A stretch of DNA of 64,000 bases from contig CAZBFO010000003.1 of assembly GCA_964491475.1 (NCBI GenBank), forward strand, positions 72,766-136,765. The letters are read 5' to 3'. Both the position numbers and the translations under genes were made by a program. Position 1 is the stretch's first letter. The number at the start of each line of letters is the position of its first letter. Of the stretch, positions 1 to 64,000 are shown in pieces. The notes beneath the pieces were generated by a model. It saw nothing but the letters and a program-made list of their open reading frames with translations. It had not been told where the DNA came from and did no database searches. Source of the DNA: an uncultured Gammaproteobacteria bacterium. GTDB lineage: Bacteria > Patescibacteriota > Patescibacteriia > SG8-24.

Positions 1-8375: not shown

Positions 8376-9182
8376 ATGAAAAACATCGCAATAATGGGGG
8401 TTGGCTGGGTTGGCGGTACTTTGGCTCGCTACTTCGAAGAGCAGCCTAATCTGACGGTTTTCCGCTACGATCCGCCAAAAGGGTTGGGGCAGCTGCCAGA
8501 TTTGGCGCAGGCCGACGTCATCTTCATCTGCCTGCCTACGCCATACGACGAGGCAGCGGGCGGCTTTGACCTCTCTTACGTGCGCGAGGGCGTGGCGTCG
8601 ATTCCGGGCGAGAAGCTGGTGGTCATCAAGTCGACCGTGCTGCCCGGCACCACCGAGGCGCTGCAAAAGGAGTTCCCGCGGCACCGTTTTTTGTTCAGCC
8701 CCGAATTCCTGCGACAGGCGCATGCCGATCAGGATTTCCGTTCGCCCGACCGGCAAATCGTCGGCGTCACTGCCGCCAGCATCGTCGATGCGGCCAAGGT
8801 GATGGCCGTCCTTCCGGACGCGCCGTTTCAAAAGATCGTCGGCGCCACCGAGGCGGAGACCGTCAAGTACTTCGGCAACTGCTTCCTGGCGATGAAGGTG
8901 GTGTTCGCCAACCAGGTGTTCGACGTTTGCCGGGAACTGGGCATCGATTACGACACTGTCCGCGAATGCGCTTCGGCCGATTCGCGCATCGGCGACAGCC
9001 ATCTGCAGATCATGCACGACGGCAAACGCGGCTATGCCGGAAGCTGTTTTCCCAAGGACATGCGGGCCTTCATTCAGCTGGGGGACCGGCTCGACGTCGA
9101 CTTGGCGCTGCTGAAGGCCGCCGAGAAACTGAATCAGGAAATCCTCGCCCGCAATCCGGCCAAGGAGAGGCAGGCTCAATGA
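8376..9182 (+). CDS. UDP-glucose/GDP-mannose dehydrogenase-family protein, short form lacking the C-terminal UDP-binding domain
   Basis: MKNIAIMGVGWVGG Rossmann start. The central domain carries ...FLAMKVVFANQVFDVCRELGIDYDTVRECASADSRIG...YAGSCFPKDMRAF, matching the UDPGDH catalytic-Cys region. The stop TGA at 9180-9182 overlaps the downstream ATG (ATGA), so no C-terminal domain is encoded. Confidence 0.6.
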   Translation: MKNIAIMGVGWVGGTLARYFEEQPNLTVFRYDPPKGLGQLPDLAQADVIFICLPTPYDEAAGGFDLSYVREGVASIPGEKLVVIKSTVLPGTTEALQKEFPRHRFLFSPEFLRQAHADQDFRSPDRQIVGVTAASIVDAAKVMAVLPDAPFQKIVGATEAETVKYFGNCFLAMKVVFANQVFDVCRELGIDYDTVRECASADSRIGDSHLQIMHDGKRGYAGSCFPKDMRAFIQLGDRLDVDLALLKAAEKLNQEILARNPAKERQAQ

Positions 9183-11290
9183 AGCTGATGCGGGTGACAC
9201 TGGCTTTCATGCGAAGAATCCCGAGAACAACTCGTCTCGCACGCGTCATCGCGCTGGCGTTCTGTGCCTGCGCCGTTTTGGCGTCGCCTGCGCTGGCAGC
9301 CGCGGCGACAACGACAACGCTGCCCCCAGGTCGCCTTCCCGACGACACCTACTTTTCCAAACAGTGGAACCTCACCAAGATCCGCGCGCCCGAAGCCTGG
9401 CAGACCAGCCTCGGCTTCGAGGGCGTGACCATCGCCATCATCGACAGCGGCGTGGACATCGATCATCCGGACCTCAAGGACAACGTCTGGCGCAACCTCA
9501 AGGAGATTCCCGACAACGGCATCGATGACGATCGCGACGGCTACGTCGACGACGTTCACGGCTGGGACTTCGTGGGCAACGACAACGACCCGCGTCCGGA
9601 CATCAGCGGCGGTTACAGCGTCATCGGCGCCAATCACGGCACCGTCGATGCCGGCGTCGCCGCGGCCCGCGGCGGCAACGGCAAAGGCATCGCCGGCGTG
9701 GCCTGGCAGGCCACCATCATGCCGATTCGCGTGCTCGACTCGAACGGCGTCGGCAAGCCCGAAGACGTGGTCCGCGCGGTCCAGTACGCCGTCGACAACG
9801 GCGCCAAGATCATCAACTTGAGCCTGTCGGGACCGTCGTACAATCCGGCGCTGTCCGCCGCGTTGCGGCGCGCCTATGACCAGGGCGTGTTCGTGGTGGC
9901 CGCCACCGGCAACGCGCCGGACGGGGGAGAGGCGGTCGACCTCGACAAGAGCCCCCTGTATCCGGTCTGTTTTGACAGCGGTTCGGACGAGAACTTCGTC
10001 TACGGCGTTGCGGCGGTCGACGAAAACGACGTCCGAGCCGGCTTTTCCAACTTCGGCGCAGCCTGCGCCGACATCAGCGCGCCGGGAACGCGCATCATCT
10101 CGACCCAGTTCCGCCTGCCCGACAACAAGAACTTCGTCGACGCTTACGGCGGCTTTTATAACGGTACTTCGGTCGCCGCCGCGGAAGTCTCGGGCGTGGT
10201 GGCGCTCATCCGCGCGCTCGACTACGACCTCACGCCCAAGCAGATCATGAACATCCTGACCGAGACGTCGGTCAAGATCGACAAGCAGAACCCCAAGTAC
10301 TTCGGCAAACTCGGTCGCGGCCGCATCGACGCGGCGGCGGCCGTTGCCCGCACCCTGGAACTCATCCATAAGCAGGAAGCGCCGCCGGTGCCGACGGCTT
10401 CGCTGCTTCCTCCGGGCACCCGTCGCATCATCGTGACGGCGCCCGGAAAGGGACGCGCGCCCGAAATCCGCATGTTCACCGACGACGGGACGTTCATCCG
10501 GGCGTTTCCGGCCTTCAGTGCGCCGTTCAGGGGGGGCGTGAGCTTGGCCATGGCCAACATCGGCGGCGTTTCTCGTAACGCCATCGTGGCGGGAGCCATG
10601 ATGGGCGGGGCACCGTTGGTGCGCGTGTTCGACATCAACAGCCGCCTGATCGACACCTTCGCCGCCTACGACGCGTCCTTCGGCGGCGGCGTGAGCGTCG
10701 CGGCCGCAGACATCGACGGCGACGGCAGGGACGAGATCATTACCGGCGCGGGTCCGGGCGGCGGTCCGCACGTCCGGATTTTCACCCCCAACGGCACGCC
10801 CGTCGGCGGATTTTTCGCCTTCGACGCGCAGTCGCGATCCGGCGTGAACGTCGTCGCGGCCGACTTGGATGGCGACGGCAAAGCGGAAATCATCGCCTAC
10901 CGACCGAACGGCGAAGGCATCAAGGTGTTCAGCGCCAAGGGCGAACTGCGCTCGTCGGTCGCCACGCCAAAGCACATCACCGGCGTTTTCATCGCCGACG
11001 CGAACGGCGACGGCAAGTCCGATTTCGTGGCCAGTTTTGCCGCGGCAAGGGGAGTTCCGGCGTATCGGGCGTTCGGCTTCGAAGGCTTTTTGGCCGACTA
11101 CGCCGCCGACGGCAAGCCAGTCGACCCGTCCGGTCTCGTGAAGACGCCTCTGCGCAACCTGCTTCTGGGCAGCGGCTCCAAGTCGCCGCCGGCCGTGACA
11201 GTGGCGGGGCTCCGCGGCATGCCGTTGCGGTTCTCTGCCTACGAGCCGTCGTTCCGTGGGGGAGTCAGCGCGGCGTTCGCTTCGCCGTAA
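9179..11290 (+). CDS. Secreted subtilisin-like serine peptidase (S8) with C-terminal FG-GAP/VCBS-type repeats
   Basis: Signal peptide MKLMRVTLAFMRRIPRTTRLARVIALAFCACAVLASPALA. Catalytic triad motifs IIDSGVD, HGTVDAG, GTSVAAAEVSG. C-terminal repeats DIDGDGRDEIITGAGPGGGPHVRIF and DLDGDGKAEII. The 8927 start in the ORF track is an antisense-overlap extension. Confidence 0.8.
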   Translation: MKLMRVTLAFMRRIPRTTRLARVIALAFCACAVLASPALAAAATTTTLPPGRLPDDTYFSKQWNLTKIRAPEAWQTSLGFEGVTIAIIDSGVDIDHPDLKDNVWRNLKEIPDNGIDDDRDGYVDDVHGWDFVGNDNDPRPDISGGYSVIGANHGTVDAGVAAARGGNGKGIAGVAWQATIMPIRVLDSNGVGKPEDVVRAVQYAVDNGAKIINLSLSGPSYNPALSAALRRAYDQGVFVVAATGNAPDGGEAVDLDKSPLYPVCFDSGSDENFVYGVAAVDENDVRAGFSNFGAACADISAPGTRIISTQFRLPDNKNFVDAYGGFYNGTSVAAAEVSGVVALIRALDYDLTPKQIMNILTETSVKIDKQNPKYFGKLGRGRIDAAAAVARTLELIHKQEAPPVPTASLLPPGTRRIIVTAPGKGRAPEIRMFTDDGTFIRAFPAFSAPFRGGVSLAMANIGGVSRNAIVAGAMMGGAPLVRVFDINSRLIDTFAAYDASFGGGVSVAAADIDGDGRDEIITGAGPGGGPHVRIFTPNGTPVGGFFAFDAQSRSGVNVVAADLDGDGKAEIIAYRPNGEGIKVFSAKGELRSSVATPKHITGVFIADANGDGKSDFVASFAAARGVPAYRAFGFEGFLADYAADGKPVDPSGLVKTPLRNLLLGSGSKSPPAVTVAGLRGMPLRFSAYEPSFRGGVSAAFASP

Positions 11291-11300
11291 TCCTGCGCCC

Positions 11301-11726
11301 ATGTTTGACGCCCTGCACCGCTACTATCGCCATCTGCGCGGCTTCATGACCGGCCAGTTCTTGCGATTCGCGGTAGTCGGTGCCTCGAACACGGCTCTCG
11401 ATTTCTTCGCCTACTTGGCGCTGACGCGCGGCTGGCCGTGGTGGAGGACGCACTTGGTGCTTGCGGCGACCGTGTCGTTTTGCGTGGCGGCTTCTTCCAG
11501 CTTCCTGCTCAATAACTTCTGGACTTTCGGACGCACCGGCGACGGCTGGCACCGGCGGGCGCCGAAGTTCTTCGCCGTGGCCGTGGGCGGTCTTGCCTGG
11601 AATGCGCTCATCCTGCACCTGCTGACCGCTGCAGGGATGCACGACATCTTGGCCAAGCTGCTGGCGACTGCGGCGGTGATGGTCTGGAACTTCACCTTGC
11701 AGCGGGCCTGGACCTTCCGGTCGTGA
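11301..11726 (+). CDS. GtrA-family membrane protein (polyprenol-linked sugar flippase-like)
   Basis: About 140 aa with 4 TM helices. FLRFAVVGASNTALDFFAYLAL and WNFTLQRAWTF motifs typical of the GtrA family. Confidence 0.7.
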   Translation: MFDALHRYYRHLRGFMTGQFLRFAVVGASNTALDFFAYLALTRGWPWWRTHLVLAATVSFCVAASSSFLLNNFWTFGRTGDGWHRRAPKFFAVAVGGLAWNALILHLLTAAGMHDILAKLLATAAVMVWNFTLQRAWTFRS

Positions 11727-11787
11727 GTGGCAGGTTCCGTGCCAGTCGAGGTATACTTTCGGCATTCCCCTCCAGCACTTCCCCCCT

Positions 11788-12807
11788 ATGAGCAACCTTC
11801 CCCCCATCTTCGGAAAACGCAACGTCCTGGTCACCGGCGGCGCCGGTTTCATCGGCACCTTCCTCTGCGAGCGCCTGCTCAAGGAAGAATGCCGCGTGAT
11901 TTGCATGGACAACTTCGCCACCTCGCGACCGGAGAACATCGCGCATCTTCTCAAGAGCCCCGACTTCGAGTTTATCAGGCACGACGTCAACGAGCCGTTC
12001 AGCCTGGAGGACTATCCGGAACTGGCTCTGTTCAACCTCAAGCTGCAGGGCGTTCAGGAAATCTACCACCTGGCCTGTCCCCGGACCGGTCGCCGCTTCG
12101 ACCAGTTCCAGCTGCAGACGCTGCTGACCAACTCGGTCGGCCTGCACAACGTTCTCGAGGTGGCCGTGAAGTGGAAGTCCAAGTTCTTCCTGGCGTCGAG
12201 CGCCGTGGTGTACGGGCCGCGCCCGTTCGACGGGCACCTCCTCAAGGAGGGGGAATACGGCACTTTCGGACATCTCGAAACCAACAGCTGCTACGACCAA
12301 GGCAAGCAGTGGGCGGAGACGATGGTGGACACTTACCGCCAAGTCCACGGCATCGACGTGCGCATCGGCCGCATCTTCCGCACCTTCGGGCCGCGCATGC
12401 CCCTCGATGACGGCCACCTGATTCCGGACTTCATCCAGAACGCCATGGACGGAAGGGACATCGTGGTGTTCGGTCCCGATCTGCGCAGTTCGTTCCTGTA
12501 CGTCACCGACTGCGTCGACGCCGTCGTGCGCATGATGCAGACGGTCAAGGACCCCGGACCGGTGAACATCGGCAGCGACTACGACCTGCGCATCTCCGAC
12601 GTCGCCAAGCTGATCATCGAGCTGACCGGATCGACCTCGCATATCCTCAACGATCAGCCCCCGTACTACATGGCCCAGCACGGCCTTCCCGACCTGACCA
12701 AGGTGCGCGAAGAGCTGGGCTGGATTCCGATTATGACCTTCGAACAGGGCTTGCGCCGCACTATCGAGTACACGGTCGCCAACCGCGGCCTCATCAAAGA
12801 GCTGTAA
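11788..12807 (+). CDS. UXS-family NAD-dependent sugar-nucleotide decarboxylase/epimerase (UDP-glucuronate decarboxylase-like), paralog 1
   Basis: VLVTGGAGFIG, CYDQGKQWAETM and RIGRIFRTFGPRM align closely with UDP-xylose synthases. The TSE motif position reads SSAVVYG, so the Glu is not conserved. Confidence 0.8.
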   Translation: MSNLPPIFGKRNVLVTGGAGFIGTFLCERLLKEECRVICMDNFATSRPENIAHLLKSPDFEFIRHDVNEPFSLEDYPELALFNLKLQGVQEIYHLACPRTGRRFDQFQLQTLLTNSVGLHNVLEVAVKWKSKFFLASSAVVYGPRPFDGHLLKEGEYGTFGHLETNSCYDQGKQWAETMVDTYRQVHGIDVRIGRIFRTFGPRMPLDDGHLIPDFIQNAMDGRDIVVFGPDLRSSFLYVTDCVDAVVRMMQTVKDPGPVNIGSDYDLRISDVAKLIIELTGSTSHILNDQPPYYMAQHGLPDLTKVREELGWIPIMTFEQGLRRTIEYTVANRGLIKEL

Positions 12808-12879
12808 ACGGCCAAAATGCCCTTATTTTAGGGCATTTTTGCGTAATTCCGGCGTCTTCCCTATACTGAAGCAGTACCT

Positions 12880-13905
12880 ATGCCTGCTAAACCCATCTTC
12901 GAAAAACCGAACGTCCTGGTCACCGGCGGCGCCGGCTTCATCGGCTCATTCCTTTGCGAAAAGCTTCTCGCCGACAGCCGCGTGGTCTGCGTCGACAACT
13001 TTTCGACGTCGCAGCAGACCAACATCGACCACCTGCTGAAGAATCCCGACTTCGAGTTCATCCGTGCCGACTTCAACGAGCCGGTCGACTTCGGCAACCT
13101 GCCGGAGCTGGAGCGTTTCCAGTTCAAGTTCCAGGGATTCCAGGAGATTTACCACATGGCTTGCCCGACCTCGGCCAAGAAGTTCGAGGAATTGCGCCAC
13201 CAGACGCTCTTGGCCAACTCTGTCGGCATGCGTAACGCGCTCGACCTCGCCGTGGCCAACAAGGCCAAGATTTTCTTCGCTTCCTCCAGCGTGGTGTACG
13301 GCAAGCGTCCTCCCGACGCGCACTTGCTCAAGGAAGAGGAATACGGCAACTACGACCACCTCACGCCGCGCAGCTGCTACGACGAAGGCAAGCGCTGGGG
13401 TGAGACCATGTGCTACACCTACAAGCAGGTCCATAATATCGACGTGCGCATCGGCCGCATCTTCCGTACTTTCGGACCGCGCATGCTCCTGAACGACGGC
13501 CAGATGGTTCCCGACTTCATCCAGAACGCCCTCGACGGTCGCGACCTGACCATCTACGGCGACGAGTCGTTCCGCTCGTCGTTCGTCTACGTCTCCGACG
13601 TGGTCGACGCGATCATGCGCCTGATGCGCCTGCCCAGGGATCCCGGCATCGTCAACATCGGCAGCGACTACGACATCCGCCTGGTCGACGTCGGCAAGAA
13701 AATCATCGAGATGACCGGCTCCACTTCGAAAATCAAGTTCGAGGCGCCGCTGCTGTTCATGTCCGAGCTGGCGTTGCCCGATCTGACCCGCGCCAAGGAC
13801 GATCTCGGCTGGCTGCCGCTGGTCTCGCTCGAGACCGGCCTCAAGCGCTCCATCGAATACACCGTGGCTCATCGCGGCCTGCTGCGCCCGTCGCTGGACA
13901 AGTAG
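12880..13905 (+). CDS. UXS-family NAD-dependent sugar-nucleotide decarboxylase/epimerase, paralog 2 (tandem duplicate)
   Basis: VLVTGGAGFIGSFLCEKL, SCYDEGKRWGETMCYTYKQ and RIGRIFRTFGPRMLLNDG are near-identical in motif order to human and bacterial UXS. The TSE position reads SSSVVYG. Confidence 0.8.
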   Translation: MPAKPIFEKPNVLVTGGAGFIGSFLCEKLLADSRVVCVDNFSTSQQTNIDHLLKNPDFEFIRADFNEPVDFGNLPELERFQFKFQGFQEIYHMACPTSAKKFEELRHQTLLANSVGMRNALDLAVANKAKIFFASSSVVYGKRPPDAHLLKEEEYGNYDHLTPRSCYDEGKRWGETMCYTYKQVHNIDVRIGRIFRTFGPRMLLNDGQMVPDFIQNALDGRDLTIYGDESFRSSFVYVSDVVDAIMRLMRLPRDPGIVNIGSDYDIRLVDVGKKIIEMTGSTSKIKFEAPLLFMSELALPDLTRAKDDLGWLPLVSLETGLKRSIEYTVAHRGLLRPSLDK

Positions 13906-13915
13906 GTCCCGCAGT

Positions 13916-14596
13916 ATGAAGATATTTGCCGTCATCCCCAACTACAACGAACGGGGGAGGATAGGCGCGGTCGTCCGCGCCCTGCTTCCGCGCGTCCACA
14001 AGGTCATCGTGGTTGACGATGGCTCTTCGGACGGCTCGGTAGACGAGGCCGTGGCCGCCGGTGCCGACGTGGTGCGGCACGTACTGAACCGCGGCCAAGG
14101 CGCCGCTCTCAAGACCGGTACGGTGCTCGCCGCCGCAGAAGGCGCCGACGTCATCGTGCACTTTGACGCCGACGGCCAGCATGACCCCGAGGCCATACCC
14201 GCGTTGACCGCGCCGATCGTCGAAGGTCGGGCCGACGTGGTGTTCGGCTCGCGCTTCCTGGGCGTGACCAGCGAGGGCATGCCGTTCTCGCGCCGCCTGC
14301 TTCTCGCCGCCGCGCGGCTGTTTTCGGCCGTGGCGTTGGGCATCCCGCGCCACGTCACCGACCCGCAGAGCGGCATGCGCGCGCTGACGCCGGCCGCCGC
14401 CGAAACCATCGACTTCATGCAGGACAGGATGGCGCACTGTTCCGAGATTCTCCGCAACGCGCATGCCTCCGAGCTGCGCTGCGTCGAGGTGCCCATCAAG
14501 GTGCGCTACACGGCCGAGACGCTGGCCAAGGGCCAGAAGGCCGCCGACGCCTTCAAGATCGTCTGGCAGCTGCTGCTCGGTTCGTTGCAGCGCTAA
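13916..14596 (+). CDS. GT2 polyprenol-phosphate glycosyltransferase (GtrB/DPM1/CsbB-like)
   Basis: MKIFAVIPNYNE...VVDDGSSDGS...DADGQHDP DxD-type GT-A motifs. About 226 aa, the typical size for bactoprenol-phosphate sugar transferases. Confidence 0.8.
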   Translation: MKIFAVIPNYNERGRIGAVVRALLPRVHKVIVVDDGSSDGSVDEAVAAGADVVRHVLNRGQGAALKTGTVLAAAEGADVIVHFDADGQHDPEAIPALTAPIVEGRADVVFGSRFLGVTSEGMPFSRRLLLAAARLFSAVALGIPRHVTDPQSGMRALTPAAAETIDFMQDRMAHCSEILRNAHASELRCVEVPIKVRYTAETLAKGQKAADAFKIVWQLLLGSLQR

Positions 14597-14607
14597 CCGA
14601 CACCGAG

Positions 14608-14955
14608 ATGCTGATTCAGGTCGTACTCGTGGTCATCTTCGCGGTGGTGCTGGCGCTCACTTGGAAGCGCGCCGGCCAGGGCACCATGTCGCGCCGCGAC
14701 GCTTTTTGGTGGAGCCTGCTGTGGATCGGCGCCGCCGTGGTGGTGCTGCGTCCCGATTTCGCCACCGCCTTCGCGAGCATGCTCGGCGTGGGCCGCGGCG
14801 TCGACGCGATCATTTATCTTTCGATCATCGCGCTGTTCGCGCTCATCTTCCGCGTCTTCCTGCGGCTGGAAAAAATCGAGCGCGACATTTCTTCGCTGGT
14901 GCGCACGATGAGCATTGCGCAAAGGACCGGGAAGCGCGACGGCGATCAGAAGTAA
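14608..14955 (+). CDS. Small membrane protein, DUF2304-like (typically encoded next to GT2 genes)
   Basis: 115 aa with 3 TM helices and a basic tail. Position and size match DUF2304 members. Confidence 0.5.
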   Translation: MLIQVVLVVIFAVVLALTWKRAGQGTMSRRDAFWWSLLWIGAAVVVLRPDFATAFASMLGVGRGVDAIIYLSIIALFALIFRVFLRLEKIERDISSLVRTMSIAQRTGKRDGDQK

Positions 14956-14965
14956 GTCACCGCGT

Positions 14966-16033
14966 ATGTCCGAACAGCGCACGAAGGTCGCGGTCATCAT
15001 CGTCACGTATAATGCGGTCCGGTTCATTCCGGACTGTTTTGGCAGTCTCGCGGGCATGAATCGCACCGGACTCGACGTGGACATCCTGGTCATAGACAAC
15101 GGTTCCAAGGATGCCAGCGTCGAGATGCTCAAGGCGTATCCGCACGCGGAGGTGATCGTGTCGCCGACCAACTTGGGGTTTGCCGGCGGCAACAACTTGG
15201 CGATGCGCATGGCGATGGATCGGGGCGCGGAGTTCGTCTACCTGCTCAACCACGATACCGAGATCACGCCTGATTTTTTGGTGAAAGCCGTCGCGGCGGC
15301 CAAGGCGGATCCCAAGGTCGGTTCGGTGCAGTCGCTGCTGCTGCTTTCGCCGAGCAAGGATCTGGTGAACAGCACCGGCAACGCCATACATTTTTTGGGA
15401 TTCGGCTACTGCCTCGACTACAAGCGCAAGGCCGACGACGTGCGCAAGCAGTACGCGGACAAGCGGCCGGAAATCGCCTACGGTTCCGGCGCCGGCGTGC
15501 TGTTCCGCTGCGAGCTGCTCAAGAAAATCGGCCTGCTCGACGAGGAACTTTTCCTGTACCACGAGGACTTGGACCTGGGTTGGCGCGTGCGGCTGGCGGG
15601 GTTCAAGAACGTCTTTATGCCCGAGTCGGTCATCTATCACAAGTACGAATTTTCGCGCAGCATTTCCAAATACTATTACATGGAGCGGAACCGCTACGTG
15701 GTGTTCCTGAAGAACCTGCGCCTTTGGTCGCTGGTCGTGCTTTTGCCGTTCATGATCTTCGCGGAGCTCGGCCTGCTGCCGGCGTCGTTCCGCAGCGGCT
15801 GGTGGAAGGAGAAGCTGCGCTCCTACGGCTACTTCTTTTTGCCATCCACCTGGAAGCGGATCGCGAACGAGCGACGCGCCATGGCCAAACTGCGCGCGGT
15901 CAGTGACCGCGAAATCGTCCGGCTGTGGTCCTCGACCATCAGCTATCAGGAGGTGGCCGGCACCTTCACCCGCTGCGTCGCCAACCCGCTGATGACGCTG
16001 ACGTGGACCGTCATCCGCAACCTCATCGTCTGA
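14966..16033 (+). CDS. GT2 glycosyltransferase (rhamnosyltransferase/WbbL-like)
   Basis: VAVIIVTYNAVRFIPDCFGSL...DNGSKD...LNHDTE GT-A motifs. Start at the internal MSEQRTKV rather than the upstream M. Confidence 0.75.
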   Translation: MSEQRTKVAVIIVTYNAVRFIPDCFGSLAGMNRTGLDVDILVIDNGSKDASVEMLKAYPHAEVIVSPTNLGFAGGNNLAMRMAMDRGAEFVYLLNHDTEITPDFLVKAVAAAKADPKVGSVQSLLLLSPSKDLVNSTGNAIHFLGFGYCLDYKRKADDVRKQYADKRPEIAYGSGAGVLFRCELLKKIGLLDEELFLYHEDLDLGWRVRLAGFKNVFMPESVIYHKYEFSRSISKYYYMERNRYVVFLKNLRLWSLVVLLPFMIFAELGLLPASFRSGWWKEKLRSYGYFFLPSTWKRIANERRAMAKLRAVSDREIVRLWSSTISYQEVAGTFTRCVANPLMTLTWTVIRNLIV

Positions 16034-16034
16034 T

Positions 16035-17192
16035 ATGGCCAAGCGCATCGCCATCGTCACGCCGGCGTTCCCGCCGTACCGCGGCGGCATCGGCACCGTG
16101 GCGGCGCAGGACGCGGCCGCGCTGGCCGCGCTCGGTTTCGAGGCGCACGTTTTCGCGCCGGCCAAAGGGGATTCGGCTGCGGCCGACGCCGCGCGTCCTT
16201 ACGCCGTGCACCGGCTCAAGCCGCTTCTGCAACTGGGTCACGGCGCATTCCTGCCGTCGCTCGGCAAACTGCTGCGCGACTACGACCTGACGATCTTGCA
16301 GTACCCGTTCTTCGGCGGTGCCGAGCCGCTGTGGCTGGCGAAGAAGCTGGGCGCGAAAGGGAAGCTGGCGATGGTCTATCACATGGACGTGGAAGGCGCG
16401 GGCGCGCTGAAGCCGTTCATCGCCGCGCATGCGCGCCTGCTGATGCCTCGCATCGTCCGCGGCGCGGACGCGGTGGTTTGCACCACCAAAGATTACTGCC
16501 TGCATGGGGCAATCGGTCCGCTGATGAAGGCGAGACCTGAACGTTTTGCCGAATTGCCGCCGTCGGTGGACGCGGCGCGTTTCGCACCCGGTCCCAAGTC
16601 GCAGGCGCTGCTGACGAAATACGGGATCGCCTCCGGCACCAAAGTCGTGACGTTCTGCGGAGGGCTCGACACGCCGCACTACTTCAAGGGCGTGCCGTCG
16701 CTGTTGGCGGCATTGGCCGACTCGCGACTGGCAGGCACGCATGCGGTGATCATCGGCGACGGCAATTTGCGCCCGACTTTCGAGGAACGCGCGCGTTCGC
16801 TGGGCATTGCCGGTCGCGTCACCTATGCCGGAAACGTTCCCGACGCCGCACTGCCCGACCATTACCGACTGGGCGACGTTTTCGCCTTTCCCTCCGTCGA
16901 CCGTTCGGAGGCGTTCGGCATCGCCGCGCTCGAAGCCGCGTCATGCGGCCTGCCGGTGGTGGCCAGCGACCTGCCGGGCGTGCGCACGGTGGTGCGCGAG
17001 GGCATTACCGGTCGGCGGGTGGCGGCCGGTTCGGTGCCGCAGCTGGCCGATGCGCTTGTCGCCGTGCTCGGCGACGAGCAGCTGCGGCAGAAGCTTGGCG
17101 CGGCCGGAGCCGCCATGGCCGCCGAGGAATATTCCCTGGAACGCCGCCCCGAACGCTGGCGCAAGATTCTCGCTGACTTCTCGCTCGCATGA
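16035..17192 (+). CDS. GT4 glycosyltransferase
   Basis: IAIVTPAFPPYRGGIG N-terminal and EAFGIAALEAASCGLPVVASDLPGVRTVV C-terminal GT-B (E-X7-E) motifs. Confidence 0.8.
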   Translation: MAKRIAIVTPAFPPYRGGIGTVAAQDAAALAALGFEAHVFAPAKGDSAAADAARPYAVHRLKPLLQLGHGAFLPSLGKLLRDYDLTILQYPFFGGAEPLWLAKKLGAKGKLAMVYHMDVEGAGALKPFIAAHARLLMPRIVRGADAVVCTTKDYCLHGAIGPLMKARPERFAELPPSVDAARFAPGPKSQALLTKYGIASGTKVVTFCGGLDTPHYFKGVPSLLAALADSRLAGTHAVIIGDGNLRPTFEERARSLGIAGRVTYAGNVPDAALPDHYRLGDVFAFPSVDRSEAFGIAALEAASCGLPVVASDLPGVRTVVREGITGRRVAAGSVPQLADALVAVLGDEQLRQKLGAAGAAMAAEEYSLERRPERWRKILADFSLA

Positions 17193-18421
17193 ACATCCTG
17201 TACGTCAGCAACTTGTACGGCGAAAACGCCCGCGGGGGAGCGGAGCGCATCGTCGAGGCGGAGGCCCGCGCCATGGCCGCTTCGGGTCATGACGTGACCG
17301 TGGCGCACGGCGTCCGTGCCGGCGAACCGCTGGGTTCCACCCATGACGGCAGGCTTCGCGTCGCCCGCTACGCGCCGCCCAACCTGTATTTTTATGCCGA
17401 CGACCACAAGCACCGGGTCTTCACGCGCCTGCTCTGGCATTTCGTGGACGTCTTCAACGGGCCGAGCGCGCGCGCCTTCGCGGAGATCCTGGAGTCGGCG
17501 CAGCCAGACGTGGTGCATACGCACAACTTGATGGGACTCGGATTCATGATTCCGGCAGCCATCCGTCGCGCCGCGCGCCGTCGCGAACGGTCGGAGCCGA
17601 TGCGGCCGCTTCGCCACGTGCACACCGTCCACGACGTGCAGCTCGTCCATCCGTCGGGGCTGCTGCTGCAGATCAAGGGCGGCACCGGGCACGAGGGGTT
17701 CCCGTTCGCCAAGCTGATGCAGGCGGCGTACGTGCGCATCATGCGCTCGCTGATGGGATCGCCCGACACCGTGATTTTCCCGTCGGCCTTCCTGCTGTCG
17801 TTCCACGACCGTCTCGGCTTCTTCGCCAATTCGCGCAAGACGGTGGTTTCCAATCCCGCCCCGGCGCCTTCCGCCGTGCCGCGCGCCGTCGCGCCGACGC
17901 CGCGCTTCCTGTTCGTCGGTCAGATCGAAAGGCACAAAGGCGTGTACGTGCTTGCCGAGGCCTGGGAGAAGGCCGGCCTTCATGCGACGCACGGCGCCAC
18001 GCTGGAGTTCGTCGGCGCCGGCACGGAAGAAAAACCGCTCAAGGAAAAATGCGCCGCCATCCCCGGCACGTCCTTCTCCGGCAAACTGACCGGCGACGAC
18101 CTGACTGCCGCGTACGATCGTTCCACGTTCCTAGTCGTGCCGTCGACCGTCATCGAGAACCAGCCGACGGTCATCCTCGAAGCCTTCAGCCGCGGCACGC
18201 CCGCGGTCGCCGCCGTCTCCGGCGGCATCCCCGAACTGGTCCGCGAAAACAAAACCGGCTTCCTGTTCGAAGCCGGCAGCGCGGCCGCCTGCGCGGCCGG
18301 GTTGCAGCGCGCGGTTGCGGCAACGGACTGGCCGTCGTTGTCGAGAGCCGCGCGCGCATGGGCTGCCGCCCACGACATGTCCTCGCACCTGAAGGCGCTT
18401 GCGGACGTGTACGGTTCGTAG
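17189..18421 (+). CDS. GT4 glycosyltransferase
   Basis: ATGA overlap with the upstream GT4. NILYVSNLYGENARGGAE N-terminal and ENQPTVILEAFSRGTPAVAAVSGGIPELV GT-B motifs. Confidence 0.8.
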   Translation: MNILYVSNLYGENARGGAERIVEAEARAMAASGHDVTVAHGVRAGEPLGSTHDGRLRVARYAPPNLYFYADDHKHRVFTRLLWHFVDVFNGPSARAFAEILESAQPDVVHTHNLMGLGFMIPAAIRRAARRRERSEPMRPLRHVHTVHDVQLVHPSGLLLQIKGGTGHEGFPFAKLMQAAYVRIMRSLMGSPDTVIFPSAFLLSFHDRLGFFANSRKTVVSNPAPAPSAVPRAVAPTPRFLFVGQIERHKGVYVLAEAWEKAGLHATHGATLEFVGAGTEEKPLKEKCAAIPGTSFSGKLTGDDLTAAYDRSTFLVVPSTVIENQPTVILEAFSRGTPAVAAVSGGIPELVRENKTGFLFEAGSAAACAAGLQRAVAATDWPSLSRAARAWAAAHDMSSHLKALADVYGS

Positions 18422-18424
18422 CGG

Positions 18425-20626
18425 CTATTTTTTCCGCACGTACTTGAAGACGTAATCCTTGTCGCCGACGCTCCATGACGCGTCGGCGTTCTTCTTGGCG
18501 GTCAGCAGGATTTCCTGCGCGTGCCACCAGTAATACGAGACGACGTAATAGGCGGTGTCGACGCCGGCAAGGTCCATGGCCTTGGTGACGGCGTCGCGCT
18601 TGCCGAGCGCCGCATTGGTGTCCAGGAAAATCTGGTACAGGGGATCTCCGGTCGGAATCGGGTAGTAGAAGATCGGCGCCGGGCGTCCGGCATCCTTCGA
18701 GGCGTAGTAGCGCGGAAAGCCGAACTCGCGCACCGCCGCCGCGGAGACGGACTGGTTGGCAAGCACCACGTACGGCGCGCCGCCGGCGTCCTTCTCGATG
18801 CCCCGCACGGCCTCGACGTCGAACGAGTTGGACGACCAGCCGCGGCTGTTCTCGTACTTGTCACGACGCGGATATGCCAGGTAGACCGAACTGGTGACCA
18901 GCGAGGCCAGCAGCAGGGCCGCCATCACGCGCACGGTCGGCACGTGCCTGCCGGCGCGCGAGAATATGGCGGCGACGGCGGTCACCGCCATAGGCGCGAT
19001 GACGAACAGCGTCAGCTCCCACAGGCGGTTGGCGTAATTGGAACGCTCGTAGGCGATCAGGAAGGGGAACTGCACCACCGACTTGAGCAGGACGTAGTTC
19101 GAGGCCAGCACCAATCCGCTTATCAGGTAGACGAATCCGGTGCGCGTGCGTCGTCGCGAGACGTACAGGCCTAGGACGGCGAGCAGCACCAGCGCCGCGT
19201 CGCGCCAGGCCTTCCAGGAGTACACGAAGTCGTACAGCGCCGAGAACTGGCGGGTGATGACCGGTGCCGCCTGCAGCGTCTCGATCAGCGAAGTCGGGGA
19301 GCGGAGCGTGTCGGTGTCGAGCGTGACGCCGGCTCCGGAATGCAGCGAGCTGACGTAGAAGGTGGCAGGCAATGCCACTGCGCCGGCCAGCGTGACGCCG
19401 AGAATGACCACGGACAGCGCCGCCTTGCGAAAGACGCCCTTGCGCCGTTCGTACCACGAGAGCAGCGTCACGAGCGTGGCAAAAACCAGCAGGGGGATGC
19501 CGGCGATGGGGTGGATGGATGCCGCGGCAGAGGCGAGCAGGAACAGGGCCAGACGGGGAAAGGCGCCTTTGGTCACCGTAGGCAGCGCCAGGAAGGCGGT
19601 CATCAGGAAGACGACGTTGGCGACGCCTTGCGGCGTGGTTGCAGCGAACGAGTCCAGCGGCAAGATGAGCAGCGACAGCGCCGCCGCCGCGCAGGCCGAC
19701 GGGCCGAAGCCGAACGCCTTGCGCAGGCTCCAGTAGGCGCAGGGAATCAGCAGCGCGAAGGCTGCCGGCACCAGCCAGGCGTCGATGGCGCTGACGCCGC
19801 CGCCCAGCAGTCGCGCGATGATCGTCACCAGCGCGTACTGGCCCAGATAGTAGGGGGGCTTGGGCGTGATGAACCCGTCGCGGAAGATGGTGGCTTCGGT
19901 GGCCCGGTGGATGAACGGGTCGAAGCCGAACCCGACCGTGTATACGGTCATGGCCACTCCGGTGGCGAGCACTGCCAGTCCCGATCCTGCAAGCAACGAC
20001 ACGCGCGGCGAAAGGCCGCCCGACGCCGCCGCCAAGGTCGCGACGGCAGCGAAGAAGAAGACTATGAAAAACATCCTGGGCACCACGTCCCAGGGCGAAC
20101 GGATGGACGTGCCGGTGGCGGCACCGGTCAGGATGGAAAATCCGTAGACGACCAGGGCGACGGCGACGCCGGTCAGGAGCGTGCCCAGGATGGCGCGGAC
20201 GATCGGTTCCGACCGCAGTTTCGGTTTTGCGGAAGCCGCGGAGGATTCCGCGGAAGAAGGCGGTGTCGTCGCCTGGAACACCTTCTTCCGGCGCTGCAGG
20301 GTCCAGGAGCAGCATGCGGCGGCCGCGAAAACGTCGATGAACAGCACCAGCGCCACGGACGACGCGTCCAGCTTGTAGAGAAAGTAGGTGGCGCTGCCCG
20401 TGGCCATCGTCAGCGCCAGAGTGCAGACCGTTCCCAGGAACGTCCTCCAGAACCGCGGCTCATCGGCAAACAGCCCTTGGCCGGCCACGAAACCGGTGCC
20501 GAGGAAAAAAAACGCCGTCAGGATCGCCCGAGCGGCAAACGGCAACGGCAAAAGCAGCGAGGCCACCGCTGCCGCTGTAATTACCAGAGAAAAGACGGTA
20601 TGCTGTAGGTGAATGCGGGCAGTCAT
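18425..20626 (-). CDS. Large polytopic membrane protein with C-terminal extracytoplasmic domain, putative GT-C-type (YfhO-like) glycosyltransferase
   Basis: Start at MTARIHLQHTVFSLVI (cat at 20624-20626). The upstream 118 codons of the track ORF are low-complexity and rejected. At least 14 predicted TM helices followed by a ~200-aa soluble C-terminal domain. The context (GtrA + GtrB-like GT2) suggests a three-component glycosylation system. Confidence 0.5.
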   Translation of the reverse strand: MTARIHLQHTVFSLVITAAAVASLLLPLPFAARAILTAFFFLGTGFVAGQGLFADEPRFWRTFLGTVCTLALTMATGSATYFLYKLDASSVALVLFIDVFAAAACCSWTLQRRKKVFQATTPPSSAESSAASAKPKLRSEPIVRAILGTLLTGVAVALVVYGFSILTGAATGTSIRSPWDVVPRMFFIVFFFAAVATLAAASGGLSPRVSLLAGSGLAVLATGVAMTVYTVGFGFDPFIHRATEATIFRDGFITPKPPYYLGQYALVTIIARLLGGGVSAIDAWLVPAAFALLIPCAYWSLRKAFGFGPSACAAAALSLLILPLDSFAATTPQGVANVVFLMTAFLALPTVTKGAFPRLALFLLASAAASIHPIAGIPLLVFATLVTLLSWYERRKGVFRKAALSVVILGVTLAGAVALPATFYVSSLHSGAGVTLDTDTLRSPTSLIETLQAAPVITRQFSALYDFVYSWKAWRDAALVLLAVLGLYVSRRRTRTGFVYLISGLVLASNYVLLKSVVQFPFLIAYERSNYANRLWELTLFVIAPMAVTAVAAIFSRAGRHVPTVRVMAALLLASLVTSSVYLAYPRRDKYENSRGWSSNSFDVEAVRGIEKDAGGAPYVVLANQSVSAAAVREFGFPRYYASKDAGRPAPIFYYPIPTGDPLYQIFLDTNAALGKRDAVTKAMDLAGVDTAYYVVSYYWWHAQEILLTAKKNADASWSVGDKDYVFKYVRKK

Positions 20627-20650
20627 CGCCGGTAATTGTAGCACAAAGGT

Positions 20651-21238
20651 ATGAACGAAGACGGTTGGAACCGCTCCATAGTCCTGCAGCCGAGTGACCG
20701 CCTTTTTGAGGCGGTTTTGGCGCCGCTTTTTCCCAAGTGGGTGCGTCCGAATCACCTTACGGCACTCCGTCTTTTGCTGATTCCGGTGGTCCTGTACTAT
20801 TTGGCCATCGACCGTTTTGCCGTAGGTTTGCCGTTGTTCCTGTTCGCCGCGCTGACCGACTGGTTCGACGGGGCACTGGCCAGGACCCGTCGGCAAATCA
20901 CCGAATGGGGCATCGCCTACGATCCGGTGGTCGACAAGCTGCTGATCGGCTCGGTGCTGTTCGTGGTCGTGCTCGAGCACGTCAACTTCACGCTCGGCAT
21001 GGCGCTGCTCGGCGTCGAGACCTTCATGATCGTCATGGGCTGGTATCGGCGGCTGCGGGGCAAAGTCGAACCTGCGAACGTCTGGGGCAAGATCAAGATG
21101 GTCGCCGAGGTCGTCGGATTGTCGTCGCTGCTGGTGGCGCTGGCGTGGAAGGTCGACCTGTTCGTGGACCTGTCCACGGGCACGCTGACGCTCGCGCTCA
21201 TCTTCGCCATCATCAGCATTTTTTCACGAATGTTCTGA
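20651..21238 (+). CDS. CDP-alcohol phosphatidyltransferase family protein
   Basis: DWFDGALARTRRQITEWGIAYDPVVDKL matches the D-G-x2-A-R-x8-G-x3-D-x3-D signature. Polytopic membrane protein. Confidence 0.75.
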   Translation: MNEDGWNRSIVLQPSDRLFEAVLAPLFPKWVRPNHLTALRLLLIPVVLYYLAIDRFAVGLPLFLFAALTDWFDGALARTRRQITEWGIAYDPVVDKLLIGSVLFVVVLEHVNFTLGMALLGVETFMIVMGWYRRLRGKVEPANVWGKIKMVAEVVGLSSLLVALAWKVDLFVDLSTGTLTLALIFAIISIFSRMF

Positions 21239-21244
21239 AATCGC

Positions 21245-22903
21245 ATGAAATCCCTTTCCCGCCATTTGCTTCCGGTCGGCGCTTTGCTGCTCTTCGCCGG
21301 TTTTTTCGTCGCCTATTCGTTCCTGCCGATTACCGTACCGGGAAAATACAGCTCTCCTGACGAGGCGTCGAACGCCTATTTCAGCCGGCTCTACGCCACG
21401 TCGGCGATGCTGTGGACCTTCGACGAAATGACCATCCCTTCCGGCAGGCTGGTGCATCCGCGCAGCGTCCGCATCGCCGACGATTTTCTGGTGCCGGGAG
21501 GCTTTCTCGGATTACCCGTGCTTTTCGGGACGGTCGGCGAAGCGTTGGGGACGGCGGTCATGCCGTTCCTGACTCCGCTGTTCGCGCTGCTGGCGGCGTT
21601 GGCCTGGGGCGGACTGGTAGCCGGCAGGTTCGGCAGGCGATTGGGCCTGCTGGCCGGCGCGCTGCTGCTGGTGCAGCCGGCATGGTGGTATGAGGCATCG
21701 CGCACGATGCAGCCGAACGTGCTGTTCTGCAGCCTGGTCATCTTTTCCGCGTATTTCTTTTTCGCGGCGCCGCTCAAGACCATGGTCGAGAGGAAGACGA
21801 AGGAGGGCTATCGTTTCTTGCGCGTGTCCGACGCGGCGTTTGCCGGCCTGTGCATGGCGGCGGCTCTTGCCGTTCGCACTTCCGAGGCGTATTGGCTGCT
21901 GCTGGGCATCGCCGTTGCCGCATTCGCCGCGCCGCGCCGCACGCCGTGGAAGAGCCTGGTGATCTTCTTCGTTTTCGCCGCTCTCGGCTTCGCGCCGTTC
22001 CTTTTTCTCAACGCGTCGGTGTACGGCAATCCGCTGGCGACCGGCTACGGTTCCGGCGTGACGGTGATTTCCGCCGGCGTGGCCACGCAAGGTTTCGGCA
22101 ACAGGCTGCTCGGTCCGGTCGGCCCCTACCTTTTCCCGCTGGGTTTCGCGCCCCGCACGGCGCTCGCGCATTTCTGGACCTACGGCATCGCCTTCTTTTG
22201 GTGGTGGACGCTGCTGGCGGTGCTGGGCAAGTGGGCGTATCACGCGGAACGCAAGCGGTTGACCGAAGCCTTACGAGCGGACGCAAAAATCTTCTGCTTT
22301 GTCGCGGCGGCCGTCACGCTCTGGCTCATCTTCTTCTACGGCAGCTACGTCGCGCAGGACAACCCCGATCCGAACGCGGTGACCATCGGTTCTTCCTATC
22401 TGCGCTACTGGCTTCCCGTCATGGCGCTGTCGACGCTTCCTGTAGCATGGCTGCTGTCCAGCGTGGGCGAAAAGCTGGCAGCCAAGCAACGCGCGGTCGC
22501 CTTGGCCGGCGCGGTCGCGCTCATCGGCGCGGCGTCGGCCTACGCGGTGTTCTGCGGCCGCGGCGAAGGGCTGCTGTCGGTTCGCGACGCCATCAGGACG
22601 GATTCGGCGATTGCCGAGGACGTCATCAGGATGACTCCGGAAAAGTCGATCATCGTGACCGACTTCGACGACAAGTACCTGTGGCCGCAGCGCCATGTGC
22701 TGGTGCCGCTGCGCTCCGAAGTCACCTACGGCTGGCTGGGGAAGCTGCAGCAGCGGTCCGCCGGCCTGTACTACCTGGGGCTGACGCTGCCGCAAAAGGA
22801 CTTCGACTACCTGCGCGACGAGAAGCTCGCGCCGCAGAAGCTGCAGCCGGCGGTGGTGAAGACCTACGGGCAGAAGACGCTCTACGAGTTCAAGCCCTTG
22901 TAA
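21245..22903 (+). CDS. Large polytopic membrane protein, possible GT-C/PMT-like glycosyltransferase
   Basis: 552 aa, about 12 TM helices, aromatic-rich loops. Function inferred only from context. Confidence 0.5.
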   Translation: MKSLSRHLLPVGALLLFAGFFVAYSFLPITVPGKYSSPDEASNAYFSRLYATSAMLWTFDEMTIPSGRLVHPRSVRIADDFLVPGGFLGLPVLFGTVGEALGTAVMPFLTPLFALLAALAWGGLVAGRFGRRLGLLAGALLLVQPAWWYEASRTMQPNVLFCSLVIFSAYFFFAAPLKTMVERKTKEGYRFLRVSDAAFAGLCMAAALAVRTSEAYWLLLGIAVAAFAAPRRTPWKSLVIFFVFAALGFAPFLFLNASVYGNPLATGYGSGVTVISAGVATQGFGNRLLGPVGPYLFPLGFAPRTALAHFWTYGIAFFWWWTLLAVLGKWAYHAERKRLTEALRADAKIFCFVAAAVTLWLIFFYGSYVAQDNPDPNAVTIGSSYLRYWLPVMALSTLPVAWLLSSVGEKLAAKQRAVALAGAVALIGAASAYAVFCGRGEGLLSVRDAIRTDSAIAEDVIRMTPEKSIIVTDFDDKYLWPQRHVLVPLRSEVTYGWLGKLQQRSAGLYYLGLTLPQKDFDYLRDEKLAPQKLQPAVVKTYGQKTLYEFKPL

Positions 22904-22904
22904 C

Positions 22905-24455
22905 ATGCAGGCTCCCCGCGTCAGCAAATTCGCCACGCGCGTCGTCGCCGTCTTCGGACTGGCGGTGGCCCTGGCGTTTTTGTTTTCGCGGGCATTCATT
23001 CCCAGCGGCAGGCTGACGCTTACCGACGCCTTCGTGAAGGCGGTGCCGTACCTGTCGATGCCGAAACCGACGGAGCGCCTCGGTCAGGCGACCATCGCCG
23101 ACGACGGCACTCCGCGCACGCCGCTCGTCGGCAGCCCGCTGTTCGTGGACTTCACGCCGCCGCCGGGATTCGAGACGGCGACCGTGTCGCTGGCGTATCA
23201 GAACGCCGGACACCCCATGGTCGAGGTCGGCGCCCTGGCTTCGTCCATCGACCAGCAGTTCCAGATGCAGCCCATCGAGAACCGCGTCATCGACGCGCTG
23301 CCGTGGAAGCGCGTCACCAGCGGCTCGCTGACGCTCTACGAGCGCCACGACCGCTACGCCTCGGTCGACGAGTTCTTCCGCGATCCGCCGCCGCGCTCCT
23401 CGCTGGCCGCGTACCGCGCCGACGCCGACGTGCCGTACGTGCTCGACGGCTACGCGCCCTCGGACGCCCCGCGCGAGATCAACGTCTCCATCCGCGGCCA
23501 CGCGCGCATGCTCACCTACGTGAAGGACGAGCCGCTGTCGTTCACGCTGACCGTACAGGACATGAACCGGCTTTCCGGCGCCGACCCGGTGACGGTGTCC
23601 GTGTATGACGGCGACGGCAAGAACGCCATCGCCCGCACCATCCTGCCGGACGACGGCAACACCAGCGAGAACCAGAAGTCCTCCAAGCTGCGCGACATTC
23701 CCGTCACGCTGACGTCGCCGCACGAGGGCTTCTACAAGATCGAGTTCACCGCCAGCGCCGACATCTTCATTCGCAAGATCGCCACCAAGCAGCGGAAGCT
23801 GGTGTTCCAGGACGACCTGTACCTGGGCGACCACGTCGGTTTCAGCGACAAGACCGATCCGCTGACGGTGTACACCGATGGCGGCAGGCTCGCCGCGCGG
23901 ACGCCGCACGCGGAGGCGGTGCAGACGCTGACCGTCGGCGGCGGGCAGCTCAAGCTCGACCAGCCCAACGTCCGCTACGACCAGATGCTGCACGGCGGGG
24001 GAGGACTGACCGCCGTCACCGCGCCCAAGCGCGACGTGCTGCTGCAGACCGTCGGTCTGTTCGCCTTCTCGCCCGACGAGTACTTCGACCCGCTGCCGTA
24101 CTCCGTGCAGTGGTACACCAAGCCGTCGGACTTCGACGCGCGCGGCATCGACTACGTGCTGTCCACCTACGAGCCGCCGACCGTCGACGGGGGACTGGTC
24201 ACCGGCAAGGCCGTGTTCGACATCCGCAAGTTGGCCAGGACCGAGGACGGCGCGTACCGCCTGGTCATCGAGGCGCCGGGCATCGAGGAGACGCGCTACG
24301 CCCTGCTCCTGAAGTCGCTGACGGTGTCGCTGCAACGGGCGCCGCTGACGCTGACCACCGCAGTGCCCGGCATCTTCGACGCTTTCCGTCCCGAGCCGGA
24401 GCATGCCACCGAGATCATGATCGACGGCCGTACCTACGGCGAGACGCCGGAATAG
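22905..24455 (+). CDS. Membrane-anchored exported protein, hypothetical (single N-terminal TM, large beta-rich ectodomain)
   Basis: ATG overlaps the upstream stop region (TAACATG). N-terminal anchor RVVAVFGLAVALAFLF. No recognised domain. Confidence 0.55.
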   Translation: MQAPRVSKFATRVVAVFGLAVALAFLFSRAFIPSGRLTLTDAFVKAVPYLSMPKPTERLGQATIADDGTPRTPLVGSPLFVDFTPPPGFETATVSLAYQNAGHPMVEVGALASSIDQQFQMQPIENRVIDALPWKRVTSGSLTLYERHDRYASVDEFFRDPPPRSSLAAYRADADVPYVLDGYAPSDAPREINVSIRGHARMLTYVKDEPLSFTLTVQDMNRLSGADPVTVSVYDGDGKNAIARTILPDDGNTSENQKSSKLRDIPVTLTSPHEGFYKIEFTASADIFIRKIATKQRKLVFQDDLYLGDHVGFSDKTDPLTVYTDGGRLAARTPHAEAVQTLTVGGGQLKLDQPNVRYDQMLHGGGGLTAVTAPKRDVLLQTVGLFAFSPDEYFDPLPYSVQWYTKPSDFDARGIDYVLSTYEPPTVDGGLVTGKAVFDIRKLARTEDGAYRLVIEAPGIEETRYALLLKSLTVSLQRAPLTLTTAVPGIFDAFRPEPEHATEIMIDGRTYGETPE

Positions 24456-24470
24456 TGCTACACTGCCGGT

Positions 24471-24866
24471 ATGAAGCTCGAACTCCGCAAAACCTTCATC
24501 GCCATGGTCGCCGACGCCGGCGCCGTTACGCTCACCTGCACGGCGATTTTCGCGCTGGTGGTCGCCGCTTTGGAGTTTTTTAAGCCCGGCATCGCCGCCA
24601 CGGCGGTCGCGCCGCAGGCCATCGCGGCCGTGGCCGTCGTCAGCCTGGCCGTTTCGCTGTTTTCCCCAGAACCGACCAGGCGCTCCCTGTTGGGAAAGGC
24701 CGGCTATTTTTTGGCCGAAATCGGGGTGACGGGGCTTGCAATTTGGGCCTCCTGGTACTACTTTAGCTCCGTTCCCGAGGTTCGCGGCTGGTTGACTGCG
24801 GGCATCGGCATCGCCGTCGGAGGGTTGCTTTTGGCCTCATCCAAGCCAGTTCCCGAGGGTCTCTAA
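24471..24866 (+). CDS. Small membrane protein, hypothetical
   Basis: 131 aa with 4 predicted TM helices. Confidence 0.4.
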   Translation: MKLELRKTFIAMVADAGAVTLTCTAIFALVVAALEFFKPGIAATAVAPQAIAAVAVVSLAVSLFSPEPTRRSLLGKAGYFLAEIGVTGLAIWASWYYFSSVPEVRGWLTAGIGIAVGGLLLASSKPVPEGL

Positions 24867-24880
24867 CCGTGTTCGGCATG

Positions 24881-25291
24881 AACGACTGCATCTTCTGCAA
24901 AATCGCCAAGGGTGAAATTCCTTCGCACAAGGTCTACGAGGACGACAAGGTCTTCGCCTTTTTGGACATCGCGCCCATCAGTCTGGGCCACACCTTGGTG
25001 GTTCCCAAGCAGCATTTTGAGAACTGCGTCGAGACCAGCGATGAAGCTTTGGCCGACGTCATGGCCGCGGTCCGCAAGATCGGTCGCGCTGCGCTGACCG
25101 TCACCGGAGCGGAGGGATTCAACGTCGGCATCAACTGCGGCAAGGTCGCCGGTCAGGTGGTGATGCACACGCACGTGCACGTCATGCCGCGCTTTCCAGA
25201 CGACGGCCTGGTGCACTGGCCCAAACGCGAGGTCACCAAGGCGGAGATGGACCAGACCGCCGCCGGCATGACCAAGCTGCTCAACGCCTAA
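24881..25291 (+). CDS. HIT-family (histidine triad) nucleotide hydrolase/transferase
   Basis: MNDCIFCKIAKGEIPS ... HTHVHVMPR histidine-triad motif. Confidence 0.85.
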   Translation, partial: NDCIFCKIAKGEIPSHKVYEDDKVFAFLDIAPISLGHTLVVPKQHFENCVETSDEALADVMAAVRKIGRAALTVTGAEGFNVGINCGKVAGQVVMHTHVHVMPRFPDDGLVHWPKREVTKAEMDQTAAGMTKLLNA

Positions 25292-25304
25292 CCGATCGTT
25301 CCCC

Positions 25305-26330
25305 ATGAAGATTCTCGTCACCGGCGGCGCCGGATTCATCGGCTCGGCATTCGTCCGCCACATGCTCAAGGAACACTCCGACGTGCAGGTGGTGAACTTT
25401 GACGCGCTCACCTACGCCGGCAACCTCGAGAACGTGGCCGAGGTCGCGCATGACCCGCGTTACTCGTTCATCAAGGGCGACATCGGCGACGCTGCTGCCG
25501 TCGAAGCCGCGCTCAAAGGCGTGGACGCCGTGGTGCACTTTGCCGCCGAGACGCACAACGACCGCAGCGTGCTCGACCCGACGATTTTTTTCCGCACCAA
25601 CGTGCTCGGCACGCAGGTTTTGCTCGAGGGCTGCCGCAAGGCCGGCAACGTCCGTTTTCACCACGTCTCCACTGACGAGGTGTTCGGCGACCTCGGTCTC
25701 GACGAGCCGCGCAGCTGGACGGAGTCGGAGCCGCGCAAGCCGCGCACGCCGTACAGCGCCTCGAAGGCAGCGAGCGATCATTTGGTTGCCGCCTACGGTC
25801 ACACCTTCGGACTGCCCGTGACCATCAGCAACTGCTGCAACAACCTCGGCCCCTACCAGTTCCCCGAGAAATTGATTCCGCTGTTCTCCACCAACGCGCT
25901 CGAGGACAAGCCGCTGCCGCTCTTCAAGAGCAGCAAGAACCGCCGCGAGTGGATTCACGCCGACGATCACAGCTCGGCCGTCGCCGCCATCTTGGAAAAG
26001 GGCCGCATCGGCGAGGCCTACAACATCGGCACCGGCGTCGAGAAGTCCATCGAGGACGTCACCGACGCGATCCTTGCGACGCTCGACAAGCCGCATTCAT
26101 TGAAGACCTACGTTCCAGATCGTCCCGGCCATGACAGGCGTTATGCGATTGATTCCACGAAATTAAGAACTGAAACCGGTTGGAAGCCGAAGATGTCCTT
26201 CGAGGAAGGCATCCGCCAGACGGTGGAGTGGTACCGCGACAACCCGCAATGGTGGCAGCGCGTGAAGACGGGGGAGTATCAGAAGTATTACGACACGTAT
26301 TATCGCGCCACTTTGGGGGCGAAGGTGTGA
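25305..26330 (+). CDS. rfbB: dTDP-glucose 4,6-dehydratase
   Basis: MKILVTGGAGFIGSAFVRHML...TYAGNLENV...SASKAASDHLV...YxxxK motifs typical of RmlB. Confidence 0.9.
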   Translation: MKILVTGGAGFIGSAFVRHMLKEHSDVQVVNFDALTYAGNLENVAEVAHDPRYSFIKGDIGDAAAVEAALKGVDAVVHFAAETHNDRSVLDPTIFFRTNVLGTQVLLEGCRKAGNVRFHHVSTDEVFGDLGLDEPRSWTESEPRKPRTPYSASKAASDHLVAAYGHTFGLPVTISNCCNNLGPYQFPEKLIPLFSTNALEDKPLPLFKSSKNRREWIHADDHSSAVAAILEKGRIGEAYNIGTGVEKSIEDVTDAILATLDKPHSLKTYVPDRPGHDRRYAIDSTKLRTETGWKPKMSFEEGIRQTVEWYRDNPQWWQRVKTGEYQKYYDTYYRATLGAKV

Positions 26331-26340
26331 TTGGCTCTAC

Positions 26341-26721
26341 ATGCCCCGACTTATTTTCAGGGAAACGTCAGGACCCTTGCCGACTTCATGCTTCGATTTG
26401 GTTGAAAACGGCGAAGCCATTGGCTGTCTCCAAATAAGACATCGTCCTTCTCATTCCCCCGAATTGCCGTCGCAAATGGCAAGCCACATATATTACGAGA
26501 TCGCACCCGCATATCGCGGCAAAGGCTGCGGCAGGGAGATGCTACGATTGGGTTTTCTGGAGGCGAAGAAAATAGGTTTGGAGGAGGTCATCATCACCTG
26601 TAACGAGGACAACGTCGCTTCGAGGAAAATTATCGAGGCGAACGGAGGATTGTTCGTGAGTAAAATCAGCCTTTCGTCGACGGGAAAAAGTTTTTTGAAA
26701 TACAAGGTCTCCCTTACTTAA
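26341..26721 (+). CDS. GNAT-family N-acetyltransferase (small), lying in a low-GC patch
   Basis: YEIAPAYRGKGCGREML acetyl-CoA-binding motif A. Local G+C is about 50% against a ~65% background. Confidence 0.65.
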   Translation: MPRLIFRETSGPLPTSCFDLVENGEAIGCLQIRHRPSHSPELPSQMASHIYYEIAPAYRGKGCGREMLRLGFLEAKKIGLEEVIITCNEDNVASRKIIEANGGLFVSKISLSSTGKSFLKYKVSLT

Positions 26722-26805
26722 GGAACTCCAGTGCCATTGACTTAATCATCATTTTTTGCGCCGTTTTTGATACTTTGAAACTACTGATTCGAGCCAAAAA
26801 TAACT

Positions 26806-27411
26806 ATGAAAATCACCGAAACCGGCATCCCAGGACTGCTCGTGGTAGAGCCCCAGACCTTCGGCGACGAACGCGGTTGGTTTTTCGAGGCGCACAGCGC
26901 GGCCAAGTTCGCGCAGCTGGGCATTGAGCCGGGCGTGACGCAGATCAACCACAGTTCGTCCAAGAAGGGCGTGCTGCGCGGCCTGCACTTTCAGGCGACG
27001 CCGCACGATCAGACCAAGTTGGTGCGCTGCGTGCGCGGCGCGCTGTGGGACGTGGCGGTGGACATCCGCAAGGGGTCGCCGACGTTCGGCAAATGGTTCG
27101 GTCTCGAACTTTCCGATGAGAACAAGAAGATGCTCTACGTGCCGAGCGGTTTCGCCCACGGTTTCTATTCGCTGACCGACGGTTGCGAGCTGCTGTACTT
27201 GGTCGGCAAGAGCGGGTATGCCAAGACCGCCGAGGGCGGCGTGCGCTTCGATGACCCGGCGGTCAACATCGAGTGGCCGTTCATTGCGGAGCTCGGCGCG
27301 CCGCAGGTCAACGAGCGCGACCGCACTTTCCCGCTGCTCACCGCCGACAATTCTCCTTTCGTTTATGAAGCTCCGCTCGTGACGGCGACCGTCGGCGCGG
27401 AGCAGCGCTAG
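26806..27411 (+). CDS. rfbC: dTDP-4-dehydrorhamnose 3,5-epimerase
   Basis: GLLVVEPQTFGDERGWFFE...RGLHFQ...KLVRCVRGALWDVAVDIR cupin motifs of RmlC. Confidence 0.9.
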   Translation: MKITETGIPGLLVVEPQTFGDERGWFFEAHSAAKFAQLGIEPGVTQINHSSSKKGVLRGLHFQATPHDQTKLVRCVRGALWDVAVDIRKGSPTFGKWFGLELSDENKKMLYVPSGFAHGFYSLTDGCELLYLVGKSGYAKTAEGGVRFDDPAVNIEWPFIAELGAPQVNERDRTFPLLTADNSPFVYEAPLVTATVGAEQR

Positions 27412-27429
27412 TTTTCTGAAGCACGTCAT

Positions 27430-28299
27430 ATGAAAGCACTCATCTTCGGCGCAAAAGGAAATCTCGGCGGCGATTTGGTCCGCGTCTTTTTCGCGGCCGG
27501 TCATACGGTCGTGCCTCTTGATAGGGAAATGCTGGACGTTACCGATGCCGAGGCCGTCAAAGCGATGGTAACCGTGACCCATCCCGACGTCGTCATCAAC
27601 GTCGCCGCTTGGAACAACGTCGATGCGGCGGAAGACCCTGCCAATCGCGAGAAGGTCTTCGCGTTGAACGAGAAGGCACCCGCCGCGATGGCCGCTGCCG
27701 CCAAAGAGGTCGGTGCGAAGTTCGTGCATTACAGCACCGACTACGTTTTTGAAGGTACAAAGCCTGAAGGATACGTTGAGACTGACGAGCCGACGCCGGT
27801 TTCGGTCTACGGCCAGAGCAAGGCTGCTGCCGAACGCGCCGTGTTCGCGTCCGGCGCACGCGCTTACGTGTGCCGCACCAGCAAGCTGTTCGGTCAGCCG
27901 GGCACTTCTGCCAGCGCCAAGCCGAGCTTCGTGAGCGTCATGTGCAAGCTCGCGGCCACCAAGCCGGAGCTGTCCATCGTCAACGAGGAAGTCGGCATGC
28001 CCACCTACACGCGCCACCTCGCCGAGGCTACGCTGCGCCTGGTGAGCGAGGAGTTCGAGCCAGGCGTGTATCACCTGGTCAACGAAGGTCCGGGCGTCAC
28101 CTGGTACGACTTTGCCAACGAGTTCTTCGCACTGCAGGGCGTGACCACGCCGCGCAAGCCGGTGCCGATGTCGGCGTTTCCCCGGCCGGCAAAGCGTCCG
28201 CTGTTCGCGGCGCTGAAGAACACGAAGTTTCCGCCGTTGCCGCAGCGGGTGGAAGCCTTGAAGGCGTTTTTCGCGGAAGAACGGGTGGAGGCAAAGTAG
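27430..28299 (+). CDS. rfbD: dTDP-4-dehydrorhamnose reductase
   Basis: MKALIFGAKGNLG...VINVAAWNNVDAAE...YSTDYVFEG...YGQSKAAAE motifs of RmlD. Confidence 0.9.
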   Translation: MKALIFGAKGNLGGDLVRVFFAAGHTVVPLDREMLDVTDAEAVKAMVTVTHPDVVINVAAWNNVDAAEDPANREKVFALNEKAPAAMAAAAKEVGAKFVHYSTDYVFEGTKPEGYVETDEPTPVSVYGQSKAAAERAVFASGARAYVCRTSKLFGQPGTSASAKPSFVSVMCKLAATKPELSIVNEEVGMPTYTRHLAEATLRLVSEEFEPGVYHLVNEGPGVTWYDFANEFFALQGVTTPRKPVPMSAFPRPAKRPLFAALKNTKFPPLPQRVEALKAFFAEERVEAK

Positions 28300-28307
28300 G
28301 GAGTCGC

Positions 28308-28340
28308 AACCGCGCGAAAAGCGCGGTTTTCGTTTTCGCT
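28308..28340. terminator. Hairpin AACCGCGC-GAAAA-GCGCGGTT followed by TTCGTTTTC
   Basis: Perfect 8-bp GC-rich stem directly after the rfbD stop. Confidence 0.6.
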
Positions 28341-28393
28341 TAGCGACGACTGACCGTTATGTACCCCAGCGGTACATTTCCCGCCTGCCGACA

Positions 28394-28493
28394 TTGACAT
28401 TCGCCGTTTTTCTGCTACGTTTGAATCCTTCCGAAAAGCAGAGGCGATTCGGGAGGAAACCCCAACGTCGCAGAGGCGACAAGGAGTCACGAC
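28394..28493 (+). promoter_or_regulatory. Promoter (-35 TTGACA) plus ~95-nt leader of NUDIX-like gene A; a near-duplicate copy lies at 29269..29372
   Basis: CATTGACATTCGCC at 28392-28405 and a 3' block AAACCCCAACGTCGCAGAGGCGACAAGGAG before the ATG, both conserved with the second copy. Confidence 0.5.
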
Positions 28494-29207
28494 ATGTCAC
28501 AGGAGAAGAAGGCGCCCGCAGGCGCGGTACGTCAGCTCACGGAAGCGGATCTCGATACCAAGCTCGCCGGCTGGAAGCCGGCGTCGACGGGAGCCGGAGG
28601 GCTCGTGAACCCCATGGGTTTCGCGGCGCTCCGTGTGATCGTGCGCAAGGCCGTCGAGGGTAACCTCAAGGACCTGTACGACCAGCCGATCATCGTCGAG
28701 AACGCCGGGGCCATCGTGGTCTGCCAGGCGGGCGATCGGGTCGGACTGGTCAAGAATTTCCGCTTCGTGGGCGAACGGCTCATGGCGGCCGGGAAGGACT
28801 ATGTCCGTCGGCTCGATTCGGAACGCCGCTGGGGCGAGCTGCTCACCACGCTCGGCCATTGGCAGTGGGAGCTCCCGCGCGGCATCTCGCAGGTCGAGAG
28901 CGAGACGGACTTGGAAAAGTTCGTCGTCGCCACGGCCAAGGCCGAGGCGCTCGAGGAGACCGGCTACCGGATCGCCAACGCGCGCATCTGCGGCCGACTC
29001 AACACGAACCCGACGTTCTTCGCCCACAGCCAGTACGTGGTCAAGGGCGAGGTGGTCTCGGTCGGCGAGCAACGCCCCGAAGAGACCGAGATGATCGGCG
29101 CAACCAAGCTCTTTTCAGCCGAGGAGATCCGGGCCATGGCCGACTGCGGAGAAATCCAGGACGGCATGACCCTCGCGGGCCTCGCGCTCGCGGGGTTCCG
29201 GTTCTAG
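28494..29207 (+). CDS. Divergent NUDIX-like hydrolase, paralog A
   Basis: GHWQWELPRGISQVESE...ATAKAEALEETGY resembles a degenerate Nudix box (K replaces R). SD GGAG 8 nt upstream. Confidence 0.55.
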   Translation: MSQEKKAPAGAVRQLTEADLDTKLAGWKPASTGAGGLVNPMGFAALRVIVRKAVEGNLKDLYDQPIIVENAGAIVVCQAGDRVGLVKNFRFVGERLMAAGKDYVRRLDSERRWGELLTTLGHWQWELPRGISQVESETDLEKFVVATAKAEALEETGYRIANARICGRLNTNPTFFAHSQYVVKGEVVSVGEQRPEETEMIGATKLFSAEEIRAMADCGEIQDGMTLAGLALAGFRF

Positions 29208-29220
29208 GCCGAATTCGATG

Positions 29221-29246
29221 GCCGCGCTTCGTGCGCGGCTTTTTCA
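29221..29246. terminator. Hairpin GCCGCGC-TTCGT-GCGCGGC followed by TTTTTC
   Basis: Perfect 7-bp stem and T-run immediately after the paralog A stop. Confidence 0.6.
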
Positions 29247-29268
29247 TACGCGTTGACGGCGGTCAGCA

Positions 29269-29372
29269 TTGACATTCGGCCTATTTTATGGCATTCTGGA
29301 CGGTCATTCGTGCGAGCAAAGGTGCCACGATTGGCCTCAAAACCACGTCCGCAGAGGCGGAAGGAGACAGGA
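29269..29372 (+). promoter_or_regulatory. Second copy of promoter/leader (CATTGACATTCGGCC ... AAAACCACGTCCGCAGAGGCGGAAGGAGA) upstream of NUDIX-like paralog B
   Basis: Same -35 hexamer with identical flanks and the same purine-rich RBS block as 28394..28493. Spacing to the ATG is 99 nt against 95 nt. Confidence 0.5.
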
Positions 29373-30101
29373 ATGCACACTGAAAAAGAGCGAAAAGCAT
29401 TGCTCGAAAAGATTAACGCCCAGCTGAAGGATCGCGGCCTCAAGCCGATTCTCAAGCTGGGCGACGCCTCAAAGGGCGAGATGGAAATCATCGGCCTGGA
29501 GGAGATCCGCAGCGGCGCGGAACGGTACTTCGTCGACGTTAAGTTCCGTATGCGCCTGCCAGCCGGTTTCACGGATACCTACGACATCCGGTTCAACGTC
29601 AACAGCGCGGTCTCCGACGGTGCGGTATTCGTTCCGGTCATCAACGGGAAGTTTGCCGTCGTCAAGCAGTGGCGCGTGCCGTTGGGGCGCTGGACATACG
29701 AGTTGCCTCGCGGTTTCTGCGAAAGCAACGACCTCTTCCGCGTGCTAAGCACCGAGGGCGCGATGCGGCTTGCCGATTTGCCACTCGGGCTGCTCGAGCG
29801 CGAGCTCGGTTCCAACCTCGTGGCCGAGGCCGAACTCACATCGGTGACGCATCTCGGCGACATCGCCCAGAACACCTGCACCGATACGGCTACGCCCGCG
29901 TATTTCCTGATACAGATGGAAGCGCCTGACCTGTCGGTGCAGCAGAGGGTGAGAGACACAGACGGTTTCAACCAAGTCAAGCTGTGGGACGCAGCGATGG
30001 TGCGCAACGAGATGGGCAGGAAGCTGTGCGACAGCCACACCATCACGGCGCTGGCCCTGGCCTTCGCCCACTTCGAACGCAGCGCGCAGATGACTCGATA
30101 G
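29373..30101 (+). CDS. Divergent NUDIX-like protein, paralog B
   Basis: In-frame ATG at 29373 with SD AAGGAGA. WTYELPRGFCE parallels WQWELPRGIS in paralog A. The rest is more degenerate. Confidence 0.5.
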   Translation: MHTEKERKALLEKINAQLKDRGLKPILKLGDASKGEMEIIGLEEIRSGAERYFVDVKFRMRLPAGFTDTYDIRFNVNSAVSDGAVFVPVINGKFAVVKQWRVPLGRWTYELPRGFCESNDLFRVLSTEGAMRLADLPLGLLERELGSNLVAEAELTSVTHLGDIAQNTCTDTATPAYFLIQMEAPDLSVQQRVRDTDGFNQVKLWDAAMVRNEMGRKLCDSHTITALALAFAHFERSAQMTR

Positions 30102-30130
30102 CTTTGCTCTCAAGGTCTGCGCTCATCAGC

Positions 30131-30161
30131 GCCGGTCCCCTTGGACCGGCCTTTTCTTTTT
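30131..30161. terminator. Hairpin GCCGGTCC-CCTT-GGACCGGC followed by CTTTTCTTTTT
   Basis: Perfect 8-bp stem and T-run after the paralog B stop. Confidence 0.6.
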
Positions 30162-30213
30162 GCGCGGCTTGCGGCCTGCCGGACCGTCCCACCGTTGACA
30201 CTCACCGTATTTT

Positions 30214-31323
30214 TTGAGTGATTCCTCTGGTACTCTTACAGGTACTATGAAAGCCCTCATCACGGCCGGCGGCCGCGCCACGCGGCTGCGACCCATCACT
30301 TGGACCATCAACAAGCATCTGATCCCGCTTGCCAACAAGCCGATGCTTTTTTACGCCATCGAGAAGATCGCCGAGACGGGCATCACCGAGATCGGCATCA
30401 ACGTCAATCCAGGCGAGGAGGAGATCCAGAAGGCCTGCGGTGACGGCTCGCGCTGGGGCGTGAAGCTCACCTACATCGAGCAGGTCGGCGGTCCGAAGGG
30501 GCTGGCGCACATCCTCAAGGTGGCCAGGCCGTTCTTGGGCGACGAGTCGTTCCTGTTCTACTTGGGCGACAACATCATCTTGGGCAGCATCAGGAACTTC
30601 GTGCAGAAGTTCAAGGAAGAAAAACTGAACGGCCTGCTGGCGCTCTCCAAGGTGAAAGACCCCAGCCGCTTCGGCGTTCCGGAACTGAAGGACGGCAAGA
30701 TCGTCCGCGTGGAAGAGAAACCCGCCGTGCCCAAGAGCGAATACGCCGTCACCGGCATCTACGTCTATGACAGCAACGTCTACAAGGCGGTCGAGGCGAT
30801 CCGGCCTTCTGCCCGCGGCGAGTACGAGATTTCCGACGTGCATACCTGGCTGATCCAGAACGGCTACTCCATCGGCTATCAGGAGATCACCGGCTGGTGG
30901 AAGGACACCGGCAAGCCCGAAGACCTGCTTGAAGGCAACCAGCTGCTGCTCTCCGAGTTGAGCACGGGCGAGATGACCAGCGAAGGCGTCGTCGAGGATG
31001 GCGCCACGCTGCACGGCAAGGTGAAAGTCGGGAAGGGAACCGTCATCGGCGGAAAGGTCCTGATCCGCGGGCCGGTGGTCATCGGCGAGAACTGCGTCAT
31101 CCGCAACAGTTACATCGGTCCGTACACCGCCGTCGGCAACGGCGTCGAAATCTACAACACCGAGATCGAGCACTCCGTGGTGTTCGACAACGTCGACATC
31201 AACTGCTCCAAGCGCATCGTCGACAGCATGATCGGCGAGAACGCCTCGGTGTTCTCGGCACATGAGACGCTCCCGATGGGGCATAAGCTGATCGTCGGCG
31301 ACAACTCGATGGTCGAACTCTAG
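30214..31323 (+). CDS. rfbA: Long-form sugar-1-phosphate nucleotidyltransferase (glucose-1-phosphate thymidylyltransferase-like) with C-terminal left-handed beta-helix
   Basis: MKALITAGGRATRLRPIT...LIPLANKPML...YLGDNII nucleotidyltransferase motifs. C-terminal hexapeptide repeats GKVKVGKGTVIGGKVLIRGPVVIGENCVIRNSYIG. The true start may be the internal MKALITAGG at 30247. Confidence 0.8.
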   Translation: MSDSSGTLTGTMKALITAGGRATRLRPITWTINKHLIPLANKPMLFYAIEKIAETGITEIGINVNPGEEEIQKACGDGSRWGVKLTYIEQVGGPKGLAHILKVARPFLGDESFLFYLGDNIILGSIRNFVQKFKEEKLNGLLALSKVKDPSRFGVPELKDGKIVRVEEKPAVPKSEYAVTGIYVYDSNVYKAVEAIRPSARGEYEISDVHTWLIQNGYSIGYQEITGWWKDTGKPEDLLEGNQLLLSELSTGEMTSEGVVEDGATLHGKVKVGKGTVIGGKVLIRGPVVIGENCVIRNSYIGPYTAVGNGVEIYNTEIEHSVVFDNVDINCSKRIVDSMIGENASVFSAHETLPMGHKLIVGDNSMVEL

Positions 31324-31361
31324 AAGGAAAAACGACCGGCACCGCGCCGATCGTTTTTTGA

Positions 31362-32711
31362 TTACAGGTCGCGTTCGAAAATGCCGTGCTGGCTGCCGAT
31401 GCTGCCCACGAAGCGCAGCAGCTTTGCCGACCGGTCGATGACGAAAGGCCCTCCTTCGGAGTAGCGCAGCAAGTCGTAGGCGTTGCGCACGTCGCGCGAA
31501 TCCAGCTCAACGAAGGAGATGCCGTTGGGCGTGGAGTAGATGATGCCGTCTCCGGCGGGCGAGAAGGCGCACTGCATGATGTTGCTGCCGATGCGCGTGA
31601 CCAGTTCGCGCGACTCGTCGCGCGGGTCGTAAAGGGAAATTTCGTAGGCGTTCCAGAGCAGCAGCCGTTCGCCTTTCGGTTCCCATTGCGTCCCGGTGGC
31701 TTCGAGGGTGTCCGTCGTCGCGTTGGCCCGGTCAACGACGATCAGCTGTCCTTTTTTCTCGTCGCCGATGAGCAGGTGGGCGTCGTCGCCGGGCAGGAAG
31801 CGGTAGCGCGAAGCGGGCAGGTTGAGCACGACGGTCGCGCCGTCGGCATCGGCCTTCTGCAGCACGACGTGCTGTTCGTCGCCCGCGCGAATCTGCTCGG
31901 CGAGCTGCAGCACGTAGGCGACGCTGCCGCGGCTGTCGACGTCGAGCACGTTCTTGCCCAGCAAGGTCGGCGCGGACTTGCCGGTGGTGGCGTTGACCTC
32001 GTAGGCGCCGGAGGCGTTCAGCACGGTGATGCCGCCGTCGGCGGTCCAGTGCGCCGTCAGCTTGCCTTTGGGAAAGCGGTCGCTGACCGACAACGCGGGG
32101 AACGACCCGTCGGCGGAAAAGCGCACGACGTGCGAGGTGCCTCCGGAATCGGCGGTGAGAAGCACGAACTTGGCGTCCGGCGACCAGGAAACGCGCTCGT
32201 CGGTCAACGCTTCCTTGGGGAAGCGGGCCAGGAGAAGCGGGTCCTTGCTGGCGGTCATCACGCTGACCTCCTTCGAATCGCCGCTGTCGGCGACAAAAAC
32301 CGCCTGGGTGCCGTCGGCGCTCCAGGCCGACGCGGTAATGCGCTTTTCGACGTCGATGCGGGGAAGCACGTCCTTGTAAAGGAAAATGCCTGCCGCAAAC
32401 GTGGTCTGGCCGCTGTTCACTTCGAGCGTCTTCCGCCAGGGGAGATAGCCGTCGGCCTGGACCGTCACGGAGTAGTCTTCGGGCAGCAGGCGGACGATCA
32501 TCGCCGGCGTGGTCTTCTTCTGCGGCACGCCGTCGATCAGCACGCGGGCGTTTTTGGGTACTGACTCCACCTGGATGATGCCGGTCTTCTGCACCCGCTG
32601 ACGCTTCCAATTGAAACTGTACCCGGCGGTCCAGAGAAGGACGGCGGGCACGGTCACGACGAACAGCGTGATGAACGACAGCGAGATGACGATGCGGAGG
32701 CGTTTGTGCAT
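31362..32711 (-). CDS. Membrane-anchored PEGA-domain protein with C-terminal beta-propeller (TolB/WD40-like)
   Basis: N-terminal TM RLRIVISLSFITLFVVTVPAVLLW. PEGA-like IQVESVPKNARVLIDGVPQ...DYSVTVQADGYLPW. Repeated SPDG/SADG blades follow. Confidence 0.6.
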   Translation of the reverse strand: MHKRLRIVISLSFITLFVVTVPAVLLWTAGYSFNWKRQRVQKTGIIQVESVPKNARVLIDGVPQKKTTPAMIVRLLPEDYSVTVQADGYLPWRKTLEVNSGQTTFAAGIFLYKDVLPRIDVEKRITASAWSADGTQAVFVADSGDSKEVSVMTASKDPLLLARFPKEALTDERVSWSPDAKFVLLTADSGGTSHVVRFSADGSFPALSVSDRFPKGKLTAHWTADGGITVLNASGAYEVNATTGKSAPTLLGKNVLDVDSRGSVAYVLQLAEQIRAGDEQHVVLQKADADGATVVLNLPASRYRFLPGDDAHLLIGDEKKGQLIVVDRANATTDTLEATGTQWEPKGERLLLWNAYEISLYDPRDESRELVTRIGSNIMQCAFSPAGDGIIYSTPNGISFVELDSRDVRNAYDLLRYSEGGPFVIDRSAKLLRFVGSIGSQHGIFERDL

Positions 32712-32812
32712 GCGGGGCTCGAATATTGCCAAACCAGCCTTGCAGGAATACCATGAAACTTCAAGGGACTATCCCCGTCAGTATGCCACATTTTGAGCCC
32801 AAAAGCAGCACT

Positions 32813-34111
32813 ATGACCGCGGTAAAAACGCCGGAATCAAAGCCGTCGGCAGCCTCAAAGCTGATAATTCGCGGCGGGAACGCCCTGGACGGCGACATCA
32901 GGGTCGGCGGCATGAAGAACGCGGCGACGCCGATCATCGCCGCCACGCTGCTCGTCAAGGAGCCGTGCGTCCTGCAGAACGTGCCGCGTCTCTCGGACGT
33001 GGAGCGGATGCTCGACATCCTGCGCTCGCTGGGTGCCACCGTCGAATGGACGGGGGAGCATGAGCTGACCATCGATGCCGCACGGGCCGACATCGGCTCG
33101 CTCAACGCCAAGGCGGTAAAGAGCATGCGCTCGTCGATCCTGCTGATGGGTCCGCTGCTGGCGCGTTTCCATGAGGTTGAGATTCCCGAACCGGGCGGCT
33201 GCAATTTGGGCAACCGTCCCATCGACGATCATCTCAACGTGCTGCAGGCGCTGGGCGCGACGGTGGAACGCGTCGACGCCAACTACCGCCTGACCACCGC
33301 CGGACTTGTCGGCGGCGAAGCGGTGCCCGTCTTCTCGGTAACTGCGACCGAAAACGCGGTGATGGCCGCGGTGCTCGCCAAAGGCCGCAGCACCGTTCGT
33401 ATCGCCGCGACCGAGCCGCATGTGCAGGACTTGTGCCGCTTCCTGGTCGCCGCCGGCGCGCGCATTCAGGGCATTGGCACGCACGACCTGGTCATCGACG
33501 GCGTCGAGAAGCTGCGCTCGGCCACGCACCGCATCATTCCCGACCAGATCGAGACCGCCACCTTCGCGGTGGTCGGCGCGCTCACCAAAGGCACGCTGCG
33601 CATCGTCGGCGTGGAGCGCGACCACCTGGAGATGATTTTGCGCGTGATGGGACGTGCCGGCGTCCGTTACGAGACGGACGGCGACGTGCTGACCATGCTC
33701 AAGCCCGCCTCCGCGCAGCTGGCCGGTTTCAAGTTGCAGACGCTGCCGTATCCCGGCTTTCCGACCGACGCGCAGGCGCCGTTCGGCCTGATGGCCACGC
33801 AGTGCTACGGCACCAGCATGATCCATGATCCGCTGTTCGACGGCCGTTTCGGCTACGTCGGCGAACTGCAGAAGATGGGCGCCAACGCCACCATCTGCGA
33901 TCCGCACCGCGTCATCATTTCCGGTCGCACGCCGCTGTACGGCACGGAGATTCGCAGTCTCGACCTCCGTGCCGGAGCCACGCTGGTCGTCGCCGGCCTG
34001 ATCGCCCGCGGCGAGACGGTCATTCACGGCGCTGAAATCGTCGATCGCGGGTACGAAGATTTGCACGGCCGGTTGGCCGCCGTCGGAGCCGACATCGTTC
34101 GTGCAGAGTAG
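32813..34111 (+). CDS. murA: UDP-N-acetylglucosamine 1-carboxyvinyltransferase
   Basis: KLIIRGGNALDGDIRVGGMKNAATPIIAA...LPGGCNLGNRPIDDHL...YPGFPTDAQAPF align with MurA. Start chosen at MTAVKT; longer upstream starts would overlap the divergent gene. Confidence 0.9.
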   Translation: MTAVKTPESKPSAASKLIIRGGNALDGDIRVGGMKNAATPIIAATLLVKEPCVLQNVPRLSDVERMLDILRSLGATVEWTGEHELTIDAARADIGSLNAKAVKSMRSSILLMGPLLARFHEVEIPEPGGCNLGNRPIDDHLNVLQALGATVERVDANYRLTTAGLVGGEAVPVFSVTATENAVMAAVLAKGRSTVRIAATEPHVQDLCRFLVAAGARIQGIGTHDLVIDGVEKLRSATHRIIPDQIETATFAVVGALTKGTLRIVGVERDHLEMILRVMGRAGVRYETDGDVLTMLKPASAQLAGFKLQTLPYPGFPTDAQAPFGLMATQCYGTSMIHDPLFDGRFGYVGELQKMGANATICDPHRVIISGRTPLYGTEIRSLDLRAGATLVVAGLIARGETVIHGAEIVDRGYEDLHGRLAAVGADIVRAE

Positions 34112-34194
34112 TCGGCAATTTCCCAAAAAAACGGCTCGTCCCCAGATACGGAAAAACGGCTTATTATGGCCGTTTTTTTGCCCTTTGACCTGCG

Positions 34195-35628
34195 GTGACT
34201 GAATTGGTACTCTTTAGGCGATATATGGAGAATCTTTCCCCGGAAAACGGCAGCTCCAACGCTGCTCCGCCGGCGGTCCCCAGTCAGAGTTCCGCACTTG
34301 CGCCCGCGAAAAAGCCTGACCTCGTCACGCGTCAGTACGCTTTTGGCATCATCATGGCCCTTGCGGTGACCGCCAGCTTCATGGCCGGCATCTTCATCGG
34401 CGATTTGCGCCGGACGGAAGCCAAGACGACCGCCGTGGCCGGCGACGGCAGGGTGCTCAACAAGGACGCCAAACCCGACTTCGAGACGCGCGACGTCGAC
34501 TTCAACGCGTTTTGGGACATCTGGAAGACGGTAAAGGCCAGGCATGTCGGCGATCAGGTTTCCGACGTGAAAATGTTCTACGGCGCCATCTCCGGCATGG
34601 TGGCCTCGCTCGGCGACCCGTATACGGTGTTCTTCGATCCCGAATACGCGCAGAAGTTCAGCAAGGAGTTGAGCGGCGAGTTCGAGGGCATCGGTGCCGA
34701 AATCGGCATCAAGAACAACGAGCTGACGGTCATCGCCCCGCTGCCCAACAGCCCCGCTTCCAAGGCGGGCATCCTGGCGGGCGACCGCATCATCGCCATC
34801 GACGGCAAGGATTCGACTGCCATGGTGGTCGACGAGGCCGTCAGCCTGATTCGCGGTGCCAAGGGCACCAAGGTCAAGCTGCTGATCGTCCGCGACGGCT
34901 TGCGCCAGCCCAAGGAGATCGAGATTACCCGCGACAAGATCGTGGCCGAATCGGTCACCTGGAAGGTCGAGAAGTACGGCGACAAGAAGCTGGCCCGCAT
35001 CACCATCTCGCACTTCAACGACAAGACTTCTGCCAAATTCGCCGAGGCCGTGCGCAGCGTGCTGCTCGAGGATCCGGCCGGCGTCATCTTGGACCTTCGC
35101 AACAATCCCGGCGGCTATCTCGACGCGGCGGTTTCGGTCGCCGGCGAGTGGGTCAACCATGACGTCATCGTCACCGAAAAGTTCGGCGACGGCACTCCCG
35201 CCAAGCCGTATCTTTCCGAAGGCCTGTCGCGTTTGGCCGACGTGCCGACCGTCGTGCTGATCAACGGCGGCTCCGCCTCCGCTGCCGAAATCGTGGCCGG
35301 TGCGCTGCAGGACGACGGCAAGGCCAAGCTGGTCGGCGAGAAGTCGTTCGGCAAGGGTTCCGTGCAGGACTACTCCGAGTTCGCCGACGGTTCGGCGCTC
35401 AAGCTGACGGTTGCCCTGTGGTACACGCCCAAGGATCACAACATCAACCACGACGGCATCAAGCCGGACGTCGAGGTCAAGCTGTCTACCGACGACTTCA
35501 ACTCCAGCAACGATCCGCAGTACGGCAAGGCCGTCGAGATGCTGACCGGTTTCGTCATCAAGCCCAATCCGACCGTGAAGTCCGATGATTCCAAGAACGA
35601 TGCACCCAAATCAACGCCCAAAAAATAG
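34195..35628 (+). CDS. Carboxy-terminal processing peptidase (S41, CtpA-like) with PDZ domain
   Basis: PDZ GIGAEIGIKNNELTVIAPLPNSPASKAGILAGDRIIAIDG. S41 catalytic region VLINGGSASAAEIVAGALQD...FGKGSVQ. Confidence 0.85.
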   Translation: MTELVLFRRYMENLSPENGSSNAAPPAVPSQSSALAPAKKPDLVTRQYAFGIIMALAVTASFMAGIFIGDLRRTEAKTTAVAGDGRVLNKDAKPDFETRDVDFNAFWDIWKTVKARHVGDQVSDVKMFYGAISGMVASLGDPYTVFFDPEYAQKFSKELSGEFEGIGAEIGIKNNELTVIAPLPNSPASKAGILAGDRIIAIDGKDSTAMVVDEAVSLIRGAKGTKVKLLIVRDGLRQPKEIEITRDKIVAESVTWKVEKYGDKKLARITISHFNDKTSAKFAEAVRSVLLEDPAGVILDLRNNPGGYLDAAVSVAGEWVNHDVIVTEKFGDGTPAKPYLSEGLSRLADVPTVVLINGGSASAAEIVAGALQDDGKAKLVGEKSFGKGSVQDYSEFADGSALKLTVALWYTPKDHNINHDGIKPDVEVKLSTDDFNSSNDPQYGKAVEMLTGFVIKPNPTVKSDDSKNDAPKSTPKK

Positions 35629-36211
35629 CGCCCTGCCCCGTGGCGAGAACCAGAAGCCCAAGAAGGGGTCGACGGACCGCGTCAAAGTGGAGATTTCCGC
35701 TGGTGGCATCGTCTTTAAGCGCACTCCGAAAGGGGTGCGCGTGGCGTTCGTGATGGACCCGTACAACAAGTGGGCCTTCGCCAAGGGGCACGTGGAGAAA
35801 GGCGAGGCCATCGTGGAGGCGGCCGTCCGCGAAACGCGTGAAGAGATGGGGCTCAAGAAGCTGCGCGTGGTGGCGCCGCTAGGCACCATCGACTTCTGGT
35901 TCCGCGACCGCTACCGCGCCGAGACCAAGGGCGTGCTGGTGCACAAGTACGTCCATTACTTCCTGATGCAGACGCCCACCGGCGCCTACGGCAAGCCGCA
36001 GAAGACCGAGAAGATCCGCCGCATCATCTGGACGCCGCTCGGCAAGGCGCTCGAGACTTCCAGCTACGAGGACGTGCGGCCGATGCTGCAGCGGGTGATC
36101 GAGTGGTTCGCCAACGAACGCCGCCGCAATGCCCGGTCGCAGCAGGCGCAGCAGACCAGGCCGTCGGTACAGCCTAAACCGTCCGCACCGCCGGCATCTC
36201 CGGCAAAATGA
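35600..36211 (+). CDS. NUDIX hydrolase
   Basis: Canonical Nudix box GHVEKGEAIVEAAVRETREEMGL. Start uncertain, overlapping the 3' end of the upstream gene. Confidence 0.7.
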   Translation: MHPNQRPKNSALPRGENQKPKKGSTDRVKVEISAGGIVFKRTPKGVRVAFVMDPYNKWAFAKGHVEKGEAIVEAAVRETREEMGLKKLRVVAPLGTIDFWFRDRYRAETKGVLVHKYVHYFLMQTPTGAYGKPQKTEKIRRIIWTPLGKALETSSYEDVRPMLQRVIEWFANERRRNARSQQAQQTRPSVQPKPSAPPASPAK

Positions 36212-36298
36212 TGGAGTGGTGAAGCGGGAGAATGCGCCGCCTTCTCCGACCTCAACACTCCATTACCGCATGCACTGGGGTAACCCCACCGCTTCCTT

Positions 36299-37918
36299 AT
36301 GCCAAAGTACATTTTCGTCGTGGGCGGAGTCATGTCCGGCGTCGGCAAAGGTGCGGCCTGCGCGTCGATCGGCCGCATCCTGAAGGGTCGGGGCTACCGC
36401 GTCACGGCGCTCAAGATCGACCCGTACATCAACGTCGATGCGGGCACCATGAATCCCGTTGAGCACGGCGAGGTGTTCGTGACCACGGACGGCGACGAGA
36501 CCGACCAGGACATCGGCAACTACGAGCGCTTCCTGGACATCGACATCACCTCGGTCAACTACATGACCACCGGCCGCGTGTACCGCACGGTCATCGAGAA
36601 GGAGCGCAACCTGGAGTACGGGGGCAAGACGGTCGAAGTGGTGCCGCACGTTCCCGAGGAGGTGATCCGCCGCATCAAGGCCGCCCAGCGCAAGGCCAAG
36701 GCGGACTTCACGCTGATCGAGATCGGCGGCACGGTGGGCGAGTACCAGAACGTGCTGTTCTTGGAGGCGGCACGCATGATGCGCCTGGAGAATCCCAAGG
36801 ACGTCCTGGTGGTGCTGGTGAGCTACCTGCCGATTCCTTCCAAGACGGGGGAGATGAAGACCAAGCCGACGCAGTATGCCGTGCGCACGCTCAATTCCGC
36901 CGGCATCCAGCCCGACCTGATCCTGGCGCGTGCCGAGCGCCCGCTCGACGAACCGCGCAAGCGCAAGCTGTCGGTGCACTGCAGCGTCGGCGAAGGCGAC
37001 GTCATCTCGGCGCCCGACGTCGATTCGATTTACGAGATTCCCCTCAACTTCGAGGCCGAAGACCTCGGCGCGCGCATCCTCAAGAAGTTCGGCCTGCGTC
37101 CGGGCAAGAAGGACCTCAAGGACTGGGCCAAGTTTTTCCGCTCGGTGAAGAACGCCGGCAAGCCGGTGCGCATCGGCATCATCGGCAAGTACTTCGCCAC
37201 CGGCAACTTCACGCTGGCCGACTCGTACCTGTCGGTCATCGAGGCGCTCAAGCATGCGGCCTGGAGCCTGGGCCGCACGCCGAAGCTGGAATGGTTGAGC
37301 GCGGAGGAATACGAGAAGGATCCCCGCAAGCTCAAAGAACTTTCCAAATACGACGGCATCCTGATTCCCGGCGGCTTCGGCAGCCGCGGCGTGGAAGGCA
37401 AGATCAAGGTCATCAAGTACTGCCGCGAAAAGAAGATTCCGTACTTCGGCCTGTGCTACGGCATGCAGCTGGCCACCATCGAGTTCGCCCGCAACGTCGC
37501 CGGCCTGAAGGGCGCCAACACGTTGGAGGTGGACGAGCAGACCAAGCATCCCGTCATTCACATCATGCCGCAGCAGGAGGCCATCATCCGCGCCAGGAAG
37601 TTCGGCGGCTCGATGCGCCTGGGATCGTATCCTTGCATCCTGGCAGACAGGACGGTTTCGCGCCGCGCTTACGGGGCGGCGGAAATCAGCGAACGGCACC
37701 GCCACCGCTACGAGGTGAACAACGCCTATCGCGAGCGCCTGCGCGAGGCCGGCCTGACCTTTGCCGGCACCTCGCCCGACGGGCTGCTGGTGGAAATCAT
37801 CGAGATCAAGGACCACCCGTTCTTCGTGGGCGTGCAGTTCCATCCGGAGTTCCTGTCTCGGCCGCTGCGTCCGCATCCGCTGTTCCGGGCCTTCATTAGG
37901 GCCGCTGCCAAGGCGTAG
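36299..37918 (+). CDS. pyrG: CTP synthase
   Basis: MPKYIFVVGGVMSGVGKGAACASIGRILK...GLCYGMQLATIEFARN...VQFHPEF. Full-length synthetase plus glutaminase domains. Confidence 0.95.
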   Translation: MPKYIFVVGGVMSGVGKGAACASIGRILKGRGYRVTALKIDPYINVDAGTMNPVEHGEVFVTTDGDETDQDIGNYERFLDIDITSVNYMTTGRVYRTVIEKERNLEYGGKTVEVVPHVPEEVIRRIKAAQRKAKADFTLIEIGGTVGEYQNVLFLEAARMMRLENPKDVLVVLVSYLPIPSKTGEMKTKPTQYAVRTLNSAGIQPDLILARAERPLDEPRKRKLSVHCSVGEGDVISAPDVDSIYEIPLNFEAEDLGARILKKFGLRPGKKDLKDWAKFFRSVKNAGKPVRIGIIGKYFATGNFTLADSYLSVIEALKHAAWSLGRTPKLEWLSAEEYEKDPRKLKELSKYDGILIPGGFGSRGVEGKIKVIKYCREKKIPYFGLCYGMQLATIEFARNVAGLKGANTLEVDEQTKHPVIHIMPQQEAIIRARKFGGSMRLGSYPCILADRTVSRRAYGAAEISERHRHRYEVNNAYRERLREAGLTFAGTSPDGLLVEIIEIKDHPFFVGVQFHPEFLSRPLRPHPLFRAFIRAAAKA

Positions 37919-37931
37919 GATCCGGCAAACG

Positions 37932-37961
37932 AAAAACGACCCGCCTGCGCGGGTCGTTTTT
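37932..37961. terminator. Bidirectional hairpin AAAAACGACCCGC-CTGC-GCGGGTCGTTTTT between convergent pyrG and rpmA
   Basis: 9-bp stem flanked by an A-run and a T-run. Confidence 0.65.
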
Positions 37962-37971
37962 GGTCTCGGGC

Positions 37972-38271
37972 CTAGGCCTTCTTCGGGGCGGGACCTTCGG
38001 GGGTCACGTGGACGAAGTTGGCGTTCTCGAGCTTGCCGTGGAACTTGCGGACCTTCTTTCTGATGAAGTGGACGATGCCGTTCGCCGTGGCGAACAGGGT
38101 GTCGTCGCCGCCGCGGCGGACGTTGGTTCCGGCGCGGAACTTGCTGCCGCGCTGGCGGATGATGATGGCGCCAGGAGCCGCGGTCTGGCCCTCGAAAAGC
38201 TTGACGCCGAGGCGCTTTGCAATCGAATCGCGACCAAGTTGTGTAGAGCCACCGGCTTTCTTGTGAGCCAT
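37972..38271 (-). CDS. rpmA: 50S ribosomal protein L27
   Basis: [61 protein letters not shown] is the L27 signature, with a short basic C-terminal extension. Confidence 0.9.
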
Positions 38272-38400
38272 AACGGGGAATATTTAAGCTAAGATGAGGG
38301 CAGTATAGGCGCTGGGCCGGGAAGTGTCAAGAGGGCGGCCTGCCTTGCTAATTCTCAATAAAAAACGCCCCACCTTGGGTGGGGCGCACTGGGCCGTGGG

Positions 38401-38835
38401 TCAGGGCTCCAGGTAGTAGGCGGGATTTTTCAGGGTACCCTTGCGTCGGTCGGCGTGCCACATTGCCGCTTGCATCAGCAGCTGGATGCGGCCGGCGGTG
38501 CGGCGCGTGTTCGGGGTGTGGGGCCGATGCAACGGCCGGCCCGAGCCGTGGGCCGCGTCGTCGAAGTAGGTGCGGAAGCTCCGGCCGGACTTCGGCTCTT
38601 CGGCCCTGAACTCGTAGCGGCGGCCTTGTCCCAAGGCTGCCGCGGAGCCGCCGACGTGCAGGATGATCATCCGCTGCGGTTTGGCCTCCAGCACCCGCTT
38701 GCAGAACTCGTCCGGCGGCAGAAGTTTCGTGCCGGTTTTTTCGCCGATGCTGCGCTTGAGGCTCCCGGCAAGGACGTAGGTCATGACCATCACGAAGACG
38801 GAACACCCGATGAAAATGAACGCGGTCGTATGCAT
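38401..38835 (-). CDS. Hypothetical membrane-anchored protein (N-terminal TM)
   Basis: 144 aa, hydrophobic N-terminus FIFIGCSVFVMVMTYVLAG. No recognised domain. Confidence 0.4.
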   Translation of the reverse strand: MHTTAFIFIGCSVFVMVMTYVLAGSLKRSIGEKTGTKLLPPDEFCKRVLEAKPQRMIILHVGGSAAALGQGRRYEFRAEEPKSGRSFRTYFDDAAHGSGRPLHRPHTPNTRRTAGRIQLLMQAAMWHADRRKGTLKNPAYYLEP

Positions 38836-38918
38836 GTCGTTTCCTCCCTGTATGTTCGCGCGACGCGCACGGACCGCATACAGTAGCCTAAAACGGCCGT
38901 TTTGTCAACGGGGCCGGG

Positions 38919-40115
38919 TTGACCGCCGCGTCTTTTTTTGCGACGATGGCCGGTGCTATGGAGCCCATCTCTTTGGACTACGCGGCTTCCGCCCCGATCG
39001 ATCCGAGGGCGGCGGATGCCGTTCATAAGGCTTCCCTGATGACGGGCAATCCGTCGTCGGTTCATGCCTTGGGCCGGGCGGTCCGGGCGGAGGTCGATAA
39101 GGCGCGTGCCGCCGTCGCCCGGCTTTTTGGCGTGGCACCGGGGGCAGTGACCTTTACGTCCGGCGCCACCGAAGCCAATGCTTTGGCTCTCCAGGGTACT
39201 TGGACGGCAATTCGCCGTGCCCGTCCGGACGGGCAGCTGCGCATCCTGGTAAGTCCGATGGAACACGCCTCCGTTTGGGAGACCGTGCGGCGTTTGGGCG
39301 GGGAAGGAGCGGTCGTCGAGGTGCTGCCGGTCGGCAGGGACGGCGTCATAAAAGCGGAGGACGTCGCGACGGCCATCGGTCCCGACACGGCAATCGTGTC
39401 GGTACAGTGGGTCAACAACGTCATCGGCACGGTGCAGCCGATCGCCGACATCGGACGCGCGGTCGCCGCCGAGCGGGCGCGTCGCGGCGCCGACGGCCTT
39501 CCGCTGGCATTCCATTCCGACGCGGTGCAGGCTGTGGGCACGCAGGACGTCCTGCCGCTTTCTGCCGGCGTGGACCTCCTTACTTTTTCGGGACATAAGA
39601 TTAACGGGCCTAAGGGCGTCGGAGGCCTGATCCGTCGCGACGGCGTTCCCATCGAGCCGATCGTCGTCGGCGGGGGACAGGAGGCGGGATTGCGTCACGG
39701 TACCGAAAACGTTCCGGCCATCGTGGGCCTGGGGGTCGCCGTCGGCATTCTTGCCGCCGAACGTGCCGCAGAAAGGCTGCGCTTTCTCGAAATGCGTTCC
39801 GCCTTCGTTGCCGCCCTGAAGGCGGCCGTGCCTGCGGCGGAAATCGTCGGCGACGGCAGCCGTTCCGTTCCAACGACGGTCTTCGTGAGGTTGCCGTCGC
39901 GGGCCGGGGACCTGCTGATGCTTTCGCTCGACGCGGCCGGTTTTGCGGTCTCGGCCGGTTCGGCATGCGATGCCGGTTCCCGACGGGCTTCACGCACGCT
40001 TGCGGCAGTGCTTGATCAGCGGCGGGCGCGGCATGGCGGCGTTCGCGTGTCCTTCGGACGCTTTACGAAAGCCGAGGAACTCGCCGCCTGCGCTCGGGCA
40101 CTGGCGGCGGCCTGA
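38919..40115 (+). CDS. Cysteine desulfurase (class V aminotransferase, IscS/NifS family)
   Basis: FTSGATEANALAL...FSGHKINGPKGVGGLIRR (PLP-Lys motif)...SAGSACDAGS. Start may be the internal MEPISLDY. Confidence 0.85.
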   Translation: MTAASFFATMAGAMEPISLDYAASAPIDPRAADAVHKASLMTGNPSSVHALGRAVRAEVDKARAAVARLFGVAPGAVTFTSGATEANALALQGTWTAIRRARPDGQLRILVSPMEHASVWETVRRLGGEGAVVEVLPVGRDGVIKAEDVATAIGPDTAIVSVQWVNNVIGTVQPIADIGRAVAAERARRGADGLPLAFHSDAVQAVGTQDVLPLSAGVDLLTFSGHKINGPKGVGGLIRRDGVPIEPIVVGGGQEAGLRHGTENVPAIVGLGVAVGILAAERAAERLRFLEMRSAFVAALKAAVPAAEIVGDGSRSVPTTVFVRLPSRAGDLLMLSLDAAGFAVSAGSACDAGSRRASRTLAAVLDQRRARHGGVRVSFGRFTKAEELAACARALAAA

Positions 40116-40130
40116 AACCGGGAGTCAAAA

Positions 40131-40158
40131 ACCGCCTAGCCGGGCGGTTTTCGTTTTC
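40131..40158. terminator. Bidirectional hairpin AAAACCGCC-TAGCCGG-GCGGTTTT between convergent genes
   Basis: Stem flanked by an A-run and a T-run. Confidence 0.55.
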
Positions 40159-40554
40159 CTATTTTGGCGGCTGGTTCGGCGGAGGTGCGCCGGTCGGCGG
40201 TGACGCGGGTTGGGCCTGCGGCGCGACGACCGGAGCCGGCTCCGGTTCGGTCGGGGTCGGTGCCGGCGGCAGCGGCACGAAGGGGTTGTTCAGGCGCGAA
40301 ACGTCGAGCGCCTTGCGCGAAGTCCGATCGGCATTGAACTTCAGCAGCGAATCGAGCAGTCCGCCGTCGATGCCCGCCAGTTTGGCGGCCTTGGTGGTGT
40401 CGATCTTGCGCGCGCTGGCCACGCTGGAAAGCGTCCGCATGAAAACCAAGACCGTCAGCACGACCAGGCCGACCGAGCCGAGGAAGACCAGGGCAGTGAT
40501 GAGCCTGGCAAGCGCCTTGCCGCTTAGCTTTTTTTTGGAAAAAGGTCTCTTCAT
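40159..40554 (-). CDS. Small membrane-anchored protein with Pro-rich C-terminal tail, last gene of the pilus operon (PilP-like role?)
   Basis: N-terminal TM LITALVFLGSVGLVVLTVLVF, C-terminal PLPPAPTPTEPEPAPVVAPQAQP. Start overlaps the pilO-like stop. Confidence 0.5.
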   Translation of the reverse strand: MKRPFSKKKLSGKALARLITALVFLGSVGLVVLTVLVFMRTLSSVASARKIDTTKAAKLAGIDGGLLDSLLKFNADRTSRKALDVSRLNNPFVPLPPAPTPTEPEPAPVVAPQAQPASPPTGAPPPNQPPK

Positions 40555-41189
40555 AGGGGGTTTGCCGGCGCCGCCTTATCGCCGGCCGCGGGAGGGACGT
40601 CGTTGGGCAGCGCGATGGCGTCGGCTTGGCCGTGCACGAAGTCGGGCGCGCCCTTGCCCAGCCAATAGACCATGCCGTGCAGCTCAAGATGCACCGCCCC
40701 GCCGTGCTTGTCGGCCTGCGGGCCCATGTCAAAAGTCGCGATGTCAAACAGGTAAGGCATGCGTTGCAGCGCGTCGATGAAGCCGGCCACGCCGGGATAC
40801 GGACCGTTGGCAGTGATGGTCACGGGTATTTCCTTTTCCCACGGGCCCAGTTCGCGTTGGTTGGCGGTCTCAAGCGTCAGCTTCTCATCGACCCCCGCAG
40901 TCGCCGCAGCTGACTCGATCGCCGTGACGAAGTCGAGTTCGCCGTTTTCCTGCAGGGCCGCTTTTGAGAGCGGCGCAACGCGCTTCTTCTTGTCGGCGAT
41001 GTCGCTGGCGGCCTTGCTCATGTACCGGCGCAAGGCGTAGCGGTCGTCCAGGCGGGCCTGCGCCACGGCGATGTCGGCGACCGCCTTGCGTATCGCAAGC
41101 ACGGACGGGATGCCGACGGCTCCGCCGATGCCCAGGGCGAGCACCGCCAGCGTGGCGCTCATGATTGTCATTCGCTGCTTGATGTGCAT
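40551..41189 (-). CDS. pilO: Type IV pilus assembly protein PilO-like
   Basis: Single N-terminal TM, coiled-coil region, periplasmic domain. Immediately downstream of pilN, which is the standard order. Confidence 0.6.
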   Translation of the reverse strand: MHIKQRMTIMSATLAVLALGIGGAVGIPSVLAIRKAVADIAVAQARLDDRYALRRYMSKAASDIADKKKRVAPLSKAALQENGELDFVTAIESAAATAGVDEKLTLETANQRELGPWEKEIPVTITANGPYPGVAGFIDALQRMPYLFDIATFDMGPQADKHGGAVHLELHGMVYWLGKGAPDFVHGQADAIALPNDVPPAAGDKAAPANPL

Positions 41190-41195
41190 ACGGCG

Positions 41196-41816
41196 TCAGG
41201 AAGAGATCGGCGAGGCCTGCTTGGACGAGGATGCGGAGGACTTCTTGGACCGTTTCGACTTGGAAGGGTCCTCGTACTTCGGAAGCACCGGCGGGTCGGT
41301 CAGGTCCATCGTGAACTGGAAGTCGACGTCGTGCTGCTGGAGGATGTTGGACAGCGGGGCCACGACGTTCTTGAACGTCTGCACTTCCTTCAGCTTCGCC
41401 TGGAGGTCCAGTACGTCCTGGCGGTTCCGTGCCGTGCCGCTGAAGGTGACCTTTCCGTCGGGGTCGACGTGGACGGCCTTGATCTCGACCCCGGACGGGA
41501 TCATCGAGGTCAGGCCGGTCATCATGCCCGCCCAGTCAAAGTAGCCCTTGCGGTAGGCGTCCTGCCTGGCCAGGTAGTCGTTGACCTTCTTGATTTCCTC
41601 GTTGACCACCTTGGAATCGCGGTCGCCGCCTGCCGCCTGCTGGGTGATGCTCTCGCTGATGCCGTCGAGCATCATCCGCAAGGCCAGGAACATGCCGGAA
41701 GAGAAAACGATGGTCAGGAAGACCACGAACAGCATCGACTGCGCGAACGCGAACACGAACCCCGTCTTGAGGAGCGCTTTCTTTTCGGGCGAAAGGAAGT
41801 TCAGCGTGACTTGCAT
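41196..41816 (-). CDS. pilN: Type IV pilus assembly protein PilN-like
   Basis: Short cytoplasmic N-terminus, TM FVFAFAQSMLFVVFLTIVF, periplasmic domain, Ser/Lys-rich tail. Follows pilM. Confidence 0.7.
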   Translation of the reverse strand: MQVTLNFLSPEKKALLKTGFVFAFAQSMLFVVFLTIVFSSGMFLALRMMLDGISESITQQAAGGDRDSKVVNEEIKKVNDYLARQDAYRKGYFDWAGMMTGLTSMIPSGVEIKAVHVDPDGKVTFSGTARNRQDVLDLQAKLKEVQTFKNVVAPLSNILQQHDVDFQFTMDLTDPPVLPKYEDPSKSKRSKKSSASSSKQASPISS

Positions 41817-41823
41817 ACGGCGT

Positions 41824-43062
41824 TCAGGAAAGGGAGTTGCGGTGCCTGGCGTTCTCGTCGGCCGCGCGGATGGCCAGGCCGATGGCCGTGGCGTACATCA
41901 AGGACTCGTCTCTCTTGGGAAAGGCGCGGGGAAGCTTGGACGACAGGTTGATCATGGCATTGCCGCGCAGCGCCTTGATGGTCAGCTTGCGCGACAGCAC
42001 GGTGTCGATTTCGCGGAACAGGGCGCCGCCGCCGCACAGGTACAGGCGCTCGACTTTCTTGCCGCTGGGGAAACCGATCTTGTAGAAACGGAGCGCGTTG
42101 CGGATCTTCTCGGTGATGTCGTCGATGAGCGGGAGCAGGATGTTCCACATCTTGTCCTCGCAGCGGTTGGCGTCGAGGCCGCATTCCCTCTTCAGCTTTT
42201 CGGCATCCGTCATGCTGACGCCCAGCGAATCGCTGACCAGCTTGGTGATGTCGTTGCCGGAGATGGGAATGCTTATGGACATCTGCAAGGCGCCGGAGTC
42301 GTAGATGACCAGGCTGGAGCGCGTGGCGCCGATGTCCAAGATGCCCATGGCATCGTCGGTGAACTCGTCGAAGGGGACGATGGCGCGGCTGATGGCGGTA
42401 GCTTCTATCTCGAGGGCGATGGGGGCGAGGCCCGCCTTTTCCAGCAGGTCGGTGTAATCGTCGACCAGCTTTTTGGGCGCGGCGCCCATCAGCAGCTTGA
42501 TCGCGTTTGAAGGCGCCGATGCCGGCGCTTCCTCTGGCTCCGCGCCCGCATCGGCCGGAGGCGTCGCTTCGGCCTTGGCATCGGGCGGCTTCCGTTCGGC
42601 ACCCGCCTTGCCGTCGTCGGGTTTGGCCGGTGGTTTCGGTTTGGGGACCAAGGGCTTCTTTTCGTCCAGCATCTGCCAGTCGGAGTAGATTTCCTCGATC
42701 GGCAGGGGGATGTTCTGCTCGATTTCCTTGCGGACCGCCGCCTGCATCTCCTCGTCCGAAGACCCCTTCGGCACCTCGATGATCTTGATGAAGGTCTTTG
42801 CCTCGGGCAGGCAGGCCACCGCGGCGCTGCCGTGCAGGCGGCCGTTGACCGAACTCACCAGTTTTTTGAGCAGCTTCACGGCCGCATCGACGTCTTTGAC
42901 TTCGCCCCGGTCCATCACGCCCTCGGGCACGTCGATGGTGTTCCAGGCGGTCAGGCGGTACGCCTGCTTGCCGTGACCGCGACGGTTAACCTGCACGATT
43001 TTGAACGTGCGGTCGCCGATATCAAGCCCGAAGGCGTTGGAGAGGGGATTCAGTAGGGACAT
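41824..43062 (-). CDS. pilM: Type IV pilus assembly ATPase-like protein PilM, with internal Pro/Ala/Lys-rich insertion
   Basis: MSLLNPLSNAFGLDIGDRTFKIVQV actin-like N-terminus. ASKHA-fold motifs LDIGATRSSLVIYDSG...LYLCGGGALFREIDTVL. Confidence 0.8.
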   Translation of the reverse strand: MSLLNPLSNAFGLDIGDRTFKIVQVNRRGHGKQAYRLTAWNTIDVPEGVMDRGEVKDVDAAVKLLKKLVSSVNGRLHGSAAVACLPEAKTFIKIIEVPKGSSDEEMQAAVRKEIEQNIPLPIEEIYSDWQMLDEKKPLVPKPKPPAKPDDGKAGAERKPPDAKAEATPPADAGAEPEEAPASAPSNAIKLLMGAAPKKLVDDYTDLLEKAGLAPIALEIEATAISRAIVPFDEFTDDAMGILDIGATRSSLVIYDSGALQMSISIPISGNDITKLVSDSLGVSMTDAEKLKRECGLDANRCEDKMWNILLPLIDDITEKIRNALRFYKIGFPSGKKVERLYLCGGGALFREIDTVLSRKLTIKALRGNAMINLSSKLPRAFPKRDESLMYATAIGLAIRAADENARHRNSLS

Positions 43063-43108
43063 AGCCTAATGGTAGCGCAAAATCCGGGTTCGGACCACGA
43101 GCCGACGT

Positions 43109-44524
43109 TTACTTGTACTCGCGCCAGGTGTCGGTCTTGATGTGCCAGCCTTGGCTGTTGCCGCTCGCAGCCACGTTTACCGGCGCGTTGAAGATGTTGA
43201 GGCCGCTGCTGTTGATTGCCGTATTCTGGTCGAGCACCACCTTGACCCCGACCACCGCCGGCACGCTGACGCCGTTGTTGGTGTGCACTTCGCCGTTCGG
43301 CGCATACAGGACGGCGCCGGTGACGTTGTTTTTGGCGTAGATGGCGGGGGACGAGTCCGTCACCGAGGTGTTGGTGCTGACTACGATGACGACGCTGCCG
43401 GTCGTGCCCGACCCCTGGATGTTGCCGTTGTTGTCGATGGTGATCTTGCCGTCCGCGATGATGACGCCGCTGGCGGCCCCAAAGGTCGAATCCAGCTTGA
43501 TGACGGAGTTGTTGCCGAAGGTGATGGTGCCGGTGACCCACAGCGGACCGTTCAGGGTGATGGTCGAGCCGTTGCCGAGCGCCAGGTTGCCGACGATCTT
43601 CTCCGCGTTCATGGTCGTCGAGCTGTTGTTGGCGGTCGTCAAGTCGCCGTTATATACGGTACCTGCGGCGGCGAGCCCCTCCCAATAAGAGAGGTCGAAG
43701 TTGGGCATGGCCACGGTCGAGGGCGTGGCGCTGTTGGGATGCTTGGTGCCGCTGACGGTCGAGCCGGCGATGCCCGTGATCGGAGTAAGGTAGTAGGCGT
43801 CCAGCGTGATGGTGTCGTTGCTCAAGATGTCGGCATAGCCGTTGCGGGTGATCTTGCAGCCGTCCACCTTGCCGCCGGAACGCGTCACCGAGACGTTGCC
43901 GCTGATCTTGGCGCCGTTGCTGCAGGTGATGTCGCCGACGGACGTCACGTCGCTGTCGGTGACGGTGTCGACGGTGTCGCCGTCACCGGTGATGGTGACG
44001 TTGTTAGCCGCGCCGATGCCGCTCGAGCCCGCCTGCACCGCCGCGGCCACGGTCATGGCGGTGGTCGGCGGCAGGTTGGTGACGTCGCTCTTGACGGTCT
44101 TGGTCTGCCCGGTGACCGACGTGCCGACCGAAGTGACGGTCCTGGTGCTGCTGTCGCCCGTAACGGTGACCGAGAACTTGCCGTTGCCCAGCGTGATGTT
44201 GCTCTGGCCGGTGTAGCTGGTGCCGTAGGTGCCGCCGCAGTTGGTTCCGCTGGTCGCCTTGGTGCAGTACAGCGCCTTGTGCAGTCCCGCCTCCGCAAGC
44301 TGTTCGGACGAAAGCGCCTGCTGGAAGACGTTGCCCACGAAGCGCGTGTTTATGGAAGAATTAAGGAGCACGAAGCTGAAGGCCAAAAGTATCCCCAGCA
44401 GGATGGTGGTCGACATCAGGGCGAAGCCGTCCTCGTCCAGGGAACAGTCCCTGAACAGGTCCACTTCCGTCCTCAAGCGTTGCGCCAACGTCAGTCCCTT
44501 CTTTTTCGTCGTTCGTCGCGGCAT
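43109..44524 (-). CDS. Large pilin-like protein: prepilin-type N-terminal helix followed by ~400-aa Ser/Thr/Gly/Asn-rich beta-helix-like region (putative minor pilin/tip adhesin)
   Basis: Hydrophobic GFALMSTTILLGILLAFSFVLL after a basic leader (no Glu at +5, as in GspK/PilX-type minor pilins). Repetitive ...GNGSTITLNGPLWVTGTITFGNNSVIKLD... Sits inside the pil operon. Confidence 0.55.
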   Translation of the reverse strand: MPRRTTKKKGLTLAQRLRTEVDLFRDCSLDEDGFALMSTTILLGILLAFSFVLLNSSINTRFVGNVFQQALSSEQLAEAGLHKALYCTKATSGTNCGGTYGTSYTGQSNITLGNGKFSVTVTGDSSTRTVTSVGTSVTGQTKTVKSDVTNLPPTTAMTVAAAVQAGSSGIGAANNVTITGDGDTVDTVTDSDVTSVGDITCSNGAKISGNVSVTRSGGKVDGCKITRNGYADILSNDTITLDAYYLTPITGIAGSTVSGTKHPNSATPSTVAMPNFDLSYWEGLAAAGTVYNGDLTTANNSSTTMNAEKIVGNLALGNGSTITLNGPLWVTGTITFGNNSVIKLDSTFGAASGVIIADGKITIDNNGNIQGSGTTGSVVIVVSTNTSVTDSSPAIYAKNNVTGAVLYAPNGEVHTNNGVSVPAVVGVKVVLDQNTAINSSGLNIFNAPVNVAASGNSQGWHIKTDTWREYK

Positions 44525-44527
44525 AGG

Positions 44528-45148
44528 TCAGTGATTACGTAAGAAAATCGAGGTCCACGTTTTGGTAGTCATGGTCGTGCCGCGCACGGTCTTCTGGTTC
44601 ACCAGGAATACGGAGATGCGGGTGGCGTTGTACGGGTGCCAGTTGTTGTAGCTGAACGTCAGGGTGTTGTTGTTGCCGGTCAGCAGTTTCTTGCCGTCGA
44701 CGCGGACGCTGGTGCCTGCCGAGCAGGTGACGTTGTTGATGTCCGTGTCGGTCCAGATCTGGGTGGTCGAGGTGGCGTGGCGGTAGATGGCGATGTAGTC
44801 CGAGCAGCCGGAGATGACGTTGCCCGAGGAGTCGAGCGAGGGCATCTGCAGCACCAGCGTGGTCGGCGAGGTGGTGTAAAGCGTGCCGTTGATGGTCTTG
44901 CTGGAAAGGACGTTGGTGGCGCCGCGGGTCAGTTCGCCCATGCGGCGCATGGCGAAGGTCGCGCCGTTGTCGTTGTCGATGCGCGCCAGCGCCTTGACCG
45001 TGTAGTCGTAGTCGACGCGGAAAATGTCGTTGATCATCACCATGATGATCATCATGATGCCCATGACGCAGATCAGCTCGATCATGGCCGCGCCGGAATC
45101 GCGGCTCGTCCGTCGTCGCACGCGCGCTCGGAGGCGGAGGAAAGGCAT
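44528..45148 (-). CDS. Type IV pilin-like protein
   Basis: Prepilin signature ...SGAAMIELICVMGIMMIIMV (G|A-A-M-I-E with Glu at +5). Confidence 0.65.
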   Translation of the reverse strand: MPFLRLRARVRRRTSRDSGAAMIELICVMGIMMIIMVMINDIFRVDYDYTVKALARIDNDNGATFAMRRMGELTRGATNVLSSKTINGTLYTTSPTTLVLQMPSLDSSGNVISGCSDYIAIYRHATSTTQIWTDTDINNVTCSAGTSVRVDGKKLLTGNNNTLTFSYNNWHPYNATRISVFLVNQKTVRGTTMTTKTWTSIFLRNH

Positions 45149-45163
45149 AGGCTATGGGCTATT

Positions 45164-46141
45164 CTATTGGGCGATGAGCGAATTGCCCGACACCGACTTG
45201 GAAACGCCGCCTTCGGTCCAGGTCACGGTGGCCGTGACCTGCTTGATGGTCGAGACGCCGAGGTAATCGGCGATGGTCAGGGTGCCGACGCCGCTGGGCA
45301 GGTCGAAGTACACGAACCGCTGCCAGTCGGTGGGCATCGAGCCGACGGTGTCGCTGTCGAAGTTCCAGCTGGTGGCGGTGCCGCTCTCGGTGATGCTGAC
45401 GTCGTCAACGTAGATCAGCGCGCCGGAAAGCGTCTGCAGGCCGGCGTCGCCGGTGGAGAAGGTGGAATCGGTGACGGTGGTCTGCAGCGTGCCGTTCTTG
45501 TACAGCGAGATGCCGGTGCCGCTGGTGACCACGCGGAGGGTGTACCAGGTGCCGGCGCTGTAGGTGGCGCTCTGCGACCACAGCGTGGTGACCGTGCCGT
45601 GGTAGACCTTGTCGAGCGCCAGTCCGCCGGAGGAATAGCGGTAGCGGTAGTGGTTTTCGGAGTCGCGGTAGTCGAACACCAGGCCCGCGCCCCAGCCGGA
45701 AGGGGAGCTGCTCAAGACGTCGAACTTGGCCGTCAGGTCCATGTCGGCATGATAGTTGCCGGGAATGACGGCCAAACCGGTCTCGCTGACCAGCGCCGTC
45801 TGCGCGGTTTCCATCGCCAGCGCGCGCGTGCCCGAAGGCGGGCTGGTGACCGTCTTCACCTTCCACGGGCCGCGTGTCAGTGACAGGCCTAGGAAGGCGC
45901 CGTTGGTGCGGTTGATCAGCTCGGTGAAGGAAAGCGTGCGCAGCGAGTCGATTTCCTCGCGCAGGAAGTTGCCGGCTTGGATGGCGTAAGTGGACTTGCG
46001 CAGCAGGTACGAGGCCGATATGGTCGAGGAAAAGACGGTAAGGATCACCGCCGCCATCAGTACGGTGACGATGGCTTCCATCAGCGTGAAGCCCGCAGTG
46101 GCCGACGGCCGTGCTGGCGAATGGAGGCGGGAACGGGGCAT
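45164..46141 (-). CDS. Type IV pilin-like protein (325 aa)
   Basis: Leader MPRSRLHSPARPSATAG then FTLMEAIVTVLMAAVILTVF, a class III signal peptide with G|FTLME. Confidence 0.7.
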   Translation of the reverse strand: MPRSRLHSPARPSATAGFTLMEAIVTVLMAAVILTVFSSTISASYLLRKSTYAIQAGNFLREEIDSLRTLSFTELINRTNGAFLGLSLTRGPWKVKTVTSPPSGTRALAMETAQTALVSETGLAVIPGNYHADMDLTAKFDVLSSSPSGWGAGLVFDYRDSENHYRYRYSSGGLALDKVYHGTVTTLWSQSATYSAGTWYTLRVVTSGTGISLYKNGTLQTTVTDSTFSTGDAGLQTLSGALIYVDDVSITESGTATSWNFDSDTVGSMPTDWQRFVYFDLPSGVGTLTIADYLGVSTIKQVTATVTWTEGGVSKSVSGNSLIAQ

Positions 46142-46148
46142 GCGGGCG

Positions 46149-47246
46149 TCAGTTGGATTCGGAGATCGATTGGGTCAGGGCGTAGATGGGCGTGATGACG
46201 GCCAAGGCGATGCCGCCGACCATGCCGCCGAGCATCAGGATCAGGATCGGCTCGATGATGGAGGAAAGGTTGCTCAACACCTGGTCGACCTGCTGCTCGT
46301 AGAAGGCGGCGATGTCGGAAAGCAGCTCGTCGACCGTGCCGGCGCGTTCGCCGACCAGCACCATCTGCACCAGCAGCGGCGGGAACAGGTTGCCGTGCGC
46401 GGCCAGGCTCCGGCCGATGCTCTCGCCCTTCTTGATGCGCTCGGCGGCGTCCAGCGTGGCGTCGCGGAAATGGACGTTGGCCAGCACCTGCGAGGTGACG
46501 TTGAACGCCTGGATGACCGGGATGTCGGTGTGCAGCAGGCCGGAAACGGTACGGGCGAAGCGCGCCAAGTTGACCTTGCGGGCGATCGGCCCGATGATCG
46601 GCGCGGAAATGATGACGCGATCCAAAAGGTAGGTGCCGATCTTGGTGCGGGCGAACATCACCAGGGCGGTGACGGTGACCGCTGCGCCGACGGCCACGAT
46701 GATGCCGTGATCGTGCGTGAAGTCCGTGATCTTGATGAGGATCTGGGTGGCCAGCGGCAGCTTGACGTTGCCGAATTCCTTGAAGACGCCGAGCAGCTTG
46801 GGCAGCACGAAGGTCACCAGCGCGATGACGATGCCGAGCATGGCCACGCAGACCACCACCGGGTAGGTCATTGCGCCCTTCACCTTGGAGCGGAGGTCGT
46901 AGTCCTTTTTCATCTGCTGGGTCAGCTCCTGAAGGACGTTTTCCAGCGTGCCGGAGACTTCGCCGATCTGGATCATGCTGACGAAGATGGACGGGAAGAT
47001 CTTGGGGAACTTGCCCAGCGAAGTCGAAAGGGGACGGCCGGCCTCGACGTCGGCCTTCACCAGACCGATGATCTTCTTGAAGGACTTCTTTTCGGCCTGC
47101 AGAGCCAAGGTGTTGAGCGCTTCGGAAATCGACAGGCCCGCATGGATCATCACCTTCAGGTTTTCCGTGAAAAACACCTTGTCGGTCAGCGGGACCGAGG
47201 AGTTGTACAGCAGGTAGTCGTTGAGACGTTGGACAAGCGAGGCCAT
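46149..47246 (-). CDS. pilC: Type IV pilus inner-membrane platform protein PilC (GspF family)
   Basis: Two T2SSF repeats, e.g. FSRQLATLLHAGIPL-like blocks ENLKVMIHAGLSISEAL and ARFARTVSGLLHTDIPVIQAF. Confidence 0.9.
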   Translation of the reverse strand: MASLVQRLNDYLLYNSSVPLTDKVFFTENLKVMIHAGLSISEALNTLALQAEKKSFKKIIGLVKADVEAGRPLSTSLGKFPKIFPSIFVSMIQIGEVSGTLENVLQELTQQMKKDYDLRSKVKGAMTYPVVVCVAMLGIVIALVTFVLPKLLGVFKEFGNVKLPLATQILIKITDFTHDHGIIVAVGAAVTVTALVMFARTKIGTYLLDRVIISAPIIGPIARKVNLARFARTVSGLLHTDIPVIQAFNVTSQVLANVHFRDATLDAAERIKKGESIGRSLAAHGNLFPPLLVQMVLVGERAGTVDELLSDIAAFYEQQVDQVLSNLSSIIEPILILMLGGMVGGIALAVITPIYALTQSISESN

Positions 47247-47264
47247 AGCGCGGTGATGAGGCGT

Positions 47265-49046
47265 TTAGTCGCGGGTGACGCGGAGAATCTCCTCGATGGT
47301 CGTGACGGCCTTCACCGCCTTGGCAAAACCGTCCTCGATCATGGTGATCATGCCCTCCTCGATGGCCGCCTGCTTGAGCTCGTCGGCGTTGGCCTTCTTG
47401 TTGACCAGCTTCTGCAGATTGGGCGTGAACTCGATGACCTCGTAGATGCCCATGCGGCCCTTGTAGCCTTCGTTGCCGCACTGGGCGCAGCCGGAGCCGC
47501 GCCAGAAGGTGGTGTCCTCGATCTTCTGGTTCGCGGCGACGATTTCTTCCTTCTTCAGCTTGGCCCAGATGCCGTCGAGATCGATCTGTTCGCGCAGCTG
47601 TTCCAGGGCGTGGTCCGGCAGCTTGTAGGAGCGGACGCAGTTGGGGCAGATCTTGCGGACCAGACGCTGGGCCACGATCATGTTGGCCGTGAACGAGATC
47701 AGGAACGGCGGCACGTTCATGTCGAGCAGGCGGGGGATGGAGGTGGCGGCGTCGTTGGTGTGCAGCGTGCCCATGACCAAGTGGCCGGTCATGGCGGCCT
47801 GCACGGCGATGCCGGCGGTCTCTTCGTCGCGGATTTCGCCGACCAGGATGATGTTGGGGTCCTGGCGCAGCAGCGAACGGAGGCCGGCGGCGAAGGTGAA
47901 GCCGATCTTGGAGTTGACTTGGCTCTGGTTGATGCCCGCCAGGCGGTATTCCACCGGGTCTTCCACCGTGGAGATGTTGACCTTGGGCGAGTTGAGCATG
48001 TTCAGCACCGAGTACAGCGTCGTGGACTTACCGGACCCCGTGGGTCCGGTGACAAAGATGATGCCGTGCGGCTTTTTCATGTTGCGCAGCACGATGTCGT
48101 AGGCCTTCTTCTGGAAACCGAGCTGCTCCAGGGTGAGCGGCTTGGTGCCTTCGGACAGCAGACGCATGACGATCTTCTCGCCGTCGTAGACCGGGAGGAT
48201 GGAGACGCGGAGGGCGAACTTGTAGTTGGGGTTGTCGATCTTGAAGCGGCCGTCCTGCGGCAGGCGGTGCTCGTCGAGCTTGAGGTTGGAGAGAATCTTT
48301 ATGCGCGCCACGATGCCCGAGGCGACGACCTTCTGGAAGGTCATCACCGGCTTGAGCACGCCGTCGACGCGAAAGCGCACGATGACTTCGGTCTCGCTGG
48401 GCTCGATGTGGATGTCGGAAGCGCCTTCCAGTACCGCGTGTTCCAAAATCGAGTCGACCACGCGGACGATCGGGATGTCTTCGGCCAGCTTGGAGAGCTT
48501 GTCCTCTTCGTCCTCCTCGCCAGGCTTGTTCTTTTTTATGGCGGTGAGTCCTCCCAGTTCCGCCGAGAGGCTCTGCTTGTACTGCTTGATGGCTTCCTCG
48601 AAGGAGCTGGGGTTGGTGTAGAACACCTTCAGCTTCAGGTTGGTCTTGCGTTTGATGAACTCAAAGGTCTGCAGGTCGGTGGGCTCCATCGTGGCCACGC
48701 GCAGCTCGTCGTCGGTCTTCTCGAAGGAAATCAGCTTGTGCGAGGCGGCGATGGGCTCGGGAATAAGGAAAAGGATGTCCTGGCGGATGGGGACCTCGCG
48801 CAAGTTGATGAACGGCAACTTGTAGAACTGCGCGGCGATGCGGTAGAGCATCTCTTCCGGCATCTTCTTCTCCTTGATGAGGTAGGTCTCCAGCTGCATG
48901 TTGGGGTCCTTCTCCTTGGCCTCCTTCAGGAGCTGGTTGATGCCCTTCATGTCGAAAGTGGCCGTCTCGCGCAGGATTTTCTTGAGCAGTTCGTTGTTCA
49001 GCATAAGGCGGGTGTGGGCATGCTTCGATGCCCCGAATTTTACCAC
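47265..49046 (-). CDS. pilB: Type IV pilus assembly ATPase PilB (GspE family)
   Basis: Walker A VTGPTGSGKSTTLYSVL. Asp box, His box and tetracysteine CPNC...CAQC present. N-terminal T2SSE_N region. Confidence 0.9.
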   Translation of the reverse strand: MVKFGASKHAHTRLMLNNELLKKILRETATFDMKGINQLLKEAKEKDPNMQLETYLIKEKKMPEEMLYRIAAQFYKLPFINLREVPIRQDILFLIPEPIAASHKLISFEKTDDELRVATMEPTDLQTFEFIKRKTNLKLKVFYTNPSSFEEAIKQYKQSLSAELGGLTAIKKNKPGEEDEEDKLSKLAEDIPIVRVVDSILEHAVLEGASDIHIEPSETEVIVRFRVDGVLKPVMTFQKVVASGIVARIKILSNLKLDEHRLPQDGRFKIDNPNYKFALRVSILPVYDGEKIVMRLLSEGTKPLTLEQLGFQKKAYDIVLRNMKKPHGIIFVTGPTGSGKSTTLYSVLNMLNSPKVNISTVEDPVEYRLAGINQSQVNSKIGFTFAAGLRSLLRQDPNIILVGEIRDEETAGIAVQAAMTGHLVMGTLHTNDAATSIPRLLDMNVPPFLISFTANMIVAQRLVRKICPNCVRSYKLPDHALEQLREQIDLDGIWAKLKKEEIVAANQKIEDTTFWRGSGCAQCGNEGYKGRMGIYEVIEFTPNLQKLVNKKANADELKQAAIEEGMITMIEDGFAKAVKAVTTIEEILRVTRD

Positions 49047-49149
49047 AATAAGAGGGGGTTGACCATCAACCCATGGGTGCTACCATCGAGGCTCGACGAT
49101 GCCGGCCCCGCCGCTTTGGCGGCTCCCGCAAATCGCGTATACTGTGAGC

Positions 49150-49536
49150 ATGTTGACCAGGCTCCACAATCCGCTCCGCAGGGCCGCCGCTTCCGTCCAG
49201 ATGGACTTGTTCACTCGCACGGTCGCCGTCATCGCTTTCGTGCCTTTGGTGCTGCAGTGGGCCATGATTTTGGCCTTCGTGGTCCCTCGGTTGGGCTCCC
49301 TGCATTTCCTGCGCCTCCACTATACGGCGGCCCAGGGCGTCGATTGGGTCGACGTCTGGTACGCCATCTTCCTGTTTCCGATGCTCGGCCTGACGGTCTT
49401 CGCCGTCAACCTGGCCATTGCCGCCCGACTTGGCAGGCGAAACCGTTCCTTGGGCCATGTCGTGATGGTCGCCACGGCGTTCATTGAGGCGATGCTGGCG
49501 GTTTCCGGCATCATCGCCGTGCTGCTGAACGGCTAG
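49150..49536 (+). CDS. Small membrane protein, hypothetical
   Basis: Four predicted TM helices. Divergent from pilB. Start chosen at the internal MLTRLHNP. Confidence 0.4.
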   Translation: MLTRLHNPLRRAAASVQMDLFTRTVAVIAFVPLVLQWAMILAFVVPRLGSLHFLRLHYTAAQGVDWVDVWYAIFLFPMLGLTVFAVNLAIAARLGRRNRSLGHVVMVATAFIEAMLAVSGIIAVLLNG

Positions 49537-49558
49537 CACGTCTCACCGCATTCCCGTT

Positions 49559-50611
49559 ATGTCCCCGCTTGCCACCATCAAGATCTTGCTGCTCACCACC
49601 TTGTCGTTCGTCACGGCCATCCTCTGGACGCCGCTGCTCACCAATTTCCTGTTCAAATACAAGCTCGGCAAGCAGATCCGCACCGCCGAGTCGGCCCCGA
49701 TTTTCTCCAAGATGCATCAGGGCAAATCCGGTACGCCGACCATGGGCGGGGTGCTGATCTGGGGCACGACTCTCGCGCTCATCTTGGCGTTTCACGAGGC
49801 CAATCTGCTTGTCGGCGGCGCGTTCTTCGGCACCATGGACTTCCTCTCGCGCCAGCAGACGCTGCTGCCGCTGGGCGCGCTGGTCGCCTCGGCCATCGTC
49901 GGGCTGGTGGACGACTACTGGAACGTGCGTCGGCTCGGTCCCAAGGGCGGGGGATTGCGCATGCGTCACCGGCTGCTCCTGTACACGCTGATTGCCGCCG
50001 TCGGCGCCTGGTGGTTCTCCAGCAAGCTCGACTGGGACCTGTTCCGCATCCCGTTCGTCGGCTCATACAACATCGGTCTCTGGTACATTCCGGTATTCAT
50101 CCTGGTGATCGTCTCCACCTCGTTCTCGGTGAACGAGACCGACGGCCTCGACGGTTTGGCGGGCGGAGTGCTGCTGTCGTCGTTCGCGGCCTACGCGGCC
50201 ATCGCCTTCATGCAGGGGAAGACCGACTTGGCCGCGTTCTGCGGCGTCATCTGCGGCGCGCTGCTGGCCTTCCTGTGGTTCAACATCAATCCGGCACGGT
50301 TCTTCATGGGCGATACCGGCGCGATGTCGCTGGGCGTCACCTTGGGCATCGTGGCCATGCTTACCAACACGGCGCTGATCCTGCCGGTCATCGGGCTGGT
50401 GTTCGTCCTGGAGTCGCTGTCGGTCATCATCCAAGTGGGTTCCAAGAAGCTGCGCGGCAAGAAGGTGTTCCTGTCGGCGCCGGTCCACCATCACTTCGAG
50501 GCCATCGGATGGAGCGAACCGAAGATCGTGATGCGCTTCTGGATCATCGCTTCCGTCTCGTCGGTGCTGGGCCTGGTGTTCGCGCTCATCGACGCCGGTT
50601 ATTTCAACTAA
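49559..50611 (+). CDS. mraY: Phospho-N-acetylmuramoyl-pentapeptide transferase
   Basis: KSGTPTMGGVLIW...NETDGLDGLAGG...DTGAMSLG...HHHFE MraY motifs. Confidence 0.9.
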   Translation: MSPLATIKILLLTTLSFVTAILWTPLLTNFLFKYKLGKQIRTAESAPIFSKMHQGKSGTPTMGGVLIWGTTLALILAFHEANLLVGGAFFGTMDFLSRQQTLLPLGALVASAIVGLVDDYWNVRRLGPKGGGLRMRHRLLLYTLIAAVGAWWFSSKLDWDLFRIPFVGSYNIGLWYIPVFILVIVSTSFSVNETDGLDGLAGGVLLSSFAAYAAIAFMQGKTDLAAFCGVICGALLAFLWFNINPARFFMGDTGAMSLGVTLGIVAMLTNTALILPVIGLVFVLESLSVIIQVGSKKLRGKKVFLSAPVHHHFEAIGWSEPKIVMRFWIIASVSSVLGLVFALIDAGYFN

Positions 50612-50623
50612 CGCCTTCGCCAC

Positions 50624-53038
50624 ATGGGAAATTCCGACAACAACACGGTTGACCTGTTCAAGGGCGACGGCGACGAGAAGCGCCTGCCGGTGATTCCGCT
50701 GCGCGATACGGTGGTATTTCCGCGCGTGGCCACGCCGATCGTGGTGCGCCGCGAAAGGTCGCGCAAGGCGTTGGAAGAGGCCATGCGCCGTAACCGCATG
50801 GTGGTGCTGGTGGCCCAGCGCGACCCCGAAGCCTCCGACCCCAAGCCGGAACAGCTGTACTCCGTGGCCACCATCGCCAAGATCCGCGAGTCCACCAAGC
50901 AGAAGGACAAGACCATGCGCGTGGTGGTCGAGGGTTTGGCGCGCGTACGCCTGCGCGACCTGCAAGCCGACGCCGACTGCCTGCATGCCGACGTGCAGGC
51001 GATGCCCGAACCGACGGTGAAGAAGACGGAGCGGATAGAGGCGCTGATGTACAGCGCACTGAACCAGTTCCGCCGCGTGGTCAACATGGGCGCCAACGTC
51101 CCCTTCGACGCGCTTTTGGTGATCATGAACGTGGTCGATCCATGGCTGTTCGGCGACCTCATCGCCGCCAACCTGGAGATGAAGGTGGACGAGAAGCAGG
51201 CGATTTTGGAATCCGAGGACATCGATCACAAGTTGGATGCCGTCGGCCATGCGCTGGCGCGGCAGATCAAGCTGCTGCAGATGGCCACCAAGATCCAGCA
51301 GGAAACCGGCAAGGAGCTCGACAAGATGCAGCGCGAGGTGTTCCTGCGCGAGCAGATGAAGTCCATCGAGAAGGAGCTCGAGGGCATGGGCGGCAAGACC
51401 GACGCCGACGACCTCAAGGAGAAGCTGGACCGCGCCGACCTTCCGCCCGCCGCCAAGGAGAAGGCGATGAAGGAGTACGACCGCATGAAGGCCATGCCGT
51501 CGTTCAGTCCCGAAATTTCCTACTTGCGCACCTACCTGGAGTGGCTGGCGGACCTGCCGTGGAACAAAAAGGACGATTCGGTCATCGACATCGTCGCGGC
51601 CAAGAAGATTCTCGACGCCGATCACTTCGGCCTGGCCAAGGCAAAGGAGCGCATCGTCGAATACCTGGCGGTCGGCAAGCTGGTGGGCCGCATCCGCGGA
51701 CCCATCCTGTGCTTCGTCGGGCCGCCGGGCGTGGGCAAGACTTCCATCGGCAAGTCCATCGCCAAGTCGCTGGGCCGCAAGTTCTTCCGCATGAGCCTGG
51801 GCGGCGTCCGCGACGAGGCCGAGATCCGCGGGCATCGCCGCACTTACGTGGGCGCCTTGCCCGGCCGCATCATCCAGGGGATTGCCAACGTCAAGACGCG
51901 CAACCCCGTGTTCATGCTCGACGAGATCGACAAGGTCGGCAACGACGCCTTCCGCGGCGACCCGTCGGCGGCGCTGCTCGAAGCGCTCGACCCCGAGCAG
52001 AACAACGCCTTCTCCGATCATTATCTTGAGCTGCCGTTCGACTTGTCCGACGTGCTGTTCGTGACCACGGCCAACATGCTGGACACCATTCCGCCCGCGC
52101 TGCGCGACCGCATGGAGGTCATCGAGTTCCCCGGGTATACGGATGAAGAAAAGGTGCAGATCGCCGAGCGGCACCTGATTCCCAAGGCGATCAAGGACAA
52201 CGGGCTGACCGTCAGGCAGTGCGTCTTCACCCCGCCCGCGGTGCGCGCCATCATCCGCCTGTACACGCGCGAGGCCGGCGTCCGCAATTTGGAGCGCGAG
52301 ATTTCCGCCGTCTGCCGCAAGGTGGCACGGGCCGTTGCCGAGAAGAAAACCAAACGCCGCACCATCGCGCCTGCCGACTTGGCCGCGTTACTGGGGCCGG
52401 CGCGGTTCAGCGAGACGCTCAAGGAAGCCAAGGACGAAGTGGGCGTGGTCACCGGCCTTGCCTGGACCGAGGCCGGCGGAGAGATTCTGCAAATAGAGGC
52501 CACCAAGATGGCCGGCCGCGGCAACCTGACGCTCACCGGCCATTTGGGCGAGGTGATGCAGGAGTCGGCCAAGGCGGCCTTCTCGCACGTGCGGTCCATC
52601 GCCAACGACATGGGCGTCACCGGCGACTTCACCAAGGACGCCGACGTGCACGTGCACGTGCCCAGCGGCGCCATTCCCAAGGACGGCCCCTCTGCCGGCC
52701 TGGCCATCGCCACCGCGCTCGTGTCGATGATCACCGGCCGCAAGGTGCGCCGCAACGTCGCCATGACGGGTGAAATCACCTTGCGCGGCAAGGCGCTGGA
52801 GATCGGCGGCGTGAAGGAAAAGGTGCTGGCCGCATACCGCGCCGGCATCGAGACGATCATCCTGCCCGCCGAGAACAAGAAGGACTTGGTCGACGTGCCT
52901 GCGGAAATCCGCAAGAAGCTCAAGTTCATCTTCGTGAAGGACCTGGCTGGCGTGCTGGCACAGGCGTTGGAACCGGCAACGGCCGCAAAAAAAGCCGAAC
53001 CCGAGAACATGGCCCGGAAGAAAAAGAAAAAGGCCTAA
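50624..53038 (+). CDS. lon: ATP-dependent Lon protease
   Basis: LON N-terminal domain [24 protein letters not shown]+ [15 protein letters not shown]. Protease domain [17 protein letters not shown]...[12 protein letters not shown] (Ser-Lys dyad). Confidence 0.95.
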
Positions 53039-53041
53039 GGT

Positions 53042-54172
53042 ATGTTCCAAAAGAGACCGGACGCGAAGTTCCTGGTGCTGCTCTGCGCCCTGCTGGCGCT
53101 CGGCTTGGTGATGCTGACTTCCGCGTCCGGCCCTTTGGCGTTCGAGAAGTTCAACGACCCGTACTGGTACATCAAGCACCAGCTGTTGAACGGGCTGCTG
53201 CCCGGCATCATCTTGTTCGTGATTTTCGCGGCAATCGACTACCGCCATTGGCTCACTTGGTCGTCCAAGTTCCTGTACGCCTCGGTGGCCGCGCTGCTGC
53301 TGGTGTTCATTCCCGGCTTGGCGGCGGACTGGGGCACTTCCAAAAGCTGGATCCACGTCTTCGGCGTGTCGGTGCAGCCGGTCGAGGCGGTCAAGCTGCT
53401 GCTGCTGCTGTACTTGGCCGCGTTTTTTTCGCGCCGTGACGATGAGGCGATGCGCGACAGGCAGATGACGCTGGTGCCGTTCGTGACTTCGGTCGGCGCA
53501 GTCGCCGTGCTGCTGATGCTGCAGCCCGACCTCGGCAGCTTGCTGGTGGTGTCGTCCATCGCGCTTGCCGCATATTTCGTGGCGGGCGCGTCGCTGCTGC
53601 ATCTGGGCGGCTTGCTCCTCGCCGGTGCCGCCGGCGTGCTGGTGCTGGTGAAGAGCGCCCCGTATCGCGCCGCGCGCCTGATGACCTTCATGCATCCCGG
53701 CCTCGACCCGCAAGGCGTCGGCTACCACATCAACCAGGCTTTCTTGGCCATCGGTTCCGGCGGCTGGTTCGGCTTGGGGCTGGGCCACTCGCGGCAAAAG
53801 TACATGTACCTGCCGGAGGTCGCCGGCGACTCCATCTTCGCCGTCATGGCCGAAGAACTCGGCTTCATCTTCATGCTGGCAGTCGTGGCGCTGCTGGTGG
53901 CGTTCATGCTGCGCATGCTCAAGATCGGCCGCGAGGCGCCCGACAAGTTCGGCAAAATCGTCGCCATCGGCATAGTCGCCTGGGTATTCAGCCAGACGCT
54001 GTTCAACGCCGGCTCGATGGTCGGCATCATGCCCATCACCGGCCTGCCGATGCCCTTCATCAGCTACGGCGGCACGTCGCTGGCCGTATTAATGGCAGCC
54101 ATGGGCATCCTGGCCAACATCTCCTCGCACGCCGAACCGAGCGCGACTCCATCTCGCCGTCGCGACCGCTAG
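53042..54172 (+). CDS. ftsW: SEDS-family peptidoglycan glycosyltransferase (FtsW/RodA)
   Basis: 10 TM helices. SEDS motifs ...GFIFMLAVVALLVAFML...PITGLPMPFISYGGTS. Located between mraY/lon and murG. Confidence 0.85.
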   Translation: MFQKRPDAKFLVLLCALLALGLVMLTSASGPLAFEKFNDPYWYIKHQLLNGLLPGIILFVIFAAIDYRHWLTWSSKFLYASVAALLLVFIPGLAADWGTSKSWIHVFGVSVQPVEAVKLLLLLYLAAFFSRRDDEAMRDRQMTLVPFVTSVGAVAVLLMLQPDLGSLLVVSSIALAAYFVAGASLLHLGGLLLAGAAGVLVLVKSAPYRAARLMTFMHPGLDPQGVGYHINQAFLAIGSGGWFGLGLGHSRQKYMYLPEVAGDSIFAVMAEELGFIFMLAVVALLVAFMLRMLKIGREAPDKFGKIVAIGIVAWVFSQTLFNAGSMVGIMPITGLPMPFISYGGTSLAVLMAAMGILANISSHAEPSATPSRRRDR

Positions 54173-54187
54173 CACTTCTCTGGGACG

Positions 54188-54310
54188 TGGGTCCGGAGGC
54201 CTCCTCTGGACACGCTTGCGGACGCGCTGCGGCGCGTCCTCGCTCGTCCTCGCGTAAAGTCGGCTGCGGCCGACTTTCGCTGCGGATGGTCCAGAGGAGG
54301 CCTCCGGACC
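54188..54310. repeat. Palindromic structured element 1: perfect 23-bp inverted repeat GGGTCCGGAGGCCTCCTCTGGAC enclosing two GC-rich hairpins
   Basis: Outer arms 54188-54210 and 54288-54310 are exact reverse complements. Inner hairpins GGACGCGC-TGCG-GCGCGTCC and AAAGTCGGC-TGCG-GCCGACTTT. Confidence 0.7.
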
Positions 54311-54341
54311 CTCGTCCCCGAAACCGCGTGGCGGATTGGGG

Positions 54342-54492
54342 GGGCCGCGAGGCGGAGCAGGCGCGGCTGGAGGGGAGTTCGCAGGACAAAAATCGTCCGC
54401 AGACGATTTTTGGACGAGAGTAAGGTGCGGATTTTGCCCGCAGGCAAAATCCGACACCGACCCCTCCAGCCGCGCCTGCTCCGCCTCGCGGC
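54342..54492. repeat. Palindromic structured element 2: perfect 33-bp inverted repeat GGCCGCGAGGCGGAGCAGGCGCGGCTGGAGGGG enclosing two hairpins
   Basis: Outer arms 54342-54374 and 54460-54492 are exact reverse complements. Inner hairpins AAAAATCGT-CCGCAG-ACGATTTTT and CGGATTTTGCC-CGCA-GGCAAAATCCG. Confidence 0.7.
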
Positions 54493-54561
54493 CTTGGCTC
54501 CACCACGTTTTTGGGACAAGATGACCGCGGCGCTTCTTCGCCATTCAAAAGGGAAAGTCGT

Positions 54562-55641
54562 ATGCGCATAGTGTTTACCGGCGGCGGGTCGCTTGGGCCC
54601 GTGACGCCGCTCATTGCGGTGATGCACGAGATTCGTCGGCTTCGGCCAGACGCCTCTTTTTCGTGGATCGGCACGGAGGGCGGCGTGGAGGAGAGGTTGG
54701 TGAAGGAGGAGCACCTGCCCTTCAACGCCATTTCTTCGGGGAAGCTGCGCCGCTACTTTTCTTGGAAGACGTTCGTCGAGCCGCTGAACGTGGCTCGCGG
54801 TTTCTTTCAGGCGCGCAGGTTTCTTCGCGCCGAGGGGGCTGACGCGGTGGTGAGCGCCGGCGGGTTCGTGGCGGTGCCGGTCGCCTGGGCGGCATGGTCA
54901 TTGGGGATTCCGGTGCATGTGCATCAGCAGGATGTCATTCCGGGGTTGGCCAACCGGCTGACCCTGCCAGTGGCCAAGTCGCTGTCCGTGACGTTGGAGA
55001 AATCCGTGAAGGATTTTCCGGGGCACAAGGCGGTCTGGACCGGCAATCCGGTGCGGGCCGAAGTGCTTTCGGGGTCGCGCGAGCTGGCGCTGTCGTCGTT
55101 CGGGCTTGAACGCGGCGTGCCGGCGGTGCTGATCGTCGGCGGCGGCACGGGAGCCACGGGGCTGAACAAGCTGGTGTGGCCGATGTTGCACGTACTGACT
55201 GATCGCGCCGAAATCATCCACTCCGCGGGTCTCGGCAAAGCCGATTCGTCGAGGAAGATGGCGCGCTACCATCAGTTCGAGCTGCTCACCGGCAACATGC
55301 CCGAGGCGCTGGCGGTGGCCGACGTTGTCGTGACCCGCGCGGGAATGGGGCAGCTGACGGAGCTGGCCGCGCTCGGCAAGCCGACGGTCATCATCCCGAT
55401 GCCGGGCAGCCATCAGGAAGCCAATGCGGAAGCGTTCGGCGCGGGCGGGGGAGCGATCGTGCTTGACCAGCGCGAAACCACGCCGGAAACTTTCGCCGCG
55501 ACGGTCGCCGTGATGCTTGACGATGCCGCCGGACGGGCCCGGATGGCCAAGAAAATGCAGGCGATGCACCTGCCCGACGCGGCAGAACGCATTGCCAAAA
55601 CCGTCATCGGACTTGCCGACGGCCACCGAAAGCGGCGATAG
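54562..55641 (+). CDS. murG: UDP-N-acetylglucosamine--N-acetylmuramyl-(pentapeptide) pyrophosphoryl-undecaprenol N-acetylglucosamine transferase
   Basis: MRIVFTGGGSLGPVTPLIAV...VVSAGGFVAVPVAWAAWSLGIPVHVHQQD...VVVTRAGMGQLTELAALGKP MurG motifs. SD AGGGAAAG upstream. The longer ORF from 54511 would read into the palindromic element. Confidence 0.85.
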   Translation: MRIVFTGGGSLGPVTPLIAVMHEIRRLRPDASFSWIGTEGGVEERLVKEEHLPFNAISSGKLRRYFSWKTFVEPLNVARGFFQARRFLRAEGADAVVSAGGFVAVPVAWAAWSLGIPVHVHQQDVIPGLANRLTLPVAKSLSVTLEKSVKDFPGHKAVWTGNPVRAEVLSGSRELALSSFGLERGVPAVLIVGGGTGATGLNKLVWPMLHVLTDRAEIIHSAGLGKADSSRKMARYHQFELLTGNMPEALAVADVVVTRAGMGQLTELAALGKPTVIIPMPGSHQEANAEAFGAGGGAIVLDQRETTPETFAATVAVMLDDAAGRARMAKKMQAMHLPDAAERIAKTVIGLADGHRKRR

Positions 55642-55742
55642 GCGACCATCTTGACGAAACGCCTTTATTCTGCTAAGGTCTGCGGTCGCTCTTTTGCCCT
55701 TCATGTGCTCCTTTATATGCAATGCAAAGAGGACCCAAAACG

Positions 55743-55994
55743 ATGGCAGAAAGTATTCGAGAATCCGTTCGCAAGCGCCTCTTTGACGCTCGTCGCTGCA
55801 GCGACCCGTCGGCCTTGCTCAAAATGCTGGGCATGCACGTAAGCCGCCCCATGCTCGGTCCCGATGACCTGTCGGGCCTCACCGACCGGCAGGCGCAAAA
55901 GGCGCTTGATTTCCTGGACCGCTGGTTCCCGGACCGCTCGCTGAAACGCATCAGCGTCATCTGCGCCAAGGCACAGGCCGCCATCCGGCCATGA
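55743..55994 (+). CDS. Small hypothetical protein (about 83 aa)
   Basis: Plausible SD AGAGGA upstream of MAESIRE. No recognised domain. Codon usage is consistent with neighbours. Confidence 0.35.
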   Translation: MAESIRESVRKRLFDARRCSDPSALLKMLGMHVSRPMLGPDDLSGLTDRQAQKALDFLDRWFPDRSLKRISVICAKAQAAIRP

Positions 55995-56039
55995 CACGGC
56001 AACCGTTCGGTTGTCGTTTTTTTATTTTCCCAGTAGTCT

Positions 56040-58352
56040 TTGAGGGCTATGAGCGAATTGCCAAAGGAAGTGCCGATTGCCGAATTGGGAGCCAGGCGCG
56101 ACCAGCCGAAGATTGCCAAGTTCAACGAGCGCGCGGGCGACCTCGATCGCCGCCAAGAAGCCGGCGAAGACGTGTCCAAGGAGCGCGAGAAGCTCGACAT
56201 CGAACGCGAGACTTTTTATTACGAGCGCGACAATACCGGCGCCATCGTCCGCGACCGCTGGGGCGGAGACATCGTAGAGTCGTTTCGGGAAGAAGGGGAG
56301 CGTCTCAAGGAGCTGGAACCGAACGGCAAGATCAAGCCGAAAGAGTCTGACGAGCGCCAGCACGTGATGATGGTGGCAATGGCCGAGCTGGACCGTCTCA
56401 ATGACGAGGGCGGCCACGGCGGCGGCGACGCTTCATTGGAAAAGACTGCCGCCAACATCGAGGCGGTGATCGAAAAAGTGATGAGTGCCAAAGGCGCCGG
56501 CGGCAGCGTGGGCGAAAATGCCAGCTATGAGGTGTATCGTTACGGGGGCAACCAGTACGCCGTCGACCTCAAGGACATGGCTCCAGAGGCGGTCGCCGAA
56601 ATCACCGGGCTCCTGCGCAAACTCTCCGACAAGGAGCGCATTCCCGCGTCCTTGGAAAAGTCCGTAAAGGAGGCGCCGCCATTGGTGATCAGCAGCTTGA
56701 GCCGCAAGGAGCAGGTGACCATGATGAACAGCATTCAGGAGAAGCTGGCCGGGGCAGGACTGCAGCATTACGAAGGCGGAAAGGAGATGAATCGCGCCAT
56801 GGTCGACCTCGTGGCCAAGGCCAGCGACCTCGACATGGACATGGCGAAATTCGCCAACCGTGCCGAACGCGTCATGGAGAAAGTGGCGCGCGGCGACGCC
56901 GACGCCGACGCTTTTTTCGACAAATACATGAAGAAGGGCCTGGCCGGCAGCGCCTTCAGCTCGATTGAATCGTTCAAGAGCTTCATCGGTCCCGACGGCA
57001 AACAGACTCCCGAGTTCGCCTCGGCAGTGAGCGCCGAGGCCTCAAAGTCAGCCGCCCAGTGGTTGGCTTTGAGCAGCGCCGAGGCGGCTGACCGCGAGGT
57101 GATGGTCGCCCAAGTGGTCGCCAAGCTTCATGGCGCCACCTTGCCCGAGGTTCCCAGGGCCGAACGGTCCGGTGCCAGCGCCAATCGCGAGCTGCCCGAG
57201 CCGGAACTCGAGGGCAAGAAGCTGCTCGACCAACTCAAGGCCGAGGCCTCCGGCGCCGACGGCGATCTCGCAGAGCTGAAGCTCGGGCGAGAGAAGGCCA
57301 AGCGCGACGCGCTCACCGGCCTCGAAAAGCGCCGCACGTTCTACCTTGACCTCCGCGACCGGCTGACTCCCGACGAAGAAGGGAAGATCAAGGACACCTC
57401 CGTGGTGTTCATCGACATGGCCTTCCTCAAGTACTTCGACAAAGAAGGCGGAGCCGAAGTGGGCGACGCGGCCATCAAGCAGGCAGCCTGGGCGCTCGAA
57501 GAAGTGCAGCGCCGCATGGCCGCCAAAGGCATCGAGGTGAAGGCGCATCGCTATGCCGGCGACGAGTTTACCTTCACCGTCGACGGCGACCACGATGCCG
57601 CACGGCAGCTGACCGAAGAGCTGACCAAGGTTTCCAACGAGATTCCGCCGTTGCCGCGCCAGGCCACGTCCACCGACGCCTACGTCGACGCCGGCCTGTC
57701 ATTTAACTTCGGCGTCGCCGACGCCAAGGACCTGATGGTGCTGGAGCGCCGCATGCGCGAGCAGAAACTGGTGCCGCCCGAAGTCGACTCGAGCCCCGAA
57801 GCGCTGGCCAAGTGGCGGTCGGAGATGATCACCACCATGGCCGACGCCGGCGTGAAGGAGCAGAAGGCGCTCAACCGCTTCATGCAGCTGTACAACAAGC
57901 TGGCCGACGAGGAGCAGTTCAAGGAATCGCTCAAGTCGCAGGGCTTCAGCGACGAGCAGATCGACAACGGCATCAAGCGCCTGGTCGACTATTCGGAGAA
58001 GGCCCTCGGCAACAAGGGCAAGGACCTCAAGCGCTGGGTTGGCGAGGAGCGCATCGGTCCGGAAGAGCTGCTCAAGCGCGCCCAGGAGTCCATCAGCGAG
58101 CAGCAGCAGGGCGAGCTGAAGGAGAAGCGAGCCAAGATGGTCATCACCGACTTGGTGATCGAGTCAGGCGTGCACGAGGCCCGCTTTGACCGCGAAATCG
58201 CCGCGCAGAAGCGGCAGATGGCCGAGGTCGAGGCGCAGTACGGGCAGGAGCACGCCAAGTACCTGGCCATGAAGGACCGCATGACCAAACTCGAGACCGA
58301 GAAGGCGGACATGCTCAAAAAATACCTGGGCGGCATCGAGCAGCCCAAATAG
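56040..58352 (+). CDS. Large (770 aa) highly charged, predicted coiled-coil-rich cytoplasmic protein with a central degenerate GGDEF (AGDEF) diguanylate-cyclase-like domain
   Basis: RDALTGLEKRRTFYLDL...VVFIDMAFLKYFDKEGGAEVGDAAIK...HRYAGDEFTFTV follows the GGDEF domain order (DxLTGLxNRR ... DxD..FK..ND..GH..GD ... RYGGEEF). No TM segments. E/K/A/D-rich flanks. Confidence 0.7.
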   Translation: MRAMSELPKEVPIAELGARRDQPKIAKFNERAGDLDRRQEAGEDVSKEREKLDIERETFYYERDNTGAIVRDRWGGDIVESFREEGERLKELEPNGKIKPKESDERQHVMMVAMAELDRLNDEGGHGGGDASLEKTAANIEAVIEKVMSAKGAGGSVGENASYEVYRYGGNQYAVDLKDMAPEAVAEITGLLRKLSDKERIPASLEKSVKEAPPLVISSLSRKEQVTMMNSIQEKLAGAGLQHYEGGKEMNRAMVDLVAKASDLDMDMAKFANRAERVMEKVARGDADADAFFDKYMKKGLAGSAFSSIESFKSFIGPDGKQTPEFASAVSAEASKSAAQWLALSSAEAADREVMVAQVVAKLHGATLPEVPRAERSGASANRELPEPELEGKKLLDQLKAEASGADGDLAELKLGREKAKRDALTGLEKRRTFYLDLRDRLTPDEEGKIKDTSVVFIDMAFLKYFDKEGGAEVGDAAIKQAAWALEEVQRRMAAKGIEVKAHRYAGDEFTFTVDGDHDAARQLTEELTKVSNEIPPLPRQATSTDAYVDAGLSFNFGVADAKDLMVLERRMREQKLVPPEVDSSPEALAKWRSEMITTMADAGVKEQKALNRFMQLYNKLADEEQFKESLKSQGFSDEQIDNGIKRLVDYSEKALGNKGKDLKRWVGEERIGPEELLKRAQESISEQQQGELKEKRAKMVITDLVIESGVHEARFDREIAAQKRQMAEVEAQYGQEHAKYLAMKDRMTKLETEKADMLKKYLGGIEQPK

Positions 58353-58357
58353 GAAGA

Positions 58358-58388
58358 AAAAACCGGCATAATCCACCGGTTTTTTGGC
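58358..58388. terminator. Hairpin AAAAACCGG-CATAATCCA-CCGGTTTTTTGG after the GGDEF-like gene
   Basis: Stem with an A-run and a T-run. Confidence 0.5.
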
Positions 58389-58442
58389 TCTTGCATTCCT
58401 GGCGGCACTTAGTATAGACTGCGAGTTGTCACTTTTTTACCT

Positions 58443-58667
58443 ATGGAGAATCTCACACTTAATCTCGAGGAGTTGTACGAACAGGTAAAGGATCGCGCCT
58501 TCACGGAGGGCGCCTTCGCGCGCGAGGAATGGGACGACATCGTTGACGACCTGCTCGACTCCAAACGCGAGTTCGAGGAGATCAGCGACGACGTCGACTG
58601 GGAAGAAATCCGCGAGGCCCTTCGCGCCAAGTACGACGACTTCGAAGCCGACATCCCCGAGGTCTAG
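58443..58667 (+). CDS. Small very acidic protein (74 aa), hypothetical
   Basis: Promoter-like TTGCAT-16nt-TATAGA at ~58389-58416. Product MENLTLNLEELYEQVKDRAF...DDFEADIPEV has a pI far below 4. tRNA-Lys follows 72 nt downstream. Confidence 0.4.
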   Translation: MENLTLNLEELYEQVKDRAFTEGAFAREEWDDIVDDLLDSKREFEEISDDVDWEEIREALRAKYDDFEADIPEV

Positions 58668-58739
58668 CCCGCAGGGGGTTGAAACGGCCGGGTCTCTCTG
58701 ATAGGTTGCTGGCACGGCGACACCGCGTCAGCCGTCCGC

Positions 58740-58815
58740 GGGTCGGTAGCTCAGTCGGTAGAGCAACGGCCTTTTAAGCCGATGGTCCCGGGTTCGATCC
58801 CCGGCCGACCCACCA
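58740..58815 (+). tRNA. tRNA-Lys (anticodon UUU), CCA encoded
   Basis: GGGTCGG acceptor stem pairs with CCGACCC. D-arm AGCTCAGTCGGTAGAGC. Anticodon loop CUUUUAA. T-arm CCGGG-TTCGATC-CCCGG. Discriminator A followed by CCA. Confidence 0.9.
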
Positions 58816-58817
58816 CG

Positions 58818-58848
58818 AAAAGACCGCAGAAGGTACTGCGGTCTTTTC
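58818..58848. terminator. Hairpin AAAAGACCGCAG-AAGGTAC-CTGCGGTCTTTT directly after tRNA-Lys
   Basis: 12-bp perfect stem and T-run. Shares the AAAAGACCG/CGGTCTTTT core with the hairpin at 1470..1503. Confidence 0.65.
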
Positions 58849-59016
58849 GTACCCGAGCCACCCATTGACACCCTCCCTCATCCGTGCCAACATGCACCGT
58901 TGTCCGTCTTACTCCCAAACCGCCCGCTTTAAGGGGCTTTCACGCGGCCAGGCGGTTTCGGGAGGCCGGTCGGCACAACGCTAGGTTTCTTTCTGCAGCA
59001 GGACAGGAGGCTCACC

Positions 59017-59586
59017 GTGACACAGCAGGAAGAGGGCGACAGTGACATCGTCGCCCCGGTAGAAAGCAGCGATGGCGTAAGGTCAAAGCGCTTCCTCGAG
59101 TATTTCGTCATTTGGGAGCCGAACAATCCGCCGGTGGTTCACGAGCGCGTGCGCGTCAGGCGCGGCACGCCCGATGAGCGCCGAGTGGCATTCAAGACAG
59201 ACATCGTCATCCCCGAGCAACTGCTTCGGCGGATGGCGGGTGACGCCGAGTTCGAGGCCGGCGTGATGCGTTTCTGCACCCAATTGGGCGCGGAGATCAT
59301 CTCCACCTCGCGCGTGCGCATCTCCTGCCCGCCGAACACGGCGGGGGCAGATGGCGTGCAGGTCTTCTTCAACTACAAGTTGCGGGGACAGAAACGACTG
59401 GAGGAAGTTCCGGCAGACAAGCTGCCTGCGGACATCCTCGCCATAGTCAGGGGAAACCCGAACTATCACGACGACGAAGAGTACCGCAAGTGGTACTGGC
59501 GCTACGCCGGCAGGCGGCGGAGCGAGATCATCAGCGAAGAGGTCAGGGCGAATTACTTGGGCGGCGATGCCCCCGGTACGCCCTGA
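59017..59586 (+). CDS. Hypothetical protein (189 aa)
   Basis: ORF with GC3-rich codon usage matching neighbours. No recognised motif. Confidence 0.45.
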   Translation: MTQQEEGDSDIVAPVESSDGVRSKRFLEYFVIWEPNNPPVVHERVRVRRGTPDERRVAFKTDIVIPEQLLRRMAGDAEFEAGVMRFCTQLGAEIISTSRVRISCPPNTAGADGVQVFFNYKLRGQKRLEEVPADKLPADILAIVRGNPNYHDDEEYRKWYWRYAGRRRSEIISEEVRANYLGGDAPGTP

Positions 59587-59670
59587 CCTTCCCAGGCCAT
59601 TGCGCCGTCCGCCCGTCCGGGCGGTCTTTTTTTGCAAAAAAGAAAAACCCGGCGCGGTGCCGGGATTGGG

Positions 59671-60843
59671 TCAGGGGAAGAGGTAACGGTACGTCGCGCG
59701 GTAGATCTCGACGTACTTCACCGTTTGGGGAAAGAGGCCGTGGCCGTCTTTTTCCCAGTTGGCGGGGTCGTCGGTGAGGGCTCGGGCCGCTTTCTCTTCG
59801 CCGCCGTTGTAGGCGGCGGCCAGGAAGGCGCCGAGGTCTTCCTCGTTCTGCTGCAGACGGCGCAGGTGCCGTTCGGGCAGGCGGGTCAGTGACCAGTCGG
59901 CCAGGCAGAACTGGGCGCAGACGGCGCTCTCGTGATCGGTCATGCCCTGCACGAAGTCCTCGGGCAGGCGCGCGCGCGGGTAGCGCTTGCGCGTGATGTC
60001 GTAGGTGCTCTGGATGAACTGGGCCAAGCCGCGCGCCTTGGCGTAGGAGACGGCATAGCGGTAGGCGTCCTCGCGGTTGGTGGCCAGCACCGTCAGCACC
60101 TTGCCGCCTTCCGGCCCGATGCCGCCGCTGTCGAAGTCGTCGGGATTCACATGCTCCACCACCAGCAGTGTCGCCAAGATCTTCCAGGGCACGGTGTCGG
60201 TGGGGCGTTTCGCCGGATCGAGCTGCGACGGGACGTCGTTGGCGTTGAGCCGTTCGGTGCCGCGCTTGACCAGGTCGAGCAGGTACTCGCGGCCGGAGCG
60301 CACGCTTTCGGCGTTGCGCAGGGCGGGGGAGAACGGCACGTACACCGCGGGCACGGGGAAGCCGTGACGGCGCGGGTGGTTGACGTTGGTCTTGAGCGCG
60401 ATGACCACGTGGTCGGCGGGCAAGTTCACCTGGTACTGCGAGTTGACGCCGTTGGGGCGCACTATGGTGATGTCGCAGTCGCGGCTGCGGCAGGTGCCGT
60501 CGGTCATGGTGACCAGGCGGATGGGGCCGCAGGCGGTGGGGTTCCACAGCGCCAGGATGGCGTTGTCGCCGCCGATTTTGCCGGTCAGCAGCGGCGTGAC
60601 ATGCAGCATCGCCTTGGCCTCCTCGATTTTGCCGAGGAGCTGGTGATGCGAACGTCGCGCGGCCGGGTCAGCCTGGGCCGCCAGCGTCGGTGCCGGTACC
60701 ACGCGCACGGCCTCTTCCGGCGGCGCCGGATCGGCCTGCGACGGCGCGGGCGGTGCGGGTTCCCGTTCGCGCCTGGCGTGGCACGACAGTCCGGTCACGA
60801 GCGGCAGGCAGCAGAAAGCGAAAAGAGCGATACGTTTTGCCAT
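59671..60843 (-). CDS. Exported hypothetical protein (390 aa), possibly with a lytic-transglycosylase-like C-terminal region
   Basis: Signal peptide MAKRIALFAFCCLPLVTGLSC. C-terminal ...DHESAV...AAAYNGG is faintly reminiscent of SLT-domain ES...AYNAG motifs. Weak. Confidence 0.5.
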   Translation of the reverse strand: MAKRIALFAFCCLPLVTGLSCHARREREPAPPAPSQADPAPPEEAVRVVPAPTLAAQADPAARRSHHQLLGKIEEAKAMLHVTPLLTGKIGGDNAILALWNPTACGPIRLVTMTDGTCRSRDCDITIVRPNGVNSQYQVNLPADHVVIALKTNVNHPRRHGFPVPAVYVPFSPALRNAESVRSGREYLLDLVKRGTERLNANDVPSQLDPAKRPTDTVPWKILATLLVVEHVNPDDFDSGGIGPEGGKVLTVLATNREDAYRYAVSYAKARGLAQFIQSTYDITRKRYPRARLPEDFVQGMTDHESAVCAQFCLADWSLTRLPERHLRRLQQNEEDLGAFLAAAYNGGEEKAARALTDDPANWEKDGHGLFPQTVKYVEIYRATYRYLFP

Positions 60844-60939
60844 GGGTCCTCTCTATCACGTGGCGGGTGCATGGTTCCAGTTTCGGCAGGCAAGGTCAAC
60901 CCTGCGTTTTGACGCCGGTCGTGTTAGACTGAAGCCGAT

Positions 60940-62073
60940 ATGCAGGAACGACCGCGGCTTTCGATAGCCATGATCGGCCAAAAGTCCCTGACCGTGGGTG
61001 CGGATTCGGGCGGCGTGGAAAAGCACGTGGCGGAAATCTCTGCCCGGCTTTTGGCACGCGGGTTTGCGGTGACCGCGTACGTGCGTGCGCGTCACGCGAC
61101 GGCTTCGGCGGCTGCCGTTCCCGGCGTGAAAGCGGCAGGCATCGGCTCGATTGCCACCAAGCATCTCGATGCCATCACCTATTCGCTGTTCGCCACCTTC
61201 AAGGCGATGGCCAGCGACGCCGACGTGCTGCACTACCACGGCGTCGGTCCGGCCACCGTGGCCTGGCTGCCGCGCCTGTTCGCGCCGCGCAAGAAAGTGG
61301 TGGTGACTTTTCACAGCATCGACCGCCTGCACCAGAAGTGGGGCTTCGTCGCGCGCGCCTACCTGCGCTTCGGCGAATGGGCAGCGGTGCGCTTCCCGCA
61401 CGCCACCATCGCGGTGTCGATGTCGATCCAAAAATACTGCAAGGACAATTACGGCGCCGACGTCGACTACGTGCCGAACGGCGCCGGCATTCCGGAGTAT
61501 CCCGGCAACGACCTGTTGTCGCATTGGGGTCTTGCGCCCGGCGGCTACGTGCTGACCGTCGCGCGGCTGGTGAAGCAGAAGGGGATTCACCATCTCATCG
61601 CTGCCTACGACGGGTTCGAGGTCGAGAAGAAACTGGTCGTAGTTGGCGCGGCCGCCTTCGGCAGCGAGTACGCCGAATACGTGCGCAAGCTTTCGGAAGG
61701 GAATTCTTCGATCATTTTCACCGGCTTTCAGACTGGGCGTGCGTTGGCGCAGCTGTATGCCAACGCCTACCTGTACGTGCACCCGTCCGAGGCCGAGGGC
61801 TTGGCAATTTCCATCCTCGAAGCCATGGCCTCTGGCCGTTGCGTCCTGGTGTCCGACATTCCCGAGAACGTCGAGTCCATCGACCACAGCGGGCTGACCT
61901 TCATCAGCACCGACGTGGAAGATTTGCGCACCAAGATCCGCGAGTTGCTCAACCACCCCGAGGTGGTTCAGGCGCTCGGCGCCAAGGCCCGCGAGTGGAT
62001 CCGCTTCACCTACGACTGGGACGTAATCGCCGCGCAGATCGGCTCCGTGTACCGGCGCGTGGTCGGAAAATAG
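60940..62073 (+). CDS. GT4 glycosyltransferase
   Basis: GT-B fold motifs ...GGVEKHV... and EAEGLAISILEAMASGRCVLVSDIPENVE (E-X7-E). Confidence 0.8.
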   Translation: MQERPRLSIAMIGQKSLTVGADSGGVEKHVAEISARLLARGFAVTAYVRARHATASAAAVPGVKAAGIGSIATKHLDAITYSLFATFKAMASDADVLHYHGVGPATVAWLPRLFAPRKKVVVTFHSIDRLHQKWGFVARAYLRFGEWAAVRFPHATIAVSMSIQKYCKDNYGADVDYVPNGAGIPEYPGNDLLSHWGLAPGGYVLTVARLVKQKGIHHLIAAYDGFEVEKKLVVVGAAAFGSEYAEYVRKLSEGNSSIIFTGFQTGRALAQLYANAYLYVHPSEAEGLAISILEAMASGRCVLVSDIPENVESIDHSGLTFISTDVEDLRTKIRELLNHPEVVQALGAKAREWIRFTYDWDVIAAQIGSVYRRVVGK

Positions 62074-62180
62074 GCCCGGGGCGGATTGACAAATCCGCCT
62101 TTTTTTGATGGAGTCTGGCGGTGAGGTTGCGTGCATTCGGCACGGCATCCTGGCCCTTTCTACCGACGAAGGAGACAACT

Positions 62181-63761
62181 ATGGACACGTCCGATCCCGT
62201 CAAGAAGAACGGTTCCGACGCGTCCGATGACGCGTCTTTCCCGCACGACGAAGTCGAGGTTTCGGTCAGCGACCAGCACCTCGCCTCCGGCAAGACCGTC
62301 CTGGTCCGCGTGCGTCACACCTGGGGATACCGGATCCGCAGGTTCGTGAAGATGCTGCGCGGCCACGCCGAGCCGCCCGACGTCGTCGAGGTGCGCAACC
62401 CTCTCGAGGACTTCCTGTTCGACGGGGAATTCGCCGCGTTCCTGCGGCGCATCCACGAGGAATACGGCAAGGCGCGCGTGCTGCGTCTGCGGCTGGTGGG
62501 CGATTGCTTCGACCCGCTGGCAGTCACTTGGAAAGGCAAGATGGTCGATCCGCCCTTCGAGGCGGTCGGCGCATACAAGATGCGCCAGATCATCCGCGGA
62601 CATCGCGTCTACTTTGACGCCTTGGCCTGGTTCGTACGCCTGCCCAACGCCCGCCTGGACGTGTTCGTGGGAAACCACGACCAGTTCCTGTGCTGGCCGG
62701 CAGTGCAGCGCCTGCTGCTCCGCCGCATCGCCGGGAACGATCCGGCGCTGAAGGATAGGGTGCGCTTCATCGACCAGTCGATGGGTTTCACCGACTTCCA
62801 TCGCGGCGTCGAGTACTACCACGGCATGAACTGCGAACCGCACTGCAGCGTCGACCCGCAGTCGACCATCCTGTACGAGCGCCTCGGCATCACGCTGAAG
62901 CGCCCGCGGCTCAACAAGCCGCTCGGCTCGGACATGACCGTCGGCCTGGCCAACCGCATCAAGCTGCAGAACAGCCACGTCGGCCGGGTCCGTTCCGAGA
63001 AGGAAATCTGGCGGTACGCCGCGCGCTTCCGCTGGATGTGGTCGGCCTTCGCCCTCTTCAGCCTCATGGCGCACCTGTTCTCCGATCAGGTGTCGGTGCT
63101 GTGGGACTGGCGGCGCAAGACCGGCATCCTGATGCTCTTCAGGATGATGATGGCCAAGCTGCGGGAAACCGCCGCCGCCGTCATCTCCACGACGCAGCAC
63201 ATCCCGGTCGACGCGGACGTCGAGAAGGACATGCGCCGGAAACCCGAAGTGCGCCTGTTCGTCCGCGGCCATTCGCACGACCCCAAGCTGGTCCAAAGTT
63301 CCGAAGGTTCGTACCTGAACACCGGCACTTGGGCCAAGTCGCTGCGGCTGGTGTACCCGACCTTCGAGTACCGCTGGCGGCGCTTCCGTTCGGTCGAGGT
63401 GCTGTGGCATTCGCTCAAGCGCTTCTTCCGGACCGGCAGGGTCGAGTTCGCGCAGCAAGTCATCAAGCTGGTGGCCTTCGTCGGCGTCGCCGCGGCCATC
63501 GTGGCCTTCCTGCTGACCTCGTTCGAGCAGAACCGCTTCCACGTCCTGTGGTACGACCTGCTCGACTTCAAGCTGCCGGCGGCGATATTGCTGGTCTTCT
63601 TCCTGATCGGCGGCGTCTTCCGGATCTTCGCCGTGAAGCCGGACGAGGTCGACGACACCCACCTGACTTTCGGCCTGGTGCGCCACGGCAAGGACGGCAG
63701 CCTGTCCGTCGACCTCAAGGAGTACCATCCCGACACCGACGCTTTCCGCGATTACGTCTGA
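62181..63761 (+). CDS. Calcineurin-like metallophosphoesterase fused to a C-terminal membrane region
   Basis: SD AAGGAG before MDTSD. Phosphoesterase motifs LVGDCFDP (GDxxD), VGNHDQF (GNHD), VRGHSHDP (GHxH). Two C-terminal TM helices VAFVGVAAAIVAFLL and AAILLVFFLIGGVF. Confidence 0.65.
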   Translation: MDTSDPVKKNGSDASDDASFPHDEVEVSVSDQHLASGKTVLVRVRHTWGYRIRRFVKMLRGHAEPPDVVEVRNPLEDFLFDGEFAAFLRRIHEEYGKARVLRLRLVGDCFDPLAVTWKGKMVDPPFEAVGAYKMRQIIRGHRVYFDALAWFVRLPNARLDVFVGNHDQFLCWPAVQRLLLRRIAGNDPALKDRVRFIDQSMGFTDFHRGVEYYHGMNCEPHCSVDPQSTILYERLGITLKRPRLNKPLGSDMTVGLANRIKLQNSHVGRVRSEKEIWRYAARFRWMWSAFALFSLMAHLFSDQVSVLWDWRRKTGILMLFRMMMAKLRETAAAVISTTQHIPVDADVEKDMRRKPEVRLFVRGHSHDPKLVQSSEGSYLNTGTWAKSLRLVYPTFEYRWRRFRSVEVLWHSLKRFFRTGRVEFAQQVIKLVAFVGVAAAIVAFLLTSFEQNRFHVLWYDLLDFKLPAAILLVFFLIGGVFRIFAVKPDEVDDTHLTFGLVRHGKDGSLSVDLKEYHPDTDAFRDYV

Positions 63762-63845
63762 AAGCGACCCCCGCGTCTTCGCGGGGTTTTTGTTTGCAAA
63801 ATGCCGATCGGCACGATGCGCCCGTCATCTTGAATGTATCGCCCA

Positions 63846-64000
63846 AATGGGCGATACTCATTTGCGTATGTTGGACACCACCTTTTTCGCGGCGCTCAAG
63901 GAGCGGCAGGCTTCGCACGTGGCCATACGACGTGAACTCATCGCCAAGGCGTCGGGCGCGCAGGCCGAAGCCAAGCGTGCCATCTTCGCGTTGCACCGCG
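63846..64000 (+). CDS. 5' end of an ORF running off the window (hypothetical)
   Basis: ATG at 63846 or 63869 opens a frame with no stop to the window end. Product MLDTTFFAALKERQASHVAIRRELIAKASG... is not recognised. Confidence 0.3.

Follow-up and report, generated by a model that had tools for sequence, protein, structure and literature searches.

Two adjacent genes in a 64,000-nucleotide stretch of DNA from an uncultured member of the Patescibacteria (the window) encode proteins that belong to a large, monophyletic, Patescibacteria-specific offshoot of the UDP-xylose synthase (UXS) family, in which the catalytic glutamate of UXS is missing together with all the other residues peculiar to its decarboxylation step. 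Judging from their sequences and genomic setting, both proteins are in all likelihood active, non-canonical UXS derivatives that feed a lipid-linked glycosylation pathway, for which the family probably provides an unusual sugar. The two genes and the element that separates them are as follows.

11788-12807, + strand: ORF A, UXS-derived extended SDR of the A-type, 339 aa, intact
12811-12842, + strand: 10-bp hairpin, AAAAUGCCCU / AGGGCAUUUU, then a U-tract, directly 3' of the ORF A stop codon
12880-13905, + strand: ORF B, UXS-derived extended SDR of the B-type, the family mainstream, 341 aa, intact

Relationship to UDP-xylose synthase

Both open reading frames lie exactly where the preliminary description, made by inspection of the sequence, had placed a pair of UXS-family paralogs, and both align end-to-end with human UXS1 (hUXS1; E about 2e-57 for ORF A and about 5e-65 for ORF B, 38–40% identity). 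The structure of hUXS1 (PDB 2B69/4GLL) is by far the closest solved one, the next family scoring ~1e-24 to 1e-26, and 2b69 is also the top Foldseek match of the AF2 model of ORF B (pLDDT 89.6; TM 0.87/0.95, rmsd 1.6 Å). The NAD site, with its GGAGFIG motif, and the Ser118/Tyr147/Lys151 redox triad are those of UXS in both proteins, while Glu120, Arg277, Asn176 and Tyr84 are not found. Of the motifs quoted at the outset, GGAGFIG and RIGRIFRTFGPRM are present in both ORFs, SCYDEGKRW occurs in ORF B only, its equivalent in ORF A being SCYDQGKQW, and RIFRTFGPRM, quoted as UXS-like, itself carries the Asn176 to Arg replacement. Between the two paralogs identity is 61%, not roughly half as had been estimated, and similarity 79%.

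The absence of the catalytic glutamate from both copies, the central claim of that description, is borne out by the alignment. Without gaps, hUXS1 A-S-T118-S119-E120-V-Y-G pairs with A-S-S-A-V-V-Y-G in ORF A (within LASSAVVYG) and with A-S-S-S-V-V-Y-G in ORF B (within FASSSVVYG), which places Val at the Glu120 position in both. Since Ser117, Tyr122 and Gly123 are 100% conserved in the canonical UXS group as well as in the offshoot family, the register at position 120 is fixed; with no Asp or Glu within three residues of this position, a glutamate at a shifted position is excluded. The possibility that the substitution is common in active UXS enzymes was likewise rejected, as Glu occupies position 120 in 56/56 canonical UXS-type representatives and in 0/153 members of the offshoot family (Val 90%, Ile 5%).

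The replacements extend well beyond this residue. At hUXS1 positions 79/84/118/119/120/144/147/151/176/277, ORF A reads R F S A V N Y K R G and ORF B reads T F S S V R Y K R A. Tyr84, Glu120, Arg144, Arg277 and Asn176 form a signature common to UXS, ArnA and UAXS (PMC12820599, Table 3), of which Asn176 has become Arg and Tyr84 Phe in both ORFs, while for Arg277, the salt-bridge partner of Glu120, ORF A has Gly and ORF B has Ala; in addition, Asp273 is replaced by Met in both and across the family, Arg188 by His/Gln in the two ORFs, and Arg213 is shifted by one residue relative to hUXS1. Counted over the same 153 family members and 56 canonical representatives, position 176 is Asn in 56/56 canonical sequences and Arg in 153/153 of the family, position 277 is Arg in 98% of the former and Gly in 92% of the latter, and position 84 is Phe in 100% of the family. 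Arg125 and Asp126 are newly invariant in the family, so that two invariant arginines, Arg176 and Arg125, have been gained near the active site. A 14-residue helical insert absent from hUXS1 lies between strands beta3 and beta4, and the closing loop 268-277 is shorter than that of hUXS1 and built of smaller residues. Six polar-to-hydrophobic changes (Y84F, E120V, Q211F, D273M, K276L and K278L) line the sugar and diphosphate segments.

Origin of the two copies

In the phylogenetic tree the offshoot clade is monophyletic and the loss of the glutamate basal (bootstrap 100/100). As the whole clade is devoid of Glu120, the residue was lost once, before the duplication; what had been read as a loss in each copy is a single event at the base of the clade, inherited by both. 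The duplication, previously called ancient, is later than this loss: ORF A branches from within the B-type crown group as the younger and faster-evolving copy, confined to its lineage and with only about 7–10 close orthologs known. Two independent duplications have occurred in the family, and the upstream copy evolves faster in both. Upstream copies of the I79 type lose the aromatic residue at position 206, which by analogy with GalE we take to stack on the uracil; Tyr147 or Lys151 is gone in remote clade members, and loci with a single UXS-like copy exist.

Both copies are under purifying selection (dN/dS 0.10 for ORF A, compared with its ortholog in the related locus L085, and 0.17 for ORF B), and pseudogene decay is excluded by these values, the intact reading frames and the family-wide conservation of motifs. 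The intergenic hairpin (-20.3 kcal/mol, z -2.2) recurs in L085 with a compensatory change and looks like a terminator or attenuator; a simple terminator scan missed it. A TATACT box is located 3' of it, at about 12861, and a scan for sigma-70 promoters gave zero hits.

An exact-sequence look-up found no record for ORF B and matched ORF A to a short Logan contig only. A genome-contig search with a single protein as query returned only an unrelated gammaproteobacterial SDR, and a metagenome-contig search with the family alignment was dominated by the generic VTGGAGF[IV]G pattern and yielded mostly canonical UXS loci, L005 alone being informative. A literature search for a characterised UXS-like enzyme from Patescibacteria or CPR found no papers.

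A conserved locus with a probable role in surface glycosylation

The paralogs are embedded in a locus whose synteny is conserved in eight crown loci and three basal loci, which upholds the connection with the adjacent glycosyltransferases drawn in the preliminary description. Its other members in the window are listed below.

8346-9182, + strand: short UGDH-like dehydrogenase, 278 aa, with NAD and central domains and the GSCFPKD catalytic-Cys motif, without the C-terminal UDP-binding domain
9179-11290, + strand: secreted S8 subtilase with FG-GAP repeats, conserved locus member
11301-11726, + strand: GtrA-family small membrane protein (PF04138 at 9e-27), candidate polyprenyl-phosphate-sugar flippase
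13916-14596, + strand: small GT2 of the PpgS/GacI type, 226 aa (PF00535), candidate polyprenyl-phosphate sugar synthase
14608-14955, + strand: DUF2304 small membrane protein (PF10066 at 6e-24), GacJ/Rv3632-type, predicted GT2 activator
14966-16033, + strand: GT2 glycosyltransferase, about 355 aa, best matches rhamnosyltransferase-like
16035-17192 and 17189-18421, + strand: two GT4 glycosyltransferases
18425-20626, - strand: polytopic membrane protein with GT-C fold, 733 aa, candidate transferase using a lipid-linked sugar
20651-21238, + strand: CDP-alcohol phosphatidyltransferase-family protein, conserved end of the locus

The dehydrogenase, correctly noticed at the start as truncated, is a conserved short form (267–278 aa) that keeps the catalytic Cys; orthologs of 267–273 aa occupy the same place in the loci L001, L003 and L086. 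In the basal loci a full-length UGDH adjoins the UXS-like gene and a separate GalE-like 4-epimerase is present, so that a UGDH-type gene is linked in basal and crown loci alike. A canonical UXS is absent from all loci examined; a 330-aa SDR in L090 was considered as a canonical UXS partner and dismissed, as it is without the T-S-E motif. Among the conserved genes of the crown loci there is neither an aminotransferase nor a dedicated reductase.

All the parts that we looked for of a three-component polyprenyl-phosphate glycosylation system (Gtr, GacIJKL, PpgS-Rv3632-Rv3779, Arn) are encoded: a GT2 synthase, DUF2304 together with GtrA, both kept in related loci, and a GT-C fold. In every related locus the GtrA gene comes directly upstream of the UXS-like gene; the position of the 226-aa GT2, directly downstream of the UXS-like gene or genes, is conserved too. 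The best NCBIfam match of this GT2 is PpgS (2.4e-42, full length), at 145 bits against a curated equivalog cut-off of 370. A role of DUF2304 proteins as GT2 activators has been described for GacJ/Rv3632 (bioRxiv 10.1101/180810). Searches with the large membrane proteins of the locus against Pfam, NCBIfam and PDB sequences were empty, the 733-aa protein having no Pfam or PDB sequence match, and only fold comparison revealed GT-C: the AF2 model of this protein (pLDDT 90.7) has AftA, STT3, AglB, ArnT and AftD as its top nine Foldseek glycosyltransferase matches, with probability 0.99–1.0 and modest TM scores of 0.32–0.49. Its gene is conserved in all crown loci. The dTDP-Rha (Rml) genes are found about 11 kb downstream.

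Proposed function and alternatives

The best explanation of these observations as a whole, which we offer tentatively, is that the two proteins are non-canonical C4 oxidoreductases making the donor for polyprenyl-phosphate-linked surface glycosylation. ORF A and ORF B would oxidise a UDP-sugar at C4 and then reduce it again; the most likely substrate is UDP-glucuronic acid (UDP-GlcA) supplied by the dehydrogenase of the operon, although production of UDP-GlcA by this enzyme is uncertain because its UDP-binding domain is missing. The 4-keto intermediate would be re-reduced without UXS-type decarboxylation, giving a UDP-GalA-type C4 epimer, with either the acid group or the diphosphate held by the family-invariant Arg176 and Arg125; the other candidate for the product is a decarboxylated pentose. 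The GT2/DUF2304 pair would then attach the product to polyprenyl phosphate, GtrA would flip it, and the GT-C protein would hand it on to a surface polymer, which probably contains rhamnose, given the dTDP-Rha genes downstream. In ORF A, the substrate-binding arginine would have been relocated from position 144 to 79, and this copy probably has a shifted specificity or pairs with ORF B.

That the reaction is specifically a UDP-uronate C4 epimerisation is a suggestion we make with still greater hesitation. In hUXS1 the Glu120-Arg277 latch shuts the active site, pushes the carboxylate into an axial position and protonates C5, Glu120 also serving in ring distortion, while Thr/Ser118 and Ser119 stabilise the beta-keto-acid decarboxylation, and UDP-GlcA 4-epimerases are without both Glu120 and Arg277 (PMC3438964). 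These epimerases (UGAepi) have Ser at the 120 position, where decarboxylases have Glu, and hold the carboxylate by the equivalents of residues 118-120 and 176 plus an arginine (Arg185). ORF A and ORF B do not belong to the GalE-like subgroup of UGAepi, their scores to UXS being 1e-57 to 1e-65, nor do they have its Thr-Ser-Ser cradle, reading S-A-V and S-S-V; the Val at the third position is unable to hydrogen-bond the carboxylate as Ser128 of UGAepi does. Several further points weigh against an epimerase: an enzyme of UXS descent might still decarboxylate UDP-GlcA, Arg176 may replace the lost Arg277/Arg188 as a phosphate ligand rather than grip the carboxylate, since in the complex of Mth373 with UDP-xylose the equivalents of Asn176 and Arg277 contact the diphosphate, the GalE-like 4-epimerase in the basal loci fits the classical UGDH-UXS-UXE route to UDP-arabinose, and the more hydrophobic sugar pocket would be less suited to an acid than to a neutral or deoxy sugar.

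The altered chemistry that had been proposed on the strength of the missing glutamate is backed by the concerted loss of Glu120, Arg277, Asn176 and Tyr84, yet residue loss alone does not exclude decarboxylation, since hUXS1 variants E120A and R277Q still decarboxylate, the former yielding UDP-xylose 120-fold slower and the latter UDP-4-keto-pentose along with NADH 1300-fold slower. It is possible, if on balance unlikely, that the offshoot proteins are latch-less oxidative decarboxylases of UDP-GlcA that release UDP-4-keto-pentose or, slowly, UDP-xylose, with the tandem copy or a GalE-like enzyme reducing or epimerising the product, for example to UDP-L-arabinose, for an Arn-like lipid-linked pentose. 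Such activity would agree with the UXS ancestry, with the retention of Thr/Ser118 and Ser119 and with the reported behaviour of UXS and UAXS variants, none of which is known to uncouple oxidation from decarboxylation; the operon never lacks a UGDH-type gene, which in the basal loci is full-length and next to the GalE-like epimerase, its organisation parallels Ugd-ArnA-ArnC-ArnE/F-ArnT, and the best matches of the GT-C model include the pentose transferases AftA and ArnT. It is opposed by the presence of Glu120 in all characterised decarboxylases, even distant ones (UXS, ArnA, UAXS, Mth373), and of Arg277, which closes the loop together with Glu120 and keeps the 4-keto-pentose in place, in all but Mth373, where Lys stands in for Arg277 and the Glu is retained. 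With Glu120 and Arg277 in 98–100% of canonical representatives and such kinetic costs (in kcat) of single mutations, a complete, selected swap to hydrophobic or small residues points to a changed chemistry; moreover, the crown loci conserve no aminotransferase or dedicated reductase, and single-copy loci occur.

We regard as improbable that a neutral UDP-sugar (UDP-Xyl/UDP-L-Ara, a 6-deoxyhexose or UDP-GlcNAc/GalNAc) is the substrate and that the enzymes act on it as C4-epimerases or 4-oxidoreductases, the carboxylate machinery having been lost because the substrate is non-acidic, and the neighbouring dehydrogenase-like gene being functionally unrelated or acting elsewhere. The six hydrophobic changes, a pocket enlarged by the shortened 268-277 loop and the missing UDP-binding domain of the dehydrogenase would all suit this, as would SS[AS]V-YG motifs that we take to resemble the S-S-x-x-Y-G motifs of GalE-type epimerases and the affinity of the GT2 with PpgS, which in M. 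tuberculosis uses UDP-GalNAc from a neighbouring 4-epimerase. The linkage of a UGDH-type gene in basal and crown loci, the want of a canonical UXS in the loci to make UDP-xylose and the gain of two invariant arginines near the site argue otherwise. Very improbable, finally, is a non-catalytic or regulatory pseudoenzyme, most likely ORF A, acting as a heterodimer with an active B-type enzyme. UXS-type SDRs are obligate dimers (PMC3438964), and the rapid evolution of the upstream copy in both duplications, the lost aromatic residue of the I79-type copies, the lost Tyr147 or Lys151 of remote clade members and a hairpin that splits the two genes, possibly for different dosage, could be seen in this light; ORF A, however, keeps GGAGFIG, Ser118, Tyr147 and Lys151, its dN/dS is below that of ORF B, and the move of the arginine from 144 to 79 looks compensatory.

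The boldest reading is that the offshoot carries out chemistry new to the UXS scaffold, in concert with a domain-shedding UGDH, either by C4 epimerisation of a UDP-uronic acid with its carboxylate left in place or by a split pair in which one copy would oxidise and decarboxylate and the other perform a stereo-inverting reduction to UDP-L-arabinose; this we consider rather doubtful. If true, Patescibacteria would have a pathway of their own to a lipid-linked sugar of the cell surface.

Automatic pipelines (JGI names) label these proteins 'UDP-glucuronate decarboxylase' despite the absence of the defining residues, and as a result a widespread gene is probably given the wrong function when the metabolism of Patescibacteria is reconstructed. 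The family is a natural experiment on how an SDR chooses between decarboxylation and epimerisation of a labile 4-keto-uronic acid, a problem that enzymologists have approached through mutagenesis, and the operon is one of few coherent leads to the surface chemistry of ultra-small, largely uncultured episymbionts, which meet their hosts at the cell surface.

Comparison with known systems

With hUXS1, ORF A and ORF B have in common the NAD motif, the Ser/Thr-Tyr-Lys triad, Ser119 and the greater part of the UDP-binding domain, and Arg144 is shared by ORF B only. In the Ser119 column ORF A reads Ala and ORF B Ser. The C-terminal domain of ArnA and the Arn pathway offer a similar set of a dehydrogenase, a UXS-type SDR, a polyprenyl-phosphate GT2, a small flippase-like protein and a GT-C; ArnA, unlike ORF A and ORF B, keeps Glu434 and Arg619, and the locus differs from the Arn pathway in having no aminotransferase, formyltransferase or deformylase, in the replacement of ArnE/F by GtrA and in the addition of DUF2304. 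UGAepi (BcUGAepi, MoeE5) resembles ORF A and ORF B as an extended SDR with the same presumed substrate that is without the decarboxylase Glu and Arg, but is of the GalE-like branch, with E of about 1e-18 to 1e-20 to ORF A/B, and its structures (6zl6, 6kv9) score only 1e-13 to 1e-20. The GacI/GacJ/GacK/GacL and PpgS/Rv3632/Rv3779 systems likewise combine a small GT2 producing a polyprenyl-phosphate sugar with a DUF2304 activator, a flippase and a GT-C transferase by which a cell-wall polymer is decorated. The polymer of the streptococcal group A carbohydrate contains rhamnose, and here Rml genes are near the locus; in M. tuberculosis the donor comes from a neighbouring SDR 4-epimerase. The locus described here differs from both in that its SDR derives from UXS and not from GalE, and in having GtrA in place of the Wzx-type GacK.

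Two tandem proteins derived from UDP-xylose synthase

The two adjacent ORFs of the preliminary description are present on the forward strand:

11788-12807 (+): ORF A, 339 aa
12880-13905 (+): ORF B, 341 aa

Both are full-length extended SDRs that match the Pfam models Epimerase and GDP_Man_Dehyd (E-values of 1e-36 to 1e-42); neither reaches the cut-off of any NCBIfam model. At 61% identity and 79% similarity, they are closer to each other than the "roughly half identical" of that description. Among solved structures, human UDP-xylose synthase (hUXS1, PDB 2B69) is closest by a wide margin (E = 2e-57 for ORF A, 5e-65 for ORF B), the next structural family scoring only about 1e-24 to 1e-26, and the AlphaFold model of ORF B (pLDDT 89.6) superimposes on 2B69 with TM-scores of 0.87/0.95 and an rmsd of 1.6 Å.

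The Glu of the T-S-E motif, described earlier as replaced, is indeed absent from both proteins. The gap-free pairing sets A-S-T118-S119-E120-V-Y-G of hUXS1 against A-S-S-A-V-V-Y-G (ORF A) and A-S-S-S-V-V-Y-G (ORF B), and a Glu at a shifted position is excluded because Ser117, Tyr122 and Gly123 are invariant in the family and the canonical group. Further residues counted as the UXS/ArnA/UAXS signature (PMC3438964, PMC12820599) are changed as well, and the RIFRTFGPRM motif, previously cited as UXS-like, is present but houses the Asn176 to Arg change. Both ORFs retain GGAGFIG as well as the redox triad of Ser118, Tyr147 and Lys151; between β3 and β4 lies a 14-residue insert with predicted short helices (pLDDT >90).

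Active-site positions (hUXS1 numbering) in the ORFs, 153 family members and 56 canonical UXS-type cluster representatives
Tyr84: Phe in ORFs; family Phe 100%; canonical Tyr 79%, Phe 14%
Glu120: family Val 90%, Ile 5%; canonical Glu 100%
Asn176: Arg in ORFs; family Arg 100%; canonical Asn 100%
Arg188: His in ORF A, Gln in ORF B
Arg213: displaced by one residue in ORFs and family
Loop 268-277: shorter in ORFs and family
Asp273: Met in ORFs and family
Arg277: Gly in ORF A, Ala in ORF B; family Gly 92%; canonical Arg 98%

Loss of the Glu is thus not common among canonical enzymes, and the active-site change is a family trait, not an oddity of the window. Homologs with 64–92% identity are numerous in MAGs named Patescibacteria, Uhrbacteria and Parcubacteria and bear the JGI label "UDP-glucuronate decarboxylase"; a literature search for a characterised Patescibacteria/CPR UXS-like enzyme found no paper on this clade. 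By neighbour-joining, every protein with a 22-residue loop falls into one clade rising from canonical UXS (bootstrap 100/100), within which Arg176 defines a crown group (70/100); these are distance trees, in which upstream copies on long branches may be wrongly placed. Since basal members already lack Glu120, as well as Arg277, while still carrying Asn176, the Glu was lost once, well ahead of the ORF A/ORF B split. We would class the clade as a subfamily descended from UXS whose active site has been rewired and whose present annotation as UXS is mistaken.

Several remote 22-residue-loop members depart from the triad, lacking Tyr147 and/or Lys151 (P0134, P0137, P0139, P0142, P0144, P0209) or having Asp for Thr118 (P0136, P0137, P0144, P0156, P0187, P0209); these are possibly pseudoenzymes or reflect another functional shift. 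Separately, the canonical homologs P0213, P0216 and P0254 carry insertions of ~370–460 aa right after Asn176 (RIFN|...HN|TYGP) which, having intein-like ends, look like inteins interrupting the catalytic motif.

Genomic neighbourhood

Among 11 loci compared, eight crown-group loci share a common gene order:

1: short UDP-glucose dehydrogenase (UGDH)-like gene, where upstream DNA is available
2: S8/FG-GAP protease
3: GtrA
4: UXS-like gene, one or two copies
5: small GT2
6: DUF2304
7: larger GT2, except in L088
8: two GT4 genes
9: membrane protein of roughly 730 aa, opposite strand
10: CDP-alcohol phosphatidyltransferase

In the basal loci L091 and L092, the UXS-like gene is flanked by GtrA and, on the other side, by a GalE-like epimerase, a full-length UGDH and a GT2. 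Other features of the window are:

8346-9182 (+): UGDH-like protein, 278 aa
9179-11290 (+): secreted S8 subtilase with FG-GAP repeats
18425-20626 (-): polytopic membrane protein, 733 aa
21245-22903 and 22905-24455 (+): large polytopic membrane proteins, 552 and 516 aa
25305-28299 and 30214-31323 (+): dTDP-L-rhamnose genes RmlB, RmlC, RmlD and a sugar-1-phosphate nucleotidyltransferase with hexapeptide C-terminus
40159-49046 (-): type IV pilus assembly block with PilB-like ATPase (T2SSE, 7e-129), PilC (T2SSF), PilM, PilN and weak PilO

The UGDH-like protein keeps the NAD domain (GxGxxG) and a central domain bearing the catalytic Cys (GSCFPKD), and lacks the entire C-terminal UDP-binding domain. 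As orthologs of 267–273 aa hold the same place in L001, L003 and L086, the "truncated dehydrogenase" noted earlier is a conserved form of 267–278 aa. The subtilase gene lies between it and GtrA in most related loci.

The small GT2 most resembles PpgS (2.4e-42 over its full length, under the cut-off), and DUF2304 is the GacJ/Rv3632 family, an activator of GacI and PpgS (bioRxiv 10.1101/180810). The 733-aa protein has no match in Pfam, NCBIfam or PDB sequences, and each of its 67 homologs carries a hypothetical-protein annotation; an AF2 model of it (pLDDT 90.7) resembles AftA, STT3, AglB, ArnT and AftD, described as GT-C enzymes with polyprenyl-phosphate donors, and it appears, on this modelled fold, to represent an unannotated Patescibacteria-specific GT-C family. 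The dTDP-L-rhamnose pathway genes, 11–17 kb downstream, suggest that the polymer made by the neighbouring glycosyltransferases contains rhamnose. The PpgS-like GT2, DUF2304, the GT-C model and the Rml genes together give the locus the look of a lipid-linked glycosylation system with three components, joined to a rhamnose-type glycan cluster.

The 552-aa and 516-aa proteins have no Pfam match, and the former none among PDB sequences; in L085, L086 and L087, the CDP-alcohol transferase gene is followed by proteins of comparable size. The pilus block, which includes prepilin-like N-termini (GFTLMEAIV), fits a Patescibacteria origin, an assignment otherwise taken from the names given to homologs. 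A tRNA-Lys(UUU) at 58740-58815 is confirmed by ARAGORN and Rfam; ARAGORN also calls an 84-nt tRNA-Ala(CGC) at 31806-31889 (+), within an ORF of the minus strand that has a PEGA domain, but as Rfam gives no confirmation this call is probably false.

Candidate reactions

We regard three points as secure: ORF A and ORF B descend from UXS and look like active NAD-dependent oxidoreductases acting at C4; they lack the apparatus with which UXS specifically decarboxylates and closes its site; and they are tied to polyprenyl-phosphate-linked glycosylation, for which they would be placed to make the donor sugar. In hUXS1, a Glu120-Arg277 salt bridge shuts the site and makes the carboxylate axial, and Glu120 also places the water protonating C5; E120A lowers the rate 120-fold, and R277Q lowers it 1300-fold, with the reaction stuck at UDP-4-keto-pentose (PMC3438964).

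We tentatively favour C4 epimerisation without decarboxylation, which would give a product of the UDP-GalA type, because the UGDH-type gene in the operon points to a UDP-uronic acid as the likely substrate and because Glu120 and Arg277 are kept in every characterised decarboxylase (the distant Mth373 retains the Glu but has Lys for the Arg; PMC12820599) and missing from UDP-GlcA 4-epimerases (PMC3438964). An Arn-type oxidative decarboxylase without the latch is nonetheless a strong rival, and a neutral-sugar epimerase is plausible too, since UXS mutants missing Glu120 or Arg277 continue decarboxylating (PMC3438964), basal loci already possess a GalE-like epimerase, Arg176 may merely stand in for lost diphosphate ligands, and the pocket has shifted towards hydrophobicity.

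Duplication and divergence

ORF B is of the mainstream "B-type" (signature T-F-[ST]-S-V-R-Y-K-R-G). The clade that holds ORF A is small and long-branched, comprises about ten clusters at 90% identity and sits inside the crown group. A separate second duplication produced the "I79" upstream copies of L001 and L088, the divergent copy being the upstream one in both duplications; single-copy loci also occur (L002/L003, L087). Both ORFs are under purifying selection (dN/dS against L085 orthologs of 0.10 for ORF A and 0.17 for ORF B, dS ~0.7). The genes are separated by:

12811-12842 (+): 10-bp hairpin with U-tract, directly 3' of the ORF A stop codon

A TATACT box lies between hairpin and ORF B, and L085 keeps the hairpin with a compensatory change (CCCT/AGGG to CCCC/GGGG); the tandem pairs of L001 and L088 have just 1–4 nt between genes. 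ORF A has Asn in place of the substrate-binding Arg144 and has acquired an Arg at residue 79, which looks like a relocation of the Arg and recalls Mth373, where Arg75 stands in for Arg144.

Follow-up and report, generated by a model that had tools for sequence, protein, structure and literature searches.

The gap between ftsW and murG in an uncultured, GC-rich, Patescibacteria-like MAG holds about 320 nt of extra non-coding DNA, which raises the question of whether this DNA is a regulator of the essential gene that follows it or an inserted passenger. We addressed the question within a 64 kb stretch of the genome (hereinafter the window). A SEDS FtsW/RodA-family gene (53042-54172) lies upstream of the block and murG (54562-55641) follows 389 nt away on the same strand, in agreement with the gene names proposed in an initial annotation of the same DNA. 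The window is tightly packed and has no longer gap than this one of 389 nt. The initial annotation had filled it with two adjacent long palindromes, each enclosing a pair of hairpins, and had offered three readings: a structured cis-regulatory RNA for murG, a pair of REP/MITE-like elements or a protein-binding cruciform site. All of the palindromes and hairpins are present, at coordinates one base higher than had been given. The block holds no credible ORF, as had also been stated; its six-frame products are without known match, and a six-frame pseudo-protein of the block, in a search that is powerless for short shared arms, finds no match at E values up to 10 among 5.8 billion proteins, and neither this sequence nor a near-identical one has ever had a gene called on it.

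Two nested palindromes in the ftsW-murG gap

The block comprises two elements, E1 and E2, separated by a short linker and followed by the part of the spacer that is shared with relatives:

54179..54321, plus strand: E1 whole, 143 nt; imperfect outer stem, then 23 perfect bp, then a 77-nt core that holds two hairpins
54189..54211, unstranded: E1 left arm, perfect part, 23 nt, GGGTCCGGAGGCCTCCTCTGGAC
54220..54239, plus strand: E1 hairpin h1, 8 bp, GGACGCGC-TGCG-GCGCGTCC
54256..54277, plus strand: E1 hairpin h2, 9 bp, AAAGTCGGC-TGCG-GCCGACTTT, terminator-like
54289..54311, unstranded: E1 right arm, perfect part, 23 nt; 54312-54321 form the imperfect outer part
54322..54342, unstranded: E1-E2 linker, 21 nt, AACCGCGTGGCGGATTGGGGG
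54343..54493, minus strand: E2 whole, 151 nt; 33-bp perfect stem and 85-nt core
54343..54375, unstranded: E2 left arm, 33 nt, perfect
54387..54412, minus strand: E2 counterpart of h2, 11 bp, CAAAAATCGTC-TGCG-GACGATTTTTG, with A5/T5 and the look of a bidirectional terminator
54428..54453, minus strand: E2 counterpart of h1, 11 bp, CGGATTTTGCC-TGCG-GGCAAAATCCG
54461..54493, unstranded: E2 right arm, 33 nt, perfect; homology to the relatives' spacer sets in at its last base
54494..54561, plus strand: kept ancestral ftsW-murG spacer, 68 nt; the 72-nt spacer of relatives L004 and L016 aligns to it in full

The E1 arms pair at 23/23 positions and, when extended outwards (54179-54211 with 54289-54321), at 31/33, the outer stem from 54179 to 54188 contributing 8/10 further pairs. 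Apart from the one-base shift, the annotated description of E1 (exact 23-nt arms around a 77-nt interior with two TGCG hairpins) is correct, and its C(TGCG)G loops are read on the plus strand. The E2 arms pair at 33/33, again as described, but the inner hairpins of E2 are longer than had been written, both having 11-bp stems and 4-nt CGCA loops. From the end of E2 to the murG ATG there are 68 nt.

E1 and E2 are the sole long spaced inverted repeats in the window, and hairpins with TGCG or CGCA loops and stems of at least 7 bp occur there only within them. Each arm matches its partner and nothing else in the 64 kb at up to 3 mismatches, with a chance expectation of 0.00-0.12, which answers, within the window, the annotation's proposal to look for dispersed copies of the arms. 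The 396-nt spacer is predicted to fold at -274 kcal/mol on the plus strand and -269 kcal/mol on the minus strand (z = -17 for both). All 95 of the 95 core base pairs are Watson-Crick, with no G-U pair, while self-folding of the single arms is non-significant (z = -0.3 to -2.3). In a further ~1.08 Mb of DNA, at least two hairpins inside a long inverted repeat (minimum arm length 15 nt) occur only in L066, which is unrelated, and in L063, a hairpin-saturated mitochondrial contig.

Related cores within unrelated arms

The two elements had been described as having the same architecture, and the comparison sharpens this description: E2 is the architecture of E1 inverted. Global alignment of the ~80-nt cores gives z = 6.1 for E1 against inverted E2 (reached in 0/500 shuffles) and z = 0.2 in the same orientation, with 55/74 ungapped columns identical, so that it is the minus-strand reading of the E2 core that is homologous to the E1 core. 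In this register E1 h2 is homologous to the E2 hairpin at 54387-54412, the loops read C(TGCG)G in 4/4 hairpins, and the junction lengths are 8/16/11 in E1 and 7/15/11 in inverted E2. Two double compensatory changes distinguish the h2 hairpins of E1 and E2. A MAFFT alignment of E1 with inverted E2 was not structurally sensible. The long arms of E1 and E2, in contrast to the cores, share no sequence (z = -0.1 and -0.2).

Absence of the block from relatives

Two relatives with 78% identical MurG (L004 and L016) have an ftsW-murG spacer of 72 nt and a third with 64% identical MurG (L015) has one of 38 nt, all without palindromes; E1 and E2 are absent from 4/4 relatives in which either the spacer or the sequence upstream of murG is readable, and the locus is carried by one genome only. 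The entire L004/L016 spacer aligns to 54494-54561 of the window, and the extra DNA is therefore 54173-54493. Its right end is the last base of the E2 arm and its left start lies no more than 6 nt before the outer arm of E1. The block is thus a lineage-specific, non-coding, insertion-like piece of DNA with its right boundary at an arm end. Because the relatives are distant (MurG identity at most 78%), its absence from them shows gain or loss and not recent transposition. Neither element has a convincing target-site duplication: TTGG flanks E2 on both sides, the left copy being offset by GGG, and nothing was seen around E1. A direct repeat flanking the block (54173-54186 and 54504-54517) is at noise level in self-BLAST.

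The sequences on either side of E2 may be the halves of an older hairpin, the left half comprising 54316-54321 and the linker (54322-54342) and the right half 54498-54517, interrupted by E2. In silico deletion of E2 yields a hairpin of -24.7 kcal/mol (z = -2.85, p ~0.04 against random junctions). The relatives have no terminator hairpin at the corresponding position (z = +1.2).

Terminator-type hairpins and the search for further copies

The inner hairpins have the common A-tract/C(TGCG)G/T-tract form of terminators, the style in which this genome's own terminators are also built. A relaxed h2 pattern had 120 metagenome matches, 54 of them perfect A-tract/stem/TGCG/stem/T-tract hairpins on unrelated contigs and none inside a long inverted repeat; these matches reveal no family but show a generic terminator form. 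A consensus scan calls no intrinsic terminator in 54173-54561, where the T runs (3-5 nt) belong to stems.

Copies of the two-hairpin core were sought with custom structure descriptors. Neither the 64 kb window nor the fetched relatives contain more copies of the arms, the cores or the two-hairpin module, which makes a family with at least 50 copies per Mb unlikely. Exact patterns for the h2 consensus, both arms and both h1 hairpins have 0 matches in viral contigs, and in BLASTN comparisons with phages and plasmids the block has short chance matches only, mostly within unrelated coding genes. Pfam scans of the ~58 ORFs of the window detect no transposase, integrase, RAYT, reverse transcriptase or recombinase domain, and the Y1 transposase domain is likewise absent from these ORFs. 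Within the block, ARAGORN finds no tRNA or tmRNA and a tandem-repeat scan nothing relevant; a consensus scan calls no promoter-like site in the spacer, the E1 and E2 segments included, and the GC skew profile has no origin- or terminus-like switch around 54.3 kb.

Origin of the block

We tentatively favor the reading that the block consists of two diverged copies of a small foldback insertion, of MITE, BOX or Correia-like type, just 3′ of ftsW. Among the three options of the initial annotation the REP/MITE-like one fits best, in that the block is a discrete lineage-specific insertion of foldback size and architecture; the differing arms and the lack of copies in 64 kb go against it. MITEs are non-coding, ~50-500 bp long and bounded by terminal inverted repeats, and E1 (143 nt) and E2 (151 nt), with arms of 23-33 nt, have these features. 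They also show presence/absence variation between relatives, since L004, L016 and L015 are without the block, while dispersed copies with conserved terminal repeats were not found within the 64 kb window. Overall, the block looks more like selfish foldback DNA than like a conserved gene switch.

According to this foldback reading, 54179-54493 would represent two diverged paralogues, in opposite orientation, of an ~80-nt module with two terminator hairpins, a long perfect inverted repeat of its own enclosing each copy. A small, putatively mobile, non-autonomous insertion element, or a pair of such elements, would have landed immediately 3′ of ftsW, E2 possibly inside a pre-existing ftsW terminator hairpin, in its loop. 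The uniformly Watson-Crick helices suggest that a DNA-level process, rather than selection on RNA, keeps them intact on both strands, either by arm-to-arm copying and correction through hairpin-templated synthesis (cf. quasipalindrome template switching) or simply by a very recent insertion. If co-transcribed, the elements would form two three-way-junction stem-loops of about -100 kcal/mol each, which could act independently of orientation as a barrier, as double-stranded sites for RNase III-type processing or as a site of partial termination between the two genes. Such an effect on the transcript would be a side effect and not the output of a sensor. If the block is a plain foldback insertion, it carries a warning that a striking structure before an essential gene need not be a regulator, and it means that a compact Patescibacteria genome tolerates ~320 bp of palindromic DNA in a cell-division and cell-wall cluster.

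An origin in place, without mobility, appears rather unlikely to us: one or two terminator hairpins downstream of ftsW would have been duplicated in inverted form, lengthened into long perfect palindromes by replication template switching and kept perfect by quasipalindrome correction, with termination as their only role. Quasipalindrome correction by template switch is an established mutational mechanism (PMC7202029). The copies are neighboring (21 nt apart) and inverted, their inner hairpins are like the ordinary terminators of this genome, and their helices are all Watson-Crick, with perfection greatest centrally and falling outwards (8/10 pairs in the outer stem of E1, an imperfect outer hairpin around E2); the 64 kb contain no other copy and no mobile-element genes. 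Local inverted duplication could equally be the source of adjacent inverted copies. Template switching, however, copies existing flank, so that one arm per pair should be ancestral, yet neither arm is matched in the relatives' spacer, which aligns wholly downstream of E2, or elsewhere in the window. The edge of the block is also the end of the E2 arm, as expected of a discrete inserted unit, and the relatives lack a terminator hairpin here (z = +1.2). Selection for a cis-acting RNA of the ftsW-murG transcript, be it an RNase III processing or stability site, an attenuator, or an insulator fixing the ratio of ftsW to murG expression, is less probable still. The position between same-strand genes, the extreme predicted stability and the compensatory changes, which preserve all helices across both copies, would suit such an RNA, as would the C(UGCG)G loop, a UNCG-type tetraloop that is frequent in terminators. 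The opposite orientation of E1 and E2 nevertheless places the UNCG loops of E2 on the non-transcribed strand. A weak complementarity of the 3′ half of h2 (54271-54281) to the murG ribosome-binding region (54550-54560) is at noise level (E = 2.6, self-BLAST). The structure is conserved in no homologous spacer, its 0/95 G-U pairs and perfect 33-bp duplexes are unlike known riboregulators, and the murG-proximal 68 nt, the ancestral spacer, are intact. Rfam 15, searched at E values up to 10, yields no family but only sub-threshold miRNA-precursor and other matches that the long hairpins cause, the top one, plant MIR1858, being a generic long-hairpin match with 51 bits against a gathering score of 137. 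The first option of the initial annotation, a structured cis-regulatory RNA for murG, fails under the refuting condition that the annotation itself had set, as the relatives' spacers are without the elements; the lack of an Rfam family, the opposite orientations and the 0/95 G-U pairs add to this, and a conserved murG riboregulator is not supported. As to its cruciform option, spacers of 77-85 nt make extrusion of the long arms unlikely.

We give very little weight to the possibility that E1 and E2 are two invertons, that is, 77-85-bp segments flipped by site-specific or homologous recombination so as to reorient terminator hairpins, the opposite cores being a flip/flop snapshot. The perfect inverted repeats of 23-33 bp around short segments and the occurrence of cores in both orientations are what such a system would produce, and one short-read contig ends at 54180, a stop that is unexplained by k-mer collision and for which population heterogeneity is one possible cause. 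However, this stop falls at the outer edge of E1 and not at an arm/core junction, where inversion heterogeneity would break the assembly graph. The segments of 77-85 bp are much shorter than those known from characterized invertons, the 64 kb encode no recombinase domain, no promoter-like site lies within the segments, and a flip would alter little in hairpins so close to symmetric. An artefact of assembly or amplification, such as a chimeric fold-back in the MAG contig, is similarly improbable, even though only one genome has the block and independent short-read contigs from the same samples stop at the elements without crossing them. One of these separate contigs (L003), in an assembly that presumably used k = 31, begins at 54464, the first 31-mer not common to the E2 left arm, and joins 30 nt of the E2 right arm to the murG leader. 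This start is where a 33-nt perfect inverted repeat would break a k = 31 graph, which requires the left arm to be present in the reads and lends the 33-nt repeat independent support. Nested 8-11-bp tetraloop hairpins and two diverged homologous cores are moreover unlike chimeric inversions, and the arms copy no neighboring genomic sequence.

Comparison with known systems

The REP unit is a conserved, imperfectly palindromic sequence of ~20-40 nt; it recurs tens to hundreds of times and goes together with a RAYT (Y1 transposase) gene. In common with E1 and E2, REPs and REPINs are palindromic and intergenic; in REPINs two inverted copies fold into one long hairpin, and in BIMEs the orientation alternates. 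Membership in this group was rejected, as the arms are not significantly self-palindromic (z = -0.3 to -2.3), are not conserved, and have neither copies nor a Y1 domain beside them in the window. The Correia elements of Neisseria (CREE/NEMIS) and MITEs of ERIC and RPE type come closer: they are units of ~100-155 bp with inverted repeats of ~26 bp, they sit between operon genes, and they form long hairpins if co-transcribed. Correia elements have a TA target duplication, an IHF site and about a hundred or more copies. Their terminal repeats are conserved, whereas the arms of E1 and E2 are mutually unrelated; a clear duplication and known further copies are lacking here, and two hairpins lie inside each element. 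The Correia duplex is bound and cleaved by RNase III (PMC2649163), which cuts at the inverted repeats (PMC10969869).

BOX elements consist of a closing stem of boxA and boxC around a variable number of boxB hairpins, and SPRITE repeats form a terminator-like duplex; both cluster, insert into each other and affect co-transcribed genes via their structure (PMC3049150, PMC10969869). These Streptococcus pneumoniae repeats resemble E1 and E2 in being shorter than 200 bp, non-coding and intergenic, and BOX further shares the outer closing stem around independent inner hairpins. At the sequence level no similarity exists. The Firmicute repeats BOX and SPRITE are AT-rich to neutral in composition, number 30-125 per genome and have conserved outer modules, while E1 and E2 are two known copies with mutually unrelated, perfectly paired arms in a GC-rich Patescibacteria-like host.

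Variable stems around a conserved interior also characterize TIGR-Tas, a system of Patescibacteria and phages whose units have 'variable but consistently palindromic' flanking stems (PMC12045711). Each interior carries two 8-12-nt spacers bounded by box C and box D, a Tas (Nop-domain) gene is adjacent, dual-repeat arrays mostly have 5-15 units, and the characterized stem-loop example has 13 stem-loops (PMC12045711). Assignment of our locus to such an array was discarded: it has two units with two-hairpin interiors of 77-85 nt, and none of the ~58 ORFs in the 64 kb encodes a Nop domain.

In topology, E1 and E2 match T- or Y-shaped terminal hairpins, namely the ITRs of parvoviruses and AAV and the telomere foldbacks of Streptomyces, in which a long stem with perfect arms meets two small hairpins at a three-way junction and flip/flop forms occur. 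The likeness is one of resemblance only: those structures cap linear replicons, whose replication they prime, whereas E1 and E2 are internal to a chromosome, among housekeeping neighbors and without replication or resolution genes nearby. Classical MITEs and REPINs conserve their terminal repeats, while in E1 and E2 conservation lies in the core and the arms are unrelated. Recurrence of this pattern of conserved core and unique arms elsewhere in the genome or in the phylum would point to a DNA-level mechanism that either makes and keeps palindromes of this nested kind or homes in on hairpin loops. Extremely stable three-way-junction hairpins would then be available from nature, and their effects on an operon (RNase III cleavage, termination, ftsW-murG polarity) are testable. 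We regard it as improbable that E1 and E2 belong to an undescribed class of T-shaped (ITR-like) foldback DNA in Patescibacteria, with a conserved ~80-nt core, unique perfect arms, either insertion into the loop of an existing hairpin such as a terminator or the making of a fresh inverted repeat around the core at each site, and hairpin-templated upkeep of the arms. Such a class would spread and be maintained in a manner unlike that of elements with transposase-recognized terminal repeats.

Anatomy of the ftsW-murG spacer

The 389-nt gap between ftsW and murG exceeds every other intergenic gap in the window, whose genes are tightly packed (local gene order mraY-lon-ftsW-[E1 E2]-murG-small ORF-GGDEF), and contains two nested-palindrome elements, E1 (plus orientation) and E2 (minus orientation), in each of which outer inverted repeats (arms) enclose a core of ~80 nt with two inner hairpins (h1 and h2). 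A sequence check bears out the palindromes and inner hairpins described in the initial annotation, but places them one base higher than it had put them; both hairpins of the E2 interior are likewise present, yet longer than it had noted.

Features of the ftsW-murG locus (window positions)
53042-54172, SEDS-family ftsW
54179 / 54321, outward limits of extended E1 pairing, 31/33 paired
54189-54211 / 54289-54311, E1 perfect arms, 23/23 paired
54220-54239, E1 hairpin 1, in the 77-nt interior, GGACGCGC-TGCG-GCGCGTCC
54256-54277, E1 hairpin 2, in the 77-nt interior, AAAGTCGGC-TGCG-GCCGACTTT
54343-54375 / 54461-54493, E2 perfect arms, 33/33 paired
54387-54412 and 54428-54453, E2 hairpins, in the 85-nt interior, 11-bp stems, CGCA loops
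54562-55641, murG

The six core helices consist entirely of Watson-Crick pairs (95/95), free of G-T pairs and mismatches, and both DNA strands therefore fold equally well. The arms show no significant self-palindromy. The structure is real, statistically extreme and far above chance expectation. The 64-kb window has no long spaced inverted repeats besides E1 and E2, each arm matches only its own partner there (up to three mismatches), TGCG/CGCA loops on stems of at least 7 bp are confined to their four hairpins, and the predicted spacer fold reaches about -270 kcal/mol on either strand (z = -17). Two descriptor scans (long inverted repeat around at least two hairpins; C(TGCG)G hairpin pairs) return E1 and E2 alone in the window, and the relatives contain no similar structure.

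Inverted homology of the two elements

The claim that both elements have the same architecture holds, with E2 being the E1 layout turned around. When E2 is read on the minus strand, its junctions measure 7/15/11 nt compared with 8/16/11 nt in E1, and all four hairpin loops become C(TGCG)G. The cores align in inverted orientation with z = 6.1 (55 of 74 ungapped columns identical; 0/500 shuffles as good), compared with z = 0.2 in the same orientation. Between the copies, h2 differs by two double, compensatory substitutions, while h1 retains the pairs at its base and those closing its loop around a middle that is swapped for a different, still perfectly paired stretch. The E1 and E2 arms have no common sequence (z = -0.1 and -0.2).

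Lineage specificity and assembly support

Identical copies of MurG, FtsW and Lon are encoded by a single NCBI contig (335,428 bp) and, apart from it, only by short Logan contigs (SRR12313479, SRR12313480). The nearest named homologues are from Parcubacteria/Patescibacteria, and MurG identity in the closest genomes is 78-80%. The ftsW-murG spacer is 72 nt in two relatives (L004, a groundwater MAG, and L016) and 38 nt in a third (L015, MurG 64%), and none of these spacers contains a palindrome. Because the 72-nt spacer aligns in full with 54494-54561, the extra DNA corresponds to 54173-54493; its right end is the last base of the E2 right arm and its left end lies at most 6 nt before the E1 outer arm. 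Either the block formed by E1, the linker and E2 was gained in this lineage or all sampled relatives have lost it; its boundaries are the arm ends, and the murG-proximal spacer has stayed intact.

None of the Logan contigs (SRR12313479, SRR12313480) crosses the block, and all stop at its edges. One of them (L003) starts at 54464, the first 31-mer not common to both E2 arms, where a break would be expected if the reads truly contain the 33-nt inverted repeat; we take the Logan assembly k to be 31. The stops of the other two (L001 at 54180, L002 at 54173) are not explained by k-mer collision and could reflect a variant at 54181, which adjoins the L001 stop and is one of two mismatched positions in the E1 outer stem, an empty-site allele (population heterogeneity) or poor hairpin coverage.

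The surrounding cell-wall/division cluster (49559-58352) has an unusual order, with a full-length Lon protease gene between mraY and ftsW, a small ORF and a 770-aa GGDEF protein after murG, and no murD or murC between or after the genes. A GGDEF gene also follows murG in another relative (L014), but without ftsW ahead of murG.

Terminator-type inner hairpins

A metagenome scan with the pattern common to both h2 hairpins matched at least 120 stretches. Among the matches listed, at least 54 are perfect A-run/stem/C-TGCG-G/stem/T-run hairpins, from unrelated contigs that span all G+C contents, and none is enclosed by a long inverted repeat. This is the ordinary form of a bidirectional intrinsic terminator, with a UNCG-type loop. 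The inner hairpins also match the style of the genome's own likely terminators (1464-1503, 12814-12839, 34152-34177, 37932-37961, 40128-40151 and 58815-58850), which are perfect symmetric A-run/stem/T-run hairpins of bidirectional design with stems up to 17 bp. Given both the generic form in unrelated contigs and the likeness to these terminators, we regard the inner hairpins as terminator-type modules and not as the mark of a special family.

Deleting E2 and one TTGG in silico yields CCCGAAACCGCGTGGCGGA-TTGGC-TCCACCACGTTTTTGGG, a hairpin predicted at -24.7 kcal/mol (z = -2.85) that beats 96% of random junctions. This suggests, but does not prove, that E2 occupies the loop of an earlier ftsW terminator; no equivalent hairpin is present in the relatives.

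Other palindromes and compositional features

An element unrelated to E1 and E2 (13042-13177 of metagenome contig L066, Ga0209737_10001940) is also T-shaped, with perfect 18-nt arms (CAATGCCGTCAACTTAAG) that enclose a 100-nt interior holding a 17-bp hairpin with a TTC loop and a 9-bp hairpin with a GAA loop. The architecture thus recurs elsewhere, though rarely (1 case in ~1 Mb of random contigs). The hairpin pattern scan also found a metagenome contig (L063, positions 1-9175, Ga0209598_10005347) whose non-coding DNA is nearly all perfect nested hairpins, with more than 30 matches to an inverted repeat around at least two hairpins, many 15-bp stems with 3-nt loops, and an 801-nt piece with a predicted fold of -346 kcal/mol (z = -45). 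Since it carries cytochrome oxidase subunit I at one end (Pfam COX1, E = 5e-98), the contig is probably part of a mitochondrial genome inflated by palindromic repeats. The same 46-nt terminator-like hairpin, CGCCAAAAACAAAAAGTCACCTGCGGGTGACTTTTTGTTTTTGTTG, with an 18-bp stem, recurs unchanged in five metagenome contigs (L038, L086, L095, L114, L130) and, with one change, in L124; it may come from a widespread phage, plasmid or organism.

Within the window, third-position G+C falls to 0.57-0.68 at 24863-28490 and 45990-49487, compared with ~0.85 elsewhere. Most ORFs there, including one of 1165 aa at 45990-49487, have no Pfam match, and the two regions may be foreign DNA or mis-called frames.

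Searches for known classes

Rfam gave only miRNA-hairpin matches below threshold, no tRNA or tmRNA was detected, no promoter or terminator was called within the spacer, and the skew profile showed no switch. Five exact-pattern scans of viral contigs returned 0 matches, BLASTN against phages and plasmids only chance G+C-rich matches, and a six-frame pseudo-protein query no match among 5.8 billion proteins. Pfam searches of the ~58 ORFs of the 64 kb revealed no transposase, integrase, Y1 transposase, reverse transcriptase, recombinase or Nop-domain protein. TIGR-Tas stem-loop arrays, known from Patescibacteria and built on palindromic stems that vary, were rejected as a match on the published criteria (PMC12045711), a Nop-domain protein being absent from the 64 kb.

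Origin of the block

A conserved riboregulator of murG, along the lines of the initial annotation's cis-regulatory RNA option, is not supported, since homologous spacers show no conservation of the elements, the two units lie in opposite orientations, G-U pairs are absent and the duplexes are 33 bp and perfect. Its REP/MITE-like option fits best by architecture, although dispersed copies with conserved termini, the hallmark of such elements, are absent from the 64-kb window, and no clean target duplication was found. Overall, the block best fits the non-coding foldback DNA that is called MITE-like repeats; it is an orphan, lineage-specific, and most likely selfish or structural DNA.

The conserved core and unique arms of E1 and E2 invert the pattern of classical MITEs, and this oddity keeps two other readings open. 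The arrangement could have arisen locally, through inverted duplication and growth of the palindromes, which we consider rather unlikely; that the core is itself the mobile unit, acquiring or building new arms at each site, seems quite improbable. We give little weight to an inverton, to a selected processing site or to an artefact.

We propose the foldback reading, in which a small foldback insertion would be present as two copies, E1 and E2, that have diverged. Arm-to-arm copying of the kind seen in quasipalindrome template switching (PMC7202029) may keep their helices perfect at the DNA level, or the perfection may reflect recent insertion. If co-transcribed, the block would yield two orientation-independent, very stable stem-loops impeding or processing the ftsW-murG transcript. 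The data show directly the anatomy, the homology of the cores, the lineage specificity and the block's boundaries, from which mobility, the way the helices are maintained and the effect on RNA are inferred. The proposal follows the precedents of pneumococcal BOX elements, in which a closing stem encloses one or more independent inner hairpins as in E1 and E2, of the terminator-like SPRITE repeats (PMC3049150), and of Correia elements, whose inverted repeats form long duplexes in transcripts that are bound or cut by RNase III (PMC2649163, PMC10969869); such small intergenic repeats cluster and insert into each other (PMC10969869).

Follow-up and report, generated by a model that had tools for sequence, protein, structure and literature searches.

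The gene at 56049..58352 on the plus strand of the window (the whole 64-kb stretch of DNA that was analysed) carries two GGDEF domains in tandem, a degenerate one followed by one with its catalytic residues in place, and judged from the sequence its product is most likely a GGDEF-class nucleotide cyclase that is soluble and cytoplasmic. The cyclase is most likely active, with the dead copy serving either as a regulatory nucleotide site or as a Cas10-like acceptor half-site. The gene belongs to a family that comprises no fewer than 112 tandem representatives and 63 loci at species level, almost all from Patescibacteria and in housekeeping synteny. The window is assigned to this group through the related loci, with which it shares synteny and GC content. 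The degenerate domain comes before the intact one in 112 of the 118 long representatives, and purifying selection has held the whole architecture in these and in the 63 species-level genomes. Comparison of the relatives points to a Patescibacteria-specific family without a name, in which an ancestral unit of some 260-350 aa underwent tandem duplication.

The longest ORF runs from a TTG at 56040 to 58352 and codes for 770 aa, as had been proposed in an earlier, sequence-only reading of this DNA, and the ORF is real. The likely start is the ATG at 56049, because the database copy of the protein (P0001) has 767 aa, the length obtained from this ATG, and a GAGGG Shine-Dalgarno sequence lies before it; residue numbers are given throughout in the 770-aa frame from the TTG. 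The high charge (34.8% D/E/K/R, net -24, pI 5.2) and the lack of a membrane domain (no transmembrane segment in Kyte-Doolittle windows of 19 residues; maximum 0.92) had been described correctly, as had the non-standard architecture. The picture of a giant coiled-coil protein with a helical N-terminal part of about 400 aa did not hold. In the N-terminal half lies a pseudo-GGDEF module that arose by duplication, conserved heptads are found only at residues ~701-768, and the AF2 model of the whole 770-aa protein is compact with two alpha/beta cores (pLDDT 83, pTM 0.81), which rules out a giant coiled-coil scaffold.

The central GGDEF domain (residues ~416-622; 57285..57905, plus strand) is supported by sequence profiles as well as by structural comparison. 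It matches Pfam GGDEF (PF00990) with 68.5 bits (cut-off 23.8) and TIGR00254 with 53 bits (cut-off 37.4), its sequence matches in the PDB are WspR, PleD and similar proteins, and the best 50 Foldseek matches in the PDB are all GGDEF domains (WspR, DgcB, SiaD, DgcR and others; TM at most 0.75, target-normalised). The motifs RDALTGLEKRR, VVFIDMAFLKYFDKEGGAEVGD and HRYAGDEF are present, together with the stretch FIDMAFLKYFD that holds D459, and the AGDEF signature lies at 57555-57569. The domain had been drawn to end at residue ~560 and in fact reaches ~620, its last helix (AD602..K609..R613) coming after an insertion.

Conservation of the residues was counted over 91 full-length relatives. D459, G507, D508, E509, K609 and R613 are found in 91/91, R504 in 90 and K464 in 88, and the equivalents of PleD D327, K332, E370, E371, K442 and R446 are all present in the window protein and 96-100% conserved among relatives that are otherwise 25-30% identical. 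According to the residue roles described in PMC6456294 (Mg ligands, trans-acting general base and phosphate binders), the metal positions D327 and E370 and the general-base position E371 are filled by D459, D508 and E509, and the triphosphate-binding Lys/Arg positions K442 and R446 of the last helix by K609 and R613, with K464 at the K332 position. The central domain keeps every residue for GTP-Mg binding and phosphodiester formation and is predicted to be catalytic. The AGDEF signature itself had been read correctly, but the conclusion that the domain is degenerate does not follow, as the active-site residues are intact. AGDEF departs from the strict GG[D/E]EF motif and is a minority variant in the family (GGDEF in 74 relatives, AGDEF in 16, SGDEF in one and GGEEF in none), and VCA0965 of Vibrio cholerae, although unrelated in its overall architecture, has the same signature with the acidic residues intact and is an active diguanylate cyclase (PMC3974145), so that the change from G to A need not abolish activity, as had also been anticipated. 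Loss of the metal-binding Asp/Glu, earlier named as the mark of a non-catalytic remnant, is found in the N-terminal copy and not in the central domain.

This N-terminal pseudo-GGDEF domain (residues ~62-285; 56223..56894, plus strand) is seen by Pfam, by hhalign and as a beta-alpha core in the AF2 model, and it is preceded by a helical hairpin (residues ~12-61; 56073..56222, plus strand; AF2 helices 19-40 and 46-61; 46.7% D/E/K/R) that leads into the first GGDEF-like unit. With residues 1-405 alone the match to Pfam GGDEF is 27.3 bits (cut-off 23.8), and hhalign aligns the N-terminal and central domains at 98.3-98.6% (E 1.6e-14 and 1.3e-15), which identifies the former as an internal duplicate of the latter. 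The domain reads VAMAELDRLNDEGGHGGGD ... RYGGNQY, with GGNQY at 56544-56558; A113 and N171 stand at the metal-ligand positions, followed by Q172, and the GG[D/E]EF signature is missing. Across the 91 members the D327 equivalent is Asn in 61, Ser in nine, Ala in eight and Asp in five, and the E370 equivalent is Asn in 78. The base binders are kept (N121 in 91/91, D130 in 80/91), as are the phosphate binders (K270 in 82/91, R274 in 81/91), and the position of the trans-acting general base is acidic in 71/91. Such a pattern predicts a substrate-binding, non-catalytic site, and from the lost metal ligands together with the kept base and triphosphate residues it is most likely that the N-terminal copy binds, but does not convert, a guanine nucleotide.

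The two domains are joined by a helical linker or middle domain (residues ~286-415; 56895..57284, plus strand) that contains a conserved YxKK motif (K299) and G392 and ends in a stalk helix before the active GGDEF domain. The C-terminal helical domain (residues ~623-700; 57906..58139, plus strand) has an invariant Y-S652-x-K654, with S652 and K654 in 100% of the 91 members, which repeats the YxKK motif after the N-domain, and the duplication reaches residues ~315 and ~665. No match was found in Pfam or among PDB sequences for the linker, nor in the PDB and Pfam for the C-terminal helical part. The last segment (residues ~701-768; 58140..58343, plus strand) consists of long helices with lower pLDDT and has a high heptad contrast, as have 79 of the 91 family members against 7 of 91 shuffled sequences. 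Elsewhere a heptad pattern occurs only in two amphipathic helices within the GGDEF units, leaving this segment as the one convincing candidate for a coiled coil, which probably serves dimerisation.

Directly upstream lies a small partner gene (55743..55994, plus strand), which from the Met at 55743 codes for an all-helical protein of 83 aa (90 aa in the longest ORF, from 55722). Its database copy (P0173) also has 83 aa. In an all-vs-all phmmer search this copy is linked to those of loci L008, L006, L001 and L004 (E 1e-9 to 1e-5), and an iterated HMM detects the partner at 50 or more of the 72 loci. Each of these has exactly one match, which shares the strand of the tandem-GGDEF gene and in most cases precedes it by 30-200 nt. 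Further divergent copies were recognised by eye at L003, L011, L013, L015, L017 and L034. The partner had no match in Pfam or PADLOC, and its AF2 model (pLDDT 66, five helices) no fold match in the PDB by Foldseek. Between the two genes there is a terminator-like hairpin with a 9-bp stem, a TTCG loop and a T-run (55996..56027, plus strand; -13.1 kcal/mol), the T-run ending ~20 nt before the ATG at 56049. An equivalent hairpin and T-run are present in 39 of 43 loci, compared to 75 of 224 control same-strand spacers (33%; Fisher p = 1e-12), and shuffled sequences give a mean of 9.7/43. The hairpin may act as an attenuator or set the ratio between the two products.

The reading that we favour, although tentatively, is a soluble cyclase in which the live copy is catalytic, the dead copy is a regulatory, GTP-sensing domain and the chains dimerise through the coiled coil. 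An ancestral unit consisting of a stalk helix, a GGDEF core, a long helix and a YxxK helix would have been duplicated in tandem. The second copy would turn GTP-Mg into a phosphodiester product, most likely c-di-GMP, and the dead first copy would bind guanine nucleotide without turnover and thus act as a built-in regulatory module. Two chains, joined by the C-terminal coiled coil, would bring two live half-sites together. No RxxD site for product inhibition was found 4-6 residues before the signature in any of the 91 members (the window protein has KGIEVKAHRYAGDEF there), and control would instead come from the dead domain, the small partner and the hairpin, which probably limits read-through from one gene into the other. 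Known systems offer parallels to several of these features. In CC3396/PdeA, and as proposed in FimX, a dead GGDEF domain that keeps its substrate binders lies in cis to an active c-di-GMP-metabolising domain, and for CC3396 it has been documented that this domain binds GTP and regulates its partner domain (PMC2952852). However, the regulated domain there is an EAL phosphodiesterase, whereas here it would be a live GGDEF domain from the same duplication, and nucleotide binding is putative. In SiaC-SiaD (PDB 7e6g) a stalk-helix diguanylate cyclase, SiaD being among our Foldseek matches, needs a small, separately encoded partner; in contrast, the partner in the present family lacks similarity to solved structures or Pfam, and its suggested interaction with the cyclase comes from gene adjacency. 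With canonical GGDEF cyclases (WspR, PleD, DgcB, DgcR) the family shares the fold, the catalytic, metal and phosphate residues and the helix that leads into DxLTGL. Unlike them it lacks a receiver, PAS, GAF or membrane sensor and the RxxD site, usually has Asp in place of the sugar-face Asn, carries the dead upstream copy, the insertion before the last helix and the YSxK extension, and has its coiled coil C-terminal instead of N-terminal to the catalytic domain.

The compact AF2 model and the tandem origin fit a pairing within one chain at least as well as a pairing between chains, and the acidic residue at the general-base position in 71 of the 91 N-domains has no obvious need in a purely allosteric domain. 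It is therefore possible, if unlikely, that the protein is a pseudo-dimer, as in Cas10 or in the C1/C2 halves of adenylyl cyclase. The two GGDEF domains of one chain would face each other and form one composite site, with the acceptor nucleotide in the dead N-terminal domain and the donor GTP-Mg in the live central one. The 3'-OH of the acceptor held by the N-domain would attack, and the product would be linear, of the pppGpG type, or a cyclic di- or oligonucleotide made by a Cas10-like relocation, and the role of the C-terminal coiled coil would lie in localisation or higher-order assembly and not in catalysis. Tandem duplication of a homodimeric unit is a classic route to such an arrangement, all domains are set in one confident, compact body in the model, and the N-domain loses only the metal ligands. 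In Cas10 the acceptor ATP is bound by Palm1 and the donor by Palm2 (GGDD), and the single chain makes cyclic products stepwise (PMC11417356). The order of the parts is also parallel, with a degenerate palm, a helical insert, an active palm and a helical C-terminal domain in ~770 aa here, compared to a chain of ~750-800 aa in Cas10 (Csm1/Cmr2), where the first palm lacks the signature, the second bears it (GGDD in place of GGDEF) and helical domains stand between and after them. We regard as doubtful the strongest form of this view, a Cas10-style GGDEF cyclase working as a single chain without homodimerisation. Such an enzyme would be the first of its kind, could make a linear 5'-triphosphorylated dinucleotide or a cyclic product other than c-di-GMP, and would act as a core, vertically inherited signalling enzyme under a small protein and an attenuator. 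In contrast to Cas10, the family has no HD domain, zinc finger, CRISPR or effector-complex context, both of its domains are Pfam GGDEF, and no similarity to Cas10, Csm1 or Cmr2 beyond the generic palm fold was found by sequence or Foldseek. The neighbours in the family include dnaE, thrS, murG and ribosomal protein genes, with no CRISPR or defence-island context, and PADLOC found no defence-system signature, by which a defence-system cyclase was ruled out.

Our favoured reading, with c-di-GMP as the most likely product of the central domain, is weakened by the residues that read the base. At the sugar-face position, Asn in PleD (N335), 76 of the 91 relatives have Asp and 15 have Asn (D467 in the window protein), and at the Watson-Crick position, Asp in PleD (D344), 55 have Asp and 36 have Asn (D476 in the window protein), and because of these substitutions the guanine specificity, and hence the product, is unsure. 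We consider it improbable that the substrate of the live domain is ATP or a mixture of purines and that it makes cGAMP, c-di-AMP or another dinucleotide, an explanation that concerns the product only and fits either geometry. Like the Hypr GGDEF domains (GacA), the family has a non-canonical base-reading pair and a signature that is always GGDEF or AGDEF (once SGDEF, as above) and never GGEEF, and the shorter Asp has been described as a 'Goldilocks' requirement for non-canonical residues at the Watson-Crick face (PMC6456294). However, known Hypr domains have at the Watson-Crick position a Ser or Thr (S348 in GacA), which is found in none of the 91 members, and in the present family it is mostly the sugar-face Asn that has changed. 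The window protein has Asp at the Watson-Crick position (D476), a residue that in mutants of GacA and WspR drives specificity for GTP (PMC6456294), and an Asp replacing the sugar-face Asn could still take the hydrogen bond of the guanine N2 amine.

The surroundings of the gene are also relevant for the product, since the 64 kb of the window contain no recognisable effector of c-di-GMP, the earlier reading having suggested a search for such effectors in the genome, and this counts against c-di-GMP and agrees with an altered product. Crude regexes for PilZ, EAL, HD-GYP and MshEN motifs gave nothing in the window save the GGDEF gene itself, and a c-di-GMP riboswitch was not detected with Rfam, the only match there being a tRNA-Lys. 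A PilB-type ATPase (47265-49046, minus strand) does match the Pfam MshEN domain with 47.4 bits. The MshEN binding motif is RLGxx(L/V/I)(L/V/I)xxG(L/V/I)(L/V/I), in short RLGxxLLxxGLL. The best-aligned stretch of the ATPase, by eye, is QLETYLIKEKKM, in which Arg is replaced by Gln, one Gly by Glu and another Gly by Lys, and on this alignment the motif is not intact.

The earlier suggestion of a non-catalytic scaffold, or a receptor of GTP or c-di-GMP with a GGDEF remnant for binding, would agree with the AGDEF of the window protein, its charge, its mostly helical make-up outside the two cores and the pseudo-enzyme nature of the N-terminal copy, but is very improbable, as 96-100% conservation of catalytic residues is hard to explain without catalysis, the coiled-coil content is little, and the absence of RxxD from all 91 members rules out a receptor acting through the I-site, the usual mode of degenerate GGDEF receptors of c-di-GMP (PopA type; PMC2952852).

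The Patescibacteria (CPR) form a very large branch of bacteria, for the most part uncultured, with minimal genomes and a host-dependent life, and to our knowledge almost nothing is known of second-messenger signalling in them. A full-text literature search combining GGDEF or c-di-GMP with Patescibacteria or Candidate Phyla Radiation gave no paper on the subject, and for tandem GGDEF-GGDEF proteins the literature gave only GGDEF-EAL hybrids or statements on dimers. That such reduced genomes contain a GGDEF-class enzyme, well conserved and in synteny, implies that nucleotide signalling has been kept for something important. A dead and a live copy with a small partner, and with neither a classical sensor nor a product-inhibition site, point to a control logic unlike that of the textbook. 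If the dead domain senses GTP, the enzyme could link behaviour, for example attachment by pili, to the amount of nucleotide obtained from the host, and if the domains pair within one chain, the rule that GGDEF cyclases work as homodimers would change and these cyclases would be linked mechanistically to Cas10. In either case the family offers a defined and testable entry point, since the enzyme is a single soluble protein, the point mutations to make are clear, and a partner can be expressed with it.

The gene order murG, GGDEF gene, tiny acidic protein and tRNA-Lys had been noted correctly, except that the GGDEF gene does not directly follow murG, as the partner gene and its hairpin lie between them. 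Of 67 loci only seven have murG upstream, and a class-II aaRS (46), a membrane-anchored protein of ~403 aa (32) and dnaE (22) are commoner neighbours. A link to murG or cell division was ruled out, and these positions were read as inherited gene order and not as functional coupling. Directly after the stop codon there is a hairpin with an A-run and a T-run, resembling a bidirectional terminator (58357..58385, plus strand; originally detected on the minus strand, with a plus-strand fold of -13.2 kcal/mol). It is followed by the ORF of the acidic protein (58443..58667, plus strand; 74 aa, pI 4.05), which had no Pfam or NCBIfam match and was ruled out as a part of the module, being kept only within the high-GC clade of the window. 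Its homologues (E 1e-16 to 1e-29) lie directly 3' of the GGDEF gene at L022 and L040 and 2-3 kb downstream of it at L017 and L011.

The open reading frame at 56040-58352 on the plus strand encodes 770 residues from a TTG start, as the sequence-only reading had it; the true start is probably the ATG at 56049, because the database protein identical to the product (P0001) has 767 residues and a GAGGG sits ahead of this ATG. The protein is highly charged, as had been claimed (34.8% D/E/K/R, net charge -24, pI 5.2), and the proposed lack of a membrane domain agrees with the lack of any hydrophobic segment. The central GGDEF domain proposed earlier was upheld: the motifs quoted for it are found in the ORF, with AGDEF at 57555-57569, the region scores 68.5 bits with the Pfam GGDEF model (cut-off 23.8) and 53 bits with TIGR00254, and it aligns with WspR, PleD and further solved diguanylate cyclases. 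What had been overlooked is an N-terminal GGDEF-like domain, since residues 1-405 scanned alone exceed the Pfam GGDEF threshold with 27.3 bits, the match lying at residues 101-206. An alignment of 15 family sequences has the GGDEF landmarks in two separate sets, N-terminal (HDxTGA, VNMGELDRLNxxGGHxxGD and YRxxGN[DE]F) and central (RDxLTGL, FIDMAFLKYFDKEGG and RxGGDEF). The two regions match in profile-profile comparison with 98.3% probability (E 1.6e-14, 183 columns), and with wider boundaries, approximately residues 55-315 against 420-665, with 98.6% (E 1.3e-15, 231 columns), and the protein is therefore an internal tandem duplication. The repeated unit has a stalk helix, then a GGDEF core that carries an insertion, a long helix and lastly one bearing a YxxK motif. 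Beyond the two cores, a YSxK motif has its S652 and K654 100% conserved in the 91 full-length members, and its counterpart YxKK trails the N-domain. Modelled with AF2 from the family alignment, the protein has two alpha/beta cores, both at the expected places, with good confidence (mean pLDDT 82.9, pTM 0.81). The one convincing heptad pattern spans residues ~701-768 and recurs in 79/91 relatives versus 7/91 shuffled controls, so the description as a giant coiled-coil protein fails. The earlier observation was real, its description incomplete and its interpretation right in part.

Residue roles in PleD numbering were taken from the literature (PMC6456294) and counted in the 91 full-length family members. 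The central domain retains all catalytic, metal-binding and phosphate-binding residues: the Mg ligands D459 (D327 in PleD) and D508 (E370), the general base acting in trans E509 (E371), the phosphate-binding K609 (K442) and R613 (R446) and the second glycine of the signature, G507 (G369), are present in 91/91, and K464 (K332) in 88/91. At the third position of the signature all members have Asp, and Glu does not occur. The first signature position (G368) is G in 74 members, A in 16 and S in one, and therefore the AGDEF of the window (A506) is a minority state of the family; the AGDEF enzyme VCA0965 is active (PMC3974145). The base-reading pair is unusual, with D in 76 and N in 15 members at the sugar-face Asn (N335; D467 in the window) and D in 55 and N in 36 at the Watson-Crick Asp (D344; D476). 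An RxxD I-site was sought in the central domain and found in 0/91 members. In the N-domain both metal ligands are replaced, the first position being N in 61, S in 9, A in 8 and D in 5 members (A113 in the window) and the second N in 78/91 (N171), and the position of K332 is D118 in 82/91. The base and phosphate binders are kept (N121 in 91/91, D130 in 80/91, K270 in 82/91 and R274 in 81/91), the signature glycines are G29/S24/A17/D11 at the first position and G170 in 78/91 at the second, and the trans-acting position is D or E in 71/91 (D36/E35/Q9; Q172 in the window). Such residues are the signature of a predicted guanine-nucleotide binding domain without catalysis of its own.

The best-supported explanation is that the protein is a predicted active GGDEF-class cyclase, in which the central domain would catalyse and the product would most likely be c-di-GMP. 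Like the GTP-binding degenerate GGDEF domain of CC3396 (PMC2952852), the duplicated dead copy may bind a nucleotide and serve for regulation. Dimers would form via the conserved C-terminal coiled coil, and in place of product inhibition the small partner and an attenuator-like hairpin would exert control. In a serious rival explanation both copies pair in one chain, the proposed likeness being to Cas10, where Palm1 as acceptor and Palm2 as donor are paired within one chain (PMC11417356), Palm1 corresponding to the dead N-domain and Palm2 to the live central domain. In its favour are the origin by tandem duplication, given that units of this kind normally homodimerise, the compact and confident AF2 model, and the fact that the dead copy has kept both its substrate-binding residues and the trans-acting one; still, we consider it rather unlikely that the family is a single-chain cyclase of the Cas10 style. 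Under the preferred reading of a GGDEF-class cyclase the product is uncertain because the base-reading pair is altered, and it could be other than c-di-GMP; however, the window protein retains the Watson-Crick Asp, the driver of GTP specificity. The earlier suggestion of a scaffold or receptor is unlikely, since the catalytic residues are invariant at an overall identity of 25-30%.

Two features accompany the tandem-GGDEF gene, a partner gene dedicated to it and, in the spacer between the two, a conserved hairpin. In 8/8 contigs first examined, the immediate upstream neighbour is a small same-strand gene (81-113 aa), and pairwise phmmer linked five of the eight, including the window ORF at 55722-55994. 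An iterated HMM had exactly one match per locus in 50/72 loci, without exception on the same strand and in nearly all cases at most ~200 nt upstream, and several of the loci without a match carry more divergent, visibly similar copies. The partner is a "hypothetical protein" in databases (window copy P0173, 83 aa), Pfam and PADLOC scans gave no match for it, and its structure model is all-helical with moderate confidence (pLDDT 66) and without a match in a fold search. Between the two genes, at 55996-56027, is a terminator-like hairpin with a 9-bp GC-rich stem (-13 kcal/mol) and a T-run. Its equivalent was detected in 39/43 loci versus 75/224 other same-strand spacers (33%; Fisher p ~1e-12) and ~10/43 in the shuffled control, and the hairpin sequences are not conserved among the spacers of the window and the related loci (L001-L071). 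Because the T-run ends only ~20 nt before the start codon of the enzyme gene, its transcription probably has to read through the hairpin.

Searching 1.84 billion representatives with a profile gave 125 at E < 1e-30, ~90 of them full length. Of 118 representatives with a length of 600 aa or more, 112 have the N-domain followed by the C-domain. Complete or near-complete genomes with the gene include OY970357.1, JAJYXM010000016.1 and JAVHLR010000001.1. The 63 loci among species-representative genomes are overwhelmingly titled Patescibacteria group, Candidatus Uhrbacteria, Parcubacteria or Candidatus Paceibacter, and the few automatically labelled bins are probably mis-assigned. Many TPA metagenome bins (L012, L016, L023, L026, L034, L038, L043, L056, L058, L059, L065-L067 and L069) are titled "uncultured Gammaproteobacteria bacterium" despite a Patescibacteria-type gene and synteny; these titles, like Vicinamibacterales for L013 and Acutalibacteraceae for L017, look like automatic or erroneous labels. 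The window falls in a high-GC sub-lineage (57-66% GC) to which Parcubacteria bacterium SG8_24 also belongs and in which murG, the small gene and the tandem-GGDEF gene follow one another in this order. In database records the protein is named "diguanylate cyclase" or has no name, and no curated family model matches it except the generic GGDEF domain. The architecture is new for a known class of enzymes, and a major uncultured lineage has conserved it.

A possible downstream target of the predicted enzyme is the type IV pilus, for which a complete gene cluster is located 7 kb upstream (40551-49046, minus strand), consisting of a PilB-type ATPase (47265-49046; T2SSE 430 bits, MshEN 47 bits), PilC (46149-47246), pilin-like proteins (45164-46141 and 44528-45148), a 471-aa protein without assigned identity, PilM (41824-43062), PilN (41196-41816) and PilO (40551-41189). 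MshEN domains are known c-di-GMP receptors; an intact RLGxxLLxxGLL binding motif is not present in the MshEN domain of this ATPase, and a riboswitch search of the window found none. Further away, ARAGORN called an 84-nt tRNA-Ala (cgc) at 31806-31889, which is probably a false positive; the Rfam tRNA model is below gathering score there and the call falls within a long high-GC3 minus-strand ORF (31362-32732).

The wider synteny consists of housekeeping genes, with dnaE upstream in 22/67 loci and a class-II aaRS (ThrRS-like) in 46/67, and no defence signature was found. In 32/67 loci the gene directly downstream on the same strand encodes a ~403-aa membrane-anchored protein, which has an N-terminal TM helix and matches no Pfam family, and thrS usually comes next (L001:10455-11624, L004:10442-11710, L006:8745-9953, L007:4654-5919 and another 28 loci). 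In most of the family this protein may belong to the module as its third member; it is missing from the window and its clade, and the window has no homologue of it either. Upstream in the window are murG (TIGR01133, 253 bits) and ftsW, in a cluster of unusual dcw order where Lon interrupts the cell-wall and division genes and no murD lies in between: MraY (49559-50611), full-length Lon protease (50624-53038), FtsW (53042-54172) and MurG (54511-55641). Downstream are the small acidic ORF and tRNA-Lys, as described earlier. The acidic protein (58443-58667, 74 aa, pI 4.05) is a real conserved gene in the high-GC clade, its homologues following the GGDEF gene immediately in L022 and L040 and lying 2-3 kb off in L017 and L011; elsewhere among the tandem-GGDEF loci it was not found, and it is assigned to no protein family. 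Just past tRNA-Lys, a 390-aa protein on the minus strand (59671-60843) has a lipoprotein-like N-terminus and a weak match to SLT, the lytic transglycosylase domain (E 0.001).
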